This document shows positions 1 to 51,993 of a DNA stretch of 51,993 nucleotides, one piece after another. Both the position numbers and the translations under genes were made by a program. The notes under the pieces were generated by a model. The model had not been told where the DNA came from. It ran no database searches and was given only the letters and a program-made list of their open reading frames with translations. Origin of the DNA: a virus. Positions within the stretch are counted from its first letter, which is position 1; every line of letters starts with the position of its first letter. The stretch is taken from IMG/VR virus record IMGVR_UViG_3300004625_000001. One strand, written 5' to 3'.

Positions 1-44
1 GTGAGGCCTCGTGGCGGAGTGGTGACGCAGAGGACTGCAAATCC
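1..44 (+). repeat. attL core: 4 nt plus the first 40 nt of tRNA-Cys(GCA); truncated copy
   Basis: gtgaggcctcgtggcggagtggtgacgcagaggactgcaaatcc is identical to 51950-51993. Downstream sequence (ccggtaaagtcaacag...) has no T-arm and no CGAGGCC acceptor 3' strand, so this copy is a tRNA fragment. Confidence 0.85.
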
Positions 45-93
45 CCGGTAAAGTCAACAGAATCAATGGTCTTTCTGAATAAGAGCGCCGAAA

Positions 94-1359
94 TCACGCC
101 TTTTTCTCGTTTTTACCGCCATTGATTTTGTTCATAAATTTCGGCTGTTCAGAATGACCGAAACGCTTCTTCGTGGCCTCCAGGACGCGCTTTTCCGTCT
201 CTTTCGCATAGCCACGGTAGGCCGCTGCCGTCTTGTGCTTTGACAGCACTCGGCCCTGTCCCTCGGTCAGCCCGCTCTCTTCCAATTCAGTCATCCCGCC
301 ATGCCGGCATTTGTCCAGGCTGAAGCCGACGGGGATCGATTCGCCGTTCTCGCGAAGTTTGTCGGCCATCTCTCGGACTTCATGTGCGAGGTAGGTTCCG
401 TCACCGAATAGCTGCCCGTTCTTTTTGCAGACGATCGACGTGCCGTACCGCGGCGTCTGGGCGAGGATCTTCTCTGCATCTTCGTAGAGCTTGATGAGCT
501 CTCCCGTGTCTTCGTCGAGATATTCGAGCGGGTGTAGGGCGAGCTCGTCCGTCTTCCGATGCTTTAGGCGAATCTTGTCCGGGTGATCAGGAGCCCGGTA
601 TCCGGTCCATGGCGCGTAGCCGGCGCCGATCGAGGAGGGGCGCATGAGCCATTCAAAGGCCAGCACGGCAGCTGCGGCCAACTCCCCGCGATCGTTTGCG
701 ATAGCGCCGTTCGCGAAGGCATAGACGGTCTCGCGGTCAACGTGGCCCTTGGTGGTCTTCTTCCGCCGCTTGAGGGTAACGCCTTCCCACGGGTTCGGTG
801 TGTCGGCTCTGAACAGCTCGGGATGATGTGGCTTCATTCGCTTCCACATCGCCTTGCAGTACGTGACAACCTTTTCCCCTGTCCGATTGCCTCCGTCGCC
901 AGAAAACGCGTGGTAGATCTTCTCTGCCGTGCTCACGGCTATGTTCATGATCTTGATGTCACCGACGCGGAGTTCTTCGCCGGTCGACTCTCGCTTGATC
1001 TTCGCATCGCAGACGCGATCGAGCACGCGCTTGTAATCAGGGCGGCTGAACTCTGAGACGCGTTCGAGGAAGGAATCGTGCTTCAGGTAGGCGTTCTGAA
1101 GCCATCCGACCGTGCCGTATTTTGATAGCGTCTCGACCGGCGCCATGGGGTTGCGCTCGGCTTTCCAAGCGTCGAGGCGGTCATTCCAGACTTTCGCGGC
1201 TGCGATTAGCTCGCTTTGCGGAAGGTTCTCGCCGAGCGCGGCGCTCAGATAGGGGCAGCCGGCTTTACGGTACAGGCTAGGACAGGTCCAATAATAGCCG
1301 GTCGAGCCACTGGCGAGCGTCTTGAAGGACGTGTACCGCGGCATTTCCACAGGCACCAT
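94..1359 (-). CDS. int: Tyrosine recombinase / phage integrase
   Basis: C-terminal catalytic motifs: HRKT..., CRHGGMTE (HxxR), LSKHKT, and YRGY tyrosine. Adjacent to attL. Preferred start is the ATG at 1359, which overlaps the xis stop as TGATG. The longest ORF extends to 1428. Confidence 0.93.
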   Translation of the reverse strand: MVPVEMPRYTSFKTLASGSTGYYWTCPSLYRKAGCPYLSAALGENLPQSELIAAAKVWNDRLDAWKAERNPMAPVETLSKYGTVGWLQNAYLKHDSFLERVSEFSRPDYKRVLDRVCDAKIKRESTGEELRVGDIKIMNIAVSTAEKIYHAFSGDGGNRTGEKVVTYCKAMWKRMKPHHPELFRADTPNPWEGVTLKRRKKTTKGHVDRETVYAFANGAIANDRGELAAAAVLAFEWLMRPSSIGAGYAPWTGYRAPDHPDKIRLKHRKTDELALHPLEYLDEDTGELIKLYEDAEKILAQTPRYGTSIVCKKNGQLFGDGTYLAHEVREMADKLRENGESIPVGFSLDKCRHGGMTELEESGLTEGQGRVLSKHKTAAAYRGYAKETEKRVLEATKKRFGHSEQPKFMNKINGGKNEKKA

Positions 1360-1598
1360 CAGTATGCCTCCGGCACGCCGCTTACGCTTCCTGGGTCGAT
1401 CGCCCTGTCCAGATCGATCTTCCGCCACGCCCTGAACTTCCCTTTGCCTGTGCCGGTGTCAATGAACGGCTTCGGCCATATCGTTCCCACACGGCTCAGG
1501 AAGGCGTCAACCGTCTTCTCACCGGCATAGGCGGCAGCATGCTCGTCCCTGAGGACAGCAGGCCAGCAGCCGGTGGGGATTTCAGCGTGCTTAGTCAT
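1359..1598 (-). CDS. xis: Excisionase / AlpA-like small DNA-binding protein
   Basis: 79 aa. Helix-turn-helix-like LRDEHAAAYAGEKTVDAFLS...KFRAWRKIDLDRAI. Directly upstream of and coupled to int. ATG at 1598 follows GGGGAG; the 1616 start is GTG. Confidence 0.65.
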   Translation of the reverse strand: MTKHAEIPTGCWPAVLRDEHAAAYAGEKTVDAFLSRVGTIWPKPFIDTGTGKGKFRAWRKIDLDRAIDPGSVSGVPEAY

Positions 1599-1744
1599 TG
1601 TCTCCCCGGTTTCCACAGGGGTTGTCCACAGGTGCGCCGATGGTCTGGCGTCTCTTCAGACTGAAGTCCGAGGTGGGTTTTTTGGTGGAACCCAAAGACC
1701 AGGCAATCATTTAACCGCGGTCCAATAACTCGAGGTAAAGCCCA

Positions 1745-2026
1745 ATGAAAAAAATCATTCTTGCTGTAGCTCTGGCTTTTTCGTCCCTCATTGCCGTCCC
1801 TGCCGCTTCCTATGCGGACAGCATCATCATTCGTACTGATGACGGTCCGGGCCTGCATCGCGGCTGGGAACGTGGCGAGCACCGCGGCTGGTATAACGGT
1901 CACCGTGGGATGAGAGCACGAATGGTCCATGAAGAGTACCGGCGCCACCCGTCTTGCTTCACCAAACGGGTAACGACATATCGTTATGGTGAGCGGGTCA
2001 CGCGGACGACCAATGTTTGCCGCTAA
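1745..2026 (+). CDS. Small secreted protein (moron), His/Arg/Trp-rich mature part
   Basis: Sec signal MKKIILAVALAFSSLIAVPAASYA. GAGG RBS lies 10 nt upstream. A strong hairpin follows. It lies opposite to the flanking phage genes. Confidence 0.6.
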   Translation: MKKIILAVALAFSSLIAVPAASYADSIIIRTDDGPGLHRGWERGEHRGWYNGHRGMRARMVHEEYRRHPSCFTKRVTTYRYGERVTRTTNVCR

Positions 2027-2047
2027 CTGAACCCGATTTCGCCCCGA

Positions 2048-2079
2048 GGAGCCGGAGAGTGGATTACTCTCCGGCTCCT
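2048..2079 (+). terminator. 13-bp stem hairpin after the secreted-protein gene
   Basis: aggagccggagagt-ggatt-actctccggctcct; the downstream T-run is weak (ggcgtttcgg). Confidence 0.5.
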
Positions 2080-2175
2080 GGCGTTTCGGCGGTTCGACAT
2101 ACGATTTAGATCCAGGGCAAACCGACATCGCGATGTGGTCCAGGTCGTCGACGACAAATGCCACGTTCGAGTCGC

Positions 2176-2580
2176 TCATCGGCGCGTAGCCTCCATTATG
2201 ATCTTTATCGCGGCCGCGGTGTCGCCCGACACGCGCCAGAGCCGATCGGCGAGGGTGGTGGCGTCAATGCCGTGGGATTCCCACCAAGCCTGCTCGTGGC
2301 CGGTCTTGTGCTGGGCGTCCGGGCCGGTGCGGTGCTCTTCGGGCAGGAGAGGGAGCGTCCAGTTGTCTCCCGCCTTCGTGCCTTTCCCGCGCATGTGCTT
2401 TCCGAAGCGCTTGTCGGGGAAATTGACGTGAGCAGCCTCGCAGCCGAAGGCGCCGGAGATTACAGAGGGAAGGGAGGCGATCCAAGCCAGGTGACGAGGG
2501 TCGCGGATCTCGGTCACTTCCTTAGCACGGCGGGTGTCGGCGAAGGCTGTAGGTAGTCGGCGGATTGCGTAGGCCATCAT
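2176..2580 (-). CDS. Phage protein, YbcO/DUF1364- or Ref-like (putative nuclease fold)
   Basis: 134 aa starting at MMAYAIRR. Pattern AAHVNF...GKGTKAGDNWTLPL..EEH resembles the H...GxGxKxxD...H core. ATGA overlap with the upstream gene. Confidence 0.5.
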   Translation of the reverse strand: MMAYAIRRLPTAFADTRRAKEVTEIRDPRHLAWIASLPSVISGAFGCEAAHVNFPDKRFGKHMRGKGTKAGDNWTLPLLPEEHRTGPDAQHKTGHEQAWWESHGIDATTLADRLWRVSGDTAAAIKIIMEATRR

Positions 2581-3269
2581 GCTGCCTCCTTCGACATGGC
2601 GTCGATGTTGCAGTGATGGACGGTGAAGGTGTAGGCGACGATCCAGGGGTTCTTCTCCCATGCGCCGACGCCGTTGATGTCGTTCCAGAGGTTGCCGTAC
2701 CAGCCGATAGGGTAGGCATCGCGCAGCGGGACGCCAACACCGCCTGTATCGGCGTGCGGCCATCCCTCGGCGATCGCGTCGGCTTCGCTGATGTCCTGCA
2801 GCCGCTCGATGCGAACGTCAGTGACGGTGAGTGTCAGGCGCGATGCCCAGCGAGGCATGTGGATTCCGGGGCGCCCGCGCGATCCAGATGGTGAATACTT
2901 CTCATCAGCCAAATAGAACACGTTGCTTTCAGGGATCTCGCGCGGCGGCAGATGGTCAAAGGTGCTGTGTGGCTTCCACGATTCGCGAACCCAAAGGCGA
3001 TCACCGACAGCAGCTTTGAGGGGCACATACCACCCGCTACGGCCCGATGGGTTCGTTTCCGCGTCCCAAAGTCCTAGAACAGAGTGGACGAACTCCACGC
3101 AGGGAACGTTCCGGCCCTCGATCGGCTTAAGCGTGCCGTTCGTTTCATAACCTGCCAGTTGCGGATAGCGAGCAAAGACCTTCGTCAGGTCGCGCCGCGT
3201 TTGCGTCTTCGTACCGGCGATCAGGGCGCGGACCATCGGCCCGCTGAAGAGAATTGGGCGATCGGTCAC
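2577..3269 (-). CDS. ASCH-domain-like phage protein
   Basis: N-terminus ILFSGPMVRALIAGTKTQTRR is typical of the ASCH/PUA-like phage family. GTG start overlaps the upstream stop (GTGA). Confidence 0.65.
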   Translation of the reverse strand: MTDRPILFSGPMVRALIAGTKTQTRRDLTKVFARYPQLAGYETNGTLKPIEGRNVPCVEFVHSVLGLWDAETNPSGRSGWYVPLKAAVGDRLWVRESWKPHSTFDHLPPREIPESNVFYLADEKYSPSGSRGRPGIHMPRWASRLTLTVTDVRIERLQDISEADAIAEGWPHADTGGVGVPLRDAYPIGWYGNLWNDINGVGAWEKNPWIVAYTFTVHHCNIDAMSKEAA

Positions 3270-3442
3270 GCTTCACCGCCTTTCGCCGGATCGTCCTTGC
3301 GGTGGCGGAAGTATTCGAGCGCGGCCTCGGCAACAGAGGTTTCAGCAAGCTCCTCGATATCGCGGCCGAGTTCGGCGGCGATGACCTGCAGGCGTTTCAT
3401 CGTTTCAGAAGATGCAAGAACACTTAGTGTGCTGTAGCTCAT
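3266..3442 (-). CDS. Small ribbon-helix-helix-like protein (58 aa, below the ORF-track cutoff)
   Basis: Translated by hand: MSYSTLSVLASSETMKRLQVIAAELGRDIEELAETSVAEAALEYFRHRKDDPAKGGEA. The ATG overlaps the ninB stop (ATGA) and the stop overlaps the next start (GTGA). Confidence 0.55.
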   Translation of the reverse strand: MSYSTLSVLASSETMKRLQVIAAELGRDIEELAETSVAEAALEYFRHRKDDPAKGGEA

Positions 3443-3849
3443 GCCGCTTTTCCTTTCGGATCAGACCACTCGACGCCATGCTGAGCGCCGAAGGCGAAGA
3501 TGATTTCAATGAGGTCGGTCATCTCTTCCTTGGACAGGTCGGATGACGAAGTGCCGAGCGGCACGAAGCCGCTCCCGTCTATGTTCGGGACCATTCGGAT
3601 CTGCTCGGACCTTTCCCGACGCAGCGCGTCGAGCATCACGAACTTCCAATCGTCAGGCGTGAGCTGCTGGCCGTACCAGGTGAGCTGGAGCGAAAGGTCG
3701 GTCAGCATCGCCCACATACGGTCATTCTGAGGGGTGGTGCGCTTCGGTCCCTTGAACTCGACACGGGTGTCTCTGGGCGCGCGCTGAATCCAGTCGATTG
3801 CCTTCTGACGAAAGTGGTCGTTCGCTAGGACGAGAAGCGCTCTGCCCAT
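3439..3849 (-). CDS. ninB: NinB/Orf-family recombination mediator
   Basis: Colinear with lambda NinB: PQNDRMWAMLTDLS..W.G..L..DDWK..., VPNIDGSGFVPLG.S.S, and FGAQHGVEWSD. ATG at 3849 is preceded by GGAGG. Confidence 0.88.
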   Translation of the reverse strand: MGRALLVLANDHFRQKAIDWIQRAPRDTRVEFKGPKRTTPQNDRMWAMLTDLSLQLTWYGQQLTPDDWKFVMLDALRRERSEQIRMVPNIDGSGFVPLGTSSSDLSKEEMTDLIEIIFAFGAQHGVEWSDPKGKAA

Positions 3850-3850
3850 C

Positions 3851-4822
3851 TCAGCCTCCATTGAGCGGAGACAGCGCGGCAAGGCGGCGCGACTTGATCG
3901 CCAAGGCTGCTTCGATCATGTCGGCATGACCTTCGCTTTCCAGCACGGCCGGCGCATCGAAATCGGTCCAGATTTCCTCGACGCTTGCTTCGTCCTTTGC
4001 GCCGGCGAGGGCGGTCTCGATCTCGTCAAGGAAGTCACCGAGCGAAAACTCGCTTGCAGGTTCGTCCGTCGGCTGCTCGGGCTCGACTCTGGCCTCGATC
4101 GTCTTGGATGGAGGAGCGGGCGGCTTTGGAGGCTTGGGCGGCGTCGGCTTGCCCTCGCCCGATTCAGCGGGCGGGGTGATATCGCGCATCTCTTCGGCGT
4201 CGGCGATCTCGCGGACTTCGAACTCGTCGCGGATACCGCCGAGCACGTCGCCGAACAGTTCGCGAAGGCAATAGCCGGCCGCGCGCCACGCTAGCATGCG
4301 CTGCGGGAACCGATACCAAGGGCTGTCGTTCGGCTTCTCCTCGTTCTTCTTGTCCCACTTGTTCCACTTCACGACCGTGGCCTTGGTCTGCCACAGCCCG
4401 GCGCGTTCGGCGTCGGCCTGGCTGAACTCGACCCGCTTTTCTTCGCCGGTATCGAGCCGCTTTGCCTCGCAGAAGCCGACCATCTTGCCGTTGCGCTCTT
4501 CGCAGCCGGTCCGGAGATAGGCGACCTTGCCAGACATGCGGACGACATTGATCAGACCATCGCCGTAGAGGGCGGGCCGACCGTTGATCACGGTAAAGCT
4601 GCGAAGGCTGACCATCGGCTTGAGGCCGAGCTCAGCGCCGGACATAATGGCGACTGCGACTGCGGCTGCTGCATCATCGCCCTCCAGCTTGCCGATCAGT
4701 GCCGACGGTGCCAGGCCGGAGGCGCACACAGCTCGTGCGATGCGCAGCGTCTCCTCGAACGTCTGAGGGACGATGGCGAGGACATTGCCGCCGCCGGTCA
4801 GGGTTGGAACATGGCTGTTCAT
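3851..4822 (-). CDS. recT: RecT-family single-strand annealing protein
   Basis: RecT-like core (GLKPMVSLRSFTVINGRPALYGDG..., PWYRFPQRMLAWRAAGYCLRELFGDVLGG) plus an acidic/proline-rich tail. Confidence 0.88.
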   Translation of the reverse strand: MNSHVPTLTGGGNVLAIVPQTFEETLRIARAVCASGLAPSALIGKLEGDDAAAAVAVAIMSGAELGLKPMVSLRSFTVINGRPALYGDGLINVVRMSGKVAYLRTGCEERNGKMVGFCEAKRLDTGEEKRVEFSQADAERAGLWQTKATVVKWNKWDKKNEEKPNDSPWYRFPQRMLAWRAAGYCLRELFGDVLGGIRDEFEVREIADAEEMRDITPPAESGEGKPTPPKPPKPPAPPSKTIEARVEPEQPTDEPASEFSLGDFLDEIETALAGAKDEASVEEIWTDFDAPAVLESEGHADMIEAALAIKSRRLAALSPLNGG

Positions 4823-5157
4823 GGGACGCTCCTATCGATCGACGTCGTCGAAGATCGACCGATTGCCCTTTGCATCGAGCATCGGTCTTCAGAGTACATG
4901 CGTTGTCCGTTGGGGTACTTTGCCTGCTTCTCTTCGTCGGTCCGAAGGTCCACGACCGGTCGGAGTGCGGCGACCGAAGCCATCTCGGATTCGGTCTTGA
5001 TCTTCATGACCTCGACCTTCGCCTCGCCGCGCTTGGTCGGCACGTAGATGCGTTGGCCGACGGTGACGGGAAAATCAGCGAAATAGTCGTATGTCTTGCC
5101 GTCTTTCTCCCAAGCGAACTTGACGGCGACGATCGAGCGGAGGGCTGTCTCGGTCAT
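4819..5157 (-). CDS. Hypothetical early protein
   Basis: 112-aa ORF coupled by ATGA to recT; coding-like third-position GC. Confidence 0.6.
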   Translation of the reverse strand: MTETALRSIVAVKFAWEKDGKTYDYFADFPVTVGQRIYVPTKRGEAKVEVMKIKTESEMASVAALRPVVDLRTDEEKQAKYPNGQRMYSEDRCSMQRAIGRSSTTSIDRSVP

Positions 5158-6155
5158 CAGGCAGCCCTCTGTTCCGAGCGGATCGCCATTCCGGCCAGCT
5201 CAACGCCAGAGCGGGCGGCGCGGTTGGCGAGCGTCTCGACGACTTCCTTGATTTCGGCCCGGTCCTTCAGCGCCATAAGCAGTGCGTCGAAATCGGTGAT
5301 CTCGGCAAAGACGAAGGTGCGGAGAGAAACCTTAGCGCCCGTCCGACCGGCGCTGGCGTTGCGAGCCTGAGTTTCGCGCTCGGCTGCGGCCGCCTGTTGG
5401 GCAAGGCGTTCGGCCTCGGCCACGGCATCAGCCGCCGCGGCGCTGTTGTCGTTCTTCGCTGCAGCCTTCTCGGCAGCAACACGAGCTGCATCGGCTTCGC
5501 GCTGAATGCGGTCGGCTTCGGCACGGGCCGCAGCCTGGCGCTCGCGCTCCTTGCGCGCTTCCTCCTGCAGGAAGGCGTCCATATGGCGCTTCAGCTTCTT
5601 GCTGATCGCGTCGGGCTCATCCTTGAGAGCGCGCCACTTGTCGTCGACCGAACGGCCGGCGTCGAGGTGAGGCTGCTTTTCAACCTTGTGCAGGTCGGTC
5701 GCCTTCTTGGCGATTGTCGACAGACGTTTCGACCAGATCGCGGCGCGGTCGGCCTCTGCCTGCGTGGTAATCGGCTTCTTCAGGAAGGCTTCCGCCTGCT
5801 CGCGCTCGGCGGCAAACTCGACCTGGAGGGCTTCGAAAGGATCGGTCGGCAGGTTATGGCCGATGGCTGGCGCTTCAGGCTCATCATCCCAGCCAGCCCC
5901 ATCGATCGCCTTGGTATAGGCTTCGTAGCTGATCGGGTTGCGGCAGCACCACGTCCAGATATCGGAAGCGTCAACCTGACGCTCACCGCGCATCGCATGC
6001 CACTTACCGTCTTCGAACCAGATGGCGACGGGGTCCCACGGCTTGTCCTTGAAGCGGGTGCGATAGTAGCCCTGCTGCGGGTCGCCGTCGTGGATCGGGC
6101 CGAGGTTGCCTTCAAGGGCGTTCTGCCACCAAGCCCACACATTCACTTCTGCCAT
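5157..6155 (-). CDS. Hypothetical early protein with Ala/Glu-rich coiled-coil centre
   Basis: 332-aa ORF in operon context; Trp-rich N-terminal domain. No family recognised. Confidence 0.7.
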   Translation of the reverse strand: MAEVNVWAWWQNALEGNLGPIHDGDPQQGYYRTRFKDKPWDPVAIWFEDGKWHAMRGERQVDASDIWTWCCRNPISYEAYTKAIDGAGWDDEPEAPAIGHNLPTDPFEALQVEFAAEREQAEAFLKKPITTQAEADRAAIWSKRLSTIAKKATDLHKVEKQPHLDAGRSVDDKWRALKDEPDAISKKLKRHMDAFLQEEARKERERQAAARAEADRIQREADAARVAAEKAAAKNDNSAAAADAVAEAERLAQQAAAAERETQARNASAGRTGAKVSLRTFVFAEITDFDALLMALKDRAEIKEVVETLANRAARSGVELAGMAIRSEQRAA

Positions 6156-6361
6156 GCGATTTGCTCCTGGTTGATGAGCGCGCCCGCCTTGAGGTTCTGC
6201 TCGGTCGGCGCGAAAGAGAGGACGGTGAGGACGCCGACGGCGGCCACGGTGAGGATGAGGGTGATCGCCTTGTTGATGGCGCCGATCAGTCGGAGGTGAC
6301 CTTCGAGGACCGGAGCGGCGCGGGCGTTGATGTCGGCGAGCTGGGCTGGGATGTCGGTCAT
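6143..6361 (-). CDS. Small membrane protein
   Basis: 72 aa; hydrophobic helix ITLILTVAAVGVLTVLSF; operon context. Confidence 0.55.
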   Translation of the reverse strand: MTDIPAQLADINARAAPVLEGHLRLIGAINKAITLILTVAAVGVLTVLSFAPTEQNLKAGALINQEQIAWQK

Positions 6362-6561
6362 GGCAGCCGTGCCCCCTCGATCAGGAAGACGGGAGCTTCG
6401 CCGTGAAAGTCGAGATCCATACGGCCCGGAAGGGCATCGACGAGCGCGTCGGTCTCAAAGCACATCTGCTTCAATTGGCGTTTTTCTTCTTCGTTCTGGC
6501 AGGCTCTGGCGGCTGCATAGGCCGCTTGGTTCAGAGCGCGGAGGAGGTCGGCGTAGCTCAT
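6358..6561 (-). CDS. Hypothetical small protein
   Basis: Start MSYADLL at 6561 overlaps the upstream stop (ATGA). The longer 6630 start would overlap the neighbouring gene. Confidence 0.55.
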   Translation of the reverse strand: MSYADLLRALNQAAYAAARACQNEEEKRQLKQMCFETDALVDALPGRMDLDFHGEAPVFLIEGARLP

Positions 6562-7217
6562 ACTGCACCTGCCTTGGAGGCAATCTGCTTTGCCGAATAG
6601 ATCGCGTTGTTCGTGATTTTCCGCTGCCACGCGCCGTTCTTCGGCGACCAGTTCCAGGCTGCGCCTTTCAGGGCGGAGATGATCTCAGCGGAGGGTTTGC
6701 CATCGAAAATGATCTGAAGGCGCTCAATGTCGTGATTAGCGACGATGAGGACGTCACCAATGGTGAACTCTTCCTTGCCCGACTTCGCGCCTTCCGGCTT
6801 GGGATGGGCGACATAGCCGACGGCCTTCACTGCCTTGATGGAGGCAGCCAAGGCGCGGTCTTGCCAGTCGTAAAGCTCCTTGGCTTTCTTCTCGTAGGAG
6901 TTCCAGATTTTCTCCTGACGACGAACAGGGAAGTTCGCCGGTCCGGTGATCATCGTCGACATCATATGGCTACGCGAAGACCACATGGCCGAGAGGCGCT
7001 GGATGTAGTTTTCTCTGTAGCGCTCAGACTGCGCGACCGCTTCGGCCATGCGCTCGTCCGTATCTGCGACAGAAACAAGTTTGGCGTTGAAGTTGGTCAT
7101 GTGCGCCACGTAGTCGGAGACTTCGCTCTCGCCCCGACGCTCGGGGCTGTGGCTGGTACCTGCGTGGGCGCGGATGGCGAGTTGCAGGTTTACGTCAGTT
7201 GCTAAAGGCTCACGCAT
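6558..7217 (-). CDS. DUF3560-like phage protein
   Basis: C-terminal LQIIFDGKPSAEIISALKGAAWNWSPKNGAWQRK. The N-terminal 102 aa of the listed ORF is Pro/Ser/Thr/Arg-rich junk overlapping 7210-7467. Start taken at MREPLATD (7217). Confidence 0.6.
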   Translation of the reverse strand: MREPLATDVNLQLAIRAHAGTSHSPERRGESEVSDYVAHMTNFNAKLVSVADTDERMAEAVAQSERYRENYIQRLSAMWSSRSHMMSTMITGPANFPVRRQEKIWNSYEKKAKELYDWQDRALAASIKAVKAVGYVAHPKPEGAKSGKEEFTIGDVLIVANHDIERLQIIFDGKPSAEIISALKGAAWNWSPKNGAWQRKITNNAIYSAKQIASKAGAV

Positions 7218-7467
7218 AGAACTGATCCTCGTTGGTGATGCCCATGATCTGCCGCGCATAGTCGTAGTGACCGCGACGGGCAGAGATCGTCCCACGAACC
7301 CACGACGGGCCTTTCCAGGCATTGGCTTCGATGTACGGAGCGGCGAGAGCGCCCATGCGCTGGGCTTCGATCGCCATGTAGGCGTTGCAGTCGGCGATGG
7401 TGCGCGCTGCGTTCCAGCGGGCGTCCCGTCTGGACTGTTCAGTTGAGATATTCGGGAAGTGCTGCAT
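7210..7467 (-). CDS. Hypothetical protein, first gene of the leftward early operon
   Basis: 85 aa; GAGGA RBS upstream of the ATG at 7467. The operator-bearing intergenic region lies just upstream. Confidence 0.6.
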   Translation of the reverse strand: MQHFPNISTEQSRRDARWNAARTIADCNAYMAIEAQRMGALAAPYIEANAWKGPSWVRGTISARRGHYDYARQIMGITNEDQFYA

Positions 7468-7503
7468 CGCTCATCCTCGTCGCCGCGGCGTTTCGTTGAT
7501 GAG

Positions 7504-7560
7504 TTGGAGAATAAATCCAACATGAAATCCAGTCAAGCGTTAATTGGATTTATTTTCCAT
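7504..7560. promoter_or_regulatory. OL-like operator pair in the divergent promoter region
   Basis: TTGGAGAATAAATCCAA (7504-7520, perfect 5-bp arms) and TTGGATTTATTTTCCAT (7544-7560). Same motif as the three sites at 8874-8931. Confidence 0.55.
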
Positions 7561-7622
7561 GTTAACGAATCGACTCGACTCACCCTGCTCGTTCTGGCTT
7601 CATAGAACGAAAGGAGAACATC

Positions 7623-7853
7623 ATGGGTTTAGCAGTGATGAAATCGCAGTCGCCGTTGCGGCTTCATATCCGGTGCGAGAACTGCCTGCGGGAGAGTTCA
7701 AAGGTCCTGGAGGTGCCGGCGGACACCCATGTTCCGAGCGATATGTATGAACTGGCGCAGGAGGGATATCTCGATAACGTCCCGTTCTTTTGCGCACACT
7801 GCGAAAGTTCGATTGGCAAGCTGTTCGCTATCAGTGGTGGGAGAGTAGAATGA
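7623..7853 (+). CDS. Small zinc-ribbon protein
   Basis: AAGGAG RBS. Two CxxC pairs (CENC ... CAHC). Confidence 0.6.
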   Translation: MGLAVMKSQSPLRLHIRCENCLRESSKVLEVPADTHVPSDMYELAQEGYLDNVPFFCAHCESSIGKLFAISGGRVE

Positions 7854-8152
7854 GCAAGGAAGTGTTGAGTTTTATCATCGTGGCGCCATTCGAGCAGCGC
7901 GCAGCTGTGGCGTCGGCGAAGGAGCGGCTGGAGAACTACCTGTCTCACCGCTTCCCGGGGTACGACTTCAAGGTCGGACCGTTCGCGCCAGTTGGTGAAG
8001 AGGGCGCTTTCACGGTGTTGCCGATCATGAATTTCGTCGGCGACGACGGGAAGAGCTACATGTGCGAACCGCCGTCGCGCTGGCTGCTGCAGGATATTGG
8101 CAACGCTTGCAATGAATTCGATCTTAAGGGTAGGCGGAGTTTCGCCGCTTAG
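7850..8152 (+). CDS. Hypothetical protein
   Basis: Start MSKEVLSF at 7850 overlaps the upstream stop (ATGA). The 3' end overlaps the cI stop by 4 nt (convergent). Confidence 0.55.
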   Translation: MSKEVLSFIIVAPFEQRAAVASAKERLENYLSHRFPGYDFKVGPFAPVGEEGAFTVLPIMNFVGDDGKSYMCEPPSRWLLQDIGNACNEFDLKGRRSFAA

Positions 8153-8859
8153 AACCCAGGCATCGTATTGAGGACCATACGGACGATCCCGATAATTTCG
8201 ACCATTACCCCGTCGTCAGCGTCGAACTGGCGCTGCACGACGATCGGCTTGTGCCTTGGATTGCTCGATCGAGGATGGAACTCCGTCCTGTCCTCATAGA
8301 TCTCTATTTGCTTCACCGACCATTCCCGCATGTGGCCGCCGTCGCGGGTCCGCTGCACGACGACGACCATTCCATCGCGAAGCACGACGCGGTGGGCAAC
8401 ATCCTCATAAGCGGTGGCGACGATCGTGTCACCTGGCAGGATGGGGCGAGGCCGAAGCTCGTTCATGCTGTCGCCTTCGACGTCGAAGGTAAGCTGGCGG
8501 GCGTTTGGAAACTTCTCGTCGCGCGGAACCGTGATCTCTTCGGGCTCTGATTGATCGAACTCGTCGACCTCGCGGAAGAGGCTTGCGGAGACGATGCCGG
8601 CCTTCCTCGCTTGAACCCACTTTTCCGATGAAGGGGACACTTCAGACTGAGGTTCAAGCTCGATACCATCTCGAAGCCAGACGCGCGACCTGCCGATCGC
8701 ATCAGCCAACTTGTCGATCACATTCCCTCGCGGGTTGTCTGTGTCGCCCCTCAGATATTTGTTGATGCTGTCGTAAGGGACACCGGAACGCTTTGACAGA
8801 TCGGCTTTGTTCAAGCCGAGCGCGTCCATTTCCTGCTGAAGTCTTTCCCACCATTTCAT
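8149..8859 (-). CDS. cI: CI-like repressor: XRE HTH + S24 (LexA-type) autopeptidase
   Basis: N-terminal HTH LNKADLSKRSGVPYDSINKYLRG. C-terminal GDSM serine motif and downstream catalytic Lys region (WSVKQIE). Divergent from the cro-like gene. Confidence 0.9.
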   Translation of the reverse strand: MKWWERLQQEMDALGLNKADLSKRSGVPYDSINKYLRGDTDNPRGNVIDKLADAIGRSRVWLRDGIELEPQSEVSPSSEKWVQARKAGIVSASLFREVDEFDQSEPEEITVPRDEKFPNARQLTFDVEGDSMNELRPRPILPGDTIVATAYEDVAHRVVLRDGMVVVVQRTRDGGHMREWSVKQIEIYEDRTEFHPRSSNPRHKPIVVQRQFDADDGVMVEIIGIVRMVLNTMPGF

Positions 8860-8873
8860 GGCGCGATCATACT

Positions 8874-8931
8874 TTGGGATTTTTTATCCGCTTTGGATTT
8901 ATCATCCATTGATCTTGGATTTAAAATCCTA
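8874..8931. promoter_or_regulatory. OR-like tripartite operator between cI and cro
   Basis: TTGGGATTTTTTATCC (8874-8889), TTGGATTTATCATCC (8893-8907) and TTGGATTTAAAATCC (8915-8929). Spacing is 19 and 22 bp within the 84-bp divergent intergenic region. Confidence 0.65.
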
Positions 8932-8943
8932 TACAGATGAGGA

Positions 8944-9192
8944 ATGAGCACGTTCCGAACCATCCCAGAGATTGTCAAAGATTGCGGAGGCGCCCGCCGC
9001 ATTAGTGCGGCTAGCCTGAGCGAGAAGAGCAAGTGGCCGCTCAAAATCGATGCCATATACAAATGGTCGATCACGGGCATCCCAGACCGCCACTGGACCC
9101 TTCTCATGTCCCTCACGGACACGAGCGCTGAAGAGCTGCACGCGGCGAATTGCGCCGTTCGCGGCATCGATGCTGCGGAGACAGCAGCATGA
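8944..9192 (+). CDS. cro: Cro/YdaS-like small DNA-binding protein
   Basis: 82 aa; ...IDAIYKWSITGIPDRHW... resembles the YdaS/Cro family. First gene of the rightward operon, opposite cI. Confidence 0.6.
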   Translation: MSTFRTIPEIVKDCGGARRISAASLSEKSKWPLKIDAIYKWSITGIPDRHWTLLMSLTDTSAEELHAANCAVRGIDAAETAA

Positions 9193-9947
9193 CGGCCGAC
9201 AAGCAGCTCAAAGCCTACATCGACCGAGTTCTTCGCCTGAAGGAAGAGCAGGACGCACTCGGCCAGGACATCCGAGACGTTTACGCCGAGGCAAAGGCCG
9301 AAGGCTACGACAAGACCGTGATGGGCAAGCTTGTCGCCCATCTCCGCAAGGTGCTGAAGGAAGGCGACGGCGCGATTGCTGAAGCCGAAAGCATCTTCGA
9401 CACGTACCTGCATGCCTACCAGCGCGCATCTGGCACGGCAGTTGCAATCGCGCACACGCATGAGGAAGAATTCGACCCGATCACGGGCGAGTTCGTCAAC
9501 GATAATTCCGAGACGCACCAGAGGCCCTCGACCAACGATAAGCCATCCCAAGAGGCAGGTCCGCAAGCCGAAGCCTCTCCTGCCGGGACTGGAGCCGGGA
9601 CGCTTGCGGATCGTGAGGGCCGTTTCGAAGGGGAGGCGGCTTCGGCCGACCTCTCCACCAATCCCGAAATCGATCCGAATGAGGATCGCGAAGAAGGCCA
9701 CAGCCTCGACGGGAACGTCGGCGCCAACGCAGGAGGCGACCATGTAAACCGCAGCGTAGAGCGCGCGTCCGGGCGACAGCAGGACACCCATACCTTGAAC
9801 AACCGGCTGGATGGTGTGCCCGTCCAGTCGGTCAAGAAGCCCCTTCGGCCTTTGTGCCGGAACCCAGGCGACAACTGTGGCGGCTACGGCAGCACGCATT
9901 GCGCCTACTGCCTGCGAGCATCGAAGCAAGCTGAGGTGGCGGCATGA
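9189..9947 (+). CDS. GapR/DUF2312-domain protein with long acidic tail and Cys-rich C-terminus
   Basis: N-terminus LKAYIDRVLRLKEEQDALGQDIRDVYAEAKAEGYDKTVMGKLV matches the DUF2312 signature. ATGA overlap with cro. C-terminus is CRNPGDNCGGYGSTHCAYC. Confidence 0.75.
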   Translation: MTADKQLKAYIDRVLRLKEEQDALGQDIRDVYAEAKAEGYDKTVMGKLVAHLRKVLKEGDGAIAEAESIFDTYLHAYQRASGTAVAIAHTHEEEFDPITGEFVNDNSETHQRPSTNDKPSQEAGPQAEASPAGTGAGTLADREGRFEGEAASADLSTNPEIDPNEDREEGHSLDGNVGANAGGDHVNRSVERASGRQQDTHTLNNRLDGVPVQSVKKPLRPLCRNPGDNCGGYGSTHCAYCLRASKQAEVAA

Positions 9948-10264
9948 TCACGGCTCCGCACATCAAATCCCGCGCCGCGCTGACGTCGATGATTATCGAC
10001 TTCACAGCAAAGGGTGGCGAAATCCGCAAGTTCGATCGCGGCTTCACCAGCGACTGGATCTATCTGCGGGATGTCTTCAAGGGCTTCGGCTACGAGCTTA
10101 GGACGGACCGAAAGCTCTACATCGTCCAGAAGATCGGATCGAAGGGCAGGCCGAAGCGTCTGAGCCGAGTGCAGGCCATCCGCGAGATCGACCGCGTTCT
10201 CGTCGAGAACGGCATGCAGCCGTTCATGATCACCAAGCATGAGTTTCGGGAGGCGCGCCGATGA
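9944..10264 (+). CDS. Hypothetical early protein
   Basis: 106 aa, ATGA-coupled. Confidence 0.6.
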   Translation: MITAPHIKSRAALTSMIIDFTAKGGEIRKFDRGFTSDWIYLRDVFKGFGYELRTDRKLYIVQKIGSKGRPKRLSRVQAIREIDRVLVENGMQPFMITKHEFREARR

Positions 10265-10368
10265 CGCCGATCCTCCATCCAACCTCGATCGATGCACTGG
10301 CCCAACGCGCGATTGAACGCGGCGTCGGGCTCGATCGAAAGCAAGTTTCAAGACCGGGAGCGAAATAG
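10261..10368 (+). CDS. Possible 35-aa ORF
   Basis: MTPILHPTSIDALAQRAIERGVGLDRKQVSRPGAK; its ATG overlaps the previous stop (ATGA). Too short to verify. Confidence 0.3.
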   Translation: MTPILHPTSIDALAQRAIERGVGLDRKQVSRPGAK

Positions 10369-10370
10369 CC

Positions 10371-10679
10371 ATGTGCAATTTCCGAGTTGGGCAGAAGGTT
10401 GTTTGCGTCAGGGACGACTTCGCGAGGGATAGATACGCCGGGGTCGGATATCCTGAACACGGCAAGGTCTACACCCTACGGACCGTCGAGTTCGACGATC
10501 GCTATAAGCTGACGTTCGTCAGGCTTGCGGAGATCCGCAACCCCGTTCTCATGTACCAGGGCGGGATGACCGAGGTGTCGTTCGATGCGGAAGCGTTCCG
10601 GCCTGTCGCCGAGCGCAAGACGGACATCTCCATCTTCAAAGCCATGCTGACGCCGAAGACTGAGCAGGTGCCGGCATGA
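10371..10679 (+). CDS. Hypothetical early protein
   Basis: 102 aa; coding-like, in-operon. Confidence 0.6.
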   Translation: MCNFRVGQKVVCVRDDFARDRYAGVGYPEHGKVYTLRTVEFDDRYKLTFVRLAEIRNPVLMYQGGMTEVSFDAEAFRPVAERKTDISIFKAMLTPKTEQVPA

Positions 10680-10831
10680 GCGCTCTTGGCCCGATGTTCC
10701 TCGCCCTTGTCATCTTCGGATTCCTCTTCTGCGCGGCGATGGCGATCGCTCCCGCTCTTCTGTCGGGAAAGATCCGCCACGAAGAGAACGCGGGTTTGCA
10801 CCGTAGCCGGCACCCCGCGAACACGAACTGA
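10676..10831 (+). CDS. Small single-pass membrane protein (51 aa, not in ORF track)
   Basis: MSALGPMFLALVIFGFLFCAAMAIAPALLSGKIRHEENAGLHRSRHPANTN. ATGA overlap with the upstream gene; a hairpin starts at its stop codon. Confidence 0.5.
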   Translation: MSALGPMFLALVIFGFLFCAAMAIAPALLSGKIRHEENAGLHRSRHPANTN

Positions 10832-11118
10832 CGGGCACCTCCTCCCGCCCGTCACGACTGGTCCAGGTTACCCCCACTCTCCCGAGCGCCTGGACCAGTC
10901 ACCTTTATGCGGACCCTCTTGTTCGCCAGACGCAAGACGACGGCGTCAGTGACTGAGACAAGAGGTTCCCAATTGTCAGGTGGCGACGGCGGATCGCCAC
11001 CTGCAGCAGAACCGGACGCGGCGGATGTGTCGGTTCTGCGGAATGGAATGAGGGTTGGCCCGTGCGGCGGACCAGACGACGGGACTGAAGTCCCTGCCAG
11101 GATATCGGCCCCGTCGTC
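10829..11118 (+). other. Non-coding, highly structured spacer (five stem-loops)
   Basis: Stems at 10829-10854 (8 bp), 10856-10900 (12 bp perfect, 21-nt loop), 10979-11001 (8 bp), 11006-11039 (9 bp) and 11075-11118 (9 bp with nested gggac-tgaa-gtccc). No convincing ORF. Confidence 0.5.
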
Positions 11119-11187
11119 TTCAATCTCAGTCCTGCGCATCTGTAGCTCCTCTGAACAAGGGCGAAGGTAAAGCAGGAGCCAGACAAG

Positions 11188-11562
11188 GTGTTGTCAAACA
11201 AAGACAAGGAATTGGCAAACAGGGCCAAGGTCATGACTGATGCATTTTACGCACAAAACCTTCTGAGAGAGGCCTTTCCAGAGAGCCGGTACGGCTCGGT
11301 GAAGGGAGCGATATTTGCGGCATATCGCTTCGTTCGCCCGAAGGTCTCGAAAGAGCTGACCCCAAGAAGAATTCGATCCATCCGCGAGGGAACAGCTCGC
11401 CGGATCGATGCTGAGGAAATGGAAGCGCTCAAGGCAGCGATCATCGAGGAGGCTCACCGTGAGCAACAAGAATTACGCGCCCGTCTGGCTGCGCTGGACA
11501 AAAAGGTTGCCGCTTTCGGCGAGAGCGTGGCTCGCCGAGCGGTGGCGGGCGCGGGCGAATAA
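11188..11562 (+). CDS. Hypothetical protein (coiled-coil C-terminus)
   Basis: The listed start at 11188 is GTG. An ATG at 11233 (MTDAFYAQ) is an alternative. Confidence 0.55.
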   Translation: MLSNKDKELANRAKVMTDAFYAQNLLREAFPESRYGSVKGAIFAAYRFVRPKVSKELTPRRIRSIREGTARRIDAEEMEALKAAIIEEAHREQQELRARLAALDKKVAAFGESVARRAVAGAGE

Positions 11563-11600
11563 GTGGGCCGATCGGGCCGAGTGGATCATGGGAGACTGAG

Positions 11601-12818
11601 ATGAGCATTCATCAGCCGACACTCTTCGAGGGCTCGAAGCGTCTTGTCTACGACGAAGCGGTCGAGATGACGCTACAGTCAATGCAGGTCTACGGACCGG
11701 CACACGATCATTGGGTGTTCGCCTTCTCTGGCGGTAAAGACAGCACAGCAACGTTGACGGTCATCATCCACCTGATCGACGCCGGCCGGCTCGCTGCGCC
11801 GAAGTCTATCAGCGTTCTCTACGCTGATACGCGTATGGAACTGCCCCCGCTTGCAATCGCAGCTGAGCGCCTTCTCGATCGGCTCCGCACGCGCGGCATC
11901 CATTGCGAGACCGTGTGCGCACCAATGGATCAGCGTTTCCTCGTCTACATGCTTGGTCGTGGTGTTCCACCGCCGAACAACAACACGTTCCGCTGGTGCA
12001 CTCGCCAGATCAAGGTTGATCCAATGACCGCGGCGCTGGAGCGTCGGATCAACGAGCTCGACGGCTCGATCCTGATGATCACTGGCGTGCGCCAGGGCGA
12101 GAGCGCCATCCGTGATGGCCGCATCGCCATGTCATGCGGCAAGGACGGGGCGGAGTGCGGCCAAGGCTGGTATCAACAGGTTGTTCCGGAAGCGAAAGGT
12201 ATTCGCGGCCGCATCGCCACCTTGGCGCCGATCCTTCACTGGCGCGTCTGCAACGTCTTCGACTGGCTCAAGATTTATGCCCGGATGGAAGAATATGGCG
12301 CTTGGGATACGTCGGCTGTCGTCGACGCCTATGGTGGCGACGAGGCGCAGGAGATCAATGCGAGGACCGGGTGCAACGGATGTCCACTCGCTACCCGCGA
12401 TCTTGGGCTTGAGACCGTCGTCCGCGTTCCGTTCTGGTCGTACATCTCGCCTCTCTCCGGTCTGAAGCCGCTCTATCGGGAACTGCGCGAGCCGCGAAAC
12501 AGACTCAAGAAGACAGGAATCGAAGAGAACGGCGACATTGCCACGGCCAAGAACAAGCAGCGGATGGGCCCGTTGACATTCGAAGCTCGTCTGATGGCGC
12601 TTGGTCGCATCCTGTCCATTCAGTCAGAGATCAAACTCAATGCCAATCGCCTCGTCCGACCGCACGTCGATCTGATCAATGCCGAGGAAGAGTGCCGCAT
12701 CCGCGAGCTGGTCTCGCTCCGCACCTGGCCAAACGGCTGGGACGGCGACGAGCCGACCGCCGACACTCCAATGGATGCTGTCTTTGCAGACGGCTCCGTA
12801 CAGCCACTGTTGATGTGA
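11601..12818 (+). CDS. DndC-like PP-loop ATP pyrophosphatase (PAPS-reductase superfamily)
   Basis: PP-loop FSGGKDST. DndC-type block LGRGVPPPNNNTFRWCTRQIKVDP and ITGVRQGES. Cys clusters SCGKDGAECGQGW and TGCNGCP. GGGAG RBS. Confidence 0.8.
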   Translation: MSIHQPTLFEGSKRLVYDEAVEMTLQSMQVYGPAHDHWVFAFSGGKDSTATLTVIIHLIDAGRLAAPKSISVLYADTRMELPPLAIAAERLLDRLRTRGIHCETVCAPMDQRFLVYMLGRGVPPPNNNTFRWCTRQIKVDPMTAALERRINELDGSILMITGVRQGESAIRDGRIAMSCGKDGAECGQGWYQQVVPEAKGIRGRIATLAPILHWRVCNVFDWLKIYARMEEYGAWDTSAVVDAYGGDEAQEINARTGCNGCPLATRDLGLETVVRVPFWSYISPLSGLKPLYRELREPRNRLKKTGIEENGDIATAKNKQRMGPLTFEARLMALGRILSIQSEIKLNANRLVRPHVDLINAEEECRIRELVSLRTWPNGWDGDEPTADTPMDAVFADGSVQPLLM

Positions 12819-12855
12819 GGCTCTGATGAAACGCCCGACGATGCATTCAGACAGC

Positions 12856-13695
12856 CTAAGCTGCACGTTGCCTGGGCCTCGGTCTCCTGCGGCGCGGCTC
12901 GACAACACGCAATCGTTCAATCAAACGCTGATTGAAGTCGACTCGGTCGATCCCAAAGTGCGCACGCCGGTGACAGTCAGGGCACACCCCGATGACGTTG
13001 CAGGGGCTGTCAGGCCCCCCATCGGAAAGACGGTGCACATGGTGGCATTCGATATAAAGACTGCCGTTAGGGCGTCGAAATGGCCCTGGTTCCCTACAGT
13101 TTTCACAAATTCCGCCGGCGCGCGCCAAGACATAGTCCCGTACGTCGCGGCTCCTAGCGAAAACGCTTCTCTGTGCTGGAACACGTTCCGGTGTGGGCTC
13201 TGCAGCTTCGAAAGCTCGACGCCTGAGCTCTTCGATATCTTCTTCGTCGTTCGGGAGGACGGGTTCAACGTGGTCGAGGTTGCCTGCGACATCTCCTGCG
13301 CGGCGCAATTCGAAGACGATCGCATCGCGGATGTTGTTGTATTTGTCTGGCGCTGGTTCGTAGTGGTGGCGCTCATAGACCATTTCTCCATCATAGCGAA
13401 GCCCGCCTCGGACCGACGTGAAGAGATGGATAGCCTCACCATTTTGCCAGGAATCGACGATAGCTCGATTTCCGGACCTCATTTCCATCGGGCCAACCTG
13501 CCCCTGACCAAAATACTCGAAGACGCCATCGTCTCTCCACCGATCGGCGTATCCGTGCCGCCGTCCTTCCTCACCGCTAACAATGAAGATGATGGGAGTG
13601 TCAGCAGGCGTGATGATGCCGCTGCGCTGTTGCCCGTTATAGACCCCGTGGATATCGGCTACGCGGTTGTAAACTTGGCCAAGCATGAACGGCAT
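12856..13695 (-). CDS. SRA(YDG)-like domain + HNH endonuclease; putative modification-dependent (type IV) restriction enzyme
   Basis: N-terminal SGIITPADTPIIFIVSGEEGRRHGYADRWRDDGVFEYFGQGQVG...SGNRAI...GEAIHLF fits the SRA pattern. C-terminal CENC...ECHHVHRLSDGGPDSPCNVIGVCPDCHRRAH is a canonical HNH. It is on the opposite strand to the surrounding operon. Confidence 0.7.
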   Translation of the reverse strand: MPFMLGQVYNRVADIHGVYNGQQRSGIITPADTPIIFIVSGEEGRRHGYADRWRDDGVFEYFGQGQVGPMEMRSGNRAIVDSWQNGEAIHLFTSVRGGLRYDGEMVYERHHYEPAPDKYNNIRDAIVFELRRAGDVAGNLDHVEPVLPNDEEDIEELRRRAFEAAEPTPERVPAQRSVFARSRDVRDYVLARAGGICENCREPGPFRRPNGSLYIECHHVHRLSDGGPDSPCNVIGVCPDCHRRAHFGIDRVDFNQRLIERLRVVEPRRRRPRPRQRAA

Positions 13696-13763
13696 ACGAA
13701 CCTCCCTCTCGTTTGGTTCTCCCTTGTAGGTTGTTCTCCTTCCTTAAGAGTTAAGGAGGCTGC

Positions 13764-13964
13764 ATGACCGAACCCTCCGAGATGATCGCCTGGCTCGACC
13801 GCCGCATCGCCTCCGCCATGACCTGGCTGGACGACCACGGCAAAGGCTCAAAGAAGCCTCGCCCAGACCACGAAATCGAAACCAAGGAATACGACATCGC
13901 CCGCTTTGAGGAGATCAAGGCGGCGTATGTGAAGGCATTGGCGAAGAGGGAGCAGGCGGCATGA
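13764..13964 (+). CDS. Hypothetical small protein
   Basis: TAAGGAGG RBS; 66 aa; ATGA-coupled to the methyltransferase remnant. Confidence 0.6.
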   Translation: MTEPSEMIAWLDRRIASAMTWLDDHGKGSKKPRPDHEIETKEYDIARFEEIKAAYVKALAKREQAA

Positions 13965-14100
13965 TCGAAACCCGCTCAATTCTCGACGGCCGCGGCACGA
14001 TCCTTGTGGACGATTGCATCGAAGCCATGCGTGCGATGCCGGCGCACTCGGTCGATTGCGTTGTGACGTCGCCGCCTAACTGGGGGCTTCGCGATTATGG
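13961..14100 (+). pseudogene. Remnant (first ~46 codons) of a beta-class N6A/N4C DNA methyltransferase
   Basis: ILVDDCIEAMRAMPAHSVDCVVTSPPNWGLRDYG is the N-terminus plus motif IV, with (D/S)PPY degenerated to SPPN. After ~14100 the frame is merely antisense to the DUF982 gene. Confidence 0.7.
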
Positions 14101-14106
14101 GGCAAA

Positions 14107-14130
14107 GAGAGGCCGCAATTGCAGCCTCTC
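14107..14130 (-). terminator. Hairpin downstream of DUF982 gene A
   Basis: gagaggc-N10-gcctctc followed on the minus strand by TTTG. It lies exactly at the methyltransferase breakpoint. Confidence 0.4.
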
Positions 14131-14146
14131 CACTTACGCGAGACTA

Positions 14147-14446
14147 TCAGGCAGAGACACGCCCGCCGCCGGTCGGGGTCTTGATCATCCACGGCTGGAT
14201 CGCGGGCTGCTTCATCAAGATTCCCTTTTTATTTCCGAACGCTCGGATGGCGTCGCGAGCTACCTCAAGCGGCTTATGTCCGTCGTGGGCCATGTAGCAG
14301 GTCTTAAGGGCTGCCTCATGGGCGAGGTCCCGGTCGCGCTCGGGCCAATCTTCAAGGAAGTCAATCGCGTCTGCCAGGGAGACTATCTCCCGAACCAGTC
14401 CTTCCCGCTCCTTCAGATAGACGGGGCGAATGAAGTTTGCATTCAT
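14147..14446 (-). CDS. DUF982-domain protein (copy A)
   Basis: IRPVYLKEREGLVREIVSLADAIDFLEDWP...AALKTCYMA...ARDAIRAFGNKKGIL. ATG at 14446 has a GAGG RBS; the 14479 start is TTG. Confidence 0.75.
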   Translation of the reverse strand: MNANFIRPVYLKEREGLVREIVSLADAIDFLEDWPERDRDLAHEAALKTCYMAHDGHKPLEVARDAIRAFGNKKGILMKQPAIQPWMIKTPTGGGRVSA

Positions 14447-14574
14447 AGCTACCTCACTGAAAACGTTGGTGATCAACAAGGATGGCGCCGAATCTCAACG
14501 CCGGCGAAAAATGTATTTTTGCGGTTTTTCGGTTTCAATACGTGCCGCGTGAAATTTTTGCGGGAGGCCGGCCG

Positions 14575-14730
14575 ATGACCTTCCTCGAAGCCTTCACCAA
14601 GTACGGCCCAGACGTCGAGCGCATCGCCGATGCCCTCGGCATCACTCCACCCGAAGCGGACCGCCTCATCAACGACCTCATGGATCGCCGGTACCAGAAG
14701 CGCGCCCAGTATAGTCGGAGGCCGGCATGA
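14575..14730 (+). CDS. Hypothetical small protein (51 aa)
   Basis: MTFLEAFTKYGPDVERIADALGITPPEADRLINDLMDRRYQKR; GGGAGG RBS; coupled to rusA (ATGA). Confidence 0.5.
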   Translation: MTFLEAFTKYGPDVERIADALGITPPEADRLINDLMDRRYQKRAQYSRRPA

Positions 14731-15158
14731 CAGAGCGTATGACCGCCCAGCAGTACCGTGAGCAGTTCGTCGAGCCGAAGGCAGTCTCGTCCGCCCGTGT
14801 CATCATCTCGGTCATGCCGCCGTCGGCTAACGGCTTGCGTAAGAGCTTCATCCAGGAGGGCAAGGTCGTCAGCGTCAAAAGCAACGGCTATGCCGACTGG
14901 CGCAAGGCGGCCGTGGACCAAATCAGATCTCAGGGCGTCGGCAAGATCAGCGGACCATATCGGCTATCGATCGTTGCTCAGCGCAATTGGCGCTCGAAGC
15001 GCGCGAGAGATATCGACAACATAATCAAGCCGATCTCGGACGCGTTGGTGAAGGCTGGCGTCGTTCAGGATGACAGCTTGGCAGAGTGTGTCACCGCCCG
15101 GTGGGCTGACGACTTGCAAGGGCATGCTGCTGTCATCGACGTGGAGGTCTGCCAGTGA
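14727..15158 (+). CDS. rusA: RusA-family Holliday-junction resolvase
   Basis: MPPSANG..., ARDIDNIIKPISDALVKAGVVQDDS matches the catalytic Asp region of RusA. Confidence 0.85.
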   Translation: MTERMTAQQYREQFVEPKAVSSARVIISVMPPSANGLRKSFIQEGKVVSVKSNGYADWRKAAVDQIRSQGVGKISGPYRLSIVAQRNWRSKRARDIDNIIKPISDALVKAGVVQDDSLAECVTARWADDLQGHAAVIDVEVCQ

Positions 15159-15922
15159 GCAACCGCGCCTGGATGCCTCTCCACATCGGCGACTATCTCG
15201 CAGACACCGGCCATCTGACGGCGACCGAGCACGGCGCATACCTGCTGCTGATCATGCACTATTGGCAGAACGGCCGGCTGCCGGAAAACGAGCGCGTCAT
15301 TGCCCGCATTGCCAAGCTTTCGCCGGAGCAGTGGGAAGAGAGTCGCGACATCCTCGCCATGTTGTTCGGGCCAGGTTGGACACATAAGCGCATCGATGCC
15401 GAGCTGTCGAAGGCGGACGAGATCATCGGGAAGCGCCGCTCGGCTGCAGAGGCGCGGCATTCGAAGGGCAAAACGCAAACTTCAGATGCAAATGCAATGC
15501 ATGTGCAAAGGAAATGCAGTGATACGGGCGTGCCACCTTTAACCGATAACCTATCTTCCTCACTTCGTTCGGAAGACGCGAGCGCGCCCACATCCGATTC
15601 TGACTTCGAAGAATTCTGGGATGCCTACCCGAACAAGATCGGTAGGCCGTCGGCCGAGAAGGCCTTCTCGCAAGCCATAAAGCGCGCCAGCCTCGACGAA
15701 ATCATGACTGGTGTCAGGGCGTATGCCGCGAAAACCGACGATCGCCAGTGGTGCTCGCCGGTCCGATGGCTATCCGACGACCGCTGGAAAGACCAGCCGG
15801 CCAAGCCTCCCGACAAGCAGCCTCGCAAGCCAAGCGGCCTTGCGCACCTGCAGAAACCACAGACCCGAGAAGAATACCTCGCCCAGGAGCGAGCCAGATC
15901 CGAGAGGAGCTTCAGTCGATGA
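15155..15922 (+). CDS. DUF1376 (YdaU-like) replication-associated protein
   Basis: WMPLHIGDYLADTGHLTATEHGAYLLLIMHYWQNGRLP is the DUF1376 signature. Confidence 0.8.
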   Translation: MSNRAWMPLHIGDYLADTGHLTATEHGAYLLLIMHYWQNGRLPENERVIARIAKLSPEQWEESRDILAMLFGPGWTHKRIDAELSKADEIIGKRRSAAEARHSKGKTQTSDANAMHVQRKCSDTGVPPLTDNLSSSLRSEDASAPTSDSDFEEFWDAYPNKIGRPSAEKAFSQAIKRASLDEIMTGVRAYAAKTDDRQWCSPVRWLSDDRWKDQPAKPPDKQPRKPSGLAHLQKPQTREEYLAQERARSERSFSR

Positions 15923-16374
15923 TCGTAGCAGCCAGACAGTTCACCAGCGCAGCCGAGATGCGCGCCCACTATGCGGCGGTGCATCAGCGCTGCGTCAACC
16001 CGGTGGTGCCGGCAAAGCCTGAGCCGGTCGTCATCGAGGCGGCGGCAAGGTTCGTATTCAGGCAACTTCCGCTCTGGAAGGTGAAGGATATCCACTTCGA
16101 CGCTCACATGGTCGAGTGGTGGGACCGCGCTGGAAACCCGGCCAAAACGTATCTGAAGGATCGGTGTCTGGAACTCGATGTGCAGTACCGCGGCATTATC
16201 GGCCGCAGCCAGTGCCACCCGATCGTGAAGGTGCGTCAGGAGCTCATGTGGGAGCTGCGGGACAAATTCGGCTTGAGCTTCCCGGCGATCGGCCGGCTGT
16301 TCGGCGGACGCGATCACACCACCGTTCTCTTTGCCGTCCGGAAGGTCGAAGCCATGAAGCGGGGTGAGGCATGA
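15919..16374 (+). CDS. DnaA domain IV-like HTH protein
   Basis: C-terminus VRQELMWELRDKFGLSFPAIGRLFGGRDHTTVLFAVRKV matches the DnaA C-terminal DNA-binding motif. Start at 15919 has an ATGA overlap. Confidence 0.75.
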   Translation: MIVAARQFTSAAEMRAHYAAVHQRCVNPVVPAKPEPVVIEAAARFVFRQLPLWKVKDIHFDAHMVEWWDRAGNPAKTYLKDRCLELDVQYRGIIGRSQCHPIVKVRQELMWELRDKFGLSFPAIGRLFGGRDHTTVLFAVRKVEAMKRGEA

Positions 16375-16673
16375 ACCGATACAGCGCATATCCTCGCCGC
16401 GTCCCTGGCGGCTTCGGCTACTGGGCAATGATCAGGCTTTGCCGCGATAGCGAGCCGTCGCCGGTCATGGACACAGGCGACAAGCCGAAGGTGTTCAGCA
16501 GCAAAGGCGAAGCTGCCGAGGAATGCCTCAAGCATATGGTCGCCTTCATGAACGGCCGCGAAATCCGCGGCGAGACATTCGACGTCACAGTCAAACCGGC
16601 GGTGGCGGCGCGGGCCAGGGCTGAGAAGCTCTTCATCGGTGGCGGCCGAACAGTTGAAGTCGAATGGGTATAG
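16371..16673 (+). CDS. Hypothetical protein
   Basis: 100 aa, ATGA-coupled. Confidence 0.6.
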   Translation: MNRYSAYPRRVPGGFGYWAMIRLCRDSEPSPVMDTGDKPKVFSSKGEAAEECLKHMVAFMNGREIRGETFDVTVKPAVAARARAEKLFIGGGRTVEVEWV

Positions 16674-16688
16674 GCGAGGGAAACGGAA

Positions 16689-17303
16689 ATGGCGGAACCG
16701 AAAAAAGCGCGCAAACGGCCGGCGCGGACGTTCAAGGGCCTGACAGTTGCGAACGTCGACGAATTCAGCGGCCTCGGAAGCCAGCATGCCAAGGTGAAGC
16801 TCGTCGAGATCGAGAACCCGCATTACAGCAAGGTTCACGCCGGGGCATCTGGCAATCCGAAGACGATTACAGCGGCCATGAACTTGCGGGAGAGCCCGAT
16901 CGCCATGATGGCGGCGAAAGGGCATCTCGAAGCGCACCAGGTCGAGGCAGCGATCAAGTTCCGCCGGCTGTGGGAATCTCTCGGTGGAGCGGGCGCCGGA
17001 TCGTTCGATTATTCCCGCGAGCCTGTGGACGGCGGCGGTGCCCGGGAGCCAATCAGCGATCGCCAGATTGATGCCGGCTTCAAGCTTCAGGAGTGCCGGG
17101 AACTGCTCGGCCGCCGGCACTACGACGTCGTCAGCCGCGTTGCAGGGGAGGGCTGCACCATAGCCGAGCTCGGGGTGTCGAAGCGCGCTCGGCACACGCT
17201 GGCAGACTATCTGAAAGATGCCCTAGAGGATTTGGCTGTGCATTGGGGCTTCCAGAAGCGAAAAACACCACAGAATTCCCAATCGGTAGTGTTGCCAAGG
17301 TAA
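16689..17303 (+). CDS. Hypothetical protein, possible late-gene regulator (HTH-like C-terminal region)
   Basis: Last gene of the early-right operon, before a strong terminator. ...DVVSRVAGEGCTIAELGVSKRARHTLADYLKDAL is HTH-like. Function is inferred from position only. Confidence 0.6.
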   Translation: MAEPKKARKRPARTFKGLTVANVDEFSGLGSQHAKVKLVEIENPHYSKVHAGASGNPKTITAAMNLRESPIAMMAAKGHLEAHQVEAAIKFRRLWESLGGAGAGSFDYSREPVDGGGAREPISDRQIDAGFKLQECRELLGRRHYDVVSRVAGEGCTIAELGVSKRARHTLADYLKDALEDLAVHWGFQKRKTPQNSQSVVLPR

Positions 17304-17360
17304 ACCTTGCAGGGTATTTAGTGATTAGTGTGGTGATTTGCGCAGAGCGATCACCGAATC

Positions 17361-17383
17361 AGCCGCCTCCGGGCGGCTTTTTG
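17361..17383 (+). terminator. Rho-independent terminator ending the early-right operon
   Basis: agccgcc-tccg-ggcggct followed by TTTTT. Flanking gaatca/tgattc extends the stem. Confidence 0.75.
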
Positions 17384-17526
17384 ATTCGGCCCATACGACA
17401 TCCGGCCTGGTCTAGTCGGTTAAACAGCAGTGAAAATCCCACGTAGACTGCCACCCTCAGGGGCCGATTATGGTGCGCCCGTACCTATCAGTAGCAGTCT
17501 GTAGCCAGCCGGTTCGTGGCGGCGGG

Positions 17527-17931
17527 TTATGATTTGTAGACCATCCGCTTGTCGACCTTGCCGCCCCGGACGAGCGCAATGCTGCCCTTTATGTTCGAGG
17601 CGATGCCGGTATCGAAAGTAATATTTTCGCCGAAGAAGTGCCTAGCAGTGATCTCAATGTCTTCGCCATAAACTCGAATTGCCGGCTCGTCATCCAGCAT
17701 CCCATCTGCACCGATATGGAATGGGTGGACTATCATGACGTCGTCGTCACTGATCTCCTGGCGCTCTAGTTTTCTAGCATACTCCGCCGCTTTCAGGTGG
17801 ATGGGCCGAACTGCAGATTTGCCAGCCTCTAGGTCCTGGTACGTCCGAAAGGGCACGCCCATCCGGTCTGCCATTTCCGATTGCGTTAGGCCAAGTTCCT
17901 TTCGCATGGCGAGGAGATCGTTGTAAGACAT
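17527..17931 (-). CDS. XRE-family HTH protein with uncharacterised C-terminal domain (moron)
   Basis: HTH LGLTQSEMADRMGVPFRTYQDLEAGKS. ATG at 17931 has a GGAG RBS; the listed 17943 start is TTG. Confidence 0.75.
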   Translation of the reverse strand: MSYNDLLAMRKELGLTQSEMADRMGVPFRTYQDLEAGKSAVRPIHLKAAEYARKLERQEISDDDVMIVHPFHIGADGMLDDEPAIRVYGEDIEITARHFFGENITFDTGIASNIKGSIALVRGGKVDKRMVYKS

Positions 17932-17998
17932 TGAAGGCTCCAAGGCTGTTTGCTATATCTTGGGGAACCGGAGAGGTTGCAGCCCCTCCGGCCCCCAG

Positions 17999-18067
17999 TT
18001 ACCGGCCGATGGAGATCGTTACTCTCCACTTGCCGAACCGGACTTGAAGGGTGAGCTTGACGCTCAT
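17999..18067 (-). CDS. Possible 22-aa leader ORF upstream of the XRE gene
   Basis: GGAGG-N5-ATG; MSVKLTLQVRFGKWRVTISIGR; flanked by hairpins on both sides. Confidence 0.3.
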   Translation of the reverse strand: MSVKLTLQVRFGKWRVTISIGR

Positions 18068-18116
18068 GGTGGCCTCCAGTCCTCCCGAAGCGGAATTGCT
18101 TCGGTAAGATTGTTAT

Positions 18117-18163
18117 GCACGAAAACCGTGCTTTACACAAGTGAAAAAGCACGAAAACCGTGT
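18117..18163. promoter_or_regulatory. Two copies of palindrome GCACGAAAACCGTG(C/T) (putative operators of the XRE moron)
   Basis: Copies at 18117-18131 and 18149-18163, 32 bp apart. They bracket a TTGTGT...CATAAC promoter-like element on the minus strand. Confidence 0.5.
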
Positions 18164-18185
18164 GATAGTTTGAAGCCGTCTGTTC

Positions 18186-18293
18186 CTATCGAACGGGCGG
18201 CTTTTTGCTGTCGAGATGTTTGTCGATTGTGGTCACGATCTGAACGATCACGAGCGCAATTTGGAAGAGCATCAGGATAGACATGTTACGCAT
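18186..18293 (-). CDS. Possible 35-aa hydrophobic peptide
   Basis: GGAGG just upstream; MRNMSILMLFQIALVIVQIVTTIDKHLDSKKPPVR. A plus-strand terminator-like hairpin with T5 overlaps its 3' end. Confidence 0.35.
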   Translation of the reverse strand: MRNMSILMLFQIALVIVQIVTTIDKHLDSKKPPVR

Positions 18294-18458
18294 CACCTCC
18301 TTTCGTTGAGCAATTATGGTTTTGAAGGACCAAAACCAAATGCAGGCGGAGATTTTTGTATCTCACGCGGTCCCGGGAATTGCCTAGGCGGCGAGAGATT
18401 GCTCGGGCGAGCCGATATCAATCCTAAAAGGGTCCATCATCGGACTGAGGAGAGCGAG

Positions 18459-18572
18459 ATGAAGCGAGCCGTGATTGCTGTTCTATTCGCCATCGCCGTC
18501 GCCTGCATGGCTGCCGCTTTCCTCACAGCATGCCAATCGTACCAGCCGGCGGGTGAGGGGATTTGGCTGTAA
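18459..18572 (+). CDS. Small lipoprotein (37 aa, entericidin-like size)
   Basis: GAGGAG RBS; MKRAVIAVLFAIAVACMAAAFLTAC with an FLTAC lipobox. Confidence 0.55.
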   Translation: MKRAVIAVLFAIAVACMAAAFLTACQSYQPAGEGIWL

Positions 18573-18576
18573 GGTG

Positions 18577-19128
18577 CTACTGATCTATCCGGTCTTTATG
18601 ACGCCATGTAATTGGCCAAATTGTCCCTCCGCCAATATCTTTGCCGTGGCTGATAACGTGGAGGAAAATTGAGTTGCATAGCTGATCTATTTTTTTCGCC
18701 GTTGTAAGCGCGCGAAGGCGAGTGATTGGCCACTCTGTTTTCTGCTTGTGGCTCTTGAAATTTATGATGATCGCGTCAGCGTTCGTTTTTGACGATGCCG
18801 GATCCACGTACAGGCCATGAATGATTTGCTCACGCTCGTTCTTCATCGCCAGTACCTTGTCGATAAGGTCGATAAGGCCTTGCGTGCCCGGCGTCGTAGC
18901 ATGATCAGTTCTTAGGATGGACTTGAGTTTATCGCACCTCTGCTGAACCCCTTTGCTGTTGATGAAGGCGCCAATGTCCTCCCCAGCTGGATCCGAGGCC
19001 CAAAACAGCAAGTTGTCGATTTGGAATTCTAGTGCCGACCATTTCACCGCGACGGTCCCTATGGCCTCCAATAGCTTTGGGCCAGGGATCGAAACGAACT
19101 CTTCTTCTTTGCCGTGCTGTTTCGTCAC
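18577..19128 (-). CDS. HEPN-motif protein (putative RNase toxin/Abi effector)
   Basis: 183 aa; R-x4-H motif in NEREQIIHG; helical; AT-richer than neighbours. ATGA-coupled to the upstream 75-aa ORF. Confidence 0.5.
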   Translation of the reverse strand: MTKQHGKEEEFVSIPGPKLLEAIGTVAVKWSALEFQIDNLLFWASDPAGEDIGAFINSKGVQQRCDKLKSILRTDHATTPGTQGLIDLIDKVLAMKNEREQIIHGLYVDPASSKTNADAIIINFKSHKQKTEWPITRLRALTTAKKIDQLCNSIFLHVISHGKDIGGGTIWPITWRHKDRIDQ

Positions 19129-19352
19129 TTCGATCCGTACCGCTTTTCGAGGGCCGCGAGGTAGGACGAATAGCTGTCGATTAGCCGGAGGTGGAGTTGC
19201 TTCTGCTCGTCAATGAGCACCTGGTCTGGCCTGGTGTCTTCAACGTCCCTGATTACGAAGCGGTATTTGTCGATATAGTCGATCATCTCCTCTGCGTGTC
19301 GGATCACTTCCTCGTAGCGCCCACGCACATTCTCAAGTTGTTCAGCGTCCAT
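19125..19352 (-). CDS. Small acidic helical protein, partner of the HEPN-motif gene
   Basis: Start MDAEQLENV at 19352 has GGGAGG-N5. 75 aa. Confidence 0.5.
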   Translation of the reverse strand: MDAEQLENVRGRYEEVIRHAEEMIDYIDKYRFVIRDVEDTRPDQVLIDEQKQLHLRLIDSYSSYLAALEKRYGSK

Positions 19353-19374
19353 CCTGTCCTCCCAAGGTAAAGCA

Positions 19375-19923
19375 ATGCCCGCATTGAGTGAAAAACAGAA
19401 GCGGTTCGTCGCAGAGTATCTGATCGACCTCAATGCAACGCAAGCCGCAATTAGGGCGGGCTACAGCGCCAAGACCGCCCAACAGCAAGGCAGCCGCCTG
19501 TTGTCAAATGTTGTGGTGCAGGAAGAGCTCTCAAGGCAGCAGAGCAAGGTCGCTCAACGGCTCGAAATCACCAAAGAGCGTATCGTCGACGAGCTGGCAA
19601 AGATCGGCTTTGCCAACATGCTCGACTACATGCGGGCCGGTCCCGACGGCGATCCATATCTCGACTTCTCCGGATTGACGCGCGATCAGGCCGCAGCGCT
19701 TTCGGAGGTTACCGTCGAGGACTTCAAGGATGGGAGGGGCGAAGACGCCCGCGACGTTCGTCGGGTAAAGTTCAAGCTGCACGACAAGAAGGGCGCCTTG
19801 GTCGACCTCGCTAAGATGCTCGGCTTCATTGTCGAGAAGCACGAGCACACTGGTAAAGACGGCGCGCCGATACAGACCGAGACGAGAACATGGCGGGAAG
19901 TGCTGCGCAGCGAAAAGAGCTAG
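19375..19923 (+). CDS. terS: Terminase small subunit (Terminase_2/P27 type)
   Basis: LSEKQKRFVAEYLIDLNATQAAIRAGYSAKTAQQQGSRLL is the family signature. Confidence 0.9.
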   Translation: MPALSEKQKRFVAEYLIDLNATQAAIRAGYSAKTAQQQGSRLLSNVVVQEELSRQQSKVAQRLEITKERIVDELAKIGFANMLDYMRAGPDGDPYLDFSGLTRDQAAALSEVTVEDFKDGRGEDARDVRRVKFKLHDKKGALVDLAKMLGFIVEKHEHTGKDGAPIQTETRTWREVLRSEKS

Positions 19924-21329
19924 ACGCGACCACCCATCTCACCAACCCGGCCCTTCACGATTTTTGGGAGCAGGTTTTCTTCGGGCAGGCAGACATCGCG
20001 GTTCTCCACGGTGGGCGTTCAAGCTCAAAGACACGAGACACGGCATGCCAGCTGGTGCGCCTGGTCGACCATGTCGGCGTCAGGATGCGGGTTCTTTGCA
20101 TCCGCCGTTTCCAGAACCGCATTCAGGATTCGGTTTACACCGAACTGAAGTGGGCGATTGCTCATCTCGGGCTTGAAGCCGCATACGACGTCCAGAAGAC
20201 GACGATCATTCACCGGCGGACCGGCGCGGAGTTCATCTTCTACGGGATCGAGCGGAACCTCGAAGACATCAAGGGGACGTCCGACGTCGATATCCTTTGG
20301 GTGGAAGAGGCGGAGAAGCTGACCGAGGATCAGTGGACCGTCATTGGCCCGACGATCCGCAAGGAAGACAGCCTGGCTATCCTGCTGTTCAACCCGAAGC
20401 TCGTCACCGACTACGTCTGGAAACACTTCGTCGTCAACGTTCCTCCACACTGCATCGTGCGGAAGATCAACTACACAGAAAACCCGTTCCTTTCCGCCAA
20501 GGCATTGCGCGACATCGCAGCAATGAAGGAACGAAACCCGGAGCTGTTCGAGCACATCTACGGCGGCGTGCCGCTCGGCGATGGCGAACTGTCGATCTTC
20601 AAGCGCAAATGGCTTGAGGCCTGTGTCGATGCCCACAAGGTTCTCAAGCTCTCGCTGACCGGCCGGAACATCATCGGCTTCGACCCTGCCGACGACGGCG
20701 AGGACAAGAGCGCGACGGCTGACAAGATCGGCGGGGTCTTCATAGATGCCGAGGACTGGTCATCCGGCAAGGATGAGCTCGTCCAAAACGCCAAGCGTGT
20801 CTGGGCCAAGGCAAAGCACGCCGATTCAACGGTCTCCTACGACACGATCGGCGTCGGTGCATTCGTGGGCGGCTACATCGACGAGCAAAACCAGGTCAAC
20901 GGGACCAAAGTGAAGCATTACGCATTCCACGCCGGCGGCGCAGTGATGGACGGCGACAAGCCGAGCGACCCTTTCAACAAAAACAGTCCTTTGAACAAGG
21001 ATGAATATCTGAACCTGAAGGCGCAGGCGTGGGCCAACACTGCCCGCCGCGCCATGCTCACGTTCAACGCGGTGGCACGAGGCCAGCCGATCAAGCCCGA
21101 GGATGTTTTGTCGTTCTCATCGCAGATCGACGTCAAGAGGCTTGATGCGCTGTTCACTGAGCTTTGTGTTCCGTGGTGGGTAGAGACCGAAGGCAAAAAG
21201 CGGGTCGTGCCCAAGGCGAAGCTTAAGAAGGATCTGGGTGTGAAGTCTCACAACCTGGCTGATGCTGTTATCGCTGCCGACAACGTTCACATCACCGGCT
21301 CGACTTACACCCTTTCGAACATTGGATGA
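19890..21329 (+). CDS. terL: Terminase large subunit (PBSX/Terminase_3-like)
   Basis: Walker A-like LHGGRSSSKT and Walker B-like ILWVEEAE; nuclease half follows. Position is after terS. Confidence 0.9.
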   Translation: MAGSAAQRKELDATTHLTNPALHDFWEQVFFGQADIAVLHGGRSSSKTRDTACQLVRLVDHVGVRMRVLCIRRFQNRIQDSVYTELKWAIAHLGLEAAYDVQKTTIIHRRTGAEFIFYGIERNLEDIKGTSDVDILWVEEAEKLTEDQWTVIGPTIRKEDSLAILLFNPKLVTDYVWKHFVVNVPPHCIVRKINYTENPFLSAKALRDIAAMKERNPELFEHIYGGVPLGDGELSIFKRKWLEACVDAHKVLKLSLTGRNIIGFDPADDGEDKSATADKIGGVFIDAEDWSSGKDELVQNAKRVWAKAKHADSTVSYDTIGVGAFVGGYIDEQNQVNGTKVKHYAFHAGGAVMDGDKPSDPFNKNSPLNKDEYLNLKAQAWANTARRAMLTFNAVARGQPIKPEDVLSFSSQIDVKRLDALFTELCVPWWVETEGKKRVVPKAKLKKDLGVKSHNLADAVIAADNVHITGSTYTLSNIG

Positions 21330-21332
21330 CCG

Positions 21333-21482
21333 ATGGCCTGTGGACCTTGTGAAAAGCGTCGCCAGATGATCGCCGAAGCACGGAAGCAGGCCGGGGCTAA
21401 GGGCTTCCTCAAAGTGTTGCCGAAGGTCGCCAAAGACGTCGTGAAGAACCCGCCGAACATCAGGAAGAGCCGCAATGGGTGA
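21333..21482 (+). CDS. Possible 49-aa basic protein between terL and portal
   Basis: MACGPCEKRRQMIAEARKQAGAKGFLKVLPKVAKDVVKNPPNIRKSRNG; overlaps the portal start by 8 nt. Confidence 0.35.
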   Translation: MACGPCEKRRQMIAEARKQAGAKGFLKVLPKVAKDVVKNPPNIRKSRNG

Positions 21483-23310
21483 CGTTATCCAGCTTCGGGC
21501 GAATGACAGCCTGCGCTCGATGGTCGCCGGCCTCGGCGATCCCTTCCGAGACAAGATGGCTACGGCCTCGTATGGCCTGCAGTACATCGACGACTATCAG
21601 CTCGCCGCCATCTACAAGAGCAACTGGCTCGGCAAGAAGATCGTAAAAATCCCGGCCTTGGATGCTATCCGTAAGGGCAGGGACTGGCAGGCGGAGCAGG
21701 ACCAGATCGAGGCCATCGAGGCAGAGCAGAACCGGCTAGGCTTCTGGCACAAGCTGCTTGAGGTAAAGGTCAAGGCCCGGCTGTGGGGTGGCGCTGCGCT
21801 GTTCATCGGTACTGGCGAGCAGGATCTCATGCAGCCCCTGAATGTCGAACGGACCGGGAAGGGCGGAATCAAATACCTTACGGCGCTGTCGCGTCGCGAT
21901 GTCGCCGCCGGGCCGATCGATCAGAATGTATTGTCCGATTTCTACGGCAAGCCGTCATATTACGAGGTGACCGGCAACGCATCGATGATCCGCATCCACC
22001 CATCAAGGTTTGCCGTCTTCATCGGCGAGCCCCATGGAGACAACCTGCTGAACTTCGGCGTGAACGACGGTTGGGGCGACAGCATCATCGAGGCCGTTTA
22101 CTCGGCGATGAAAAATGCAGATGCGACGGCGGCGAACATTGCCAGCCTCGTCTTCGAGGCCAACGTCGACGTGTTCCGGATCCCGGATTTCATGAACGGC
22201 CTGGCCGACCCGGAATATAGGAGCCGGCTGCTTGAGCGGTTTTCGCTCGCTGCGACGGCGAAGGGTATCAACCGCGCGCTCGTCCTCGACAAGGAAGAGG
22301 AATACGAGCGTAAGACCATATCGTTCGCCACACTTCCGGAAGTCATGCAGTCGTTTCTGCAGATGGCAGCTGGTGCTGCCGATATCCCGGTGACACGGCT
22401 TCTCGGCCAGTCTCCGGCCGGCATGTCGGCGACCGGCGAATCCGACATGAACAACTATTACGATCGCGTGTCGTCTATCCAGACGCTGGAAGTGACGCCC
22501 GCGCTCTATCGCCTTGACGAGTGCCTGATCCGCTCTGCCCTCGGCAGCCGCCCCGACGAAGTCTTCTATGAGTGGTCACCGCTCAAGCAGATGACCGAGA
22601 AGGAGCAGGCTGAAATCGGCAAGTTGAACGCCGAGACGGCGAAGACGCTGGCCGATACGGGCATCTTCACCCCGGTCGAGCTGCGAACCGTCGTCACGAA
22701 CCAGCTTGTGGAATCGAGCTTCTATCCCGGTCTTGACCAGGCGGTGGCGGCAACTGATGCATCCGGCGAGTTTGACCTCGGTGGCGATGATGAGACCGAT
22801 GAACCGGAAGACCAGCAGCAGACGCGCCAGCGGGCCGCCGACGCTGCACCGCGCACGCTCTACATTCATCGTGACGTGGTGAACGCCGACGACATCAAGA
22901 AGTGGGCGAAGACTCAGGGCTTCGAGACCGTTCAGGACGATCTGCACGTCACCATCATCCACACTCGTACGCCGCTGGACTGGATCAGGGTCGGGAACGA
23001 CATCGAGTGGGCTGACAGCGGCAACACCATCAAGATCCTCGCCGGTGGCCCGCGCCTTATGGAGCAGTTCGGCGATGCGGTCGTGCTTCAGTTCGCAAGC
23101 TCGCGCCTGACCTGGCGTCATGAGGATATCAAGCGCCTCGGCGCCGACACGGATTATCCCGACTACCAGCCACACGTCACGATCTCGTGGCAGAAGCCGG
23201 AAGGAATGGACCTTTCGACGGTCGAGCCGTACCGCGGTGAGATCATCCTCGGGCCGGAAATCTTCCAAGAGGTCAATGACGACTGGAAGAGCAAGATCGT
23301 CGAGGCGTGA
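21475..23310 (+). CDS. Portal protein (DUF1073-like) fused to a C-terminal 2H-phosphoesterase domain
   Basis: Portal body is aa 1-~425. An acidic linker (GEFDLGGDDETDEPEDQQQ) follows. Aa 459-611 carry two H-V-T-I tetrads (LHVTIIH at H491, PHVTISW at H567). Confidence 0.85.
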   Translation: MGDVIQLRANDSLRSMVAGLGDPFRDKMATASYGLQYIDDYQLAAIYKSNWLGKKIVKIPALDAIRKGRDWQAEQDQIEAIEAEQNRLGFWHKLLEVKVKARLWGGAALFIGTGEQDLMQPLNVERTGKGGIKYLTALSRRDVAAGPIDQNVLSDFYGKPSYYEVTGNASMIRIHPSRFAVFIGEPHGDNLLNFGVNDGWGDSIIEAVYSAMKNADATAANIASLVFEANVDVFRIPDFMNGLADPEYRSRLLERFSLAATAKGINRALVLDKEEEYERKTISFATLPEVMQSFLQMAAGAADIPVTRLLGQSPAGMSATGESDMNNYYDRVSSIQTLEVTPALYRLDECLIRSALGSRPDEVFYEWSPLKQMTEKEQAEIGKLNAETAKTLADTGIFTPVELRTVVTNQLVESSFYPGLDQAVAATDASGEFDLGGDDETDEPEDQQQTRQRAADAAPRTLYIHRDVVNADDIKKWAKTQGFETVQDDLHVTIIHTRTPLDWIRVGNDIEWADSGNTIKILAGGPRLMEQFGDAVVLQFASSRLTWRHEDIKRLGADTDYPDYQPHVTISWQKPEGMDLSTVEPYRGEIILGPEIFQEVNDDWKSKIVEA

Positions 23311-24122
23311 TGCTCCGCTATTCGCTGACCAAGATCGCCGACCGGCCGAAGGGTACGGTTGTTGAGTTGCCACCTGTCGATGTTCGGCTCTCGGCAGAAA
23401 AGCAGCACTACGCCGCACTGCGCTCGATGCTGAACGGCATTGCCAAGGAAGCGCGGGATCACATCATCCCGCTCTACCAGCAGGAACTGGACATGAAGCG
23501 CGCCGCGCGAGCCTTCACGGGCGATGCGGACCGCACTTGGTTCGCCTCATTGCAGGCCTTGGCCAATCAATTGCAGCGGATCGCTTCGGACACGGTCGGG
23601 CGCATCCTGGATCTGGAAGCGCAGCGCCACACCGAAGCCTTCATGGCGACGGCCAAGCGAGCGCTCGGAATAAACCTGTCTGCGGTCGTGCGGGATGAGG
23701 ATCTAGCGGATTATCTGCAGGCGGCAGTTGCCCGCAACACATCGCTGATCCAAAGCCTGTCCGACGACATCGTGAAGCGGATAGAGCAGACGGTCTACAC
23801 GAACAGCATCGCCGGCAACTCGGTGACGACGCTCCGGAAGACGTTGCAGGCACAGTTCGGGATCACCGATCGGCGGGCGCGGCTCATCGCTCGGGACCAG
23901 ACCGGCAAGTTTAACTCGGATCTGAACAAAATCCGGCAACAGCAGGCTGGCGTTACCTCATACGTCTGGATGACGGCGCACGATGAGCGCGTTCGGCCGC
24001 TGCACAAGAAGCTTGACGGAAACACCTACAAGTGGGGCGAGCCGACGGGAGCCGAAGAAGGTCTTCCGCCAGGGCAGCCGGTCAATTGTCGTTGTGTGGC
24101 CCGCGGGGTAGTGGAGTTTTGA
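23307..24122 (+). CDS. Head morphogenesis protein (SPP1 gp7 / Mu F-like)
   Basis: ARDQTGKFNS..., WMTAHDERVRPLHKKLDG, PPGQPVNCRC. Confidence 0.88.
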   Translation: MMLRYSLTKIADRPKGTVVELPPVDVRLSAEKQHYAALRSMLNGIAKEARDHIIPLYQQELDMKRAARAFTGDADRTWFASLQALANQLQRIASDTVGRILDLEAQRHTEAFMATAKRALGINLSAVVRDEDLADYLQAAVARNTSLIQSLSDDIVKRIEQTVYTNSIAGNSVTTLRKTLQAQFGITDRRARLIARDQTGKFNSDLNKIRQQQAGVTSYVWMTAHDERVRPLHKKLDGNTYKWGEPTGAEEGLPPGQPVNCRCVARGVVEF

Positions 24123-24288
24123 GACGGTGTTCGAGCTCGGCGCTTGTGACGCGCTCGTCGTCGACGAGAATGACCTCGGTGGTCTCGATCGCCTGCTTCA
24201 GGCTCCGGACTTCCAATGACAGAGCTTCGATCTTGACGCTCTGGTCAAGGATCAACTGCCGTAAGGCTCGGAATTGTTCGTCGGTCAT
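24082..24288 (-). CDS. Possible small coiled-coil protein on the opposite strand
   Basis: MTDEQFRALRQLILDQSVKIEALSLEVRSLKQAIE...; coding-like GC3. It fills an otherwise empty 200-nt gap in the late operon and overlaps the MuF 3' end by 41 nt. Confidence 0.35.
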   Translation of the reverse strand: MTDEQFRALRQLILDQSVKIEALSLEVRSLKQAIETTEVILVDDERVTSAELEHRLKTPLPRGPHNDN

Positions 24289-24323
24289 GCCTGCTTTTGT
24301 GGTGCATATCGAAAAGGTTGGCA

Positions 24324-25931
24324 ATGCTTATCAAGACCGTTTCGACCGTTGTCACGACAGACAGCACCGGCAAGCCTATTGATGCAATCCCGGTTCGGAC
24401 AGCGAGCGCGGGCGAAACCGACGCTGCAGGGCGGCCTGTCGATATCATTCAGGTCACGGAAGACCCGAATGGCATTCCCGTCCGCGTTGTGGCGGGCAAG
24501 GCAGCCCAGAACAGCGCCGGTCAGTGGATAGACACCCTTCCAGTTCAGGGCGTTGTGGTTCCGCTTCCGGCCCTGCCTTTGGCGACAGGGGCTAAGGTCA
24601 TGGGCCTCGGCCATAGCTTCATTGGCCTCGGAACCGCGCAAACCTACACCGCAGGCCAGACGGCGACGAATGGTCATACCGGCTTCTATGAGAACGGCCG
24701 CACGGTCCTCTCATGGATCAAGGCAGCCGATGGCCGCTTCAACATCGACATGTTCGCCGAGTTGAACAGTCCGTTTTTCGCGCCGAGTTCCTTTGCGGCC
24801 TTCTCGGGCGCAATGGCCGGCAAGTCGGGCGATTGCCTCTTTCCTGTTCCCGGGCTTGAGGCGCAGTTCCCGGGCACGCTCGCGCGCACGGCCTATTCTC
24901 TCAGCCAGAAACCCGACATCGTCTATATCGACATAGGCTACAACGACATCGTCCGGGGTCGAAGCCTGGCGGCGATCCTTGCCGACTTCGATACGCAGGT
25001 GCAGCGCATTGTTGATGCCGGGGTCTACGTCGTCCTGCAGACGTTGAGTTGGACCAACACACTCGACGATCAGCCAGGCGTTGACGATCCGGCATGGCCT
25101 GGCATCCTCGACGGCATCAATGCGTGGATCGTCGCGCAGGCGGGACGCGAAGGCGTCGTGCTCTGCAATACGCTTTCGCTCGATGGACCGGCCTCGGGCA
25201 TCTCGCCGACCATGTTTGTCGATGGGCTTCACCCCAAGCCGGACCTGATGGCGAAGCGCTCCGATATTCTGCTGCCGATCCTGCAGGGAATGGTCTCAGC
25301 AGGCGAGACAAGGTCGCTCGATCCACTCGCCGCCTACAACATCTTCCCGCCCAAGGGCACACCGGGGATAGCCGGAACCAAGACCAACGTCACTGGTGAC
25401 GTTGCCACTGGCATGCGCCTGGTGCGCGGCACCGGCACCTCGACCTATGTCGCCAGCAAGGAAGTGGTGGCGACCGGCAACGAAAAACAAGTGATCACGA
25501 TCACGCCCGTCAACGACGCGGCTGCCGTTCATACCGTGACCTATGGCCTGCCGGCCAATCTCAGCCTGGCAACACTCGGCCTCGTCGCCGGCGACTGGCT
25601 CGAGATCCAGATCCCCGTCGAGCTGAACGACTGGGCGGGCTGGGATTACCTCGACAGCTCCATCCGTGGCCCGGTTCAGATCGGCAATACTGTCACGGTC
25701 ACCGGCGGCGGCTGGACGACCGGCAATTATATCGGTGGCCGCAATCGGTCGCTCATCTGCGGCTCGAAACTCTGGCTTCCGACCGGTCTGACGATGACGA
25801 ACATCAGGCTCGATAACCTGCTGATATTGAGGCACCTCTGCACGACTGGAGGAACCGGCGTCGCCAAGATCGGGGCGCCGATCATCCGCAAGATTGCAAG
25901 CCCGCGAACGGCCTGGCAGTTGGCGGCATAG
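24324..25931 (+). CDS. SGNH/GDSL-family hydrolase with repeat-bearing N-terminus
   Basis: Block I GLGHSF, block III DIGYNDI, block V VDGLHP. The N-terminus has four G-x-P-[IV]-D-x-I-P-V-like repeats. Start taken at MLIKTV. Confidence 0.75.
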   Translation: MLIKTVSTVVTTDSTGKPIDAIPVRTASAGETDAAGRPVDIIQVTEDPNGIPVRVVAGKAAQNSAGQWIDTLPVQGVVVPLPALPLATGAKVMGLGHSFIGLGTAQTYTAGQTATNGHTGFYENGRTVLSWIKAADGRFNIDMFAELNSPFFAPSSFAAFSGAMAGKSGDCLFPVPGLEAQFPGTLARTAYSLSQKPDIVYIDIGYNDIVRGRSLAAILADFDTQVQRIVDAGVYVVLQTLSWTNTLDDQPGVDDPAWPGILDGINAWIVAQAGREGVVLCNTLSLDGPASGISPTMFVDGLHPKPDLMAKRSDILLPILQGMVSAGETRSLDPLAAYNIFPPKGTPGIAGTKTNVTGDVATGMRLVRGTGTSTYVASKEVVATGNEKQVITITPVNDAAAVHTVTYGLPANLSLATLGLVAGDWLEIQIPVELNDWAGWDYLDSSIRGPVQIGNTVTVTGGGWTTGNYIGGRNRSLICGSKLWLPTGLTMTNIRLDNLLILRHLCTTGGTGVAKIGAPIIRKIASPRTAWQLAA

Positions 25932-25940
25932 GAGAATTCC

Positions 25941-27074
25941 ATGAATTTCACCGACGCTGTCACCATCGCGGGAACGCGACGGACCGACGACGGCTACCTT
26001 GTCGCCGAAGCGAAGGCAGTCCGGACCGGCATCCAGCTTTATACGGGCGATGAAGTCGGAAAGCCTGAGATGTCCGTCGTCAGGGTCTATCGCCCGCCGG
26101 AATCCGTCTTCGCCGATGCCAGCCTACAGAGCTTCACCCACGCACCGGTGACGATGGATCACCCGAAGGACGCCGTGACGGCCGAGAACTGGAAGGATCT
26201 GGCAGTCGGCGAGGTCAGCACGGCCGCCAAGCGGGACGGGGAGTGGGTTTATCTCCCGCTCATCCTGAAGGATGCAGCGGCAATCAAGGGCGTCGAGGGT
26301 GGCAAGCGCGAACTCTCCGCCGGCTACGTCTGCGAGCTCGTATGGGGCGACGGCGTCACTCCGGATGGCCAGCAGTACGACGCCCAGCAGACCAACATCA
26401 AGATCAACCACCTGGCCGTCGTCGATCGCGCTCGGGCTGGTTCAAAGGCTCGCATCGGTGACGGTGCGAATTGGGGCATCAGCCCTGTCACCCCTGATCA
26501 CAAACCTCAAGAGGAAAAGATCATGACCCTGAAGACGGTTACCGTCGATGGCATCCCGGTTGAAGTAACCGATCAGGGTGCCACGGTTATCGCAACGCTG
26601 CAGCAGCGGCTTGCGGATGCCCACTCCAAGATGGGCACGGCAGACGCCGCGCACCTCTCCGCAATCGCTGCAAAAGACAGCGAACTCGCCAAGAAGGATG
26701 CCGAAATCGACAGCCTGAAGGCCAAGGTGCTTTCGGATGCTGATATCGACAAGCGCGTCCAGGACCGCGCCGATCTGATCGCCATCGCCACCACCATCGC
26801 GAAGGACGTCAAGACAACCGGTCTTTCCGATGCGGCCATCCGCAAGGCGGTTGTCACTGCCAAGCTCGGCGATGCTGCCATTGCCGGCAAGGCTGACGCC
26901 TACATCGACGCTCGCTTCGACATCCTGGCAGACGAGGCGAAGAAGGCGATCGGAGCCGATCCGTTCGCGCGAGTTCTCTCCGACGGCATTCGCCCCAACG
27001 TCGACGTCCACGTCGCCGCGGACAAGGCATGGTCGGAGAGCGTCAATGACCTCAACGCCTGGCGCAACAAGTAA
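25941..27074 (+). CDS. DUF2213-type scaffold / prohead-core protein
   Basis: N-terminal DUF2213-like (HAPVTMDHP..., RELSAGY) and a coiled-coil C-terminal half. Position is before the capsid gene. Confidence 0.7.
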   Translation: MNFTDAVTIAGTRRTDDGYLVAEAKAVRTGIQLYTGDEVGKPEMSVVRVYRPPESVFADASLQSFTHAPVTMDHPKDAVTAENWKDLAVGEVSTAAKRDGEWVYLPLILKDAAAIKGVEGGKRELSAGYVCELVWGDGVTPDGQQYDAQQTNIKINHLAVVDRARAGSKARIGDGANWGISPVTPDHKPQEEKIMTLKTVTVDGIPVEVTDQGATVIATLQQRLADAHSKMGTADAAHLSAIAAKDSELAKKDAEIDSLKAKVLSDADIDKRVQDRADLIAIATTIAKDVKTTGLSDAAIRKAVVTAKLGDAAIAGKADAYIDARFDILADEAKKAIGADPFARVLSDGIRPNVDVHVAADKAWSESVNDLNAWRNK

Positions 27075-27087
27075 GGAGGGCTGATCG

Positions 27088-27555
27088 ATGCCTATCACCT
27101 ATAGCAACACCCTTGCCGCATATGCGGTCGGCCGCCGTGTCAACATGGAAGAGTGGAATGCGATCACGCGCTCGCTCGAAGGCGCTACGCCTGTTGGCTT
27201 CGGCCAGCCTGTTATCGCCGGCGCCGCCGCTCACACCTGCGCTCCGCTGACGGCGGCAGCTCAGAACGTGCTCGGCATCACCGAAGCGGACCCGACGCTT
27301 CCTCGCCCCGGCGATGCCTACGCCCAGTACGACAACGTTCCGATCTGCGAAAGCGGCGTGATCGGCGTCCTGCTCGGCGCCAACGTCACGAAAGGCGCTC
27401 AGGCGCGCTTCGACATAACCAACAAGAACTGGACCGGTGCAGCCGCATCCGGAACGGTCCTGACGATCCCCGGCGCTCAGTTCGATGAAGCCGGTTCCTC
27501 GGGCGCGGTCGGCAAGGTCCGTTACCGTCGTCCTGTTCCGTCTCTGTCGGCATAA
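27088..27555 (+). CDS. Head decoration/cement-like protein (DUF2190-like)
   Basis: 155 aa between scaffold and capsid; Gly/Ala-rich beta-type sequence. Confidence 0.5.
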   Translation: MPITYSNTLAAYAVGRRVNMEEWNAITRSLEGATPVGFGQPVIAGAAAHTCAPLTAAAQNVLGITEADPTLPRPGDAYAQYDNVPICESGVIGVLLGANVTKGAQARFDITNKNWTGAAASGTVLTIPGAQFDEAGSSGAVGKVRYRRPVPSLSA

Positions 27556-27567
27556 GGAGCCACATCA

Positions 27568-28584
27568 ATGTATGGACTTGGACACAATGGCGGCCCTGTG
27601 CTCATGGCGGACGCCACCCAGGCGCTTGCCTTCGTCACGGCGCAGGCATACCGCATCAACCAGACCGTCTATGAGACGCGCTACCCCGATTGGGATTTCA
27701 GCCGCCTCATTTACGTCGAAACCGAAGGCGACCCGTGGGCCCCCGGCATCCTGACCTATCTCTCCGATATGTCGGGTGCGGCCAATTGGCAGTCGGGCGC
27801 AGCGAAGGACATCCCGCTCGCCGACGTCAACCAGGACTACCAGCTCAAGAACTTCCACCTGGCGGCCATCGGCTACCAGTTCAACATCCAGGAAGTGAAC
27901 GCGGCGATCCAGATCCCGGGCGGCACTCTGCCGAACCGCCGCGCGAAGGCTGCTCGTCTGGCCTACACGAAGTTCATGTACGACCTGACCTTGTTCGGCA
28001 GCGCCGAGAAGGGTCTCGGCGGGATCACGAACTACCCGGGCGTCACGACGGCGGCTGTACCGGCAGACGGTACTGGTGGAGTCACCTTCTGGGTGAACGC
28101 GGCCGGCGTTGGTGTGAAAACGCCAGCGCAGATCGTCCGAGACGTCAACCTCGGTCTTCAGGGTATCAATCTGGCCACAAACCAGGTCGAGCTGGCTGAC
28201 ACCGTGTTCCTGCCGGTCGAAGCGCTGAATTACATCGCCGCTACGCCTTATAGCGCGACGACGATGGAAACGATCCTGTCGTTCCTGCTCCGCACCAATC
28301 TGTACACGCTCACGACCGGCCGGCCACTCACGGTCCGCTCGGTTCGCGAGCTCGGTACAGCGGCAACCACGGCAGGCGTAACCGGCAAGGGCCGTATGGT
28401 CGTTTACAAGAACGACGAGAACTACCTGAAGCTCCACCTTCCGATGCCTCACCGGTTCCTTCCGGTCTATCAGGACGGCCCGCTCAATTGGCAGGTTCCT
28501 GGCATCTTCCGGACTGGTGGCGTCGAAGCGCTTACCACGGCAGCCATCCGCTATCTCGACGGCGTCAGCGAAACTCCGGCCTGA
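27568..28584 (+). CDS. Major capsid protein (DUF2184/HK97-fold family)
   Basis: 338 aa in the canonical position; ...YPDWDFSRLIYVETEGDPWA..., typical of this capsid family. Confidence 0.8.
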   Translation: MYGLGHNGGPVLMADATQALAFVTAQAYRINQTVYETRYPDWDFSRLIYVETEGDPWAPGILTYLSDMSGAANWQSGAAKDIPLADVNQDYQLKNFHLAAIGYQFNIQEVNAAIQIPGGTLPNRRAKAARLAYTKFMYDLTLFGSAEKGLGGITNYPGVTTAAVPADGTGGVTFWVNAAGVGVKTPAQIVRDVNLGLQGINLATNQVELADTVFLPVEALNYIAATPYSATTMETILSFLLRTNLYTLTTGRPLTVRSVRELGTAATTAGVTGKGRMVVYKNDENYLKLHLPMPHRFLPVYQDGPLNWQVPGIFRTGGVEALTTAAIRYLDGVSETPA

Positions 28585-28596
28585 TAGGGGGCTGAC

Positions 28597-28908
28597 ATGG
28601 TCAAGGTGAAGAACCTGACGAACAGCCCCTATGATCTCCAGGGCAGGGACGGCCCGGTCCGTATCCCTGCCTTCGGAGAGGCAGAGGGCGAGTTCACAGA
28701 CGATTATCTGATGATCCTCGAAGCTTCGGGATCTGTGGTGATCGTGAGCGATACCGAAGAAGGCGGGCAGGGCGGCGCAAGCAAGCCGCAGGTCGAAGAT
28801 CTGGCCAAACTCCGAGCCGACTATCTCGACGTCATGGGCAAGAAGCCGTTCAACGGCTGGTCCGCCGAACAGCTCCGCGAAAAGATCGACGCGAAGCTCG
28901 CCGAATAA
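28597..28908 (+). CDS. Hypothetical head-associated protein
   Basis: 103 aa. The N-terminus is paralogous to the next ORF (VKVKNLTNSPYDL versus [13 protein letters not shown]). The C-terminus is HeH/SAP-like (KPFNGWSAEQLREKIDAKL). Confidence 0.6.
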   Translation: MVKVKNLTNSPYDLQGRDGPVRIPAFGEAEGEFTDDYLMILEASGSVVIVSDTEEGGQGGASKPQVEDLAKLRADYLDVMGKKPFNGWSAEQLREKIDAKLAE

Positions 28909-28961
28909 TCATCACTCCGGCTGGCAACGGCCGGGGTCCAATTTCCACCGGAGAACGGACA

Positions 28962-29162
28962 ATGACCACGATCAAGAACATGACGGGTGCGTCCGTCTCG
29001 ATCGGCAGCCTGACAATTCGCCCCGGCGTATCGATCAGTACGAACCGTTGGCATATCCTTCAGCACTCCGACAATGCCAAATCTCTCCTCGCTGCAAAGG
29101 CCATCGAGGTCAGTGAAGCGGTTGCGGAGCAGGCCGGCAAAGCGGCTAAGGTCTCGAAGTAA
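28962..29162 (+). CDS. Hypothetical small protein
   Basis: 66 aa; GGAGAACGG RBS region. Confidence 0.5.
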
Positions 29163-29551
29163 TGGCCTATGTCGCCCCCACGCCAACCACCTTCAAGGCG
29201 CGATATCCCGAGTTCCAGCCCGTGTCGGATGCGCTCGTGCAGCTCGTGCTCGACGAGGCGATCTCCGATGTCGGAGATACGTGGCTCGAAAAGGACCGCG
29301 CTCGCGCTCAGATGCTCCTCGCGGCCCACATGCTGACGATGGAAGGTGAGCCGGGACGGTCGACAACCGGCCAAGGATCGGGCGCTACCGGCCCCATCAA
29401 GCGGCGCAAGGTCGGTGATGTGGAAACTGAGTTCGCGGGAAATGGCGCATCGGCAGGCGGGGGCTCCGCTTCCGGCTATGCCGCCACGATCTATGGACAA
29501 GAGTTCCTCTCGCTCATGCGCAAGAATTTCCCCCCGGTGGCTGCCGTCTGA
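29162..29551 (+). CDS. Head-tail connector (DUF4054-like)
   Basis: [23 protein letters not shown]...[11 protein letters not shown]. Confidence 0.7.
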
Positions 29552-30012
29552 TGTTCACAATCGGAGTGAAGCGCCGCGAGGTGGTGAAGCTGCCGAAGGG
29601 CGTGAAAGGACCATCGCAGGTCAAAGTCGGCTTTCCTAAAGGTGAGGCCGACCAGGACAATATCAACAAGGCGATCTGGAACGAGTTCGGCACCAAGGGC
29701 GGCGCTTCTGGCGGGGGCTGGGGCGGCCCGGTGCCCGAGCGTCCGTTCATGCGGAATGCTATGCGCGGTAACCGCGGCAAGTATCGTGACGCGCTCAAGG
29801 CTTCCGCTGCGAAACTGCTCACGGGCAAGACGACCCTGCGCCAGGTCCTGGCAAAGCTCGGCATCGTTGCTCAAGGGGATATCCAGGCGGAGATCACCTC
29901 TCTGCAATCGCCGCCGAACAGCCCTGTGACCATCGCCCTCAAGGGATCAAGCAAGCCTCTCATTGCCGACGGCGAAATGCGCGGCGCTGTTACGTGGAAG
30001 GTCGACGAATGA
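29551..30012 (+). CDS. HK97 gp10-like head-tail joining protein
   Basis: ...VPERPFMRNAM... motif and position. Confidence 0.65.
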   Translation: MFTIGVKRREVVKLPKGVKGPSQVKVGFPKGEADQDNINKAIWNEFGTKGGASGGGWGGPVPERPFMRNAMRGNRGKYRDALKASAAKLLTGKTTLRQVLAKLGIVAQGDIQAEITSLQSPPNSPVTIALKGSSKPLIADGEMRGAVTWKVDE

Positions 30013-30341
30013 TCGATGTTGCGATTGCCATCGATGGCGAGGCCGTCAACGTCACCCTGACCACCAAAGCCGCCGGATACTACGATGCCGATGGTAATTG
30101 GGTGCCCGGCGCGCCGACGTCTTCGACCATCCGCGCCGCCATCCAGCCCACCCGTGGCAATCAGTTGATGGACATGCCCGAGGGCATCAGGACCGAGGCC
30201 GGGTGGATGCTCTGGACCCGATCGGCGATTGCCGTAGACGGCGAGATCACATCGGGCGGCATCGGTTACCGCGTCCTCTTCACATGGCCGCGCATGGAAG
30301 GTGGTTTCTACCGCGCTACATTGGGCAGGCTGACGAAATGA
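30009..30341 (+). CDS. Head-closure/tail-completion protein
   Basis: Start MIDVAIAI has an ATGA overlap; call is from position. Confidence 0.55.
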   Translation: MIDVAIAIDGEAVNVTLTTKAAGYYDADGNWVPGAPTSSTIRAAIQPTRGNQLMDMPEGIRTEAGWMLWTRSAIAVDGEITSGGIGYRVLFTWPRMEGGFYRATLGRLTK

Positions 30342-30844
30342 CGAACGATGAGATCCACAGCGCTGTCGTCCGTTGGGTGAAGACCGTTACGGGCGTCACG
30401 ACGATAAAGTCGCACCAGAGCGGCCCCGATCCGGCATTGCCCTACGTGACGGTGAATTTCACGGCTGACGCCGAGGTTCGCCAGCACGAGCAGACCGTTG
30501 AATATACGGACACCGGCATTCCGAACAGCCAAGGCAAGAACAAGATCAGCGCTGCGCCGGTGATCGAGGTCGAATGGCGGTTCTCGGTCCACTCCTACGG
30601 CCCAGCACCTACCGGCATCCTTCGCCCGATCACATCGGCGGCGAAGCTCGCGCAGGTCATGGAGCCTTTGCTTCCCGGCCTCGTGATCCATGAGGTCTCT
30701 CAGATCCGGAACGTACCCGACTGGATCAACAACAAGTGGGAGCCTCGGGCTCAGATGGACCTCATCGTTCGCGGCCTCACCCGCGACGGCTTCGTAATCG
30801 ACACCATCGATGAAAGCAGCTTCGACATAGCTCGGGCTGGATAA
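30338..30844 (+). CDS. Tail terminator-like protein
   Basis: Start MTNDEIHS has an ATGA overlap; immediately precedes the sheath gene. Confidence 0.55.
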   Translation: MTNDEIHSAVVRWVKTVTGVTTIKSHQSGPDPALPYVTVNFTADAEVRQHEQTVEYTDTGIPNSQGKNKISAAPVIEVEWRFSVHSYGPAPTGILRPITSAAKLAQVMEPLLPGLVIHEVSQIRNVPDWINNKWEPRAQMDLIVRGLTRDGFVIDTIDESSFDIARAG

Positions 30845-30863
30845 CCCCAGAAAGGACGGCAGG

Positions 30864-32006
30864 ATGACAATCCTCCCATACAACAGGGTCGTCAACGTGA
30901 CCCTGTCGCGTAACGACGCCTTCCCGAGCCGTCGTGGCTTCGGAACGGAACTGATTCTCACGACCGTAGCCGTTGCGGGCAAGGTTGACGCAACCCATCG
31001 GACGAAGCTCTACGCCTCGATCGAGGAAGTCGCGGCGGACTTCGCGACCACGGCTGACGCCTATAAGGCTGCGTTGTCGGCATTCTCGCAGAACCCGCGT
31101 CCGACACAGATCAAGATCGGCTTTGTCGCAAGCGATGGCACCCCGACGGCCGCCGAGCTTCAGACCGAGCTCAACACGCTCTACGATTCTGACCAGGACT
31201 GGTACTTCATCACCGTCGACACGACGCTGCGCGATCAGGCCTATACAGACGGTCTGCTCCAGTGGACGGAAGCGAAGAACAAGCTGGCGATCATCGACAG
31301 CAACGCGGCCGCCACTCAAAACCCTGCGGATACGACCTCAATCGCCGCCCGCAACAAAGGTGATTTCGAGCGTACCGGCATCTTCTACCACACCAATGCA
31401 GCGTTGTTCCCGGCCGCCGCTCTGGCCGCGTGGATGTCCACCCGCAACTTCGACGACGCGAACAGCGCCTACACGGCCAAGTTCAAGAACCTGAAGGGCA
31501 TCAGCGCCGTCAACCTGGGCTCTGCGGCCATCAGCGCGATCACCGGCTTTACCCCAGGTGTCGGCCAGTCGGAATCGGTCGGCCACATGGCCAACACCTA
31601 TATCGACATCGGCAGCCGGAATTTCGTGGTTGAAGGTTCGACCCTCACGGCCAACGTCTTCCTGGACGAGATCCACGCCACCGACTGGATCATCGCCCGC
31701 ACGGAAGAGGAAGCGCTCGGGATCCTCCTCAACAATGCCCGCGTGCCGTTCACTGACGCCGGCATGCAGACACTTGCCTCTGCCGCCCGGACCGTCATGC
31801 AGCAGGCGACCCGCGCCGGCCTCATCGCCCAGGATCTCGACCCTGAAACTGGCGACTATGCGCCTGCCGTCGTCATCACGGTTCCGTCGGTGTTTGACGT
31901 TCCGGAAAGCCAGCGAAAGGCCCGCATCGCCCCGGCGATCTCGGTCCGCTTCCGCTACGCCGGCGCGGTGCACTACACCACCATCAACTACACCATGACG
32001 TTCTAA
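30864..32006 (+). CDS. Tail sheath protein (DUF3383-like)
   Basis: 380 aa; order is sheath, then tube, then chaperone. Confidence 0.7.
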   Translation: MTILPYNRVVNVTLSRNDAFPSRRGFGTELILTTVAVAGKVDATHRTKLYASIEEVAADFATTADAYKAALSAFSQNPRPTQIKIGFVASDGTPTAAELQTELNTLYDSDQDWYFITVDTTLRDQAYTDGLLQWTEAKNKLAIIDSNAAATQNPADTTSIAARNKGDFERTGIFYHTNAALFPAAALAAWMSTRNFDDANSAYTAKFKNLKGISAVNLGSAAISAITGFTPGVGQSESVGHMANTYIDIGSRNFVVEGSTLTANVFLDEIHATDWIIARTEEEALGILLNNARVPFTDAGMQTLASAARTVMQQATRAGLIAQDLDPETGDYAPAVVITVPSVFDVPESQRKARIAPAISVRFRYAGAVHYTTINYTMTF

Positions 32007-32017
32007 GGAGCCGACAC

Positions 32018-32455
32018 ATGGGAAACTCAACCGCATATAGCATGGTCAATGTGTCGGCCACGCTCGACGGCCAGAAGGTGCAGGGTCTCTGGGATGGCGA
32101 CGACGCAATCGTCGTCACCCAGGGCGCTGATGCCGGCTCCGGTCTCGTCGGTGCCGACGGGTCGAGCATCTTCTCGATCTCTGCCGACAATTCGGCCCAA
32201 ATCAGCGTCAAGCTCCAGCACACGAGCCCGACGCATCGCCTGCTTCACCAGAAGTGGAAGCGCCAGAAGGCTCTTGGCTCGACGGCCGCTGCCTTCCCGT
32301 TCTCCCTCATCGACAACGGCACCAATGAAGGTGGCTCGGCCGACCGTGCGTTCATCATGAGCGCGCCGGCCGATTCGAAGGGCAAGAACGCCGTCGTTCG
32401 GGAGTGGGTGCTCTGGACCGGTGACTGGAATACGGAGATCCCTGACAATGGCTGA
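32018..32455 (+). CDS. Tail tube protein (DUF3277-like)
   Basis: 145 aa directly after the sheath gene. Confidence 0.7.
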   Translation: MGNSTAYSMVNVSATLDGQKVQGLWDGDDAIVVTQGADAGSGLVGADGSSIFSISADNSAQISVKLQHTSPTHRLLHQKWKRQKALGSTAAAFPFSLIDNGTNEGGSADRAFIMSAPADSKGKNAVVREWVLWTGDWNTEIPDNG

Positions 32456-32885
32456 GAAGAAGATCAACGGCGTCGAGTATAAGGTCGATCAGCTTCTCGC
32501 GACCAAGGCTCTCATCCTGCAGGCCCGCCTCATGCGTGCGGCTGGCCCGCTGGCCTCCAAGATCCCGGCAATCCTTGCCTCTCGCAGGGAGGGAGCATCG
32601 ATCGAAGAACGCGCAGCAGCCGACACCGAGGCTCTGCTGGCGATCACCGGCATCTTCGAGGCTATCGCCCCTGAAGAGTTCGCCGCTCTGGTGAAAGACA
32701 TCGTCGAGATCGCCAGGATCAAGCGCCCATCCGGTGCTTACGATCCGGTCGACCTCGATGGCGACTTCGCCGGCCGACTCGGCGACATCATCCCGGTCGC
32801 GGTGTTCGTTTTGAAGGAGCAGTTTGGAGATTTTTTCTCCGGCGCCCTGGCGAATGGAACCCGCGCGATGACGGCAAGGGCCTAA
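32448..32885 (+). CDS. Tail assembly chaperone (short, G-like product)
   Basis: Position is before the tape measure gene. It contains the slippery site T_TTT_TTC at 32831-32837. Confidence 0.75.
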   Translation: MAEKKINGVEYKVDQLLATKALILQARLMRAAGPLASKIPAILASRREGASIEERAAADTEALLAITGIFEAIAPEEFAALVKDIVEIARIKRPSGAYDPVDLDGDFAGRLGDIIPVAVFVLKEQFGDFFSGALANGTRAMTARA

Positions 32886-33070
32886 GCGAGCGCGAGATCG
32901 GCAGGGTAGCGCCCAATCTCAACATGTGGCTTTGGCGGCCGATACTGTCGGAGCCGCCAATCTACTCAATGCGTGACATGCAGACGTGGGTGACATTGAC
33001 CGACGTCATGGATGCCCATGAAGCCCTGGACCTGAAGGCGGCGATGGCAGAGGCGGCGGCTAAGGAGTGA
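32448..33070 (+). CDS. Tail assembly chaperone, -1 frameshift product (GT-like)
   Basis: The -1 frame is open from before the slippery heptamer to the TGA at 33068-33070. The extension encodes ...MWLWRPILSEPPIYSMRDMQTWVTLTDVMDAHEALDLKAAM.... Confidence 0.65.
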
Positions 33071-33383
33071 GCCCGTATTTCTGGGCGAGCTTCGCTTGAA
33101 GGGCACACTGTGCCTTCTTCTCGGTCGAGCTCATGGTCGAGAACATCTGTCCTTGAAGAGAGCGGACATTGTTGAAGTGCATGCGAGAGGCGTCATCGAG
33201 GTTCGCCACGGTCGTTTCCATGAAAGCGGCAGTCTTTGCATCGTCGAGCTTATAGCCGCAGAGATCAGCGGCCCCGATGATTTGCCCAACCTCGTTCGCG
33301 GTCATGAAGTCCTTGGTGTTGAGCGTCTGCGCCGATGCAGCGCTTGCCGCCATCATCAAGACCATTGCCAATGCCACGCGCAT
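33060..33383 (-). CDS. Secreted/periplasmic small protein (moron inside the tail module)
   Basis: Signal peptide MRVALAMVLMMAASAASAQT. Two Cys in the mature part. Opposite strand, between chaperone and tape measure. Confidence 0.7.
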   Translation of the reverse strand: MRVALAMVLMMAASAASAQTLNTKDFMTANEVGQIIGAADLCGYKLDDAKTAAFMETTVANLDDASRMHFNNVRSLQGQMFSTMSSTEKKAQCALQAKLAQKYGLTP

Positions 33384-33440
33384 CGAAAACCTCTCCGTTG
33401 AGGCCTGGAATGTGGCCCTGTTTCAATCGGATTTCAATCT

Positions 33441-35084
33441 ATGATCGTTGACGAACTTATCGCCATCCTTGGTTATGAGACCAGGGGTGAGGGCGAGCTG
33501 AAGAAGTTTCAGCAGTCTATCGATCAGACTGCGAAGCGGATCACGATTTTTGCTGCCGCTGCAGCGACCGCGGCGGCCGGCGCTCTGGCGGCACTCGGAA
33601 AGTCGGTCATCACCACGTCGGCGCAATTCGAAAGCTATGCCGCAACCCTGGAAACGATCGAGGGGAGTGCTGAAAAGGCACAGAAGGCGCTCGACTGGGT
33701 TTCTACCTTTGGCGCCAAGACGCCTTACGAGGTTGGCGAGGTCACTGAAGCCTTCGTTCGGCTGAAGTCCTACGGTATCGATCCCACGACCGGAGCGCTG
33801 GAATCCGTCGGCGATGCGTCCAGCGCCATGGGCAAGACCCTGATGCAGGGCGTTGAGGCAATCGCCGACGCTGCGACAGGTGAATTTGAGCGACTGAAGG
33901 AGTTCGGCATCACATCGAGCGTTGCCGGCGACAAGGTCACATTCAACTGGACGAAAAACAGCAAGACGCTGTCGAAGACCGTCAAGAAGAACAGCGCCGA
34001 AATCATCCAGTTCCTGAAGGACAACTTCGCAGACCGCTTTAATGGCGCGATGTTGAGGCAGTCCAAGACGTGGAACGGCATGGTGTCGAACCTCGGGGAC
34101 GCATGGACCGGCTTCCTTCGCAAGGTCGGTGATGCCGGCTTCTTCGATGCGGTAAAGCGCCAGCTTGGGCGGCTTCTCGATTTTATGGGCGAGTTGAGCT
34201 CGAATGGCACTCTCGAAAAGTTCGCCAAGGCGCTCGGGTCCGCTCTCGAGACCGGTGTCAACGCGGCAGTGTTCCTCGTGGATCGCCTGCGCCGGCATTT
34301 CGAGTTCCTGTCGCAGTGGGTTTCGGTCAACCCGGACCTGTTCAAGGCTATAGCCGTCGGTCTCGGGCTGATCGCCGCGGTAAAGTTCCCGTTCCTCACT
34401 GGTCTCCTGGTCCTTGAGGACATCCTGTCGTGGATGGAGGGCGGCGATAGCATAATCGGCAAATTCGCGGATGCTCTGTCGAAGCTGACCGGGATAGACA
34501 CCGACACCCTGAGCACCATCATCGCCACCCTTTCGGGAGGAGTGGCGCTTGCAGCCGTGGCATCGTCAATCGGCCTGATGACGGCGGCCATAACGCCTCT
34601 GACCGCCTCGCTCCTGGCGTTCGCTGCTGCTTTCGCCGCAGCAAAGGCAGGGCTGGACTATCTCGGGTTCGTGAAATCTAACCTCGACAAGAAAATCGAG
34701 GGCATCACGGCGGTCGATAACCCAAAGTCAAAGCCGGGATACGTCGAAGGCATGGGCGGCATCTACATGAAGGGTGCCGCCGTCGTCGATCAGCCGCGTC
34801 CGCCGAACCTCGAAGATTCCATGACCAAGGACGCCTTGGACTGGAAGCTGATGATGCAGAACGCCGAAGGCAACACTGCAAAGATGGGCGGCGGCGCTCC
34901 GGCCAATGCTGTCGTCAACGACAATAAGCAGGACAATCGGAACCAGTCTGTTCAGGTCAACGTAGGCGGCGTGCAGGTCAACGGTGTCGCCGGTACTGGC
35001 GCGGCTGTCGGCGCAGCCGTTGGCAACGCTGTCGGGCAGGGTGCTGCTCGCGCCTCCCGCTTCGAAAAGGATGATGCCTTCTGA
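33441..35084 (+). CDS. Tape measure protein
   Basis: 547 aa; TMP core (TSAQFESYAATLETIEGSAEKAQKALDWVSTFGAKTPYE); hydrophobic central segments; Gly/Ala-rich C-terminus. Confidence 0.9.
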   Translation: MIVDELIAILGYETRGEGELKKFQQSIDQTAKRITIFAAAAATAAAGALAALGKSVITTSAQFESYAATLETIEGSAEKAQKALDWVSTFGAKTPYEVGEVTEAFVRLKSYGIDPTTGALESVGDASSAMGKTLMQGVEAIADAATGEFERLKEFGITSSVAGDKVTFNWTKNSKTLSKTVKKNSAEIIQFLKDNFADRFNGAMLRQSKTWNGMVSNLGDAWTGFLRKVGDAGFFDAVKRQLGRLLDFMGELSSNGTLEKFAKALGSALETGVNAAVFLVDRLRRHFEFLSQWVSVNPDLFKAIAVGLGLIAAVKFPFLTGLLVLEDILSWMEGGDSIIGKFADALSKLTGIDTDTLSTIIATLSGGVALAAVASSIGLMTAAITPLTASLLAFAAAFAAAKAGLDYLGFVKSNLDKKIEGITAVDNPKSKPGYVEGMGGIYMKGAAVVDQPRPPNLEDSMTKDALDWKLMMQNAEGNTAKMGGGAPANAVVNDNKQDNRNQSVQVNVGGVQVNGVAGTGAAVGAAVGNAVGQGAARASRFEKDDAF

Positions 35085-35662
35085 TGTCTGTCATCGCCTT
35101 CTCCAGCGCCATCGGTCCCGTTGCCATCGACTGCGTCCTTTCGGAACGCCATAGCTCCGAGCTCGACATCACCGAGATCCCGATCGAGACCGGTGCGAAG
35201 ATCACCGACCACGCCATTATCGTTCCGAAGAGGATCACGCTCGACGTGGCGGACTATGGCGCAGCGGCCACCTATGCCGCCCTTGTCGCGTTTCAGGAAA
35301 GCCGTGTGCCGTTCTCGCTGGTGACTGGCCTGACGATCTACAACAGCATGCTGATCAAGCGGATCGATGCCGATCGCGATGCCGGTTCATCTCGCATTCT
35401 TCGCTGCCGGTGCGACCTGCAGGAGGTGATCATCGTCAGCACTTCCTATGCCGCGTCACCCGATGGTGACAACACAGGGCAGCGCGGCAAGGCAGGCGGG
35501 ACAAAAAGCACGAGAGCCGCGCCGCCGGCAGCCGAGCGATCAGGCGATGCGGTGACGGGCGACCGATCAACCGGCACGGTGCAGCGAGGCGATGCGGGCG
35601 TGACAACGGCACCAGCTAACCAATCGATCTTGAGCGGAATCACGGGGATTGGTCATCAATGA
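35084..35662 (+). CDS. Tail/baseplate-associated protein
   Basis: ATGA-type coupling to the tape measure gene; call is from position. Confidence 0.6.
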   Translation: MSVIAFSSAIGPVAIDCVLSERHSSELDITEIPIETGAKITDHAIIVPKRITLDVADYGAAATYAALVAFQESRVPFSLVTGLTIYNSMLIKRIDADRDAGSSRILRCRCDLQEVIIVSTSYAASPDGDNTGQRGKAGGTKSTRAAPPAAERSGDAVTGDRSTGTVQRGDAGVTTAPANQSILSGITGIGHQ

Positions 35663-35979
35663 ATGTCTTCAACGTCGTCGACTATGCCGATCAGCAGTTC
35701 GGAACGATCATCAATGGCCGCCGCGTGACTATCCGGTTGCGCTACAACACCACCATGGACCGTTGGAGCTTCGACCTCTCGATCGACAACCTTCCGGTAT
35801 TGACCGGTCGTCGCATTGTCCTGGGCGCCGACCTGCTCGCGCCATTTCGTCTCGGCCTCGGAAGCATCTTCGCTTATGCCGTGACGCCTGGAGCCGTTCC
35901 GGACCGCCGCGCCCTGCCAGCAGGAACCGTGCTGCTTATTCAGGCGTCGGATGCTGAACTGGAGGCTGCGGCTGCCTGA
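35659..35979 (+). CDS. Tail/baseplate-associated small protein
   Basis: 106 aa, coupled. Confidence 0.6.
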   Translation: MNVFNVVDYADQQFGTIINGRRVTIRLRYNTTMDRWSFDLSIDNLPVLTGRRIVLGADLLAPFRLGLGSIFAYAVTPGAVPDRRALPAGTVLLIQASDAELEAAAA

Positions 35980-36863
35980 TGCGCCAGTATCTTCGCAAGG
36001 TGCGGGCAACCTTCAACGGGGGCCTGCTTATCAATCCGGGCGGGATCAACCCGCACGATATCCGCATCGAGTTCAACATCGACAAGGACACGTCGTCTTC
36101 GCCGAACTCTGCCGAGATCACGATTTTCAACCTGTCGGAAAGCCATAGGAACAGCGTCGGCAAGGAGTTCGACGCGATAACGCTTGAGGCCGGCTACATC
36201 CCGCCTGAAGGCTCTGGGAATGTGGGCGTCATCTTCAAGGGGGCTGTTCGTGATGTCGAGCATCGCCGTGAAGGCCCGAACATCATGACCATCATCTCAT
36301 GCGGTGATGGATCGAAGGCCCTCCGGCGGGCGACGATATCGAAATCGTTTCCCAAGGGAACGCCGGTCAAGGATGTGGTCGACGAGCTATCCAAGCAGCT
36401 CGAGAAGGAAGGCGTCAGCCGCGGCGAGTGGAAGTTCCCGGAAGACGTCGAGAGCAAGACCTTCAAGCGGCCCTATGCCGTATGTGGTTCCTGCGCGCGC
36501 GAGCTCGATACGATCGGCCGGGGCAATGGCTTCTACTGGAACATGCAGAACGAGACGATGGAGATTATCCCGAGCGATGGCTTCATCGGTGGCGTGGTTC
36601 TCATCACGCCTGAGACGGGCATGATCGGCACACCGGCAATCACGGACAACGGTGTTCGGGTGACCGCGCTGCTCAATCCCGAGATCCGGCCCAACCGCCG
36701 CGTCCAGTTGAAAAGTGACACGCTCGAAATGAATGGTGATGACGGCATGTATCGCGTCACCGGCGTCTCTTACTCCGGCAACAACATGGATGGCGAGATG
36801 AAGGTCGACATCACCGGCGAGGCGGTCAAGAGCGGCAAGATAGACGAGGGGATCAAGAGATAA
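35979..36863 (+). CDS. Baseplate hub protein (XkdQ / late-control-D-like)
   Basis: IRIEFNIDKDTSSSPNSAEITIFNLSE...ITLEAGY pattern. Confidence 0.7.
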   Translation: MRQYLRKVRATFNGGLLINPGGINPHDIRIEFNIDKDTSSSPNSAEITIFNLSESHRNSVGKEFDAITLEAGYIPPEGSGNVGVIFKGAVRDVEHRREGPNIMTIISCGDGSKALRRATISKSFPKGTPVKDVVDELSKQLEKEGVSRGEWKFPEDVESKTFKRPYAVCGSCARELDTIGRGNGFYWNMQNETMEIIPSDGFIGGVVLITPETGMIGTPAITDNGVRVTALLNPEIRPNRRVQLKSDTLEMNGDDGMYRVTGVSYSGNNMDGEMKVDITGEAVKSGKIDEGIKR

Positions 36864-37525
36864 TGGTCGGATACCTCGGCAAGCGCACCAACCAGCAGCG
36901 CGACATCACCGGTCAGCAGGCGCAGAGCGAGCGCGAAGCGATGTGGGGGCCGATCCCCGGCGAGATCGTATCCTACGACCCTGCAAGCCAGACGGCGACC
37001 GTGCAGCCGCTCTATAAGCCCGTGCACAATGGGCAGCCGGTGGCGATGCCGCAGTTGTTTGAAGTCCCTGTGGATCTGCCGCGCACGGCAAGCGCCGGCA
37101 TGACCTTCCCGATCCCTGCCGGGACGAAGGTGATGCTTTCTCCGATGATGCGTAGCATGGACAACTACGACACCGATGGCGACGGCGCTCCTTTCGATGG
37201 CCGGTCCTTCCACCTCGCGGACATGCGGGCGACGATCTCCGGCGGCGACAGTGTTTCGGATCCGCTCCAGAACGTCGACCCGGACAACACTCACGTGCGG
37301 TTTGATGCAGCCGGCGAATATGGTCTCAAGGGCTCCCCCGAAGGAAAGTTCGATCTGATAGGCAGCGAGGGCAGCATCTTCGATCTGCTCATCGCCCATG
37401 TCGAACTCACCTCGGAAGGCTTCAAGAAGCTTGGCGCAGAGGGCCTTGATCACTCGCCGCGATACGACCAGATCGGCGACGAACTGGCTGTCATTGCGGA
37501 CAAACTGAGGGCGATGCAGATATGA
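36863..37525 (+). CDS. Baseplate spike (Gp138 / gpV-like)
   Basis: GEIVSYDPASQTATVQPLYK... N-terminal OB-like motif. Confidence 0.65.
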   Translation: MVGYLGKRTNQQRDITGQQAQSEREAMWGPIPGEIVSYDPASQTATVQPLYKPVHNGQPVAMPQLFEVPVDLPRTASAGMTFPIPAGTKVMLSPMMRSMDNYDTDGDGAPFDGRSFHLADMRATISGGDSVSDPLQNVDPDNTHVRFDAAGEYGLKGSPEGKFDLIGSEGSIFDLLIAHVELTSEGFKKLGAEGLDHSPRYDQIGDELAVIADKLRAMQI

Positions 37526-37887
37526 CTTCAGTTCGCTTTGCCCTGGCGATCGATCAGGCGACGAATGACCTGTTCCTCGCCGGCGATGGCAATCTGGCGA
37601 CCGTGACTGACGCCGAGGCTGTGGGACAGCACGTCAGGCAGCGACTGTCGACCTTCGCTCGAGAGTGGTTTCTCGACACGACGGCTGGCGTCCCATGGCT
37701 CGATCAGATCCTCGGCAGGGCTTACGACCCCGCACTCGCCGAATCCGTCGTCAAGGCGGAGATCCTGAACACCGATGGCGTGACCGAAATCACGTCCTTC
37801 TCGGTCTCGTTCGACAAAGCGACCCGCGGGCTGATCATCCGTTCAGTCGAGGTCGGCACCATTTTCGATGAAGAGGTTTCCATCTGA
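37522..37887 (+). CDS. Baseplate wedge protein (gp25/W- or XkdS-like)
   Basis: 121 aa before the baseplate J gene; ...REWFLDTTAGVPW.... Confidence 0.6.
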   Translation: MTSVRFALAIDQATNDLFLAGDGNLATVTDAEAVGQHVRQRLSTFAREWFLDTTAGVPWLDQILGRAYDPALAESVVKAEILNTDGVTEITSFSVSFDKATRGLIIRSVEVGTIFDEEVSI

Positions 37888-38786
37888 TGACTGATTACGG
37901 TGTCGTCGTCTCTGGCTTCTCCCGCAAGCCGCTATCCGTCATTCTCGGCGAGATCGAGCAGTCGAATATCGGCATCTTTGGTCCGGGCGTCATCCAGACA
38001 TCGCAGAGCCCCATGGGCCAATTGAACGGCCTTCGCGCCGATCTCCTGGCAGCAGCATGGGAGATGTTCGAAGACATCTATCAGAGCTATGACCCGGATC
38101 AGGCAGAGGATACGCGCCTCGATATCCTCGCTCGTTTGCGGCTCATCACCAGAGCCCCGGATGAGACCGACGAATCGCTGCGCCAAGCGATCACCAATCT
38201 CGGCGTTCCCAACACCCGCGATGCTGATTTCTACAGGGCTATCATCAATATCGACGGCGTGACGTGGGCGAAAATCTACAGCAACGACACCGGCGCCACC
38301 GACGCAAACGGCTTGGCTGCTCATAGTGTCTCGGTCGTCGCAATCGGCGGCAGTGACGAGCAAGTCGCACTATCCGCTCGGCAGTATGTGGTCCCCGGCA
38401 TCTCCACCTATGGAAACACGATGGTCTCGACAGAGATTGAAGGGTTTTGCCGCTCCATCCAGATCATGCGGCCGGAGCAAGTCCCGATCTTCCTCAACTT
38501 GACGGTATCCAAAACGAACGATGCGGCTGGATGCCCACCACCGTCTAACGCTGCCATCGCACAAACCCTATTTGCAGGCATGACCGGCGAAAACCGACCG
38601 GCGAATGGCAAGGACATCACCTTGCACCTTATCCGGACGATCATCTCGTGCGTCTATCCGAACGTCGAGGTGACGGTCGCGACGGGGAACCGTGTAGGCT
38701 CGGGCGCCGCAGCTCTGCCGATCGTCATCGATTTCGACGAGATGGCCTCGATAACGCTTGCCAACATAGCTATCACGGCGGTGTGA
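37887..38786 (+). CDS. Baseplate J-like protein
   Basis: 299 aa; ...DPDQAEDTRLDILARL... is typical of the J family. Confidence 0.75.
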   Translation: MTDYGVVVSGFSRKPLSVILGEIEQSNIGIFGPGVIQTSQSPMGQLNGLRADLLAAAWEMFEDIYQSYDPDQAEDTRLDILARLRLITRAPDETDESLRQAITNLGVPNTRDADFYRAIINIDGVTWAKIYSNDTGATDANGLAAHSVSVVAIGGSDEQVALSARQYVVPGISTYGNTMVSTEIEGFCRSIQIMRPEQVPIFLNLTVSKTNDAAGCPPPSNAAIAQTLFAGMTGENRPANGKDITLHLIRTIISCVYPNVEVTVATGNRVGSGAAALPIVIDFDEMASITLANIAITAV

Positions 38787-38787
38787 C

Positions 38788-39495
38788 ATGGAGTGCCCCG
38801 ATAAGGCGACCATCGTTGAGGAGCGGATCAACCGTATCCTAACTCAATACCGCGAAAGCCCGAACCTTCTCGGCATCATCCGCCGTGATCTGGGAGAACT
38901 GGCCGATATCATCGTCTCCTCCTGCGAGATGCCTGATGAGTTCGACATTCTCTCCGCTGTCGGCGATCAGTTGACGCTACTGGGGAAACGGCTTGGTTGG
39001 CCGCGATGCCATTGCATTTGCGTACCTGTTCCGGTGTTCGGATTCGACTGCGGCCCTGCAAACCCGAACGTGACCATCGTCGGTCTTTGCGAAGGTGGCG
39101 TGTGGTCAGGCTGCCAGGAAGCCGGCGACGGCGATATCTGTCTCGATGACGATGAAACCTATCGTCGCTACCTATTGGCTCGCCGGTACCAGGCGCGCCA
39201 GCTCTGGGATATCGACAGTCTCCAAGCGGCGGCAGAGCATATCTGGGGCGACGACGTCACTGTCACCAGCATGGGTGGCGCCCGTGTCGCCATCCAGCCG
39301 GGACGGGCACTGAGCGCGCTTGAAGAGATTCAACTTCCCGTCGCGTTTCGGGTCCTTCCTTTAGCCCCTGGGATCACGCCGTACATCTCACGCGACGTCG
39401 GAAAAATCTTCGGCTTCGGTGCCGGATGGGGCGGACTCTGCGAAGGCTCCATCTGGTTCTGCCCTCAGGAATTTGACCCTTACAACTGCGCCTAA
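38788..39495 (+). CDS. DUF2612-like baseplate/tail protein
   Basis: ILTQYRESPNLLGIIR... signature; position after J. Confidence 0.65.
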   Translation: MECPDKATIVEERINRILTQYRESPNLLGIIRRDLGELADIIVSSCEMPDEFDILSAVGDQLTLLGKRLGWPRCHCICVPVPVFGFDCGPANPNVTIVGLCEGGVWSGCQEAGDGDICLDDDETYRRYLLARRYQARQLWDIDSLQAAAEHIWGDDVTVTSMGGARVAIQPGRALSALEEIQLPVAFRVLPLAPGITPYISRDVGKIFGFGAGWGGLCEGSIWFCPQEFDPYNCA

Positions 39496-39510
39496 AGCGA
39501 GGTTCATGAC

Positions 39511-40500
39511 ATGCCTTTTTACACTGACGGTGTTGTTCCCTGGAACAGCCTCGACGACAACACGCGCGCGCCTCTCGCGTCAGAACTTGAGAGCGGCTAT
39601 CCCTGCGGCCCAGCGGATCAGGAGCTGTTCAACTGGACGGCCGGCTGGCCAATCGGCAATATTTGGAACGTGTTGCTTGCCGCTGGCATCACGCCTGATA
39701 CCGATAAGCTTCTCGACCTCGCCAAGGCGATTCAGAGCGGCAAGATCAACTATGCGGCGGCAGGAGGCACGGCGAACGTGCTGACCGCTGCCCTCACACT
39801 CGCACCAACAGCATATACAGTCGGCCTGCGAGTGGTTTTGCTAATCGCTTTGGCAAACACTGGCGCAGTCACGTTGAATTTGAATGGCCTCGGGGCAAAG
39901 GCTGTCACCAAGGTCGACGGCAGCGCGCTGATGGCGAACCATTTGAGGCCTGGTCTTGTTGTTGATCTTGTATACGACGGGACCAGATTTTTGGTGATGT
40001 CGGCACCGCGCCCGGCGACACAAGCGGAAGCCGATGCTGGTGTGAGTGACGTCGGATACATCACTCCGTTGATATCAGCGAAGAAGAAAGCTTCGTACAT
40101 GTCGGCTTCCTCTGGGAGTCAGTCTATTCCCAGCGGTGTGTTCACCACCTTCACCAGCTTCGGCGCCGTTGCCACCCATTTTCAGGGCGCGAGCACCTTC
40201 GCATCCGGCCTTCTGACTATCGGGGCGGGCGATGAAGGCCTTTGGTATCTCGGTTTCTCTGCGCGGCAAAATGGACTCGGCACCGTGGGTCAGGCAACGC
40301 AGATAACTGTCAATGGTGTGGCGGTCGCCAGCGATGGCGCACAAACTTCTGGCAGCAGTGCTGTCGGCCACTCTTCACCCAGCGTGGCGGTGGTCCTCAA
40401 TGTCGGAGACATCGTCGCCTTCCAGGTCTCTCAGACCACAGGCGGCAGCGTCACCTTCAACAGTTACAATCTTTCCGCCGCCCGTATTGGCGCCTCTTAA
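39511..40500 (+). CDS. Tail fibre protein
   Basis: 329 aa; Gly/Ala/Thr-rich beta-type sequence after the baseplate genes. Confidence 0.7.
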   Translation: MPFYTDGVVPWNSLDDNTRAPLASELESGYPCGPADQELFNWTAGWPIGNIWNVLLAAGITPDTDKLLDLAKAIQSGKINYAAAGGTANVLTAALTLAPTAYTVGLRVVLLIALANTGAVTLNLNGLGAKAVTKVDGSALMANHLRPGLVVDLVYDGTRFLVMSAPRPATQAEADAGVSDVGYITPLISAKKKASYMSASSGSQSIPSGVFTTFTSFGAVATHFQGASTFASGLLTIGAGDEGLWYLGFSARQNGLGTVGQATQITVNGVAVASDGAQTSGSSAVGHSSPSVAVVLNVGDIVAFQVSQTTGGSVTFNSYNLSAARIGAS

Positions 40501-40511
40501 GGAAGACTTCC

Positions 40512-41048
40512 ATGAGTGCAAAATTCGAACTTTCGCCAGATGACGTGACGCTGATCTCCTCCACCCTTAATCTTTCAGGGGCCTCTTACGAGGATGGCTT
40601 CCTGGTGGCTGATGGCCATACCGCGACTGCCATCGAGACGATGCTTGCCGATGAAGACTGGCGGGCCGCGCAGGCCCCTGGGCAATTGAATAGACTAAAG
40701 ACTATGATAAAGCTCGAAATTGATGCCTCCGCCGAAGCGGAACGGCTCAAATACATCACTCCCGGCTCCGGCCAGGCGCTGACCTACAGCCAAAAATCAG
40801 ACGAGGCAAATCGGTATCTGATGGCGGCGTCGCCGGTCGCGGCAGATTATCCATTGCTTTCCGCCGAGGTCGGCATCACTGCATCCGACATCAGCGGGGT
40901 GGCCGCTGTTGTCAAGGCAGCGTTCACGCAATGGCAGATCATTGGAGCCCGCATAGAAGCGACCCGCCTGAAAGCTAAAGCGTCCATCGAAGAGGCTAGC
41001 ACAGAAGAGGCCGTGAGGGCCGCGGCAGCGGCAGTGGTGTGGCCCTAA
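40512..41048 (+). CDS. Tail fibre assembly/chaperone-like protein (DUF4376-like)
   Basis: Start MSAKFELS at 40512; last gene of the late structural operon. Confidence 0.5.
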   Translation: MSAKFELSPDDVTLISSTLNLSGASYEDGFLVADGHTATAIETMLADEDWRAAQAPGQLNRLKTMIKLEIDASAEAERLKYITPGSGQALTYSQKSDEANRYLMAASPVAADYPLLSAEVGITASDISGVAAVVKAAFTQWQIIGARIEATRLKAKASIEEASTEEAVRAAAAAVVWP

Positions 41049-41065
41049 GCCCTGCCGACCGGAAG

Positions 41066-41479
41066 CTACGCCCCCAGCTTTTGGCGGCCGATCAGTCTGA
41101 GCGTCAGATTGCGGCCGAACCGCAAAACTGGATAAACCACTTTCGAAACGGTCGGCGACCGAAAGATCAGGGCATTCACCCGGTTGAACCAATCGCTCTC
41201 GCTGCTTAACAGCGCCAAGCGGTTGATGCTGTCAGCGCCGAAATATGTCCTGCCATCCATTAGCAAGACCATCCCGTCATCCAATGACATGCCGCGGCTT
41301 TGGAAAGCGACGACCAGATCTGGATTCAACCTTGCGTCAATAAGTAATACCTCTCCAATCGCAGACCGGAGGCGCTGAAACTTCACGAAGTTCGAACAGA
41401 ATGGACAATCGCCGTCATAGACGATGACCGTCTTGCCCTTCCACTCGGGACGAAAACCTATATCCGTTGTGGATATCAT
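41066..41479 (-). CDS. DCC1/DUF393-family thiol-disulfide oxidoreductase
   Basis: VIVYDGDCPFCSNFV is the DCC CxxC signature. Confidence 0.8.
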   Translation of the reverse strand: MISTTDIGFRPEWKGKTVIVYDGDCPFCSNFVKFQRLRSAIGEVLLIDARLNPDLVVAFQSRGMSLDDGMVLLMDGRTYFGADSINRLALLSSESDWFNRVNALIFRSPTVSKVVYPVLRFGRNLTLRLIGRQKLGA

Positions 41480-41572
41480 GAAAAGCTACCGATCTACCTT
41501 GGCTTCGGATACCGCAGAACGTAGGTTCGCCACCGCCAGGGATCAAGCGCAAATCGTTCAAAGCCTGCACCG

Positions 41573-42502
41573 TTGACAAGAAACGGTTCGGGGAATTATA
41601 CCCGACCCGATTGTAGGGAGACGCAATTGACAACCGCAGCAGTTGATCAGGACCTCGCGCGACGGCTCTCCATTGGACTTCGTGCCTACCTTTCGTTCGT
41701 CATCGCAGTCGGTTTGGCCTTGCCCCTGCTTAGCCTCCTTCAGGACAAGGGAACGATCCACGTCACATGGTTGAGTAATACCGGACGATCGATGTTGCCT
41801 TGGGCAATTTTTGTAGCCGTAGCTTTCGTCCTCTTCCAGAAATTTGTCCGTAGATCTTGCATGTCGATAGCCGCCTGGGCGCTCGAAACGCCGGGCGACC
41901 GATATCGATGGGTCGTCGTCGGCTGCTGTCTTTTGATATTCACGAGCTACTCCTGGCAGCTGCATATCGGCATCGCGCACCGCGGAGTGCCGGGGTGGGT
42001 GTACGCTGGCATGCCAGACGTCATCCAACCCGAGGAGCCCGCGAAGCTTTCCCTGCCGCCCGATATCGACCCCGCCGTTTTCAAGGCCGCGCTGCAGCCA
42101 TGGGTGATGCCGTATATCCATCGGAGCGGCTATGCGTCGAGCGAGGTTCTGTTCCTCCATTTCAAGGACGGAACGATGCGACCAGCCAATTATGAACTCG
42201 CCATGGTCAGCTGGCCGAAATCCACTTTTGGACTGGCGAATGGGCAAATGACCCACGGCCCCGAATTCTTGGCGATCGTCAAACACAACTTCGCAAACCG
42301 CCGCGCCGGCGGCCCGTTCTTGATGCCTGGCGCCATTTCGTATCCCAGCCATCTAAACTACCAGCGCATCGACTATCGTGGGTACCCGGCAGCGGAGGAG
42401 ATCGTGGGAGCTTCATTATGGACACTCACAGTCCGGATAGACGATCATGCAGGGGCGGTAAATATCGTCGGGGCGACAAAGGTTGCACAGGTGAACGGAT
42501 GA
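41573..42502 (+). CDS. Multi-pass membrane protein with ~170-aa extracytoplasmic C-terminal domain
   Basis: Three hydrophobic helices, then a soluble domain. The start is non-ATG (TTG at 41573, or TTG near 41627 after GGGAG). ATGA-coupled to the HTTM gene. Confidence 0.65.
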   Translation: MTRNGSGNYTRPDCRETQLTTAAVDQDLARRLSIGLRAYLSFVIAVGLALPLLSLLQDKGTIHVTWLSNTGRSMLPWAIFVAVAFVLFQKFVRRSCMSIAAWALETPGDRYRWVVVGCCLLIFTSYSWQLHIGIAHRGVPGWVYAGMPDVIQPEEPAKLSLPPDIDPAVFKAALQPWVMPYIHRSGYASSEVLFLHFKDGTMRPANYELAMVSWPKSTFGLANGQMTHGPEFLAIVKHNFANRRAGGPFLMPGAISYPSHLNYQRIDYRGYPAAEEIVGASLWTLTVRIDDHAGAVNIVGATKVAQVNG

Positions 42503-43482
42503 TCGCTAAGCTCCTCGGCCCGGTCGATTTCTATGGCCGACCTCGTCCTGTTCTCGCCTTGCACTGCTACATCATCCAGGCAGGAGCATTCGCACTGGCA
42601 CTGTACCTCTTCCTGTCATGGGATTTTTCTGGGCTTGCCTTGATGCCGGCAGATGCGTTCGTTCGCGACGCGCGAGGTTTGCTCTTTACCTATTGGAAGA
42701 CGCCTGGGCTTTATTGGACCACCTTCCAGTTCATCTACGAGTATATCCCTCGCCCCTCCGTCGGCGCACTCCATGCCATTCAGATGGCGACGATCGTCGC
42801 CTTGTTTTGCGGCCTGTTTGGAATCTTTCCCCGCGCGGCGGCTTGGATGGCGCTGCTATTGGGATCACACCTTATAGGATGGTTCTTGCTAGGCAGCGAC
42901 ACGATGGATGCATCGACGACGGTGTTGCTGTTCATGCTGTTCCTCGTCGCGCTGTTTCCTCGCGATGCCTACTATAAGATTGGGAAGCGCGCCCGGCCCC
43001 TTGCTCTCAGCAATGCGTTCCACGGCCCGGTCTTCATTCTGCTGTTTTTCATGGACGCCTATTACTTCTATTCTGGTCTGAACAAGATTATCGACATCGG
43101 CCCAGGTTGGTTCTTGGATGCCCGCTTGGACCTCTTCTCCATCGCCGCGGTTGAGCAGTCTCTGTTCGTATCAACCTGGTCGACAAACCTTTGGTTCAGC
43201 AATATTCTGTCGGTCCAGGTCTTTGCGGGCGTCGTTGCGTTCCTGGTCTTTGCCCTTGAGCTAATAGCCCCGATCGCTCTGTTCTTCCCGCGATTGAGCC
43301 CGGCATTTCTGATGTTTTTCGCGAGCATGCATCTCAGCATCTATCTGTCGCACAGCTATGGCTATTGGACGAACACAGCAGCCGATTTCATGCTCCTGCC
43401 ATACACGGCGATCGTTGCCTGGATAGGTCGAGCATGGCATAGGCGTAATGGAATTAGTATCGCGGGACAGCCTGCCGAATAG
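42499..43482 (+). CDS. HTTM-domain (vitamin-K-dependent gamma-carboxylase-like / SdpB-like) membrane protein
   Basis: 327 aa, polytopic. The layout is typical of the HTTM family (N-terminal ...LALHCYIIQAG..., FLVALFPRDAYY, YFYSGLNKI, HLSIYL). Confidence 0.7.
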   Translation: MIAKLLGPVDFYGRPRPVLALHCYIIQAGAFALALYLFLSWDFSGLALMPADAFVRDARGLLFTYWKTPGLYWTTFQFIYEYIPRPSVGALHAIQMATIVALFCGLFGIFPRAAAWMALLLGSHLIGWFLLGSDTMDASTTVLLFMLFLVALFPRDAYYKIGKRARPLALSNAFHGPVFILLFFMDAYYFYSGLNKIIDIGPGWFLDARLDLFSIAAVEQSLFVSTWSTNLWFSNILSVQVFAGVVAFLVFALELIAPIALFFPRLSPAFLMFFASMHLSIYLSHSYGYWTNTAADFMLLPYTAIVAWIGRAWHRRNGISIAGQPAE

Positions 43483-43657
43483 ACTTCGGTGAAACCACCA
43501 AGATGTGTACGTGCCGAGTATGCCCGCTCATTCGAGGCGGCGTTGATGGAGGCCGGATAGCCGCGTCTGTAGCTAAACCCGCTCCTGTGGCTCCTCTGTC
43601 CCTGCCACCAAAACGGACAAGACTACCGTCGAGATCTTCCAGGCGTCACCACCGTGG

Positions 43658-43771
43658 TCAGCTAAAGGCGAGCACGGGCGCTGTGACCGCTGCCAGAACA
43701 ATCAAAGAAGCGAGAGCAAATTTGATGCGGCGAGTACGTCTGCTGCGCGCGCCGGTCCAGTCATACGCCAT
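43658..43771 (-). CDS. Possible 37-aa membrane peptide
   Basis: MAYDWTGARSRRTRRIKFALASLIVLAAVTAPVLAFS (basic N-terminus plus TM). AAGGA upstream. It lies in an otherwise ORF-poor 400-bp gap. Confidence 0.3.
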   Translation of the reverse strand: MAYDWTGARSRRTRRIKFALASLIVLAAVTAPVLAFS

Positions 43772-43887
43772 AACCGAAGATCCTTATGATCACCCGCGAG
43801 AACATGCTCGCGTCATTTGATTCCTGCAAGCCGCTGAATCCACCACGAAGCTTGCGCGAAACTTTCCCAAAATCGGAGACATCAACA

Positions 43888-44760
43888 ATGCCAGTCAATG
43901 ACACGGCGAACGAATTCTCGCGCTCTCTCGCCAAGGTGCTCGTCCACGAAGGCGGCTATAGCAACCATCCGGCGGATCCGGGCGGCGCCACGATGAAGGG
44001 CGTCACACAGCGCGTCTTCACCGAATGGCTGGCCGCCGATGGAAAGCCTTCGCGTGACGTCCGGACCATCACGGGTGCGGAAGTCGCGGCGATCTACCGC
44101 AAGCGCTACTGGGACGTCGCCAAACTCGACAAGCTGGCCCCGGGTGTCTCCTACGTCGTCTTCGACGGCAACGTGAACTCGGGCGTCTCCCAATCCATCA
44201 AGTGGCTCCAGCGCGCGTTGCAGGGGCTTGGGCTCTACCAGGGAGCGATCGACGGCATCATCGGGCAGGGGACGATCCTGGCGGCGGCTGGCGTCAACGA
44301 CAACGACATGTTGATCGCACGCATCATCGAGCGCCGAGAAGCTTTCCTCCGAGCTCTGAAGACCTTCAAGACCTTCGGGAAGGGCTGGATCAGCCGCATC
44401 AGAGACGTGAAGGCAGTGGGGCAGGCTTGGGCTACCGGATCAGTCGGCCCTGAAATCAGCTACAAACCGGGCGGTGAGGCCAAAGCATTCCTGTCCAGCG
44501 CGAAGGCAGCGCCAGCTCTTGCCGTAGCAGATGCTTCGACTGGCAGCGGTGTCGGCTCCGGCGGCATCGCTGTGACGCTCCAGCAGGTGCAGGATCAGCT
44601 TTCGCCCCTCAGTTACTCCAGCGAGCTTATCGGCAAGGTGGTTGCCGGCTTGATCATCGTGAGCGCTGTTTTGACGATCGGCGGCCTTGCCTATCGCTGG
44701 TACGCGAAGCGCAAAAAGGACCGGCTCAAAGATGCCCTCGATATCCCGGTGGCGTCATGA
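43888..44760 (+). CDS. GH108 N-acetylmuramidase endolysin with PG-binding domain and C-terminal membrane anchor
   Basis: VHEGGYSNHPADPGGATMKGVT (GH108) and LQGLGLYQGAIDGIIG (PG_binding_3-like). C-terminal TM LIGKVVAGLIIVSAVLTIGGLAY plus basic tail. ATG at 43888 has a GGAG RBS. Confidence 0.85.
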   Translation: MPVNDTANEFSRSLAKVLVHEGGYSNHPADPGGATMKGVTQRVFTEWLAADGKPSRDVRTITGAEVAAIYRKRYWDVAKLDKLAPGVSYVVFDGNVNSGVSQSIKWLQRALQGLGLYQGAIDGIIGQGTILAAAGVNDNDMLIARIIERREAFLRALKTFKTFGKGWISRIRDVKAVGQAWATGSVGPEISYKPGGEAKAFLSSAKAAPALAVADASTGSGVGSGGIAVTLQQVQDQLSPLSYSSELIGKVVAGLIIVSAVLTIGGLAYRWYAKRKKDRLKDALDIPVAS

Positions 44761-45002
44761 CCATCGGGACTTTGCTCAAGCTTGCGCTAGGCGCGCTTGC
44801 CGCCTCGGGCATCGCCTTTCTGATTGGCTACGGCTTCGGATACTCCGGCGGCCGATCAGACGTCTACGCCGATCTCCAAGCCAACCGTGTCAAAATCCTC
44901 AAAGATGGGAAGAATATCGATGCGAAAGCACTTGCTGCTGATGATCCCGGCCTTTGCGCTATGCTTGGCGGGTGCGAGCTGCCAGACGGCGAAGGTAACT
45001 GA
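44757..45002 (+). CDS. Lysis-module membrane protein (i-spanin or holin candidate)
   Basis: N-terminal TM LLKLALGALAASGIAFLIGYGF. ATGA-coupled to the endolysin. Confidence 0.55.
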   Translation: MTIGTLLKLALGALAASGIAFLIGYGFGYSGGRSDVYADLQANRVKILKDGKNIDAKALAADDPGLCAMLGGCELPDGEGN

Positions 45003-45138
45003 GCCTTGCGACATCCTAGTCGCTATAAACCCGAAGCCGGCGACGAACAGTTATCTTATCGCAAATGACCGGCAGGCGGCTGTTTCGATCGCTCAGCACC
45101 GCGGGCGGTACGAGCTTTATCATTGCGGCGGGGCTTAG
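44920..45138 (+). CDS. Overlapped lipoprotein (o-spanin candidate)
   Basis: MRKHLLLMIPAFALCLAGASCQ is a signal with a lipobox-like Cys. It starts in the +1 frame inside the previous gene, as in Rz/Rz1. Confidence 0.45.
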   Translation: MRKHLLLMIPAFALCLAGASCQTAKVTEPCDILVAINPKPATNSYLIANDRQAAVSIAQHRGRYELYHCGGA

Positions 45139-45406
45139 GCTTCCTATCATCGTCAGGCGATACCACTATTCCAGCGTCATGCGCTGCGTCCACAAACGCT
45201 TTGCGGGCTTTGTCGCCGCTGCCACCAATTGTGGCATCCATGCAGGCGCTCATCGCGCGGCTGAACCTGGGTGAGGACTTGTTCGGCCACCGCGTGCTCA
45301 TGAGCATTCCCATGAGGTCCTCAACGGTTGCGCCGAGGCGGCCGGGACCTTTGTCGCCCACCTGAACAGTCACCGGTTTGATCGGAATCCCAGCCGCAGC
45401 GTTCAT
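45056..45406 (-). CDS. DUF982-domain protein (copy B)
   Basis: IKPVTVQVGDKGPGRLGATVEDLMGMLMSTRWP...AMSACMDA...ARKAFVDAAHDAGIVV has the same architecture as copy A. Confidence 0.7.
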   Translation of the reverse strand: MNAAAGIPIKPVTVQVGDKGPGRLGATVEDLMGMLMSTRWPNKSSPRFSRAMSACMDATIGGSGDKARKAFVDAAHDAGIVVSPDDDRKPKPRRNDKARTARGAERSKQPPAGHLR

Positions 45407-45575
45407 CGCGACACCTCACGCGTTACTGATTCGCGACTCAACAGGTGCGGCGGTGATTCGTTCCGTCAATAACTCTTTCGGGCGAAATCGAAGCTGGAGG
45501 TGGGACCGCGCGGCCTCAGGGCTAACGGAGGGAAGGGGCGATGCACGCCCACCACGCGATCCCAAACGCAAGGAC

Positions 45576-45770
45576 TCACATCAAATCGGTTTGTTCCCTG
45601 TCGACGAAGGAATTTAGGTCGTCGCCACCGAGTTGAGCTTCCGCCGTGATCATCTCAATGAATTCGGTGCTAGACATGATCCGGGTCGCCGATAGGACAC
45701 CGAATTCGCAAATGAATGTGACTGCCCATCGGGCTTGATCGATCTGCACTGCGGTATGGAACGATTTCAT
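45576..45770 (-). CDS. Hypothetical small protein
   Basis: Start MKSFHTAV at 45770 has GGGAGG-N5. 64 aa. Confidence 0.5.
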   Translation of the reverse strand: MKSFHTAVQIDQARWAVTFICEFGVLSATRIMSSTEFIEMITAEAQLGGDDLNSFVDREQTDLM

Positions 45771-45845
45771 GTTTTCCTCCCGGTTTTCAAGATGAAAACA
45801 CGGTGTCGGCCTGTCGTCGAACCCCCGCATACGGGGGGCGAAAAA

Positions 45846-45865
45846 TAGCCCGCCGAAGCGGGCTA
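45846..45865 (-). terminator. 8-bp GC stem, tetraloop hairpin with T5 on the minus strand
   Basis: tagcccgc-cgaa-gcgggcta preceded on the plus strand by aaaaa. A second hairpin, cccccg-cata-cggggg, lies at 45822-45837. Confidence 0.5.
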
Positions 45866-45977
45866 GTTGGCGCAACAGGAAAGCGGACCGCGCGGCGAGG
45901 CCCGAGAAGGCGCACTGTTGGAGACAGATGCACCACGCGATCCAGCGCTTCAAACCGAGATCTACGGTAAAAGTTCC

Positions 45978-46004
45978 AAGCCGCCGTTTGGGCGGCTTTT
46001 CGTT
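45978..46004 (+). terminator. Rho-independent-like terminator on the plus strand
   Basis: aagccgcc-gtttg-ggcggctt followed by ttcgtt. No plus-strand ORF ends here. Confidence 0.45.
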
Positions 46005-46063
46005 ATCCGCATGCCGGTGTCGTCCGGTCGAAATGGCATTGAAAGGACAGGGCGAAGCAAAGG

Positions 46064-46714
46064 ATGTCAGACGATATGAGCAACAACAATGACGCCCATC
46101 GGGTCTATACCGATGCCATCACCGCCCAGCTTGGCGAGCGGGTGACCAACCTTGGCCGCCGGCAGACGGATCTCGAGACCGAGGTGCGCAGCGGCTTCAA
46201 GAACATTGATACCGCCGTCACGTCTCTTGCGAACGAAACGCGTGCTTCGATCGCCGCACTGTCGACGAACCTTGCCGAGCGCAACAAGCCGCAATGGCAG
46301 GCGCTTGGGGTCGCGTTGACGTTTGCGGCGATGCTCGGCGGCCTGGCATACCTACCGATCCGAGAGGCGACCAGCGACCTGAAGGCGTCCGTCAACCTCC
46401 TGGCGGACAAGATGGTCACGCAGGGGGAGCTGGAGTGGCGTACAGCCCGATCGGCAGAGGATCGGGCTAGGACTGATGCCGCGGTAAAAGATCTGCGTGA
46501 TAACCAAGTACCGCGGGAAGAGCTCGACCGGGTGTTCGGCAGCTATGACCAGCGGTTTACCGATCAGCAGCGGCAGGTCGACGAGGTGAAGACGGCGCAA
46601 GGAGCGATATACGGCGCCCGGGATGTTCTAATCGAGCTACGAGAAAATCAGCAGCGGTTGGAAAAGGAGCTTTCCTCGCTGAGGACTGCCGGCGCGAGCC
46701 TCCCAACGCGCTGA
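46064..46714 (+). CDS. Membrane-anchored coiled-coil protein
   Basis: 216 aa; central TM ALGVALTFAAMLGGLAYL flanked by coiled-coil segments. Confidence 0.65.
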   Translation: MSDDMSNNNDAHRVYTDAITAQLGERVTNLGRRQTDLETEVRSGFKNIDTAVTSLANETRASIAALSTNLAERNKPQWQALGVALTFAAMLGGLAYLPIREATSDLKASVNLLADKMVTQGELEWRTARSAEDRARTDAAVKDLRDNQVPREELDRVFGSYDQRFTDQQRQVDEVKTAQGAIYGARDVLIELRENQQRLEKELSSLRTAGASLPTR

Positions 46715-46737
46715 CACGTTTGCCCTCCGGTCGTGGA

Positions 46738-47256
46738 TCATTGTTGTTCCCAGCCTAAAGGCATGTCCAGCTTCCTCCGCTTATTTTCGTGGAACGAGAG
46801 CCGTAACTTATAAAACGGCATAGACTCTCGATGGGCGCGGCGGATTTTTACACTCAAATCTCCAGCCAAGGGGGCCGCGCGGGTTGCCCTTGCTAGATCG
46901 ATCTTTCGACAGGGGACGGAGTAAAGGCCTCCCGTAAGGACATCCAAAAGATCCGACAACTGAGCATCAATCTCGATCTCGTTCGCTTCGCTCAGGAACG
47001 GCCGGAAATCACCGAAGATACCATCAATGTGTGTTTGAAGAGCTAGAAGTCTCGCTTCGGCAAGAGCCTGGCGGGAACCCGTTTTGTTGAAGTCTGTTGC
47101 CCAATAATCAGCTGCGTGGACACTCGCATCCCAAATAGCCCTGCACAATTCATCACACCGCGACGTCAGTTCGTCGCGATGAAACTTCCACATATTGAAT
47201 ACTAGCGTGATCGAAGCGCCGATTAGCGCACCCAATAAACCTGAAAGAAGAACCAT
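46738..47256 (-). CDS. Single-pass membrane protein, third gene of the GHKL/STAS cassette
   Basis: N-terminal TM LLSGLLGALIGASITLVF. Only a 6-nt gap to the upstream gene. Confidence 0.65.
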   Translation of the reverse strand: MVLLSGLLGALIGASITLVFNMWKFHRDELTSRCDELCRAIWDASVHAADYWATDFNKTGSRQALAEARLLALQTHIDGIFGDFRPFLSEANEIEIDAQLSDLLDVLTGGLYSVPCRKIDLARATRAAPLAGDLSVKIRRAHRESMPFYKLRLSFHENKRRKLDMPLGWEQQ

Positions 47257-47262
47257 CAGAGG

Positions 47263-47616
47263 TTAATGGAACGCGTGGTGGAGCCGACCGGCAGCTTCCT
47301 TAATGTAGGTCGCTGCGCGAACGGCGTGATGTTTGAAGCGAGACGTACGGGCTTCAATACGAAGGTGCTTATCCAGCTCCTCCCGTGAGAAGCCAGCCCG
47401 AATGAGTCCGCCGAACGCTTCCTCCAGAAAGGAGGAACCGTATCCGGCGACGTCGTCCAGTACCACGATCAGCACCGAATCCTGATCCTTAGCCGCACGA
47501 AGTGCTGGCACAAGAATTTCTTCGCGGAATTCCTCTCCACTGAAATCCCCGTGCTGCTTGTAGCGCGGGCCGGGGAACCGGCTAAATTCTTCAGCGATTT
47601 CTATAACCCTAGGCAT
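47263..47616 (-). CDS. DUF4325 / STAS-like protein
   Basis: VLIVVLDDVAGYGSSFLEEAFGGLI signature. ATG at 47616 (MPRVIEI) has a GGAAG RBS; the longest ORF extends to 47646. Confidence 0.7.
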   Translation of the reverse strand: MPRVIEIAEEFSRFPGPRYKQHGDFSGEEFREEILVPALRAAKDQDSVLIVVLDDVAGYGSSFLEEAFGGLIRAGFSREELDKHLRIEARTSRFKHHAVRAATYIKEAAGRLHHAFH

Positions 47617-47623
47617 CTGCTTC

Positions 47624-48787
47624 CTACAACTCAAGCTGCCACTCAACTAGCGTTCCGCTTAATGGGAATTCGTGAGTGAGGCTTCTCGGCCGCTTTCCAG
47701 TCTCCCAGATATATTCACCATTTCGACTTAGAATTCTAAGTCTTCCGTACCTAGCGCGCTGAGCTACTTCCACAATGGTGTGAAGCCCTTTTCCGTGCTG
47801 AGGCAGTTGCGTTGAAGACTTCGCAATCTTCATTGCCAGATGTATTGCCAATCCGTCATTGCTAAAATGGTCTATTGGCATTGAAAGTTTCAAGCGCTGC
47901 ATAAACTTTTTAGCACGAATTTCAACTGCATTCCAATGCGCCCAACGGGGTAGGCTGTGTGGTATCGAAACCCCTTGGTCGTAAACACATACGAGCACTT
48001 GGTTGGTTTTAGTATTGACAGCACCCGTCAACCACCAATTTTTGAGAGCCTCATGCTCCCAGACATGTTCCGCTGGGTATGCCCAGCTATAGGAGTTCAG
48101 GATTGCCTCGAGCATTCCACCGTAAGGTTCCGCGGTAAATAATTTCTCTCGCAGTTCCGTAGGAAGCAAGAGTGCTAGCGCGTCTTGCAACCGACCCAAT
48201 TCTTCGCCGTCAGCTCTCTCGCCCGAGACAAACCGTTGGATTTTGACGTCGCCAGTATAGCGTTTTCGTGTGTCGAAAGGTTGCATCTCCAATAACTCGT
48301 GGAACCCTAAAGCACGTAGCATCCCTGTCACATTGGCACGCCACTTGTGCTCGTCGACGCTATGAATTCTTCGCCCGGTTATGTGTTTGGCGCGCTGAAA
48401 AACCGCTGCGAGCACAAGAGCCGCAGAAGGGCTTATCTCGTTTATCGTGGTGAAATCAAAATAACGCTTCAACTTGAATGGGCGCTTGTGTCCCCTGACC
48501 ATGTCCGCCTTGGCCTCGACGGCTCGATCTAGAACGTCAGCCCGCAAGCGATGTATTGCTTCTAGCGTAGCATCCACGTTGTCCTCCAGACAAAAGACAC
48601 GAGGAAGAGGAATGGCTGTCATCATTCTTGTTTTGAATCGGGCCCCCCCTCTAGATATGACGACAGCGCGAGCACCTGCTCTGCTCTGGCGAGATTTGCG
48701 CGAAGTCTTCCAAATAAGTCTTCGAATTTCTCTGTCTCGCGCTACTTTTCTTTGGAAGCGTCTGTATTTCTCTGAATGTTTTCGCAT
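47624..48787 (-). CDS. GHKL (histidine-kinase-like) ATPase / putative Ser kinase
   Basis: Ordered Bergerat-fold motifs LEAILNS (N-box-like), VYDQGVSIP (G1-like) and GKGLHTI (G2-like). Very basic N-terminal 50 aa. GAGGG RBS at 48787; an alternative start is at 48625. Confidence 0.65.
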   Translation of the reverse strand: MRKHSEKYRRFQRKVARDREIRRLIWKTSRKSRQSRAGARAVVISRGGARFKTRMMTAIPLPRVFCLEDNVDATLEAIHRLRADVLDRAVEAKADMVRGHKRPFKLKRYFDFTTINEISPSAALVLAAVFQRAKHITGRRIHSVDEHKWRANVTGMLRALGFHELLEMQPFDTRKRYTGDVKIQRFVSGERADGEELGRLQDALALLLPTELREKLFTAEPYGGMLEAILNSYSWAYPAEHVWEHEALKNWWLTGAVNTKTNQVLVCVYDQGVSIPHSLPRWAHWNAVEIRAKKFMQRLKLSMPIDHFSNDGLAIHLAMKIAKSSTQLPQHGKGLHTIVEVAQRARYGRLRILSRNGEYIWETGKRPRSLTHEFPLSGTLVEWQLEL

Positions 48788-48851
48788 CGAACCCTCACAA
48801 GAGCTCGATCAACTACAACGCGAAGAAAACGTCAAGCGCTTGCCTCCATGC

Positions 48852-49229
48852 TCAACCAGCCGTGCACCAATCATTCTTCCGGTGCGGTGTCCACTCTCGG
48901 GCGAACCCTTCCTTGAGCAGCTTGGTCCCGATCTCTTCCCCGTTCGTTCGATAGATGTTTACGAGCGGCCTATGCTTCGGCGTGTTGTCGAAGCCTTTTA
49001 TTTCTATCTGCAGGCCGCGTTCTTCCAAAAGCTCTTTCAGCCTTCCCTTGGCGATTAGCGCCAGTTTCCGTTCCTTGATGCACTTCGCGTGCGATCCGAC
49101 CTCCGGGGTATCTATGCCCCATTGGAACGGCACTCCTCCTCCCAGCAATCGCATGAGCTGCCCGTCGCAGCGCACGGTGTCGCCATCTACCGCAGACAGT
49201 GTGGCGCACATCAGCATTCCGGCGATCAT
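48852..49229 (-). CDS. Staphylococcal-nuclease-like (SNase/thermonuclease) protein
   Basis: VDGDTVRCDG...RLLGGGVPFQWGIDTPE..., then KGR...D...RPLVNIY..G.....L..EGFA. Confidence 0.75.
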   Translation of the reverse strand: MIAGMLMCATLSAVDGDTVRCDGQLMRLLGGGVPFQWGIDTPEVGSHAKCIKERKLALIAKGRLKELLEERGLQIEIKGFDNTPKHRPLVNIYRTNGEEIGTKLLKEGFAREWTPHRKNDWCTAG

Positions 49230-49414
49230 TGCGGTCTAACCTGGCCGGTGGGCTGTTCCTTGTATGGATAGTGCTCCCAGCACCACCAACGGGTCTCCTC
49301 GGTCTTGTTGACCGCAAACCCCAGTCCTCCCCACTTCCCGCAGCCCGTGACAGAGCAATAGTGCTCGACGATCACGTTCGCCCCTGGCGCCGTCGAATGG
49401 CCTTCGTTGCTCAT
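49226..49414 (-). CDS. Small Cys/Trp-rich protein
   Basis: 62 aa; CSVTGCGKWGGLGF...WWCWEHY. ATGA-coupled to the nuclease. Confidence 0.55.
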   Translation of the reverse strand: MSNEGHSTAPGANVIVEHYCSVTGCGKWGGLGFAVNKTEETRWWCWEHYPYKEQPTGQVRPQ

Positions 49415-49430
49415 GCCGCGTCATCTCCCT

Positions 49431-49766
49431 TCACGAGCCGTGCATCTCTTTCAGCTTGTCGTAGTGCTCTTCGACTTTGCGCGATGCCTCTCTAGCCGTC
49501 GCCTCCCACCCCTGCTGCGGCATGATGCGCCTGCGTATCCATGAGGCAAAGCCGCCGTTCCAGCGCCACTGGTTTTCCTTGCCCGATGTGGTTTGGTCGA
49601 CCTGGATGCGGCCCACGATCTCTTTCCCGTCATAGCCGACGAAATCCTGCTTTCCCCCACCGGGCCAGGTTTCCTGCCATTTGTATCTGGGCTGATATTG
49701 TTCGGGCAAAAGCGGACCGCGCGGGATCTCAGAGGTGTAAAAACAAGGAGGGCGCACGGTCCGCAT
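49431..49766 (-). CDS. Hypothetical protein
   Basis: 111 aa, Trp-rich; same strand and operon. Confidence 0.55.
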   Translation of the reverse strand: MRTVRPPCFYTSEIPRGPLLPEQYQPRYKWQETWPGGGKQDFVGYDGKEIVGRIQVDQTTSGKENQWRWNGGFASWIRRRIMPQQGWEATAREASRKVEEHYDKLKEMHGS

Positions 49767-49816
49767 ACCTTGCGAGGCGTTCTTATTATGTTCTTCTTTG
49801 GCGAGGAGTCAAGAAC

Positions 49817-50056
49817 CTAAAGAAAGCCCTTCCGCCGCAGGACTTTCAAAGCTGCTTCCACCTCGGCATTAGCTTCGATCATCAGGGCTTGATTATCGGC
49901 AAGCTCTATCAGTGCCGCAAGCACCTCATGCGCTCTCCAACCTGCCGCGTCGGCACGCTCGACGAGATGCTGAAACTCGGCGTGCAAAGCATCCTGACAG
50001 CTGATGAAGCGATCGGGGTCGTTCTCTTCGACTTGCGGCGGAGGGATCTCGCTCAT
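49817..50056 (-). CDS. Hypothetical small acidic protein
   Basis: Start MSEIPPPQ at 50056; helical. Confidence 0.5.
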   Translation of the reverse strand: MSEIPPPQVEENDPDRFISCQDALHAEFQHLVERADAAGWRAHEVLAALIELADNQALMIEANAEVEAALKVLRRKGFL

Positions 50057-50130
50057 GGCGCAAAAACTCGACCTCCTTGCCGCGCGTGTCAATAGACGGC
50101 ATTTTAAGCATTTGCTGATGGAGTGGTCTC

Positions 50131-51180
50131 ATGACCAAGTCTCCAAAGTCAAAGCCGCTCCTGCAATCCGACAGGCCGCTTCGCTCGCGAGCGCGCAAGC
50201 CGCGAGATCCCGCGCAGCCAAATCTTCCCCTCGATCCCATGCCGGCGCGCATCGAGCCGTGTCTCGCTCTCCTGAAGCAGAAACCGCCTAAAGGGCAGCA
50301 ATGGGCCTTCGAGGTGAAGTGGGACGGCTACCGGATTGCGGTTCATATCGAGCCCAAGGGCGTTCGTATTCTGACGCGAGGCGGACACGACTGGACGCAC
50401 CGCTTCCCGGCGATTGCTGCTGAGGCGGCGCAGCTCGGGGCAGCAACGGCAATCATCGACGGTGAAGCCGTGGTGCTGGATGAGCGAGGCCGGTCGGATT
50501 TCAGCCAGTTGCAGCAGTCGCTCGGGGGCCGCGGCGGTAGGCTGAACTCCGGTGCATCCGTTCTGATGGCCTTCGACCTCCTGTATTTCGATGGTCACGA
50601 TCTCACGCAGACAGAGCTTTCAACCCGCCGGCATCTACTTGAAGGGCTGATCGCGCCAGGTAGGGAAAGTGCCATCCGGATATCGGAGGAGGTGGAGGCG
50701 GACGGCGAGCAGTTGCTGCGCCTAGCCTGCGAGCACGGGCTCGAAGGGATCATCGCCAAGGATCGCAACAGCGCCTATCGCTCTGGCCGGCTCGGCGACT
50801 GGCTTAAGGTCAAATGCATCCAAAGCGATAGCTTCATGATAGTCGGCTGGGAGCAATCGAGTGTCGCGCGAGGCCATGTTGGTTCTTTGCTCCTGGCTGC
50901 CTACAAAGGCAATGATCTGGTTTATGTCGGATCAGTTGGAACCGGCATCAAAGACAGCGAGGCATGGAAGCTTCGCGGCATGATGGAAAAGCTGACGGTC
51001 AAGAGGCCTCCCGTCGCTTATGATGGTTCCCGAAAGAACCTGACATGGCTCCAGCCAACGCTGATAGCGGAGGTCGAATATCGCGCATGGACCCATGACG
51101 GCAAGCTTCGCCATGCGTCTTACAAAGGCCTGCGGGAAAAGCAGGACAATGCCGAAGTCTTTGTAATCCAAAATAACTAA
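50131..51180 (+). CDS. ATP-dependent DNA ligase (LigD ligase-domain type)
   Basis: Motif I EVKWDGYR (KxDG), motif III-like LMAFDLLYFDG, motif IV GLEGIIAK and motif V DWLKVK. An OB domain follows. Confidence 0.88.
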   Translation: MTKSPKSKPLLQSDRPLRSRARKPRDPAQPNLPLDPMPARIEPCLALLKQKPPKGQQWAFEVKWDGYRIAVHIEPKGVRILTRGGHDWTHRFPAIAAEAAQLGAATAIIDGEAVVLDERGRSDFSQLQQSLGGRGGRLNSGASVLMAFDLLYFDGHDLTQTELSTRRHLLEGLIAPGRESAIRISEEVEADGEQLLRLACEHGLEGIIAKDRNSAYRSGRLGDWLKVKCIQSDSFMIVGWEQSSVARGHVGSLLLAAYKGNDLVYVGSVGTGIKDSEAWKLRGMMEKLTVKRPPVAYDGSRKNLTWLQPTLIAEVEYRAWTHDGKLRHASYKGLREKQDNAEVFVIQNN

Positions 51181-51256
51181 GGAACAAATCGGCAGCAAAA
51201 TCGTTTTTTCGCCGCCCTGCCAGTGGGATGATGTTTGGCAGGCTGAGGGATGTGCG

Positions 51257-51451
51257 ATGAACCGTCTACTTATTGCCTTCATCCGACATCGGGTGATTGG
51301 CAACGCAAATGTCGATCTGGGGGAGCTTTACGACGCTGCCGAACGGTTTTTCAACGGCAAGCTCGACGCGCGGGAATTTTTCAGTGCCCTTAATCAGGTG
51401 TTACGCGACCGCCGGATTCGGCGCAGAAACCGGTTCATCGCAGACGCTTAG
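51257..51451 (+). CDS. Possible small ORF
   Basis: 64 aa; no family or clear RBS recognised. Confidence 0.3.
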   Translation: MNRLLIAFIRHRVIGNANVDLGELYDAAERFFNGKLDAREFFSALNQVLRDRRIRRRNRFIADA

Positions 51452-51491
51452 TACATTGGGTCCGGTCGTTCGCTTAAGGGCGCGGACGATT

Positions 51492-51695
51492 TCAAGTCAG
51501 TTTTTCTCGCAAGAGCAACAAAAGCCTCTCTTGTATGGCTTTCCAGCGCTCAAGCCGATCGATATGCCGATCATGTTCTCCGAGCGCACCGCGGCGAATA
51601 AAGGCCCTTTGCACCTTAAGTGCGGTTATGCGTGCGTTGTTGGCGGCTATCCGGTCTTCAAGCTTCTCCAGTTCAGATTCTGGCGCCATCGCCAT
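51492..51695 (-). CDS. Possible small coiled-coil ORF
   Basis: 67 aa, helical heptad-like sequence. Confidence 0.35.
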   Translation of the reverse strand: MAMAPESELEKLEDRIAANNARITALKVQRAFIRRGALGEHDRHIDRLERWKAIQERLLLLLREKLT

Positions 51696-51843
51696 GCCTT
51701 TCTATCAGCGGAGACAAGGGCAGGATGCATATTTCCGGACAACACCTATCACGCTAAAAGGTTGCTTCAGACTTAATGTCGATTAGAGCCGCAGTAGCCG
51801 CCGCCCCAAGGCGACGAAGCGTAGGAACGTTCTGGAAACGATT

Positions 51844-51878
51844 ATTCAGAATGAAAAAAGGACCTAATTCAGAATGAA
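51844..51878 (+). repeat. Two direct copies of ATTCAGAATGAA near attR (putative integrase arm-type sites)
   Basis: Copies at 51844-51855 and 51867-51878, 23 bp apart. An inverted core TTCTGAAT lies at 73-80 and the related CAGAATCAA at 58-66 next to attL. Confidence 0.4.
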
Positions 51879-51949
51879 GCCTCTTGCGCTTCGGTTAGGA
51901 TCATTCTAAATCCGCGCCACCACACGATATTTAGACATATCGGTCAGAG

Positions 51950-51993
51950 GTGAGGCCTCGTGGCGGAGTGGTGACGCAGAGGACTGCAAATCC
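51950..51993 (+). repeat. attR core: 44-bp direct repeat, identical to 1-44
   Basis: Base-for-base identity with 1-44. The repeat may extend beyond the window. Confidence 0.85.
51954..51993 (+). tRNA. tRNA-Cys (anticodon GCA), 5' portion; gene runs off the window end
   Basis: GGCCTCG acceptor strand, U8, D-arm with AGTGGT loop, anticodon stem GAGGA, and loop CU-GCA-AA (U33, GCA, A37). The 3' half is not visible. Confidence 0.7.

Follow-up and report, generated by a model that had tools for sequence, protein, structure and literature searches.

DNA phosphorothioation by proteins with a PAPS-reductase/PP-loop domain has been described for BrxP of BREX type 4 and for SspD (PMC12839542; PMC12914056), and DndC, or DptC, is the sulfurtransferase of the DndABCDE phosphorothioation system. 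A phage can carry such a domain as well: transfer of a 479-aa PAPS-Dam fusion of a Vibrio phage, together with one adjacent gene, allowed a phage to overcome the Dnd system of the host (bioRxiv 10.1101/2021.05.05.442762, by Piel et al.; PMC13551039 refers to it in this sense). Here we analyse a stand-alone relative of these proteins encoded on 51,993 nucleotides of viral DNA (the window, by which we mean the whole stretch). It shares with DndC/DptC the PP-loop SGGKDS, the RWCT cysteine and GCxxC but has neither a DndA, B, D or E partner nor the C-terminal extension; it carries two apparently relocated cluster cysteines (C179 and C186), an extra invariant cysteine (C217) and, unlike DndC/DptC, a tail resembling a clamp-binding motif. 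With BrxP and SspD it has the PP-loop domain in common, but the matches are weaker than those to DndC and the BREX and Ssp partners are absent. The Vibrio PAPS-Dam protein, too, comes from a phage, has a PAPS-reductase domain related to DndC that is joined to a DNA methyltransferase, and serves counter-defence, but it is a fusion transferred with a second gene whereas the window protein stands alone. We tentatively favour the view that the latter is an autonomous, ATP- and Fe-S-dependent DNA-modifying enzyme, possibly coupled to replication, that serves anti-restriction.

The gene has a GGGAG ribosome-binding site 8 nt upstream of its ATG and lies, as an earlier note on this DNA had it, in the early operon, which runs rightward; it is downstream of a CI-like repressor gene and upstream of the RusA, DUF1376 and DnaA-HTH genes. 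The motifs that the same note had read in the 405-aa product were all found again: the PP-loop FSGGKDST at residues 42-49, the RWCT block LGRGVPPPNNNTFRWCTRQIKVDP at residues 118-141 and the two cysteine clusters, SCGKDGAECGQGW at residues 178-190 and TGCNGCP at residues 256-262. A promoter and terminator scan gave a result at chance level. An identical protein is found on contigs of up to 1.06 Mb and the element is therefore a prophage; its source is a temperate rhizobial phage. The features of the gene and of its upstream neighbourhood are the following.

8149-8859, minus strand: CI-like HTH/S24 repressor gene (profile search), marking the start of the rightward early operon
11188-11562, plus strand: upstream early-operon gene of PHROG 26665, not ParB-like in profile searches
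11601-12818, plus strand: stand-alone DndC-like PP-loop/Fe-S protein (the Fe-S part putative), 405 aa, PHROG 12882
11727-11744, plus strand: PP-loop SGGKDS, the ATP pyrophosphatase signature, residues 43-48, aligned with SGGKDS of Salmonella DptC
11991-12002, plus strand: RWCT motif with the invariant C133, aligned with FRWCT of DptC
12135-12158, plus strand: cysteine pair C179/C186 (SC-x6-C, inside ...AECGQGW), clade-specific and without a DptC counterpart
12249-12251, plus strand: invariant C217 (in HWRVC), identified by conservation among relatives
12372-12383, plus strand: GCxxC pair C258/C261, invariant and aligned with GCWTC of DptC
12801-12815, plus strand: tail QPLLM, a candidate beta-clamp-binding motif whose pattern is conserved among relatives

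Profile searches and phylogeny place the protein next to DndC. The DndC models are its best matches, with residues 24-369 aligned on positions 15-369 of the 481 of the PADLOC model (9e-33, 112 bits) and with positions 7-359 of the 447 of the NCBIfam model TIGR03183 covered (3.4e-28, 98.7 bits). The second score is far from the curated cut-off of this equivalog model (290.4 bits) and, judged from its sequence, the protein is not a canonical DndC. BrxP and SspD (49.7 and 35.5 bits in PADLOC) are matched by the N-terminal domain only, the generic Pfam domain PAPS_reduct is matched at 2.7e-07 (31 bits) and no CysH model is matched in NCBIfam. PHROG 12882 covers the protein from residue 5 to residue 405 (profile positions 3-403 of 404; 1.2e-219, 730 bits), and the signature of the clade, SC-x6-C, HWRVC, GCxxC and a terminal QPLL[FMVI], is present in full. 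With CysH and CysD of these genomes as the root, a maximum-likelihood tree makes canonical DndC (SH-aLRT 98) the sister group of the phage proteins and their distant relatives, which form a clade of their own (96); CysH and CysD lie outside both. The DndC-type identity proposed in the earlier note thus holds as a sister relationship and as a best model match but does not extend to membership in the DndC equivalog family, and the grouping with assimilatory PAPS reductases that it had named as a possible refutation was not recovered. We also looked for an IbrB/YbdM-type partner and found no ParB domain among the neighbours of the gene; PHROG 12882 and TIGR03183 had no match in an E. coli control genome, a comparison that included no bona fide IbrA, and a search of 5426 E. 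coli genomes at the nucleotide level returned no match to the gene.

The earlier note had described the protein as an orphan, but it is not an unusual one: more than 5000 relatives are present in the protein collection, under the names 'PAPS reductase family protein' or 'DndC', most of them from Rhizobiales, Pseudomonas and Burkholderiales. Cultured carriers include Rhizobium phage RHph_N28_2 (93% identity, same early-operon position), Rhizobium phage RR1-A (74%), the Pseudomonas phages Dobby, phiC725A and D14A (about 64-65%) and a Microcystis phage (62%). The gene is therefore a typical member, and no one-off, of a large, catalogued and uncharacterised prophage clade that is sister to DndC.

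Within this clade the candidate catalytic residues are strictly kept. A comparison with 51 relatives that are 63-93% identical shows no change in the PP-loop or in six cysteines (C133, C179, C186, C217, C258 and C261), so that all that PP-loop ATP pyrophosphatase chemistry requires is retained; the C179/C186 pair is found in distant members of the orphan clade too. Purifying selection on the gene is strong, with a dN/dS of about 0.05 (0.036-0.113 against ten relatives, with dS saturated at about 1.2-1.5). Salmonella DptC aligns with the protein at the PP-loop, at the cysteine of RWCT and at GCxxC; the DptC cysteines located just before GCWTC find no aligned partner. C179/C186 may substitute for the missing one of the DptC cysteines proposed to hold a [4Fe-4S] cluster, in what looks like a rearranged cluster site. 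The Fe-S centre itself is predicted from the cysteines alone. The AF2 model of the protein is moderate (pLDDT 76.8, pTM 0.79), with low confidence in the cysteine loops and the tail; Foldseek searches of PDB and BFVD with it retrieved generic PP-loop folds only (GMP synthetase, APS reductase, TilS, LarE and NcsA), and a sequence search of the PDB returned nothing, no DndC structure included.

The absence of any other dnd or ssp gene from the 52 kb, as the earlier note had it, was confirmed in two ways. PADLOC was run on every ORF that reaches 118 aa, 108 in number, and matched only its DndC, BrxP, SspD, mREase_IV and MTase_II models: the first three had one ORF each, at E-values that did not differ from those of a scan of the DndC-like ORF by itself, the mREase_IV matches were those of the neighbouring HNH gene, and no BrxC/PglZ or SspB/C partner appeared among these ORFs. 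In tblastn, Salmonella DndB, DndD, DndE and a linked 141-aa protein reached a best E-value of 0.019 against the window; for a DndE-sized ORF of less than 118 aa, this second search is the one that applies. The same independence is seen at the level of the host. We searched 50 species-representative genomes carrying the gene with the DndC model and DndD: DndD exceeded the cut-off in five, came near it in one more, and 45 of the 50 are without it. TIGR03183 scored the prophage-type protein at 78-113 bits in all 50 genomes and canonical DndC at 308-646 bits, with no overlap between the two. There are six canonical DndC genes in this set, five of them adjoining a DndD over the cut-off and the sixth (genome G010) adjoining a DndD-like ORF of 219 bits. 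Five to six Dnd systems in 50 carriers is presumably close to the general frequency of dnd systems. A 580-aa SMC-like ATPase encoded upstream in 13 Pseudomonas-type loci was considered as a DndD and rejected, since only its Walker-A end matches, and does so with many ATPase models.

The gene also moves independently of its neighbours. The loci of Pseudomonas phage phiC725A (L003) and of a viral contig (L047) are 99.1% identical in nucleotides over exactly the gene (6007-7217), and no other similarity exists between them in the 6 kb to either side; what is exchanged between these unrelated phages is therefore the gene by itself, as a one-gene cassette. It is followed by a C5 methyltransferase and Dam in L003, and by other genes and an SRA-HNH gene in L047. 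These observations show that the DndC-like protein is independent of Dnd partners and of the genes that surround it.

How a lone DndC-type enzyme would find DNA may be suggested by its last residues. The general consensus of beta-clamp-binding motifs is QL[SD]LF. Among 144 unique relatives, 131 have Q[PL]x[LFM][FLIMV] within the final 25 residues, 72 of these at the C-terminus or one residue from it, and the remaining 13 carry near variants in most cases. The commonest forms are QPLLF, QPRLF, QPLLV, QPLLM and QPLLI; distant members have QLSLP, QRDLF, QLNLL or QLVLAG, and a 553-aa paralogue ends in QADLF. Nothing resembling this motif was found in canonical DndC. Of 60 tails from representatives, 10 contain the stricter pattern Qxx[LM][FL], which 1.9% of internal 30-residue windows contain, and the tail is conserved despite being predicted as disordered in the AF2 model. 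The proven beta-clamp motif of E. coli MutL is QPLLIP (PMC4678855). The tail may dock the protein on the beta sliding clamp, which would explain how it finds DNA without DndD and DndE, and it could alternatively be another short linear motif. The variant found in the window ends in M, not F.

Downstream of the gene, the window departs from its closest relatives. The features of this region are listed here, followed by the gene orders of the three phages compared.

12856-13695, minus strand: putative modification-dependent (type IV) nuclease, SRA-HNH and TagI-like, inserted as a cassette (Pfam HNH, PADLOC mREase_IV and Foldseek)
13764-13964, plus strand: conserved 66-aa ORF (orf66) that separates the methyltransferase slot from the variable one, 83% identical in nucleotides to RHph_N28_2
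13961-14101, plus strand: 5' remnant of an N6/N4 DNA methyltransferase gene, about 47 codons, SPPY changed to SPPN; residues 1-47 correspond to the start of the intact L086 gene
14147-14479, minus strand: DUF982 gene bounding the deletion (Pfam DUF982, 4.4e-20)

RHph_N28_2, after the DndC-like gene: orf66, then two methyltransferases
Pseudorhizobium prophage L086 (92% identity): 287-aa ORF, orf66, intact 379-aa N6_N4 methyltransferase (SPPY), DUF982 (minus strand)
Window: SRA-HNH (minus strand), orf66, 47 methyltransferase codons (SPPN), DUF982 (minus strand)

Compared with RHph_N28_2, positions 12821-13762 of the window are an insertion located exactly between the stop codon of the DndC-like gene and the 66-aa ORF, whose homologue in L086 lies at 8075-8275. 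The slot holds unrelated cargo too, the 287-aa ORF in L086 being an example. The ORF at 13961-14578 (plus strand), which could pass for one gene, is the methyltransferase remnant continued through the antisense strand of DUF982, and its PHROG 67 match is confined to residues 9-52. Taken together, the three-phage comparison shows that the methyltransferase was deleted in the window and that the slot adjoining the DndC-like gene is a cassette site. The window differs from other PHROG 12882 loci by its lost neighbouring methyltransferases and by the SRA-HNH cassette.

Methyltransferases are indeed the usual company of the gene. In an unbiased clustering of the ORFs around 85 loci, the commonest neighbours were two families of large C5 cytosine methyltransferases (637 and 687 aa) with six to seven repeated target-recognition-like motifs, which frequently overlap the start or the stop of the DndC-like gene; an 865-aa N6/N4 methyltransferase is also recurrent. 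We then counted methyltransferases, restricting ourselves to loci flanked on each side by 4 kb or more; since the search went by similarity to a query set, the following counts are lower bounds.

Viral contigs, 55 loci: a methyltransferase within 6 kb at 37, a C5 methyltransferase at 30, none detected at 12
Genome contigs, 67 loci: a methyltransferase within 6 kb at 29, a C5 methyltransferase at 21, none detected at 36

With this limited query set, about one fifth of the viral loci and about half of the genomic ones are without a methyltransferase nearby. The link is also visible in the PADLOC MTase_II model PDLC03333, in which a stretch from position 34 to position 189 (of 544) is alignable with the PAPS-reductase region of the DndC-like protein, residues 27-177. 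Fused relatives were examined among the representatives; they were mostly frameshifted translations or internal inserts and gave no informative fused domain. The methyltransferase neighbours, PDLC03333 and the Vibrio PAPS-Dam precedent together lead us to view the gene as part of the DNA-modification and anti-restriction cargo of temperate phages. The anti-restriction role suggested in the earlier note therefore agrees with the neighbourhood and with the precedent, but the mechanism behind it is one that we infer.

The SRA-HNH gene (12856-13695, minus strand) converges on the DndC-like gene across the 37-bp gap that the earlier note had measured. Its 279-aa product (AF2 pLDDT 85.8) has a Pfam HNH match of 36.5 bits; the Pfam set searched detects no SRA domain by sequence, and PF26348 is precomputed on its homologues. 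Foldseek retrieved ScoMcrA (5zmm, 2.9e-14), TagI (6ghs, 2.9e-09), MspJI and SRA domains from plants and animals in complex with 5mC or 5hmC DNA, SUVH5 among them (TM about 0.6), and the HNH half matches E. coli McrA. The modelled SRA domain sits at the very start of the protein, in the SRA plus HNH architecture and fold of TagI; ScoMcrA, by contrast, has sulfur-binding and head domains and the window protein has neither. Its predicted TagI architecture without the sulfur-binding domain thus points to a reader of modified cytosine, and the model gives no sign of phosphorothioate reading. Five lineages, with four different arrangements, have a homologue of 39-86% identity within 1.3 kb of a DndC-like gene; the nuclease is present at about 11 of 165 related loci and missing from about 93%. 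No C5 methyltransferase was found within 6 kb of the SRA-HNH loci (a weak statistic, with five lineages), and no N6/N4 methyltransferase in those of the window's own lineage. To us this pattern suggests a hot spot in which modification genes are exchanged for modification-dependent nucleases and vice versa; an exclusion of C5 methyltransferases is what a 5mC-dependent nuclease would require. Because either kind of neighbour can accompany the DndC-like gene, what the enzyme makes is probably no substrate of the SRA-HNH nuclease.

A scheme for the enzyme may be proposed from these results. ATP would be used to adenylate an oxygen of a nucleic acid, which sulfur would then replace, the sulfur coming through the enzyme's own cysteine/Fe-S centre after loading by a host cysteine desulfurase. 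Phage DNA would be the substrate and the product an anti-restriction mark, akin to those of the neighbouring DNA methyltransferases. The QPLL[FMVI] tail, bound to the beta sliding clamp, would couple the reaction to replication in place of the DNA scanning by DndD/DndE. In the window, the methyltransferase neighbour has decayed and the adjacent slot has received a 5mC/5hmC-type SRA-HNH cassette, enzyme and nuclease being independent cargo. In its boldest form, in which the whole orphan DndC clade performs a one-protein, clamp-tethered and replication-coupled thiolation of the backbone or a base of new phage DNA without DndD/E, we consider the proposal rather doubtful.

Other explanations deserve consideration. 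The protein might act on something else than DNA, thiolating a tRNA, another RNA or a small molecule in the manner of TtcA, TtuA, NcsA or LarE, or serving as an auxiliary sulfur-metabolism gene. The database label of PAPS reductase and the Foldseek matches to NcsA, LarE, TilS and APS reductase would agree with such a role, but we think it unlikely because the protein is sister to DndC rather than to CysH/CysD and matches no NCBIfam CysH model, its gene occupies a DNA-modification slot with DNA methyltransferases as neighbours or fusions, and its tail is clamp-like. It is also conceivable that the protein modifies nothing and is a DndC mimic, a decoy or inhibitor that titrates DndA/IscS, DndD/E or DndFGH of a host carrying Dnd. 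A phage PAPS-domain protein did overcome a Vibrio Dnd system, and the C-terminal 100-170 aa of canonical DndC are missing here. The invariance of the PP-loop and the six cysteines under a dN/dS of about 0.05 rather argues that catalysis matters and, with Dnd in only 5-6 of the 50 carrier genomes, we regard a decoy as decidedly improbable.

An enzyme that joins the DndD/DndE (or SspBC) of the host to phosphorothioate phage DNA, as the earlier note had envisaged, would be consistent with DndC being the nearest relative and with the canonical Dnd systems that reside in six of the 50 genomes. Such a hijack cannot be the general function because 45 of the 50 carriers have no DndD; moreover, no ORF of the window besides the DndC-like one matched the Dnd/Ssp models and the DndC region past model position 370 is missing, so that we find this reading very unlikely. 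Equally slim is the chance of joint action by the DndC-like enzyme and its SRA-HNH neighbour, the nuclease reading the product or being blocked by it. This pairing of a writer with a reader, which the earlier note had drawn from the small gap between the genes, gains something from the recurrence of the nuclease close to the gene in five lineages and four arrangements. Yet the nuclease gene is an insertion relative to RHph_N28_2, accompanies only about 11 of 165 loci and encodes a predicted TagI fold devoid of a sulfur-binding domain; L003 and L047 have near-identical DndC-like genes, yet the one adjoins a C5 methyltransferase and the other has an SRA-HNH gene nearby, and the slot takes unrelated cargo as well, a pattern consistent with a site at which restriction and modification cargo is often inserted. 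The autonomous DNA-modifying enzyme remains the reading that we prefer.

Prophages of Rhizobiales, Pseudomonas, Burkholderiales and further groups carry this family in their thousands, and its database label 'PAPS reductase' invites its misreading as a sulfur-metabolism gene. If the enzyme needs no partner to modify DNA, it would amount to a minimal anti-restriction system based on sulfur and provide a simple handle on the action of DndC-type enzymes. The window is in this respect a useful natural variant, with the enzyme encoded in the absence of any methyltransferase and beside a nuclease that probably depends on modified cytosine. Should the clamp-tethered, one-protein reading prove true, the clade would represent a new and very widespread phage DNA modification.

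The DndC-like gene moves between phages. Pseudomonas phage phiC725A and the viral contig L047 are otherwise unrelated genomes that have this gene alone in common, at 99.1% nucleotide identity (L003:6007-7217 in phiC725A vs L047:6007-7217), and the pair is a clean case of single-gene cassette exchange. A more distant DndC-like paralogue is encoded by a 553-aa ORF at L176 (G032:C24). Its C-terminal region is long and of unknown kind, and the terminal residues, RQADLFDLAAA, form another clamp-motif-like tail.

Methyltransferase genes, one of them a remnant, are found near the DndC-like gene in its relatives and in the window:

L074:7234-9147, C5 methyltransferase adjoining the DndC-like gene in a relative
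L023:3567-5630, C5 methyltransferase adjoining the DndC-like gene in a relative
window 13961-14101, N6/N4 methyltransferase remnant of 47 codons

The C5 enzymes are 637-687 aa long and repeat a short motif (SVADPR or DEPxxTxTA) six to seven times. The repeats suggest that each enzyme has more than one target-recognition domain and is multispecific. In the remnant, the catalytic SPPY has become SPPN; an apparent 205-aa ORF starting at 13961 was rejected, as past the remnant it reads the antisense of a DUF982 gene. The convergent SRA-HNH gene (window 12856-13695, minus strand) has a GC3 of 0.60, lower than its GC1 (0.67), a pattern that most of its neighbours (GC3 0.70-0.81) do not share. This pattern is consistent with a recent foreign origin.

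Further genes of the window are:

3439-3879, NinB, leftward arm
3851-4819, RecT-like gene (weak), leftward arm
9150-9947, GapR-like DNA-binding protein, in the early operon
47263-49226, minus strand, DUF4325 STAS-like protein and an overlapping 386-aa protein
50131-51177, ATP-dependent DNA ligase (DNA_ligase_A_M and A_C domains), near the right end

Among window ORFs of at least 118 aa, one matched the anti-CBASS Acb1 family of Pfam (4.7e-37). The 386-aa protein overlapping the DUF4325 gene could be assigned to no family, and a staphylococcal-nuclease-like gene lies close to the pair. The 47263-49226 group may represent accessory or defence cargo.

Follow-up and report, generated by a model that had tools for sequence, protein, structure and literature searches.

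Phages T4 (gene 57B) and FBB1 (PDB 7t26/7t27; PMC9117128) encode Acb1, a free-standing protein of 152 amino acids (aa) that belongs to family PF23474 and has a compact 2H fold. In the T4 enzyme, H44 and T46 are catalytic, lid residues 145-152 close over the ligand, and cA4 is not cleaved (Hobbs et al. 2022, PMC9117128); Acb1 fusions go unmentioned in that paper. In 2022, Iyer, Burroughs, Anantharaman, and Aravind (PMC9503650, section 3.4.5) reported 2H domains fused to portal and MuF proteins, proposed that such enzymes are packaged and injected, countering oligonucleotide-based immune signaling, and read likewise the head proteins that carry ADP-ribosyltransferase or Nudix domains. A two-part protein of portal plus Acb1 is also found in gp3, the portal of the cyanobacterial phage Pam3 (PDB 8hds; Yang et al. 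2023, PMC9942802).

The window analyzed here is the whole 51,993-nt stretch of IMG/VR record IMGVR_UViG_3300004625_000001, whose source is a temperate, Rhizobium-type phage. Its packaging and head module includes a portal gene of the same two-part kind.

19375-19923, + strand: small terminase subunit (PF03592 / PF04466 search), in the packaging/head module upstream
19890-21329, + strand: large terminase subunit (PF03592 / PF04466 search), immediately upstream of the portal
21475..23310, + strand: complete portal-Acb1 fusion open reading frame (ORF), 611 aa plus stop, ATG-initiated (ORF and translation)
21475..22761, + strand: portal body, aa 1-429 (DUF1073 / Phage_portal_3 / TIGR01555)
22762..22848, + strand: acidic disordered linker, aa 430-458 (low pLDDT, D/E-rich composition)
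22849..23307, + strand: predicted Acb1-family 2H phosphodiesterase module, aa 459-611 (PF23474)
22945..22956, + strand: first catalytic tetrad, H491-V-T493-I, equivalent to T4 Acb1 H44/T46 in alignment with T4 and FBB1 Acb1
23173..23184, + strand: second catalytic tetrad, H567-V-T569-I, equivalent to T4 Acb1 H113/T115 by alignment
23278..23307, + strand: putative C-terminal lid segment with W604, equivalent to T4 Acb1 W147 and lid residues 145-152 by alignment
23310..24122, + strand: MuF-family minor head protein (PF04233, E 4e-18; PHROG 324 'head morphogenesis'; gene call in L001)

Pfam divides the fusion into two domains, PF06381 and PF23474, and the PHROG 146 'portal protein' profile spans it from aa 9 to aa 606. 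PF06381 (Phage_portal_3) covers aa 41-390 (E 1.3e-102) and TIGR01555 covers aa 11-402 (294 bits versus a cut-off of 196), while the AlphaFold portal body resembles the Pam3 portal 8hds_A (Foldseek, E 1e-34, 51% identity) and also matches the E217 and Pa193 portals. With the large terminase gene directly upstream, the protein belongs to portal family PF06381 / DUF1073 / TIGR01555 by profile, fold, and gene position. In the full-length AlphaFold model the final portal-body helix stops at aa 429, after which pLDDT stays below 50 from aa 430 to aa 457; the linker carries 10 D/E versus 2 K/R. Linkers of homologues are likewise D/E-rich, 25-41 aa long, and weakly conserved (12-79% identity), and portals without the Acb1 module keep the linker as a C-terminal tail. 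The layout drawn up in a first-pass annotation of this DNA (a 611-aa ORF with a portal body, an acidic linker, and a ~150-aa module) agrees with our coordinates throughout.

A sequencing or assembly frameshift that had fused two genes would produce a similar picture, and some databases do hold short 'standalone' proteins matching the domain, such as P0002. That protein has exactly the sequence of the C-terminal part of P0196, a 617-aa fusion, and is therefore an internal-start gene call, so we rejected the Ensifer/Sinorhizobium relatives P0002-P0004 as split versions; we sought contig positions for P0002 and P0004 and located none. The intact 611-aa ORF encodes an identical protein on 12 independent contigs, and the fusion recurs in 32 cultured-phage records and in at least 113 of the best 150 representative clusters. 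The recurring intact ORF already refutes the artifact, whose probability we put at practically nil.

The C-terminal module, aa 459-611, scores 131.8 bits against the Pfam Acb1 family (PF23474; cut-off 27, E 1.9e-38) over model positions 1-143 of 144, a match far beyond chance level. The Pfam 2_5_RNA_ligase2 family (LigT-type) remains below threshold at 15.1 bits versus a cut-off of 27. Sequence matches in the PDB are the Pam3 portal at aa 469-618 (E 2e-31) and FBB1 Acb1 (E 1e-11). NCBIfam offers no matching Acb1 model, with TIGR01555 alone matching, for the portal body; RefSeq must therefore have taken the name 'anti-CBASS protein Acb1 family protein' from elsewhere, presumably Pfam. Both H-V-T-I tetrads reported in the first-pass annotation were confirmed in translation: LHVTIIH with its histidine at aa 491 (nt 22945-22947) and PHVTISW with its histidine at aa 567 (nt 23173-23175) contain HVTI at aa 491-494 and aa 567-570, with 76 residues between the histidines. 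Across 54 homologous domains, H491 is kept in 53, T493 in 52, and H567 in all 54, and position 569 is threonine in 49 and serine in 4. A structure check of aa 459-611, which that annotation had suggested, gave an AlphaFold model with pLDDT 94.4 and pTM 0.87, for which the first two Foldseek matches are FBB1 Acb1 (7t26/7t27, TM 0.71-0.78, E 1.5e-7); LigT reaches a TM of only ~0.5. Motifs, predicted structure, and Foldseek matches together place the module in the 2H phosphoesterase superfamily, as had been claimed, and specifically in the Acb1 family rather than with LigT. It spans the whole length of Acb1, keeps the catalytic HxT/HxT tetrad intact, and has a C-terminal lid by alignment; its fold is almost certainly the Acb1-family 2H fold.

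The residues that contact substrate in T4 Acb1 were compared by sequence alignment only, with the first 40 columns assigned by eye. T4 H44/T46/H113/T115 align to H491/T493/H567/T569. Among the T4 aromatics that stack on nucleobases (Y12, W74, F107, and W147), Y12, F107, and W147 align to Y463, Y561, and W604, all three of which are conserved among homologues (W at position 604 in 37 of the 42 homologues with a residue there). The pairing of Y12 with Y463, placed by eye from GLYVAAKF / TLYIHRDV, is less certain than the other equivalences. The last 10 residues, aa 602-611 (DDWKSKIVEA), align with the Acb1 lid, W604 included, and so predict a lid here. Two positions differ from T4: L528, next to a GGPR insertion specific to the clade, stands opposite W74, and Q598, with E599 adjoining, stands opposite E141, the contact to adenine N6. 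Substrate range may therefore differ, and the insertion, together with leucine in place of W74 and glutamine in place of E141, might mean that it has shifted in the portal-fused clade as a whole.

These two changed contacts also lend something to the view of the module as a general 2H enzyme that works on RNA or nucleotide ends (as a 2',3'-cyclic phosphodiesterase, a 2'-5' phosphodiesterase, or an RNA-repair end-healing enzyme) or on other signals such as type III CRISPR cyclic oligoadenylates or cyclic mononucleotides. It gains from the weak, sub-threshold 2_5_RNA_ligase2 score together with LigT_PEase matches in homologues, from standalone relatives that fall in PHROG 755, labeled 'RNA ligase', and from the presence of LigT, CPDase, and Usb1 beside Acb1 among Foldseek matches with probability 1.0. 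Acb1 is nevertheless far the better match in both profile score (131.8 versus 15.1 bits) and structure (TM 0.71-0.78 versus ~0.5 for LigT), the lid with W604 is conserved along with Y463 and Y561, and T4 Acb1 does not cleave cA4 (PMC9117128). The window contains no recognizable RNA ligase or polynucleotide kinase partner, and the sole ligase recognized there is of another kind:

50131-51180: ATP-dependent DNA ligase, 27 kb from the module

By profile score and by these missing partners, the module is not a LigT or RNA-repair 2',3'-cyclic phosphodiesterase, and we regard a general 2H activity as improbable.

The first-pass annotation had considered a virion-tethered 2H enzyme to be outside textbook phage biology. 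The portal-Acb1 fusion is in fact already known: it is common, annotated in databases, and described in the literature (Iyer et al. 2022, PMC9503650). Public collections hold the identical protein, annotated with PF06381 as well as PF23474; the name "anti-CBASS protein Acb1 family protein" is given to close homologues, and Pfam, RefSeq, and UniRef all apply the Acb1 label; GenBank phage records read only 'portal' or 'head protein' and leave the anti-defense module unannotated. Our literature search found no experimental study of any portal-Acb1 fusion. The survey of portals that the annotation had proposed recovered the architecture in hundreds of homologues, including the cultured phages counted above, among them Pam3 with its solved portal structure. 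At E ≤ 1e-30, 1270 representative clusters match the Acb1-like module, and the best 150 of these comprise at least 113 portal-Acb1 fusions, 9 fusions to S78_2 (XkdF-type prohead protease), and 3 to DUF2213. Among the fusions scanned with Pfam, no terminase, major capsid, or tail partner was recognizable. The largest metagenomic block of Acb1-like sequences thus appears to be attached to head proteins, with at least three-quarters of the best 150 clusters fused to a portal.

The module behaves as an accessory, swappable cassette. In P0113, whose portal body is 95-96% identical, it is missing through a clean in-frame indel of ~474 bp that spares the two final codons and the overlap with the MuF start. 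In the window the MuF gene is translationally coupled to the portal by a TGATG overlap (alternative start GTG 23307), and L005, a relative that lacks the module, keeps this portal/MuF junction. Across 54 homologues, identity to the window's protein in the portal body shows no correlation with identity in the Acb1 domain (r = 0.01). In related phages the cassette is attached to other head-assembly proteins, both the XkdF-type protease and the scaffold-like DUF2213 protein; the latter is an alternative carrier in fusions P0290 and P0339 and in locus L008, where head-gene order is unchanged, a 428-aa portal lacks Acb1, and Acb1 sits on the N-terminus of DUF2213. The window encodes its own member of this family:

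25941..27074, + strand: DUF2213 / Pa193_gp24-family capsid-interior protein, putative scaffold (PF09979, E 1e-54; PHROG 530, E 2.5e-107)

Its PHROG label, 'head maturation protease', is an annotation only; the Pa193 authors view the homologue gp24 as a scaffold, and they find it on the inner capsid surface and present in virions (PMC11456595).

This mobility weighs on the notion that the module is structural, a spacer or DNA-organizing plug above the portal crown whose catalytic motifs are relics. The module would lie at the crown, the site of barrels or internal cores in other phages, and 12 copies would by our estimate fill ~200 kDa of internal volume. But its catalytic histidines and threonines are nearly invariant, near-identical portals function without it, it shifts between unrelated carriers, and it has no ordered density in the Pam3 virion, all of which make a purely structural role very improbable. 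Of the 621 portal residues of Pam3, the virion model contains only 442, so the Acb1 domain there is either flexible or absent/removed; the companion genomics paper on Pam3 gives no portal peptide coverage.

The portal C-terminus forms an inward-facing barrel or crown, towards the capsid interior (PMC9942802; PMC11456595). The first-pass annotation, which had set the enzyme "at the DNA exit channel", was thus imprecise about the position. With this inward C-terminus and the DUF2213 and S78_2 carriers, the fusion is one of an effector to a capsid-interior protein. That it loads the enzyme into the virion is a reasonable idea, which the comparative evidence strengthens. Our best explanation, held tentatively and as a whole at slightly under an even chance, is that an Acb1 enzyme is packaged in the head, released, and delivered to the next host against CBASS signals. 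The module hangs by a ~30-residue disordered acidic tether from the portal's capsid-interior C-terminus. It is quite probably an active cyclic-oligonucleotide phosphodiesterase serving counter-defense, and by analogy with T4 and FBB1 Acb1 it would cleave CBASS-type 3'-5' cyclic di-/trinucleotides by a metal-independent acid-base mechanism. Encapsidation is fairly likely: because the portal is a dodecamer with an inward-pointing C-terminus, ~12 copies would be built into each prohead, ending within the DNA-filled capsid.

Release and delivery form the weakest step, and one that we find somewhat doubtful. The Pam3 portal channel narrows to 24 Å (PMC9942802), too narrow for a folded 17-kDa domain. 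The annotation had pictured a pre-loaded enzyme available before any phage gene is expressed; a domain still tethered to the portal would instead be held in the capsid at ejection, so delivery needs release, by cutting, followed by passage through the channel. Proteolysis at head maturation or ejection could free the module, which would then exit with the DNA, at least partly unfolded, and provide the next host with an anti-signaling enzyme ahead of phage gene expression. Comparison of homologues revealed no conserved motif in the linker usable as a protease site, and the window's phage has no canonical prohead protease. We considered the near-invariant D456-A-A-P-R before the domain as a protease site and rejected it, as the same start occurs in every domain architecture: PRTLY(V/I), often with DA, opens the domain where it is linked to ChaB, to a protease, or to DUF2213, as well as in P0339, where it stands at the extreme N-terminus, and is therefore part of the Acb1 domain's own N-terminus. 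Nor does the window's linker contain an ATG that could serve as an internal in-frame start for a free Acb1; the only GTG codons in that search fall within the first strand of the Acb1 domain. In favor of delivery, Alt-type ADP-ribosyltransferase or Zeta-toxin domains often accompany Acb1 in sister phages. Portal-Acb1-ADP-ribosyltransferase (PF03496) proteins number eight in our set (P0108, P0251, P0259, P0260, P0267, P0273, P0286, and P0307), and a Zeta toxin stands beside Acb1 in P0222 and P0312; such co-cargo is typical of injected effectors and supports delivery.

The timing of the defense points in another direction. CBASS reportedly fires at a late stage of infection (PMC12991175), when newly made fusion protein would far outnumber 12 imported copies, and this counts against delivery. 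In an equally simple alternative, which the first-pass annotation did not raise, the fusion may instead act late in the producing cell, degrading the cytoplasmic signal, with packaging incidental or serving to remove the enzyme afterwards. Portal-Acb1 would be made together with the head genes, in at least 12 copies per progeny particle, small substrates could also enter empty proheads by diffusion, and fusion to a head protein would couple antidote to trigger in time and stoichiometry. CBASS activation is reported to come late, just after prohead formation, with prohead proteases as its trigger, and escape from CBASS arises through mutations in capsid and scaffold genes (PMC12991175). Related phages fuse Acb1 directly to S78_2 prohead proteases and to the protease/scaffold-like DUF2213, neither a cleavage site nor a canonical protease that would free the module from the portal is evident, and the flexible tether of the predicted structure would keep the active site exposed while the portal protein is unassembled. 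A separate late gene, however, could give the timing alone; in the sample examined the fusions are only to head-built proteins and never to the adjacent terminase, and frequent co-fusion with Alt-like ADP-ribosyltransferase and Zeta toxin fits delivery to a new host better. We consider action in the producing cell an appreciable possibility, well under an even chance, and it is not exclusive of packaging and delivery. A more pointed version, in which the fusion ties the antidote to its trigger (prohead assembly or protease) rather than to delivery, such that the enzyme coincides with the alarm in time, proportion, and perhaps place, and in which the portal clade maybe has a shifted substrate range, is unlikely, if worth bearing in mind.

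Packaging and delivery of the module, if demonstrated, would give a clear example of a virion armed in advance against nucleotide-based immunity, at ~12 copies per particle and with enzyme size and copy number known. If it is active only in the producing cell, counter-defense would be linked directly to the head assembly that triggers CBASS. Either outcome would explain why what is apparently the largest metagenomic block of Acb1-like sequences is attached to head proteins, and cultured, structurally characterized phages (Pam3, RHEph04-06, and phiPSA1) are available. Beyond prior description, our analysis adds the swappable cassette, the DUF2213 and S78_2 carriers, the Alt-like and Zeta co-cargo, and the unbuilt Acb1 domain of Pam3.

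Set against known systems, the window's module shares family, compact 2H fold, tetrad, and predicted lid with the T4 and FBB1 enzymes, to which it is 24-32% identical, and differs from them in forming the C-terminal part of a portal rather than a free-standing protein; where T4 Acb1 has W74 and E141, the predicted enzyme has Leu and Gln. The next-best structural match, the phosphodiesterase of Burkholderia phage BCSR5 (9q2y/9q2g; TM ~0.64, E 1e-5), is a phage 2H enzyme with open and closed lid states, free-standing, ~160 aa long, and 14-15% identical, for which we found no describing paper in the literature searched. T4 Alt, an enzyme that is packaged in the head and injected together with the DNA, is a possible parallel for portal-Acb1, and ADP-ribosyltransferase domains of the Alt/VIP2 family (PF03496) sit behind Acb1 on sister portals; Iyer et al. 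(2022) take up this context. Alt itself goes to the prohead core and is cleaved by the gp21 protease, with no portal fusion. Pam3 gp3 has the same two-part build and is 47% identical over aa 6-608 (tblastn), and the two phages have a similarly minimal myophage set of head and tail genes, although Pam3 infects cyanobacteria and the window's phage is Rhizobium-type. The account of Iyer et al. (2022), a survey-level computation that does not include the window protein, the indel polymorphism, the carrier shuffling, or the tether problem, covers exactly the architecture class found here and proposes the same logic for it.

The portal gene of this phage encodes a fusion whose ORF, three-part layout and paired HVTI tetrads are as the first-pass annotation had read them from the sequence alone, according to ORF analysis, Pfam and AlphaFold:

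21475-23310, plus strand: portal-Acb1 fusion ORF, 611 aa, ATG start
aa 41-390, plus strand: portal body, Pfam Phage_portal_3 (PF06381, formerly DUF1073), E = 1.3e-102
aa 11-402, plus strand: portal body, NCBIfam TIGR01555
aa 460-606, plus strand: Acb1 domain, Pfam PF23474

In the full-length AlphaFold model, the last helix of the portal body stops at aa 429, and the linker that follows (aa 430-457; 10 acidic versus 2 basic residues in this segment) has pLDDT <50. Scanned alone, the Acb1 domain scores 131.8 bits (E = 1.9e-38; PF23474 model positions 1-143 of 144) against a Pfam cut-off of 27 bits. The tetrad histidines, H491 and H567, are spaced 76 residues apart, and a chance pairing of short motifs can be excluded.

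The assignment of this module to the 2H phosphoesterases was also right, and Pfam, PDB sequence and structural matches specify it as Acb1 rather than LigT. PDB sequence searches match the domain to the portal C-terminus of cyanophage Pam3 (8hds_A aa 469-618, E = 2e-31) and to the anti-CBASS nuclease FBB1 Acb1 (7t26, E = 1e-11). Structure prediction, proposed earlier as a check, yields a 2H fold (domain model from 54 homologues, pLDDT 94.4, pTM 0.87) nearest to FBB1 Acb1 (7t26 and 7t27, TM 0.71-0.78), with the Burkholderia phage BCSR5 phosphodiesterase as second-ranked match; LigT, plant CPDase and Usb1 rank lower (TM ~0.5 only), and the LigT-type Pfam model scores the domain at 15 bits, under threshold. 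Aligning the domain with T4 gene 57B and FBB1 Acb1 gave the following equivalents of the key Acb1 residues defined by Hobbs et al. 2022 (PMC9117128), all from the alignment except Y12, which was re-read by eye:

T4 H44/T46, window H491/T493: catalytic
T4 H113/T115, window H567/T569: catalytic
T4 Y12, window Y463
T4 F107, window Y561: conservative change
T4 W147 and lid, window W604 and aa 602-611: conserved
T4 W74, window L528: adjoins a clade-specific, nearly invariant GGPR insertion
T4 E141 (adenine N6 contact), window Q598: E599 lies next to Q598

The catalytic residues hardly vary among the 54 homologous domains compared (H491 in 53, H567 in all 54). Given this near-invariance and the T4/FBB1 alignment, the window domain is a true member of the Acb1 family, with purifying selection acting on catalysis, and the substrates it accepts may not match those of T4 Acb1 in every detail. 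A purely structural module is unlikely, as is one acting on RNA ends or another substrate.

The window comes from a temperate myophage of the Pam3/E217 type with a Rhizobium-type host. The nearest named homologues are Rhizobium prophage proteins (one, P0080, 92% identical), and 12 contigs encode the identical portal, one of them 52,107 bp long (about window size) and another >1 Mb. The latter occurrence, together with three genes, indicates a temperate phage or prophage:

8149-8859, minus strand: CI-like repressor (HTH_3 and Peptidase_S24)
3851-4822, minus strand: RecT-like, weak match
43786-44760, plus strand: GH108 endolysin with peptidoglycan-binding domain

No tRNA genes were found within the window. 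The head module runs TerS, TerL, a 49-aa ORF, portal-Acb1, MuF, an SGNH/GDSL lipase-like gene, DUF2213, cement protein and major capsid protein, with the MuF start overlapping the portal stop. The lipase-like protein (24297-25931, plus strand; 544 aa; PF13472, E = 7e-11; PHROG 6102 "lipase"), encoded between MuF and DUF2213, is kept in the module-less relative L005, is missing from the syntenic head module of contig L008, and could be a further virion-associated enzyme or moron. Minus-strand ORFs of 183 aa (18577-19128) and 102 aa (19125-19433) lie immediately ahead of the small terminase gene. Related contigs have gene calls for both, with the second shortened to 75 aa; Pfam gave no match for the 183-aa ORF, nor for the 75-aa product in the contig listing, and the position and orientation of the pair (18577-19433) suggest a moron.

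Other loci in the window may bear on defense. Two long, overlapping ORFs run in opposite directions, one at 12826-13767 (plus, 313 aa) without a Pfam match and one at 12856-13695 (minus, 279 aa) with an HNH endonuclease domain (E = 5e-9). Public gene calls for this locus conflict between contigs L001 and L002; on an identical contig the minus-strand product is called SRA_ScoMcrA plus HNH, i.e., a McrA-like modification-dependent nuclease. The minus-strand ORF is probably the real gene and would be a prophage-borne defense gene. The ORF directly upstream (11601-12818, plus strand; 405 aa) shows a weak PAPS-reductase-type domain (E = 3e-7), and its product could pair with this nuclease, acting in DNA modification or nucleotide metabolism. 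Near the right end, 50131-51180 (plus strand) encodes an ATP-dependent DNA ligase (PF01068 and PF04679), which may be a second counter-defense candidate, since phage DNA ligase has been discussed as an anti-Avs factor (preprint 10.1101/2025.06.06.658234).

The Acb1 module is accessory. The homologous protein P0113, with a portal body 95-96% identical to that of the window, ends at 453 aa after the acidic tail, without the module, and five more close relatives end likewise. At the DNA level, P0113 differs by a single clean in-frame indel of ~474 bp that starts in the linker, stops at the last two codons and keeps the GAG-GCG-TGA-TG junction with MuF. When 54 fusion homologues are compared with the window, sequence identity in the portal body does not correlate with identity in the Acb1 domain (r = 0.01): P0105 reaches 85% for the body against 52% for the domain, and the Ensifer proteins 55-57% against 72-75%. 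By these comparisons, the module is exchanged independently of its carrier. Two homologues, P0144 (aa ~460-515) and P0165 (aa ~445-500), have an additional module of ~55 aa, helical by eye, after the acidic linker and before Acb1. An (A)N-D-A-A motif recurs at both ends of this module and looks like a junction for module insertion.

The carrier varies as well. Among the best 150 representatives (of 3563 clusters at E ≤ 0.001), the architectures are:

portal-Acb1: at least 113 clusters, 28 of them with further domains
Acb1 with XkdF-type S78_2 prohead protease: 9 clusters, often ChaB-Acb1-protease
Acb1 fused to DUF2213: 3 clusters
fragments or unrecognized N-terminal regions: 25 clusters

Wherever it is recognized in this set (25 being fragments or unrecognized), the carrier is always a head-assembly protein. 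L008 has the window's head-gene order and a 428-aa portal without the module; there the DUF2213 gene, located two genes downstream, carries Acb1 at its N-terminus. [quoted passage not shown] Acb1-like domains also occur in "prohead protease" genes of Roseobacter phage DSS3P8 (H123), Ruegeria phage vB_RpoS-V10 (H124) and Edwardsiella phage vB_EpM_ZHS (H126); as these are isolates, the protease-linked form extends to culturable phages. The module is often accompanied by effector or toxin domains: C-terminal of Acb1 are a PF03496 exoenzyme-family ADP-ribosyltransferase (P0108, P0251, P0259, P0260, P0267, P0273, P0286, P0307) or a Zeta toxin (P0222, P0312), and in P0225 a pyridine-nucleotide oxidoreductase sits between portal and Acb1.

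Because the portal is a dodecamer whose C-terminal part, the crown and barrel, points into the capsid (PMC9942802, PMC11456595), ~12 Acb1 domains would be held inside the capsid on flexible acidic tethers. The evidence supports encapsidation as the selected property, and an encapsidated anti-CBASS phosphodiesterase is taken as the best explanation of the fusion. The full chain of packaging, release and delivery is held tentatively, at slightly less than an even chance, and its delivery step is much less secure than encapsidation. A tethered Acb1 domain remains with the capsid, and comparison of homologues found no conserved linker motif usable as a cleavage site; a conserved DAAPR was considered and rejected, being part of the Acb1 domain itself. 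No canonical prohead protease was found in the window phage; the label "protease" on the DUF2213 protein comes from PHROG, and in the Pa193 study the protein is considered a scaffold (PMC11456595). At its narrowest, the portal channel of Pam3 measures 24 Å (PMC9942802). The virion model of that phage includes only 442 of the 621 portal residues, so its Acb1 domain is either mobile or lost. The main rival, that the fusion acts late in the producing cell, is a possibility we take seriously while leaning against it. According to a 2026 preprint, prohead proteases activate CBASS late, when proheads have only just formed (PMC12991175); at that stage new portal-Acb1 would far outnumber 12 imported copies, and Acb1-prohead protease fusions would put the antidote on the trigger. 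The packaged-and-delivered and late-acting readings are not mutually exclusive. Cassette behavior and carrier shuffling sharpen the question of delivery versus late action, which is cleanly testable in cultured phages, with the protease-linked form (H123, H124, H126) beside the portal-linked one.

Such phages are numerous. A survey of DUF1073 portals for the same C-terminal fusion, suggested in the first-pass annotation, found it to recur: tblastn places it at full length in 33 cultured-phage records, the Acb1 domain stands under a portal annotation in 32, and PF06381 plus PF23474 occur in nearly all of the best 120 homologues in a large protein collection, many named "anti-CBASS protein Acb1 family protein" in RefSeq/UniRef. 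Cultured carriers include Rhizobium phages RHEph04/05/06 and many RHph isolates, Aminobacter phage Erebus, Sinorhizobium phage HMSP1-Susan, Pseudomonas phages phiPSA1, MR15, psageB2 and psageK9, several Synechococcus phages, and Pam3. Searched with a profile, a set of 1.84 billion representatives yielded 3563 clusters at E ≤ 0.001, of which 1270 reach E ≤ 1e-30. That the fusion is an artefact is unlikely. The earlier claim of novelty does not survive, the architecture being very common and database-annotated. The searched literature held no experimental test of the architecture or of the packaged-and-injected hypothesis; Hobbs et al. 2022 (PMC9117128) do not mention fusions of Acb1, nor does the Pam3 structure paper (PMC9942802) mention an enzyme domain of the portal. 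Both the portal-Acb1 architecture and the hypothesis attached to it are already on record: Iyer et al. 2022 (PMC9503650) described 2H fusions to portal and MuF proteins and read them as packaged in the head and injected against oligonucleotide-based immune signaling.

What the first reader, a model, noticed from the sequence alone, without database searches (positions are those of the whole stretch)
41066..43482. HTTM (gamma-carboxylase/SdpB-like) membrane protein + CxxC DCC oxidoreductase + novel membrane protein, between tail fibres and lysis genes
Seen in sequence:
- A divergent unit sits between the tail-fibre and lysis genes.
- A DUF393/DCC protein with YDGDCPFC lies on the minus strand.
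- On the plus strand is a 3-TM protein with a ~170-aa extracytoplasmic domain, translationally coupled (ATGA) to a 327-aa polytopic HTTM-family protein.

Established:
- HTTM is the catalytic membrane domain of the vertebrate vitamin-K-dependent gamma-glutamyl carboxylase. That enzyme works with a CxxC thiol oxidoreductase (VKOR).
- To my recollection, Bacillus SdpB, needed for maturation of the SdpC cannibalism toxin, belongs to the same superfamily.

Inference: the prophage carries a membrane-embedded protein modification or maturation pair (HTTM plus redox partner) with a co-translated candidate substrate or partner. Possible roles are toxin or bacteriocin maturation, envelope remodelling for superinfection exclusion, or modification of a virion or host surface protein. 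No substrate is obvious, and bacterial HTTM function is essentially uncharacterised.
Basis: partly seen in the sequence, partly recalled or inferred. Interest (0 to 1): 0.66.

Follow-up and report, generated by a model that had tools for sequence, protein, structure and literature searches.

The report
Prophage gamma-carboxylase-like membrane redox module
A Rhizobium prophage carries, next to its tail-fibre gene, a rare three-gene set that looks like a stripped-down version of the animal vitamin-K enzyme plus a thiol redox helper. It most likely alters something on the outer face of the host's inner membrane; what it alters is unknown.

Summary
The 137-aa minus-strand protein is a DCC1-like CxxC oxidoreductase (Pfam E=1.6e-10). 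The 327-aa protein hits no Pfam, NCBIfam, PHROG or PADLOC model, even at E=10. It is still a divergent HTTM-superfamily protein: hhalign against Pfam-positive HTTM relatives gives 99.6% (E=2e-23), and the top 11 Foldseek PDB hits are human GGCX. It keeps the GGCX epoxidase residues (K196=K218, E254=D263) but lacks the Glu-binding and carboxylase parts.

The upstream protein is better read as 291 aa (TTG start at 41627). It is an obligate partner subunit, not a substrate. The pair stays coupled in every intact locus, down to 28%/39% identity.

The DCC gene is adjacent only in three closely related Rhizobium prophage cassettes. In the nearest outgroup, however, a DCC domain is fused to the C-terminus of the HTTM-like protein, so the redox link holds.

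The cassette moves as a 3.8-kb block with the tail-fibre C-terminus between unrelated prophages. Elsewhere the pair often sits in surface-polysaccharide clusters.

Best reading: a carboxylase-less, GGCX-like membrane enzyme acting on the periplasmic side of the envelope, possibly for lysogenic conversion. New variant of a known kind; function untested.

The parts
39511..40500 (+). Tail-fibre gene (329 aa). From nucleotide 39720 onward, about residue 70 to the end, it belongs to the block shared with other prophages.
   Evidence: It hits PHROG 4900 tail protein at E=2.9e-12. tblastn matches annotated phage tail-fibre proteins. The 92% DNA identity with L012 and L017 starts at 39720.
40512..41048 (+). 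178-aa protein downstream of the tail fibre. It is a putative tail-fibre assembly or accessory protein, inferred from position only. It is part of the shared block.
   Evidence: It hits PHROG 32459 (unknown function) at E=7.2e-12. It is 91% identical in L012 and L017 at the same position. dN/dS is 0.09-0.12.
41066..41479 (-). DCC1-like thiol-disulfide oxidoreductase, 137 aa, with CPFC (C25/C28). It has no TM segment or signal peptide, so it is predicted cytoplasmic. It is transcribed divergently from the pair.
   Evidence: Pfam PF04134 at E=1.6e-10, above the cut-off. No hydrophobic segment. 44% identity (E=2e-34) to the C-terminal DCC domain of P0166, an HTTM-like-DCC fusion. dN/dS is 0.33-0.36.
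41480..41626 (.). Divergent intergenic region. It holds a promoter-like TTGACA (41573-41578), an 18-nt spacer, TATACC (41597-41602) and a GGGAG Shine-Dalgarno (41616-41620) ahead of the TTG start at 41627.
   Evidence: Read directly from the sequence. All these elements are invariant in L012 and L017. The generic sigma-70 scan did not call a promoter here, so promoter function is inference.
41627..42502 (+). Partner subunit 'P291' (291 aa). It has 3 TM helices followed by a 177-aa beta-rich periplasmic domain. It belongs to a new family with no Pfam model. Conserved motifs are G-x-P-G-W-x-Y just after the last TM, LHF-x-x-G-x-x-x-P-x-N, and YP-x-H...Y...YP.
   Evidence: Only 13 close homologues among 5.8 billion clusters. 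Alignments A2 and A6. Homologous upstream genes sit beside the DCC-fused outgroup at E=1e-37 to 1e-48. The AF2 model has pLDDT 76. No Pfam, PDB or BFVD relative was found. Topology. dN/dS is 0.25-0.31.
42499..43482 (+). Divergent HTTM-superfamily (GGCX-like) 8-TM protein 'P327'. The N and C termini are predicted cytoplasmic. K196, E254, W204, H278 and Y289 align to GGCX K218, D263, W223, H287 and F299.
   Evidence: No direct Pfam or NCBIfam hit. The A1 profile finds 227 proteins, including Pfam-passing HTTM members at E~1e-8. hhalign gives 99.6%, E=2e-23. The A3 profile hits GGCX at E=4e-10 with the residues aligned. Foldseek top hits are GGCX. dN/dS is 0.07-0.10. The shared block ends at 43489, 7 nt after the stop.

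Best explanation
The unit is a prophage accessory cassette encoding a self-contained, carboxylase-less GGCX-like membrane redox enzyme. P327 is the catalytic HTTM-type core. It would bind a membrane (prenyl)quinol and use the conserved Lys196/Glu254 pair at the periplasmic end of TM5/TM6, as GGCX uses K218/D263 to deprotonate and oxygenate vitamin K hydroquinone. P291 is made in fixed ratio through the ATGA overlap. It is the obligate second subunit: its last TM helix would pack against P327, and its 177-aa periplasmic domain would sit over the active site and choose the substrate. That is the role played by the luminal clamp domains in GGCX and proposed for DUF5819 in bacterial HTTM-DCC systems. 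The soluble cytoplasmic DCC protein uses its CPFC dithiol at the cytoplasmic face, where relatives carry it as a C-terminal fusion. It would re-reduce the spent cofactor or relay electrons, a VKOR-like role supplied from the other side of the membrane. No substrate is encoded in the cassette. The target is therefore a general envelope component exposed to the periplasm, most likely a surface polysaccharide, LPS, or a lipid-linked intermediate. In the lysogen the likely pay-off is lysogenic conversion, meaning changed surface or receptor properties. Shown: gene structure, homology, conserved residues, co-occurrence, domain fusion, cassette mobility, purifying selection. Inferred: quinol chemistry, complex formation, direction of electron flow, the envelope target and the phenotype.
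For: HTTM membership and catalytic residues:
- hhalign of the close family against Pfam-positive HTTM proteins gives 99.6%, E=2e-23 over 259 columns.
- The A1 profile hits gathering-threshold HTTM proteins at 1e-8 in 1.84 billion sequences.
- The broader A3 profile hits human GGCX at 4e-10. K196=K218, E254=D263, W204=W223, H278=H287 and Y289=F299 are aligned.
- K196 is the only invariant column in 88 diverse relatives. E254 is at least 90% conserved.
- The top 11 Foldseek PDB hits are GGCX.
- K218 and D263 are the residues for KH2 deprotonation and epoxidation. D263E retains activity, and giant-virus epoxidase-like homologues also have Glu there (PMC13486548).

Partner subunit:
- The upstream gene is homologous and overlapping or abutting in Bradyrhizobium, Hyphomicrobium, Neorhizobium and marine and other metagenome loci.
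- The same holds in the DCC-fused outgroup, with hmmsearch E=4e-48, 3e-41 and 3e-37.
- A 2026 preprint models an analogous upstream TM+domain protein (DUF5819) with an HTTM-DCC fusion as a GGCX-like complex.

DCC link:
- Most outgroup proteins carry C-terminal PF04134.
- P0114 is Pfam HTTM plus DCC.
- The window DCC is 44% identical to a fused DCC domain.
- Topology puts the C-terminus and the DCC protein in the cytoplasm, and K196 and the P291 domain in the periplasm.

Functional genes: dN/dS is 0.07-0.36.

Envelope target:
- Neighbours elsewhere include Acyl_transf_3.
- A marine locus has a methyltransferase, AMP-binding, acyl carrier, formyltransferase and GT2 cluster.
- Other loci have Asn_synthase+GT2, GT2+Wzy_C, and WbqC+DegT+methyltransferases.
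- One relative is fused to a PMT_2 GT-C glycosyltransferase.

Phage link:
- The cassette is a 3.8-kb block, 92% identical, shared with prophages of a different baseplate type. It starts inside the tail-fibre gene and ends 7 nt after P327.
- An independent Neorhizobium locus has the pair beside a different phage receptor-binding protein.
Against: - No biochemical or expression data exist for any member of this clade.
- P327 fails the curated HTTM model.
- The AF2 model is only moderate (pLDDT 62), and Foldseek E-values are 0.1-1 with TM at most 0.49.
- GGCX N159/H160 fall in an unaligned insert, and N290 aligns to Ile. The chemistry may therefore differ from epoxidation-driven base generation.
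- From general knowledge, Rhizobium makes ubiquinone and not menaquinone, so a vitamin-K-type cofactor is not obviously available.
- DCC is absent near the pair in every non-Rhizobium alphaproteobacterial locus. Several fused DCC domains have lost CxxC. The thiol partner is therefore dispensable or replaceable.
- The P291 domain shows no sequence or fold similarity to the GGCX luminal domain or to DUF5819. Its clamp role is argued from position and architecture only.
- The polysaccharide association rests on about 5 of roughly 10 independent contexts and was not tested statistically. Other contexts are housekeeping.
- No sigma-70-type promoter was called for the pair.
Confidence: 0.5

Rival explanations
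1. SdpAB-like toxin or bacteriocin maturation. The HTTM-like protein and its partner process a secreted peptide or protein toxin that kills non-lysogens, with DCC handling its disulfide.
For: Prophage morons often encode competition factors. The module has two maturation-like genes plus a thiol oxidoreductase.
Against: No NCBIfam model of any kind matches the three proteins at E up to 10. The shared cassette holds no further ORF: it ends 7 nt after P327. No small secreted-peptide gene is conserved next to the pair in any other locus. The pair occurs as a stand-alone two-gene operon between housekeeping genes.
Confidence: 0.08
2. P291 is the substrate. The co-translated 3-TM protein is itself carboxylated or oxidised in its periplasmic domain by P327 and DCC.
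For: There is tight translational coupling and strict co-occurrence. The domain faces the same side as the conserved Lys.
Against: The conserved positions are Gly, Pro, Trp, His, Asn and Tyr, typical of a fold or active-site scaffold. There is no Glu cluster or Cys pair. The single Cys conserved in the close clade is lost in the outgroup. Stoichiometric coupling to an enzyme is unusual for a substrate. The analogous DUF5819 partner is modelled as a structural subunit contacting the quinone pocket.
Confidence: 0.07
3. General membrane thiol or quinone redox homeostasis, DoxX/LMF1-like. The module couples cytoplasmic thiols via DCC to the quinone pool to protect the lysogen from oxidative or thiol stress, with no specific envelope target.
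For: Distant relatives of P327 hit DoxX, DoxD and LMF1 as well as HTTM. One source names a homologue 'YphA (DoxX/SURF4 family)'. The DCC fusion is cytoplasmic. A rhodanese lies 1.8 kb from the pair in Hyphomicrobium, recalling the mycobacterial DoxX-SseA complex (own knowledge).
Against: It does not explain the obligate, well-conserved 170-aa periplasmic domain subunit. It does not explain loss of CxxC in many fused relatives, absence of DCC next to most alphaproteobacterial pairs, or the repeated siting in polysaccharide clusters and next to tail fibres.
Confidence: 0.2
4. Genuine vitamin-K-type carboxylase, like GGCX or MloH. The complex fixes CO2 onto a Glu or Asp residue, or a metabolite.
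For: The catalytic Lys/acid pair and aromatic pocket residues are conserved. The bacterial MloH shows that HTTM enzymes can carboxylate non-Gla substrates.
Against: GGCX N159/H160 are not aligned or conserved. The 374-418 motif that (PMC13486548) describes as essential for gamma-carboxylation has no counterpart in P327, which ends at residue 327. P291 shows no similarity to the GGCX luminal region. No Gla-type substrate or biosynthetic cluster lies nearby.
Confidence: 0.1

Closest known systems
[quoted passage not shown]
   Same: The polytopic membrane fold matches: the top Foldseek hits are GGCX. Profile homology gives E=4e-10 for the broad family profile. Equivalents of K218, D263 (as Glu), W223, H287 and F299 are present. 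The conserved Lys faces the non-cytoplasmic side.
   Different: P327 is less than half the size, 327 aa against 758 aa. It has no luminal clamp or carboxylase region and no N159/H160 equivalents. A separate TM-anchored subunit (P291) takes the place of the luminal domain. The thiol partner is a cytoplasmic DCC protein rather than VKOR. The host probably lacks naphthoquinones.
Bacterial DUF5819 + HTTM-DCC1 fusion modules (bioRxiv 10.64898/2026.08.19.745780; function unknown)
   Same: The logic is the same: an upstream adjacent gene for a TM-anchored extracytoplasmic domain protein, an HTTM-type core, and a DCC domain at the cytoplasmic C-terminus. The nearest outgroup of P327 has exactly this layout, with a P291-like partner.
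   Different: The partner here is not DUF5819 by Pfam, even at E=10, and has 3 TMs. P327 is not recognised by Pfam HTTM. DCC is split off as a divergently transcribed gene. The module sits in a prophage.
Giant-virus vitamin K redox modules: VKOR + truncated gamma-carboxylase-like epoxidase +/- desaturase (PMC13486548)
   Same: It is virus-encoded. The GGCX homologue is truncated and keeps K218 and an acidic D263 equivalent (Glu) but lacks the carboxylase motif. It is paired with a thiol oxidoreductase, and no Gla substrate is encoded. The proposed role is host membrane or lipid remodelling.
   Different: Those are eukaryotic viruses with an ER context. The redox partner there is VKOR, not DCC. 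They are fused or adjacent to a sterol or fatty-acid desaturase, which is absent here. Here there is a dedicated periplasmic-domain subunit instead.
Bacillus subtilis SdpA/SdpB (SDP toxin maturation)
   Same: A two-gene membrane maturation pair in which the polytopic member is reported to be HTTM-like (from memory; not tested).
   Different: No NCBIfam match. No SdpC-like precursor gene. The partner has a different architecture, and the DCC association is specific to this module.
Prophage serotype-conversion cassettes (e.g. O-antigen acetyl- or glucosyl-transferase modules next to tail genes)
   Same: It is an accessory cassette at the tail-fibre/lysis junction. It encodes integral membrane proteins that act on the periplasmic side. 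It travels with the receptor-binding end of the tail fibre. Homologues sit in O-antigen-like clusters elsewhere.
   Different: There is no homology to Acyl_transf_3, GtrABC or other known conversion enzymes. A surface change has not been shown.

Membership tests
HTTM superfamily (Pfam PF05090; GGCX/LMF1-type membrane domain) | Direct match to the curated Pfam HTTM model at or above its gathering score | tested here: not met
   No Pfam family matches at E<=0.01 or at E<=10, for either the 327-aa or the 354-aa reading.
HTTM superfamily (Pfam PF05090; GGCX/LMF1-type membrane domain) | Significant profile-level homology to bona fide HTTM proteins | tested here: met
   The A1 profile hits P0085 and P0086 at 1e-8 in 1.84 billion sequences; these score 34.7 and 38.5 bits on Pfam HTTM against a 27.7-bit cut-off. 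hhalign of A1 against 7 HTTM-positive relatives (3 above the gathering score) gives 99.6%, E=2e-23. 21 of 88 relatives hit HTTM.
HTTM superfamily (Pfam PF05090; GGCX/LMF1-type membrane domain) | Fold resembles the GGCX transmembrane domain | tested here: met
   The top 11 of 350,542 PDB chains are all human GGCX, with probability 0.69-1.0 and TMq up to 0.49. Caveats: model pLDDT is 62 and E-values are 0.12-0.7.
HTTM superfamily (Pfam PF05090; GGCX/LMF1-type membrane domain) | Catalytic Lys (GGCX K218) and acidic partner (D263) | tested here: met
   K196 aligns to K218 and E254 to D263 in the HMMER alignment to GGCX. K196 is invariant and E254 at least 90% conserved in 88 sequences.
Functional vitamin K-dependent Glu carboxylase (GGCX proper) | Glu-substrate and CO2 residues N159/H160 | tested here: not met
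   These residues fall in an insert with no profile column. The window protein has DTMDAST (134-140) there. The role of N159/H160 comes from PMC12647623.
Functional vitamin K-dependent Glu carboxylase (GGCX proper) | C-terminal luminal region, including the conserved 374-418 carboxylase motif | tested here: not met
   P327 ends at residue 327, right after the HTTM core. P291 shows no sequence or fold similarity to GGCX. The requirement for the motif comes from PMC13486548.
Functional vitamin K-dependent Glu carboxylase (GGCX proper) | Naphthoquinone (vitamin K/menaquinone) cofactor and a Gla-type substrate | not testable with these tools
   The host's quinone content and any modified product need biochemistry. 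No Gla-like ORF is visible in the cassette.
DCC1-like thiol-disulfide oxidoreductase (PF04134/DUF393) | Pfam match above the gathering score, with the N-terminal CxxC motif | tested here: met
   E=1.6e-10, 42.6 bits against 27.8, covering profile positions 1-108 of 113. DGDCPFC is present.
SdpA/SdpB/SdpC cannibalism-toxin system | SdpB-family and SdpA-family model matches, and an adjacent SdpC-like precursor gene | tested here: not met
   No meaningful NCBIfam match for any of the three proteins at E<=10 (the only hit, SbmA at E=0.046 and 13 bits against a 492-bit cut-off, is noise). I did not verify that the Sdp models are in this release. No further conserved ORF lies inside the shared cassette.
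DUF5819 + HTTM-DCC module | Partner protein matches Pfam DUF5819 | tested here: not met
   No DUF5819 hit for P291 or for any of 16 family members at E<=10.
DUF5819 + HTTM-DCC module | Architecture: an upstream, translationally coupled TM-anchored extracytoplasmic-domain protein, an HTTM-type core, and a cytoplasmic DCC | tested here: met
   Overlapping or abutting genes in all intact loci. Conserved core of TM plus ~170-aa domain. Topology. DCC is fused in the outgroup and separate here.
DUF5819 + HTTM-DCC module | Physical complex resembling whole GGCX | not tested
   No multimer prediction tool was available. The P291 monomer model finds no GGCX match.
Prophage moron / lysogenic-conversion cassette | Accessory genes at a late-region junction, exchanged independently of the phage backbone | tested here: met
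   The cassette lies between the tail fibre and the endolysin. A 92%-identical block, 39720-43489, is shared with prophages of a different baseplate type and different downstream genes.
Prophage moron / lysogenic-conversion cassette | Expression in the lysogen and a host phenotype | not testable with these tools
   There is only a conserved promoter-like TTGACA-N18-TATACC upstream of P291, and the generic scan did not call it.

The most novel reading that the evidence does not exclude
This would be the first bacteriophage-borne 'vitamin-K-cycle-like' enzyme. It would be a split GGCX-type quinol epoxidase (P327 plus the new periplasmic subunit P291), recharged from the cytoplasm by a DCC dithiol and working with ubiquinone in an alphaproteobacterium. 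It would use oxygenation-derived strong-base chemistry to modify a surface glycan or lipid-linked intermediate covalently. That would change the very receptor recognised by the tail fibre it travels with, giving a new chemical class of lysogenic conversion or superinfection exclusion.
Probability: 0.15. Interest if true: 0.85.

Novelty: new variant of a known kind. Interest (0 to 1): 0.55.

Why it matters
Bacterial HTTM proteins form a large family with almost no characterised members, and the DCC family has no established biochemical role in bacteria. This cassette is a compact, mobile version under purifying selection. Its three parts are separate genes in a genetically tractable host, Rhizobium leguminosarum/johnstonii, and it offers an obvious phenotype to test: phage adsorption and surface chemistry. 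It shows four things:
- A whole HTTM subfamily and its obligate partner family are invisible to current Pfam, NCBIfam and PHROG models.
- The upstream gene is a subunit, not a substrate.
- The DCC link is supported by domain fusion.
- Like giant viruses, phages carry carboxylase-less GGCX homologues with a thiol redox helper.

If the envelope-modification idea holds, it would add a new enzyme class to lysogenic conversion and give a handle on what HTTM-DCC systems do in general.

Tried and rejected
- Direct HMM scans of P327 and P291 against Pfam (E up to 10), NCBIfam, PHROGs and PADLOC gave nothing meaningful. The module is therefore not a catalogued defence system.
- The A1 profile alone against PDB sequences gave no hit. 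Only the broadened A3 profile reached GGCX.
- I tested whether P291 is homologous to the GGCX luminal domain or to DUF5819, and found no support. The tests were an A6 profile against PDB, Pfam on 16 members at E<=10, Foldseek against PDB and BFVD, and hmmsearch against the upstream partner of a Pfam-HTTM+DCC protein in L018. That partner is also a TM+domain protein with no known family.
- Searches for the genes or cassette in sequenced phages, IMG/VR viral contigs and plasmids gave no match.
- Scans of 185,579 species genomes and JGI metagenomes found only 4 loci each.
- The search for related loci with the outgroup alignments failed for lack of a conserved stretch.
- I looked for DCC near the pair outside Rhizobium and found it absent.
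- I considered modification of the tail fibre itself. I rejected it on predicted topology, because the active face is periplasmic while virions assemble in the cytoplasm.

Full report
**1. Observation**

The region holds three ORFs as described.

- *DCC protein.* On the minus strand, 41066-41479 encodes a 137-aa protein with DGDCPFC. It matches Pfam DCC1-like (PF04134) at E=1.6e-10, above the curated cut-off. It has no hydrophobic segment.
- *Upstream plus-strand protein.* The mechanical ORF is 41573-42502, 309 aa with a TTG start. Homologues are 285-300 aa. A GGGAG at 41616-41620 precedes an in-frame TTG at 41627. I therefore take the gene as 41627-42502, 291 aa, and call it 'P291'.
- *ATGA overlap.* The TGA stop of P291 (42500-42502) overlaps the ATG (42499-42501) of a 327-aa polytopic protein, 42499-43482, which I call 'P327'.
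- *Prophage setting.* The 329-aa protein upstream is a tail fibre. A GH108 endolysin follows. Portal, tape measure and baseplate genes lie further upstream.

**2. Is P327 an HTTM protein?**

Direct scans say no. Pfam gives nothing at E up to 10. NCBIfam, PHROGs and PADLOC give nothing either.

The family is also very rare. There are only 11 homologous clusters among 5.8 billion. Four loci turned up in one genome each of 185,579 species, and four in the JGI metagenome records.

Deeper methods recover the assignment.

- *Profile search.* A profile of the 12 close sequences (A1), searched exhaustively against 1.84 billion representatives, found 227 proteins.
- *Pfam content of the hits.* Of 88 that I scanned, 21 hit Pfam HTTM (best 4.6e-15), 8 LMF1, 2 DoxX and 2 DoxD.
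- *Bona fide members reached.* P0085 and P0086 pass the HTTM gathering score and are hit by A1 at about 1e-8.
- *Profile-profile comparison.* A1 against seven HTTM-positive relatives (three of them above the gathering score) gives 99.6% probability, E=2e-23, over 259 columns.
- *Fold.* An AF2 model (pLDDT 62, pTM 0.64) has human GGCX cryo-EM chains as its 11 best PDB matches. Probability reaches 1.0 and TMq 0.49, with modest E-values.
- *PDB sequences.* The broadened profile A3 hits GGCX at E=4e-10.

**3. Which GGCX features are kept?**

In the alignment (chain numbering +31) the correspondences are:

| Window P327 | Human GGCX |
|---|---|
| K196 | K218 |
| E254 | D263 |
| W204 | W223 |
| H278 | H287 |
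| Y289 | F299 |

K196 is the only invariant column across 88 diverse relatives, and E254 is at least 90% conserved. [quoted passage not shown] D263E keeps partial activity, and giant-virus 'epoxidase-like' homologues also carry Glu there (PMC13486548).

Other features are missing. N159/H160, which hold the substrate Glu and CO2 (PMC12647623), fall in an insert with no counterpart. P327 ends right after the HTTM core. It therefore lacks the luminal region and the 374-418 motif needed for carboxylation. P327 is thus a carboxylase-less, epoxidase-type HTTM protein.

**4. P291 is a partner subunit**

P291 has 13 homologous clusters, found on the same contigs as the P327 homologues.

- *Close clade.* In Bradyrhizobium, Hyphomicrobium, Neorhizobium, a soil metagenome contig and Tara Oceans contigs, the two genes are always adjacent, in the same order, and overlapping by 4 nt or abutting. 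This holds down to 28%/39% identity.
- *Outgroup.* The nearest outgroup of P327 (E=1e-33 to 1e-52) also has an overlapping upstream gene. In the three loci I could read, that gene is homologous to P291, with hmmsearch E=3.9e-48, 3.3e-41 and 2.5e-37.
- *Conserved core.* The core is the last TM helix, a G-x-P-G-W-x-Y motif, and a beta-rich domain of about 170 aa with invariant His, Asn, Pro, Trp and Tyr. There is no Glu cluster or Cys pair.
- *Topology.* Hydropathy and the positive-inside rule place this domain in the periplasm. They place P327's K196 at the periplasmic end of TM5, and both P327 termini in the cytoplasm.

P291 has no detectable relative in Pfam (including DUF5819), in PDB sequences, or by Foldseek in PDB or BFVD.

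A 2026 preprint models an analogous pair, DUF5819 plus an HTTM-DCC fusion. It describes a complex resembling whole GGCX, with the small protein's domain in the position of the GGCX clamp. I infer the same role for P291. This rests on architecture and position, not on demonstrated homology.

**5. The DCC link**

A DCC gene adjacent to the pair occurs in only three places: the window and two other Rhizobium prophage loci, L012 and L017. These share one cassette. It is absent from the DNA held around the pair (up to 8 kb either side) elsewhere. The trio as such is therefore not independently syntenic.

The functional link is nevertheless well supported.

- Most outgroup proteins are 400-450 aa with a C-terminal PF04134 domain.
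- P0114 combines a Pfam-passing HTTM domain with DCC.
- The window DCC is 44% identical (E=2e-34) to the DCC domain of P0166, a 560-aa HTTM-like-DCC fusion.
- Because the P327 C-terminus is cytoplasmic, a fused DCC domain and the free, signal-less DCC protein would act on the cytoplasmic face.
- Several fused domains have lost CxxC, so thiol chemistry is not universally required.

**6. Mobility and context**

At the DNA level the window shares only positions 39720-43489 with L012 and L017, at 92% identity. This block runs from about codon 70 of the tail-fibre gene, through the 178-aa gene, DCC, P291 and P327, and stops 7 nt after the P327 stop codon.

Those prophages have Mu-type baseplates (Gp44-48) and a different lysozyme. 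The window prophage has E217-gp41/DUF2612-type baseplate genes and a GH108 lysin. The cassette therefore moves as a unit with the receptor-binding end of the fibre.

dN/dS against L012 and L017 is 0.07-0.10 for P327, 0.25-0.31 for P291 and 0.33-0.36 for DCC. In an independent Neorhizobium locus, the pair abuts a different phage receptor-binding protein. Another locus lies next to a large serine recombinase.

Outside phages, the neighbours are often surface-polysaccharide genes:

- Acyl_transf_3.
- A methyltransferase, AMP-binding, acyl carrier, formyltransferase and GT2 cluster.
- Asn_synthase plus GT2.
- GT2 plus Wzy_C.
- WbqC plus DegT plus methyltransferases.

One relative is fused to a PMT_2 GT-C glycosyltransferase. 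Other contexts are housekeeping, and I did not test enrichment statistically. No additional gene is conserved with the pair, so the substrate is probably a general cell component.

**7. Mechanism**

My best-supported model has these steps.

- P327 and P291 form a split GGCX-like complex whose active site opens to the periplasm.
- The Lys196/Glu254 pair acts on a membrane quinol.
- DCC, in the cytoplasm, recycles or feeds the redox cofactor.
- The target is an envelope molecule, most plausibly a polysaccharide, LPS or a lipid-linked intermediate.
- In the lysogen this gives a conversion phenotype linked to the tail fibre's receptor.

Homology, residue conservation, co-occurrence, fusion, mobility and selection are shown. 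The chemistry, the complex, the direction of electron flow, the target and the phenotype are inferred.

Weak points:

- The models are of moderate quality.
- Menaquinone is probably absent in Rhizobium (my own knowledge).
- DCC is dispensable in sister loci.
- There are no expression data. A TTGACA-N18-TATACC element upstream of P291 is conserved, but the generic scan did not call it.

Rival readings are listed separately: Sdp-like toxin maturation, P291 as substrate, general thiol/quinone homeostasis, and true carboxylation.

**8. Novelty**

HTTM-DCC-partner modules and virus-encoded truncated carboxylase/thiol-reductase modules have both been described very recently, so the kind is known.

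What is new here:

- An HTTM subfamily and a partner family that no curated model detects.
- A split, three-gene arrangement.
- Residence in a temperate phage as a cassette linked to the tail fibre.
- A recurrent association with polysaccharide clusters.

I rate it a new variant of a known kind, with moderate interest. The function is open but directly testable.

Noticed in passing
window 21475-23310 (+): The 611-aa portal protein (PF06381, E=1e-102) carries a C-terminal Anti-CBASS Acb1 domain (PF23474, residues 460-606, E=4.7e-37). An anti-defence nuclease is fused to the portal.
   Followed up: no
window 43786-44760 (+): The GH108 endolysin has peptidoglycan-binding domains and ends in a hydrophobic stretch (LIGKVVAGLIIVSAVLTIGGLAY) followed by KRKK. 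This looks like a C-terminal membrane anchor, which is unusual for endolysins.
   Followed up: no
window 39720-43489 versus L012 7218-10991 and L017 6096-9866: The window shares with these loci one 3.8-kb block at 92% identity (plus a 74%-identical ligase gene with L017). The prophages have different baseplate types: E217-gp41/DUF2612 in the window and Mu Gp44-48 in L012 and L017. The left breakpoint lies inside the tail-fibre gene.
   Followed up: partly
L011 6001-6813 (Bradyrhizobium semiaridum WSM 1704, second locus): A frameshifted, N-terminally truncated copy of the P327 homologue, with no P291 homologue beside it. It is a decaying second copy in a genome that also has an intact pair.
   Followed up: partly
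Proteins P0030, P0035, P0041, P0044 and others (alignment A4): Many outgroup proteins keep a C-terminal extension of DCC length but have lost the CxxC motif. Others (P0036, P0043, P0051, P0052) keep it.
   Followed up: no
Protein P0134 (1217 aa): A triple fusion: an HTTM-like domain, a DCC1-like domain (332-441) and a PMT_2 GT-C glycosyltransferase (769-920). It hints at a link to lipid-linked glycosylation.
   Followed up: no
L002 4450-5319 (Hyphomicrobium MAG): A rhodanese gene lies 1.8 kb upstream of the pair on the opposite strand. This recalls the mycobacterial DoxX-SseA thiol oxidoreductase complex (own knowledge). It is a single case.
   Followed up: no
L018 2-748 (+): The gene overlapping the start of a Pfam-HTTM+DCC fusion (P0114) encodes another single-TM plus small-domain protein with no Pfam match and no similarity to P291. 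Upstream TM-anchored partners of HTTM-DCC proteins seem to be diverse.
   Followed up: partly
window 50131-51180 (+): An ATP-dependent DNA ligase (PF01068 plus PF04679) sits near the right end of the prophage. It is 74% identical at the DNA level to the ligase in L017.
   Followed up: no
window 41573-41629: The TTG that opens the mechanical 309-aa ORF is the first three bases of a perfect TTGACA box. That box, a TATACC 18 nt downstream, the GGGAG and the TTG at 41627 are all invariant in L012 and L017.
   Followed up: partly

Follow-up and report, generated by a model that had tools for sequence, protein, structure and literature searches.

A three-gene cassette of a rhizobial prophage encoding a predicted GHKL kinase, a STAS-like protein and a membrane protein is related to VapKSC and CapK-CapS

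The window analysed here is the whole stretch of 51,993 nt of rhizobial prophage DNA. Three ORFs are tightly packed on its minus strand, and are designated K (ORF1), S (ORF2) and T (ORF3). The cassette and the spacer preceding it are as follows:

47624..48787, minus strand: K, the first gene, 387 aa from an ATG; predicted Ser/Thr protein kinase of the GHKL type (HATPase_c_2-like)
47263..47616, minus strand: S, a 117-aa single-domain STAS-like protein (DUF4325) with a short C-terminal helical tail
46738..47256, minus strand: T, a 172-aa membrane protein, predicted N-terminal transmembrane (TM) helix running into a four-helix bundle
48788..48851, minus strand: SNase-K spacer of 64 nt with a GAGGG ribosome-binding site and a weak TTGACG −35-like hexamer

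ORF2 had been listed as 47263-47646 (127 aa from a TTG). An AGGAAG-type ribosome-binding site, the N-termini of homologues and independent 117-aa gene calls place its start at the ATG at 47616 instead, and with this start the intergenic gaps are 7 nt (K-S) and 6 nt (S-T), as stated in a preliminary description of this DNA. The impression of an AT-rich region gained there by eye was borne out: GC content of the cassette is 51.4%, 2-kb stretches of the window average 59.2% (sd 2.4), and the cassette is the lowest-GC 2 kb of the window, no other 2-kb stretch being equally low. Its slot is a variable cargo site, filled with different genes in related Rhizobium phages, and follows immediately on the GH108 endolysin/spanin region, which the cassette also adjoins in locus L003.

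The neighbouring gene at 48852-49229 is a real SNase match (Pfam, E 3.3e-5, above the Pfam cut-off), and its adjacency had been taken as support for a defence function. This argument had to be abandoned. Related Rhizobium phages without the trio (RHph_TM3_3_3, RHph_N28_2, RHph_I1_23) have the SNase gene together with three small ORFs and the ligase gene as a block of their backbone, so that the adjacency carries no weight, and the SNase was rejected as a fourth component. It was absent beside the trio in the other loci with gene content listed. Judged by these sequence comparisons, the SNase gene is phage backbone and lies outside the cassette. The 64-nt spacer may hold a promoter of the cassette's own; transcription would otherwise occur by read-through from the SNase operon. 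A consensus promoter scan gave nothing significant within 48788..48851, and for promoters and terminators in general the output of the consensus scan was not above shuffled expectation.

The following parts were distinguished in K:

48614..48787, minus strand: residues 1-58, Arg/Lys-rich helix (residues 6-34) plus beta-hairpin in the AF2 secondary structure
48212..48613, minus strand: residues ~59-192, probable STAS-like domain, beta-alpha-beta-alpha-beta-alpha topology in the AF2 model
47624..48211, minus strand: residues ~193-387, GHKL ATP-binding/kinase domain

ORF1 is a GHKL protein of the SpoIIAB type (HATPase_c_2-like). Profile searches supported this in part: HATPase_c_2, the Pfam family of SpoIIAB and RsbW, was matched by 12 of 34 K family members, but ORF1 itself had no match in Pfam, NCBIfam or PADLOC models, and single-sequence and family-profile searches of K (Pfam, NCBIfam, PADLOC, PDB sequences) returned nothing useful. 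The assignment rests on the family-wide Pfam matches, motif conservation, structure, and profile-profile comparison. The Bergerat-fold motifs read from the sequence in the preliminary description fall on columns that are invariant in 34 homologues, namely E227 and N231 of the N box (LEAILNS), D270 and G272 of the G1 box D270-x-G272 (VYDQGVSIP), and G332 and G334 of the G2 box G332-K-G334-L (GKGLHTI); a terminal G378-T379 is also present. The AF2 model of K (pLDDT 85.6) has a GHKL fold. Among the Foldseek PDB matches listed, 50/50 were GHKL proteins, and the best structural match normalised to target length was SpoIIAB (1til_E; Foldseek prob 0.98, TM 0.63).

The label of GHKL ATPase fits this domain but does not cover the whole protein, which includes a conserved basic extension and a probable STAS-like domain. 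The N-terminus is indeed very basic, with 19 K/R versus 3 D/E in residues 1-50; the extension is kept in alpha- and gammaproteobacterial homologues and is absent from VapK. Residues 1-58 are a possible nucleic-acid-binding or sensing element. Within the middle domain L124, W149, L157 and F162 are invariant in the 34 homologues, and residues 109-190 align with the region of VapK/CapK that its authors named STAS. The STAS/DUF4325 signal was negative or marginal when the middle domain was compared with the S family (hhalign), by hmmscan (17 domain sequences) and with PDB sequences (hmmsearch); Pfam STAS was matched by only one of the 34 K members, at a marginal E of 0.049. Based on the model, this domain is probably STAS-like.

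We found 84 homologues of K, and the K profile matches 3,261 50%-identity clusters at E<=1e-3 and at least 2,284 at E<=1e-10. All source-named homologues in this analysis carry the label 'hypothetical protein'. K also matches phrog_3364 (1.4e-31). VapKSC and CapK-CapS have been described as ssDNA-activated kinase/STAS pairs (Chambers, Rani, Min, Villa, Corbett; EMBO J 2026; PMC13373217). Comparison of the K family to VapK/CapK by hhalign resulted in a prob of 95.7% and an E of 8.5e-9; the alignment of 233 columns covers both the STAS-like and the GHKL part and brings the N, G1 and G2 boxes into register. Activation by ssDNA needs the aromatic residues W68 in CapK and F54 in VapK (PMC13373217). 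The aligned positions in K are variable and hold no conserved aromatic, and the supplement numbering did not resolve cleanly. The invariant W149 of the STAS-like domain is a lead only for such a residue.

One codon was distinguished in S:

47431..47433, minus strand: Ser62 codon of S (GS-S62-F), predicted phospho-acceptor at the start of STAS helix 2

The assignment of ORF2 to DUF4325 was confirmed by Pfam (E 7.7e-10, 38.8 bits; gathering cut-off 23). Invariant residues in 18 aligned S proteins are P15, R18, G27, F30, R31, L35, S62, F63, L64, E66, F68, G69, G70 and R73. Ser62, the second Ser of the GSS motif that had been proposed to match the phosphorylated loop of SpoIIAA/RsbV, is thus at the phospho-acceptor position and invariant. 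It is found as well in S of AS1, Vibrio, Acinetobacter, Novosphingobium, locus L029 and Helicobacter; a distant viral S (L060) has the Ser one residue earlier, as in VapS. The S family aligns with VapS/CapS (hhalign prob 82.8%, E 9.4e-6). S62 pairs with CapS 'DS-S54-F', and VapS S48 aligns one residue earlier, with S61; both CapS S54 and VapS S48 are experimentally important serines (PMC13373217). The S search recovered PDB chain 9z7o_A ('Escherichia VapS') in register, but at E 0.87, and against PADLOC-DB 2.0.0 S had a chance-level match only (0.017). A K-S fusion was considered and rejected: ORF2 matches the C-terminus of the 441-residue phrog_5816, but ORF1 does not match phrog_5816. S is predicted to be the substrate of K and the keeper of the third protein. 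Profile and alignment data establish the domain assignments of K and S. They also show that the catalytic boxes and Ser62 are invariant and that the two proteins are homologous to VapK/CapK and VapS/CapS, respectively.

T is the sole membrane component of the cassette, and its membrane segment is located as follows:

47188..47253, minus strand: TM helix of T, residues 2-23, with the conserved small-residue motif LxGAxIGA (consensus)

Hydropathy peaks at 2.27 over residues 2-20 and gives one hydrophobic N-terminal helix, in line with the single-pass protein described earlier. In the AF2 model (pLDDT 89.9) helices comprise residues 2-53, 60-87, 90-108, 121-145 and 149-163. K/R residues are more numerous after the first hydrophobic segment than before it in 22 of the 23 third-gene proteins analysed, which predicts an N-out/C-in topology and therefore a four-helix bundle in the cytoplasm together with K and S. 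Y51, W52, G109 and R123 are nearly invariant. The conserved residues (Y51, W52, T108, G109, R123) are found where helices 1 and 3 end and helix 4 begins; in the model this should bring them together at the membrane-distal tip of the bundle, a grouping that a docking surface would show.

Foldseek returned only generic four-helix bundles for T (FAT, Tar/QseE sensor domains; E>=0.025). Neither a significant structural or sequence match nor a feature marking a pore-former was found, and searches in Pfam, NCBIfam, PHROGs and PADLOC gave no match at curated cut-off or otherwise meaningful, and no PIN match. One Foldseek match, orf1 of Haemophilus phage HP1 (E 0.048), was discarded as a generic helical bundle with no K or S nearby. 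Some T homologues carry a second, C-terminal TM helix, and a Kiloniella homologue is labelled 4HB-MCP-like in UniRef. We predict that T is the effector. Two observations stand against the effector reading: the four-helix bundle fold also serves as sensor domain in chemoreceptors and sensor kinases, and one TM helix makes only a modest device for disrupting membranes.

The trio is kept as a unit on mobile elements. K, S and T are adjacent and in this order in 21/21 alphaproteobacterial loci, down to 29% K identity. In IMG/VR viral contigs, K is followed by S in 25/25 evaluable cases, and S by a third ORF of 101-190 aa in 24/24, of which 18 match the T profile. When the search was started from T-like proteins instead, K and S lay upstream in all three cases, and all related loci with downstream sequence have K, then S, then a small third ORF. 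Co-occurrence was judged from DNA loci because T evolves too fast for a word-indexed search, which returned 24 proteins only. The third protein of several gammaproteobacterial and viral loci has a weak match to T or none, so that calling it the same effector across loci relies partly on shared architecture.

These loci belong to Alpha-, Gamma- and Epsilonproteobacteria, and the annotated contexts are phage, prophage or plasmid in every case. The layout is also present in Marinobacter phage AS1, in a Helicobacter prophage, on plasmids of Novosphingobium, Acinetobacter and Vibrio, and in Francisella phage KIRK (PMC7924643). The trio directly follows a CI/LexA-type repressor gene in L029 and KIRK, and lies in the Cro/CI or immunity region, one gene removed, in AS1 and L027; in Brucella it is near an integrase. 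Toxin-antitoxin (TA) genes are neighbours in L001, L024 and L025; on a 14-kb Acinetobacter plasmid they are RelE/ParE plus NadS, and on a Vibrio plasmid MazEF. The K-S-T order recurs in dozens of unrelated loci, strictly and on phages and plasmids, which confirms that the three-gene cassette is more than a chance arrangement.

On balance, we think that the cassette is probably a kinase-gated toxin-antitoxin or abortive-infection module with a membrane effector, of the VapKSC kind. In the unperturbed lysogen, S would bind the cytoplasmic four-helix bundle of T and hold T inactive. A cue from phage infection or DNA damage would turn K on; by analogy to CapK/VapK, K probably responds to single-stranded nucleic acid that binds between its STAS-like and kinase domains, and the Arg/Lys-rich N-terminus of K perhaps helps nucleic-acid binding. 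Active K would phosphorylate S at Ser62, and phosphorylated S would release T. Free T may then self-associate via its glycine/alanine-rich TM helix and compromise the membrane, so that growth would stop, either in infected cells, as abortive infection or superinfection exclusion, or in cells from which the element has been lost. We infer the binding of S to T, the toxic output of T, the activating signal and the defence phenotype. In VapKSC the antitoxin is VapS, and the phosphomimetic S48E frees the toxin (PMC13373217). The partner switching proposed in the preliminary description survives to the extent that sensor, switch and effector is the best available reading, but the nearest relatives are not classical partner switches: in CapK/CapS and VapKSC the output is held by the STAS protein and not by the kinase, phosphorylation releases it, and neither a phosphatase nor a sigma factor is included (PMC13373217).

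A rather unlikely alternative, which nevertheless ranks first among the rivals, makes T a membrane anchor or sensor and not a toxin. Its bundle, or its short extracytoplasmic N-terminus plus TM helix, would report a membrane event such as phage DNA injection or envelope stress to K and S. As the output, K would phosphorylate other proteins, of the host or the phage, or phosphorylated S would itself be active once released. The resemblance of the predicted fold to the sensor bundles of Tar, PcaY and QseE (and also to adaptor FAT domains), the second TM helix of some homologues, which is found in chemoreceptor sensor modules, the 4HB-MCP-like label of the Kiloniella protein, and the extra N-terminal parts of K, of unassigned role, are all consistent with it. 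It conflicts with the positive-inside rule, which makes the bundle cytoplasmic in nearly all third-gene proteins, and with the lack of any other candidate effector encoded in the cassette. Moreover, the effector of VapKSC is encoded by the third gene, and signal sensing there is done by the kinase itself (PMC13373217).

It is less probable still that the same biochemistry, with S as antitoxin and T as toxin, serves prophage or plasmid addiction and stabilisation or a general DNA-damage response. The location beside classical TA pairs on small plasmids of Acinetobacter and Vibrio would suit such a role, and the authors of the VapKSC study regard the line between stress response and immunity as blurred (PMC13373217). 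Addiction, however, normally needs an unstable antitoxin, which nothing here suggests; the kinase input implies a signal-dependent trigger, the post-repressor slot in temperate phages is typical of lysogen-expressed exclusion genes, and the vapKSC operon does protect against a phage, by about 2 logs in the case of Bas42 (PMC13373217).

We regard it as improbable that the trio regulates lysis or lysogeny of the phage itself, with T as a holin/antiholin-like protein timed by K and S. The cassette does lie just past the endolysin/spanin region here and in L003, T is small with an N-terminal TM helix like many holins and antiholins, and one weak Foldseek match of T was to 'holin/antiholin' (prob 0.25). 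But the placement relative to lysis genes is not conserved, as seen from the post-repressor position in L029, the Cro/CI region of AS1, the integrase-proximal Brucella locus and plasmids without lysis genes; related Rhizobium phages share the lysis genes without having the trio, and the low GC content marks it as foreign cargo. Least probable by far is a classical switch of the SpoIIAB/SpoIIAA or RsbW/RsbV type, or a transcriptional one of the CapK/CapS type, controlling gene expression: the GHKL kinase and a STAS substrate with its serine at the right position would fit, but no sigma-factor or PP2C domain was found in the scanned neighbouring genes or in called genes of cognate loci, K has 387 aa and extra domains versus the ~145 aa of an anti-sigma factor, S is without the wHTH that makes CapS a repressor, and the third gene is in every case a small membrane protein and not a regulated operon.

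A kinase-gated module with a membrane effector would have consequences beyond this prophage. The link between kinase-STAS switches and bacterial immunity dates only from 2026, and the two outputs described are the transcriptional repressor CapS and the PIN toxin VapC. Our cassette suggests that there is a third class of output, in which a small membrane protein is used; this class seems to be much more widespread than the other two and is found mainly on temperate phages and plasmids, in Alpha-, Gamma- and Epsilonproteobacteria. If this is true, a new effector type is added to a modular sensor, the common 'hypothetical' trio beside phage repressor genes gets a testable mechanism, and a simple genetic system (K N231A; S S62A/E; T alone) becomes available for the gating of a membrane protein by STAS phosphorylation. 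Annotation would improve as well, since at least 885 50%-identity clusters match the K profile at E<=1e-30 and, beyond DUF4325 of S, the trio has no curated family or PADLOC model. More tentatively, and with somewhat less than even confidence, we propose that K-S-T modules are a large unnamed class of prophage and plasmid immunity modules, in which phosphorylation of the STAS keeper would free a membrane-collapsing four-helix-bundle effector, as a counterpart of RexAB in the post-repressor slot, and that the CapK/VapK switch is a general, swappable trigger that may gate nucleases, transcription and membrane effectors.

Among known systems, SpoIIAB/SpoIIAA and RsbW/RsbV are partner switches of a GHKL Ser-kinase and a STAS antagonist that sequester or release a third protein. 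They resemble K and S in the HATPase_c_2-type kinase fold and in a STAS substrate whose helix 2 has a serine at its N-terminus; they differ in that no sigma factor or PP2C was found with K-S-T among the genes scanned, K is much larger and multidomain, and the trio resides on mobile elements. The rexAB genes of lambda occupy the slot after the repressor gene. By analogy only, RexA-RexB is like K-S-T in being lysogen cargo, the trio being directly downstream of a repressor gene in several phages, and in combining cytoplasmic sensor component(s) with a membrane protein proposed to collapse the superinfected cell. There is no sequence or fold relationship, however; the Rex system contains neither a kinase nor a STAS protein, and its RexB is a polytopic channel.

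The preliminary description could not assign the cassette to any named system. This agrees with PADLOC-DB 2.0.0, in which no system protein model matches K or T, but homology of K to VapK/CapK and of S to VapS/CapS can be detected. VapKSC is likewise a three-gene operon in the order kinase, STAS protein and (here predicted) effector, and a genuine vapKSC operon with this gene order is annotated on a Deinococcus plasmid as 'ATP-binding protein / STAS-like domain-containing protein / PIN'. VapS and S are both DUF4325/STAS-like proteins of ~115 aa that end in a short tail and have a conserved serine where helix 2 starts; both systems are without a phosphatase or DNA-binding domain and are found on mobile elements and in defence-rich neighbourhoods. 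In contrast to VapKSC, in which the PIN nuclease VapC is third, K-S-T has a TM-anchored four-helix-bundle protein. K has an additional Arg/Lys-rich N-terminal extension of ~58 residues, identity is low (about 20% in the aligned region), and the conserved serine is at −2 from the Phe in VapS but at −1 in S, as in CapS.

CapK-CapS consists of a DNA-damage-activated kinase and a STAS-wHTH repressor and is located upstream of CBASS, Bub and Thoeris operons (PMC13373217). Like K, CapK has a GHKL kinase preceded by a STAS domain (probable in K) and a further N-terminal element, and the phospho-acceptor contexts are alike ('DS-S54-F' in CapS, 'GS-S62-F' in S). This element is an HTH in CapK and a basic helix plus hairpin in K. 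CapS is a transcriptional repressor with a wHTH, whereas S (117 aa, DUF4325 only) has none, and CapK-CapS controls a downstream immune operon, whereas K and S are followed by one small membrane gene with gaps of 6-7 nt. By sequence relationship, the cassette is a variant of the described VapKSC/CapK-CapS kind, with a membrane protein as the third gene.

The cassette consists of three minus-strand genes, K (predicted kinase), S (DUF4325/STAS-like protein) and T (membrane protein). The window represents a tailed-phage genome, and the features relevant to this part are:

19890-21329: terminase
21475-23310: portal
25941-27074: head protease
33441-35084: tape measure
43786-44760: GH108 endolysin
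46738-47256, minus strand: ORF3 (T), 172 aa
47263-47646, minus strand: ORF2 (S) from a TTG start, 127 aa
47624-48787, minus strand: ORF1 (K), 387 aa
48852-49229, minus strand: SNase-like gene, followed by three small minus-strand ORFs
50131-51180, divergent: ATP-dependent DNA ligase (DNA_ligase_A_M plus A_C, E 7e-33)

When ORF2 is read from the ATG at 47616, preceded by TAGGAAGCAG, it encodes 117 aa, which is consistent with the N-termini of homologues and with independent 117-aa metagenomic gene calls. With this start the intergenic gaps are 7 nt and 6 nt, as the preliminary description had stated, and its by-eye impression of an AT-rich region holds: the GC content of the cassette is 51.4%, compared to a mean of 59.2% (sd 2.4) for 2-kb stretches of the window, none of which is lower. 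Host valS adjoins the same element in a 147-kb metagenome contig. Together with the gene order of the window this places the cassette in the cargo region of a prophage, which extends from the lysis genes to the prophage end. The plus-strand gene at 46064-46714 is convergent with the end of ORF3 and encodes a 216-aa coiled-coil protein that has a hydrophobic segment in its middle; no terminator was predicted in the 23-nt gap between the two genes. In the Mesorhizobium locus L003 a DUF1515 protein has the equivalent position.

Some further features of the window were noted. In the lysis cassette (43786-45138) the endolysin carries PG_binding_3 and a hydrophobic C-terminal segment, and the overlapping ORFs that follow, 44757-45002 (N-terminal TM segment) and 44824-45138 (lipobox-like LCLAGASC), resemble an i-spanin/o-spanin pair of the embedded type, and an obvious holin candidate was not found in this cassette. 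A 405-aa protein (11601-12818), followed by a 313-aa ORF (12826-13767), matches phrog_12882 'phosphoadenosine phosphosulfate reductase' over the full length (E 1e-219). In phages, PAPS-reductase-like genes frequently have a link to DNA modification. The C-terminal ~135 residues of the portal (471-606) match phrog_755 'RNA ligase' (E 5.7e-17), which means that the portal has an additional fused domain or that this PHROG is mislabelled.

The strongest result of our analysis is that the three genes form a unit, as the preliminary description had assumed. Exact look-up with K homologues of 61%, 52% and 35% identity revealed S and T directly downstream of K in 5 loci, T being an uncalled ORF in one of them. 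On one-genome-per-species GTDB contigs K, S and T were adjacent and in this order in 16 of 16 loci, including Rhizobium, Mesorhizobium, Xanthobacteraceae, Brucella/Ochrobactrum, Devosia, Rhodovarius, Kiloniella, Roseovarius and Aestuariivita; in two of these loci T was recognisable solely by its motifs and TM helix. We examined 27 IMG/VR viral contigs with a K relative, and S followed K in all 25 that have downstream sequence. The next ORF encodes 101-190 aa in 24/24 contigs that are long enough, and 18 of these proteins match the T profile. Three of the other six were inspected (viral loci L057, L058 and L060), and in each a hydrophobic helix at the N-terminus precedes a basic cluster; the remaining loci have a layout near-identical to that of L060. 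Reverse look-up from three distant T-like proteins found K and S upstream every time. The same layout is present in Marinobacter phage AS1 (AS1_41/40/39), a 14-kb Acinetobacter plasmid, a Vibrio plasmid, a Helicobacter prophage and a Novosphingobium plasmid, where T is unannotated (profile E 1e-16). Francisella phage KIRK encodes a 293-aa protein, a DUF4325 protein and a TM protein directly after the CI repressor, and the best listed phage match of the 293-aa protein is Marinobacter phage AS1 (PMC7924643). Compared with K and S, T diverges much faster: in AS1 and Vibrio the third protein matches the T profile weakly, and in Acinetobacter not at all. Despite this divergence the architecture of N-terminal TM helix, basic cluster and helical domain is kept. 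In L060 (IMG/VR contig 3300008521_000115, 3533-6423) the complete K-S-third-gene set is followed, after about 200 nt, by another K-like ORF (5476-6423, E 5e-20 to the K profile), and tandem or nested kinase modules may be present there.

As a single sequence ORF1 had no match in Pfam, NCBIfam, PADLOC models or PDB sequences, and its only PHROG match was the unannotated phrog_3364 (E 1.4e-31). A word-indexed search retrieved 84 homologues, mainly from Rhizobiales, a few distant ones with PF13581. The Bergerat-fold motifs recognised in the preliminary description contain columns that are invariant in an alignment of 34 K members, and the catalytic residues are conserved: E227 and N231 in the N box (LEAILNS), D270 and G272 in G1 (YDQGVSIP), G332 and G334 in G2 (HGKGL), and G378-T379. 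In a Pfam scan 12/34 members matched HATPase_c_2 (best E 1.9e-6) and 2/34 HATPase_c. In Pfam, the anti-sigma serine kinases belong to HATPase_c_2. The AF2 model (pLDDT 85.6, pTM 0.82) predicts three parts:

residues 6-34 and 40-60: long basic helix and beta-hairpin
residues 62-190 (about): beta-alpha-beta-alpha-beta-alpha unit
residues 194-387 (about): GHKL domain

The N-terminus is indeed very basic, with 19 K/R versus 3 D/E in residues 1-50. All 50 PDB matches listed by Foldseek were GHKL proteins (Hsp90/TRAP1, GyrB/ParE, SpoIIAB), among them SpoIIAB 1til_E (prob 0.98, TM 0.63 to target), with E values of 0.01-0.2, which are modest, as are those for the T model. Direct sequence tests gave no confirmation of a STAS identity for the middle domain. 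When 1.84 billion cluster representatives were searched exhaustively with the K profile (HMM), 3,261 clusters matched at E<=1e-3, 2,284 at E<=1e-10 and 885 at E<=1e-30, with near-full-length profile coverage in most of the best 150; the K family is large and lacks a curated model. In a metagenome copy of the same prophage (L036 3417-4370) K was called with 317 aa, not 387, and the gap after the SNase gene is wider, which may indicate an N-terminal disruption or a variant of the basic extension.

The assignment of ORF2 to DUF4325 'STAS-like domain' was confirmed by Pfam (E 7.7e-10, 38.8 bits, cut-off 23). Invariant residues in 18 S sequences from related loci are P15, R18, G27, F30, R31, L35, S62, F63, L64, E66, F68, G69, G70 and R73. 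From the phage protein family phrog_5816, ORF2 (47263-47616) matches only the C-terminal positions 341-424 of a 441-residue profile; therefore, DUF4325 is fused to a large N-terminal region in some phage proteins. This region is not detectably K-like.

Kinase/STAS pairs that allow a comparison have been characterised. CapK comprises HTH, STAS and GHKL domains and is activated by ssDNA, and its phosphorylation of CapS (STAS plus wHTH) at Ser54 frees this repressor from DNA (Chambers et al., EMBO J 2026; PMC13373217). In the related three-gene operon vapKSC, VapK (STAS plus GHKL) is proposed to phosphorylate VapS, which binds and inhibits the PIN toxin VapC; S48E abolishes binding and rescue, and the operon confers about 2 logs of protection against phage Bas42 (PMC13373217). 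For comparison we used the protein sequences from the appendix of PMC13373217 and the vapKSC operon of a Deinococcus gobiensis plasmid, which is annotated 'ATP-binding protein / STAS-like domain-containing protein / PIN'. The K profile (38 sequences) matched the VapK/CapK profile (four sequences) with 95.7% probability and E 8.5e-9 (E 0.0071 in the single-sequence version). The alignment of 233 columns, ORF1 109-383 versus VapK 41-280, takes in the latter half of the STAS region plus the complete kinase domain, and all of the boxes are in register. The S profile matched VapS/CapS (82.8%, E 9.4e-6) and retrieved PDB 9z7o_A 'Escherichia VapS' in register, but with E 0.87. Thus, K and S are remote but real homologues of the Cap/Vap pairs. 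Mapping of the ssDNA-sensing residues of CapK/VapK onto K was attempted and gave no placement. CapS 'DS-S54-F' is aligned with 'GS-S62-F' of S, while the VapS serine is one residue earlier, opposite S61. In the GSS motif, which had been aligned with the phosphorylated DSSG loop of SpoIIAA/RsbV, the second serine, S62, is constant, whereas the position of the first, S61, can be S, A or V. The S protein of L060 has its serine at the VapS-like position (DSAF).

For T, four family libraries gave nothing at curated cut-off or meaningful-looking, in line with the domain having been called unassignable. The AF2 model (pLDDT 89.9) is all-helical; helix 2-53 starts as the TM segment expected at the N-terminus, and helices 60-87, 90-108, 121-145 and 149-163 follow. 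Foldseek matched this model to generic antiparallel four-helix bundles alone (FAT domains, Tar/PcaY/QseE sensor domains, talin rods; E>=0.025), and the modelled fold is generic. A search of the viral library BFVD gave nothing decisive. Its best named structural match, orf1 of Haemophilus phage HP1 (L032 1698-2315, P51700, 205 aa, between int and cI; prob 1.0, E 0.048), has no K or S nearby and was rejected as a T relative; the likeness is probably a generic helical-bundle resemblance. Among 23 third-gene proteins, most but not all of them demonstrable T homologues, 22 have more K/R after the first hydrophobic segment than before it, with the helix essentially at the protein start. The prediction from this is an N-out/C-in topology, in which the bundle would share the cytoplasm with K and S. 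The conserved positions Y51, W52, T108, G109 and R123 are found where helices 1 and 3 end and where helix 4 starts; they would come together at the membrane-distal tip of the bundle, like the residues of a docking surface. A small-residue motif, LxGAxIGA, is conserved in the TM helix. Such motifs usually serve helix-helix packing in membranes.

In every annotated context the trio resides on a mobile element. In the related locus L029 (2770-5426) it comes directly after a same-strand gene for a CI/LexA-type repressor (HTH_3 + Peptidase_S24), and in AS1 (L022 1606-4321) and in L027 (2783-5483) its place is one gene off the regulator, within the Cro/CI or immunity region. In lambda, rexAB has the same post-repressor position. 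This recurrent slot just past the repressor gene fits a lysogen-expressed function. The trio is located between tail genes and integrase in Brucella and beyond the GH108 endolysin in the Mesorhizobium locus and in this window; classical TA pairs adjoin it in three loci. The SNase/small-ORF/ligase block beside the cassette (48852-51180) is common to related Rhizobium phages that lack the trio, with 71-73% nucleotide identity in RHph_TM3_3_3 and RHph_N28_2; in both of these an integrase comes next. Between its lysis genes and SNase, RHph_I1_23 carries an SGNH hydrolase, and RHph_TM3_3_3 carries a run of small ORFs in this slot. Therefore, the trio is exchangeable cargo (a moron). SNase is a backbone gene of the phage, and its adjacency, which had been taken as support for a defence system, is thus no evidence for a nuclease arm. 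For a phage backbone it is unusual to have a LigD-type ligase beside a nuclease.

By analogy with VapKSC, S would be bound to the cytoplasmic bundle of T, with T inert, and a phage- or damage-derived cue, probably single-stranded nucleic acid, would activate K. K would phosphorylate S62, S-P would dissociate, T would self-associate via its TM helix, and membrane damage would stop growth, resulting in abortive infection or exclusion. The earlier sensor-switch-effector reading is partly supported: it was right in its components and general logic but overweighted the SNase neighbour. Instead of a toxin, T could be a membrane sensor or anchor: its fold is also found in chemoreceptor sensor domains, and some T homologues have a second TM helix. 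The module could also work in the same way but for the purpose of addiction or as a general response to DNA damage. A further reading is a classical sigma-factor or transcriptional switch; against it, the scan of the genes revealed neither a sigma factor nor a phosphatase nor a DNA-binding domain among those covered. Timing of the phage's own lysis is unlikely, given the variable position of the trio and its presence on plasmids.

PADLOC-DB 2.0 (2023) holds no model matching K, S or T, and no description of a kinase/STAS/TM trio was found in the papers searched. The earlier statement that no named system matches stands as far as PADLOC is concerned, but a described relative exists in VapKSC/CapK-CapS. 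Like VapS, S is devoid of a DNA-binding domain, and the gene order is identical to that of VapKSC. VapKSC is defined by its third component, the PIN toxin, in place of which the cassette has a membrane protein; K, in addition, has a basic extension at its N-terminus. We therefore place the cassette beside VapKSC, as the same kind of system, and not within it. The cassette fits a mechanism that was published in 2026 and reveals a widespread, unannotated, phage-borne version of it, with what would be a different, membrane-targeted output.
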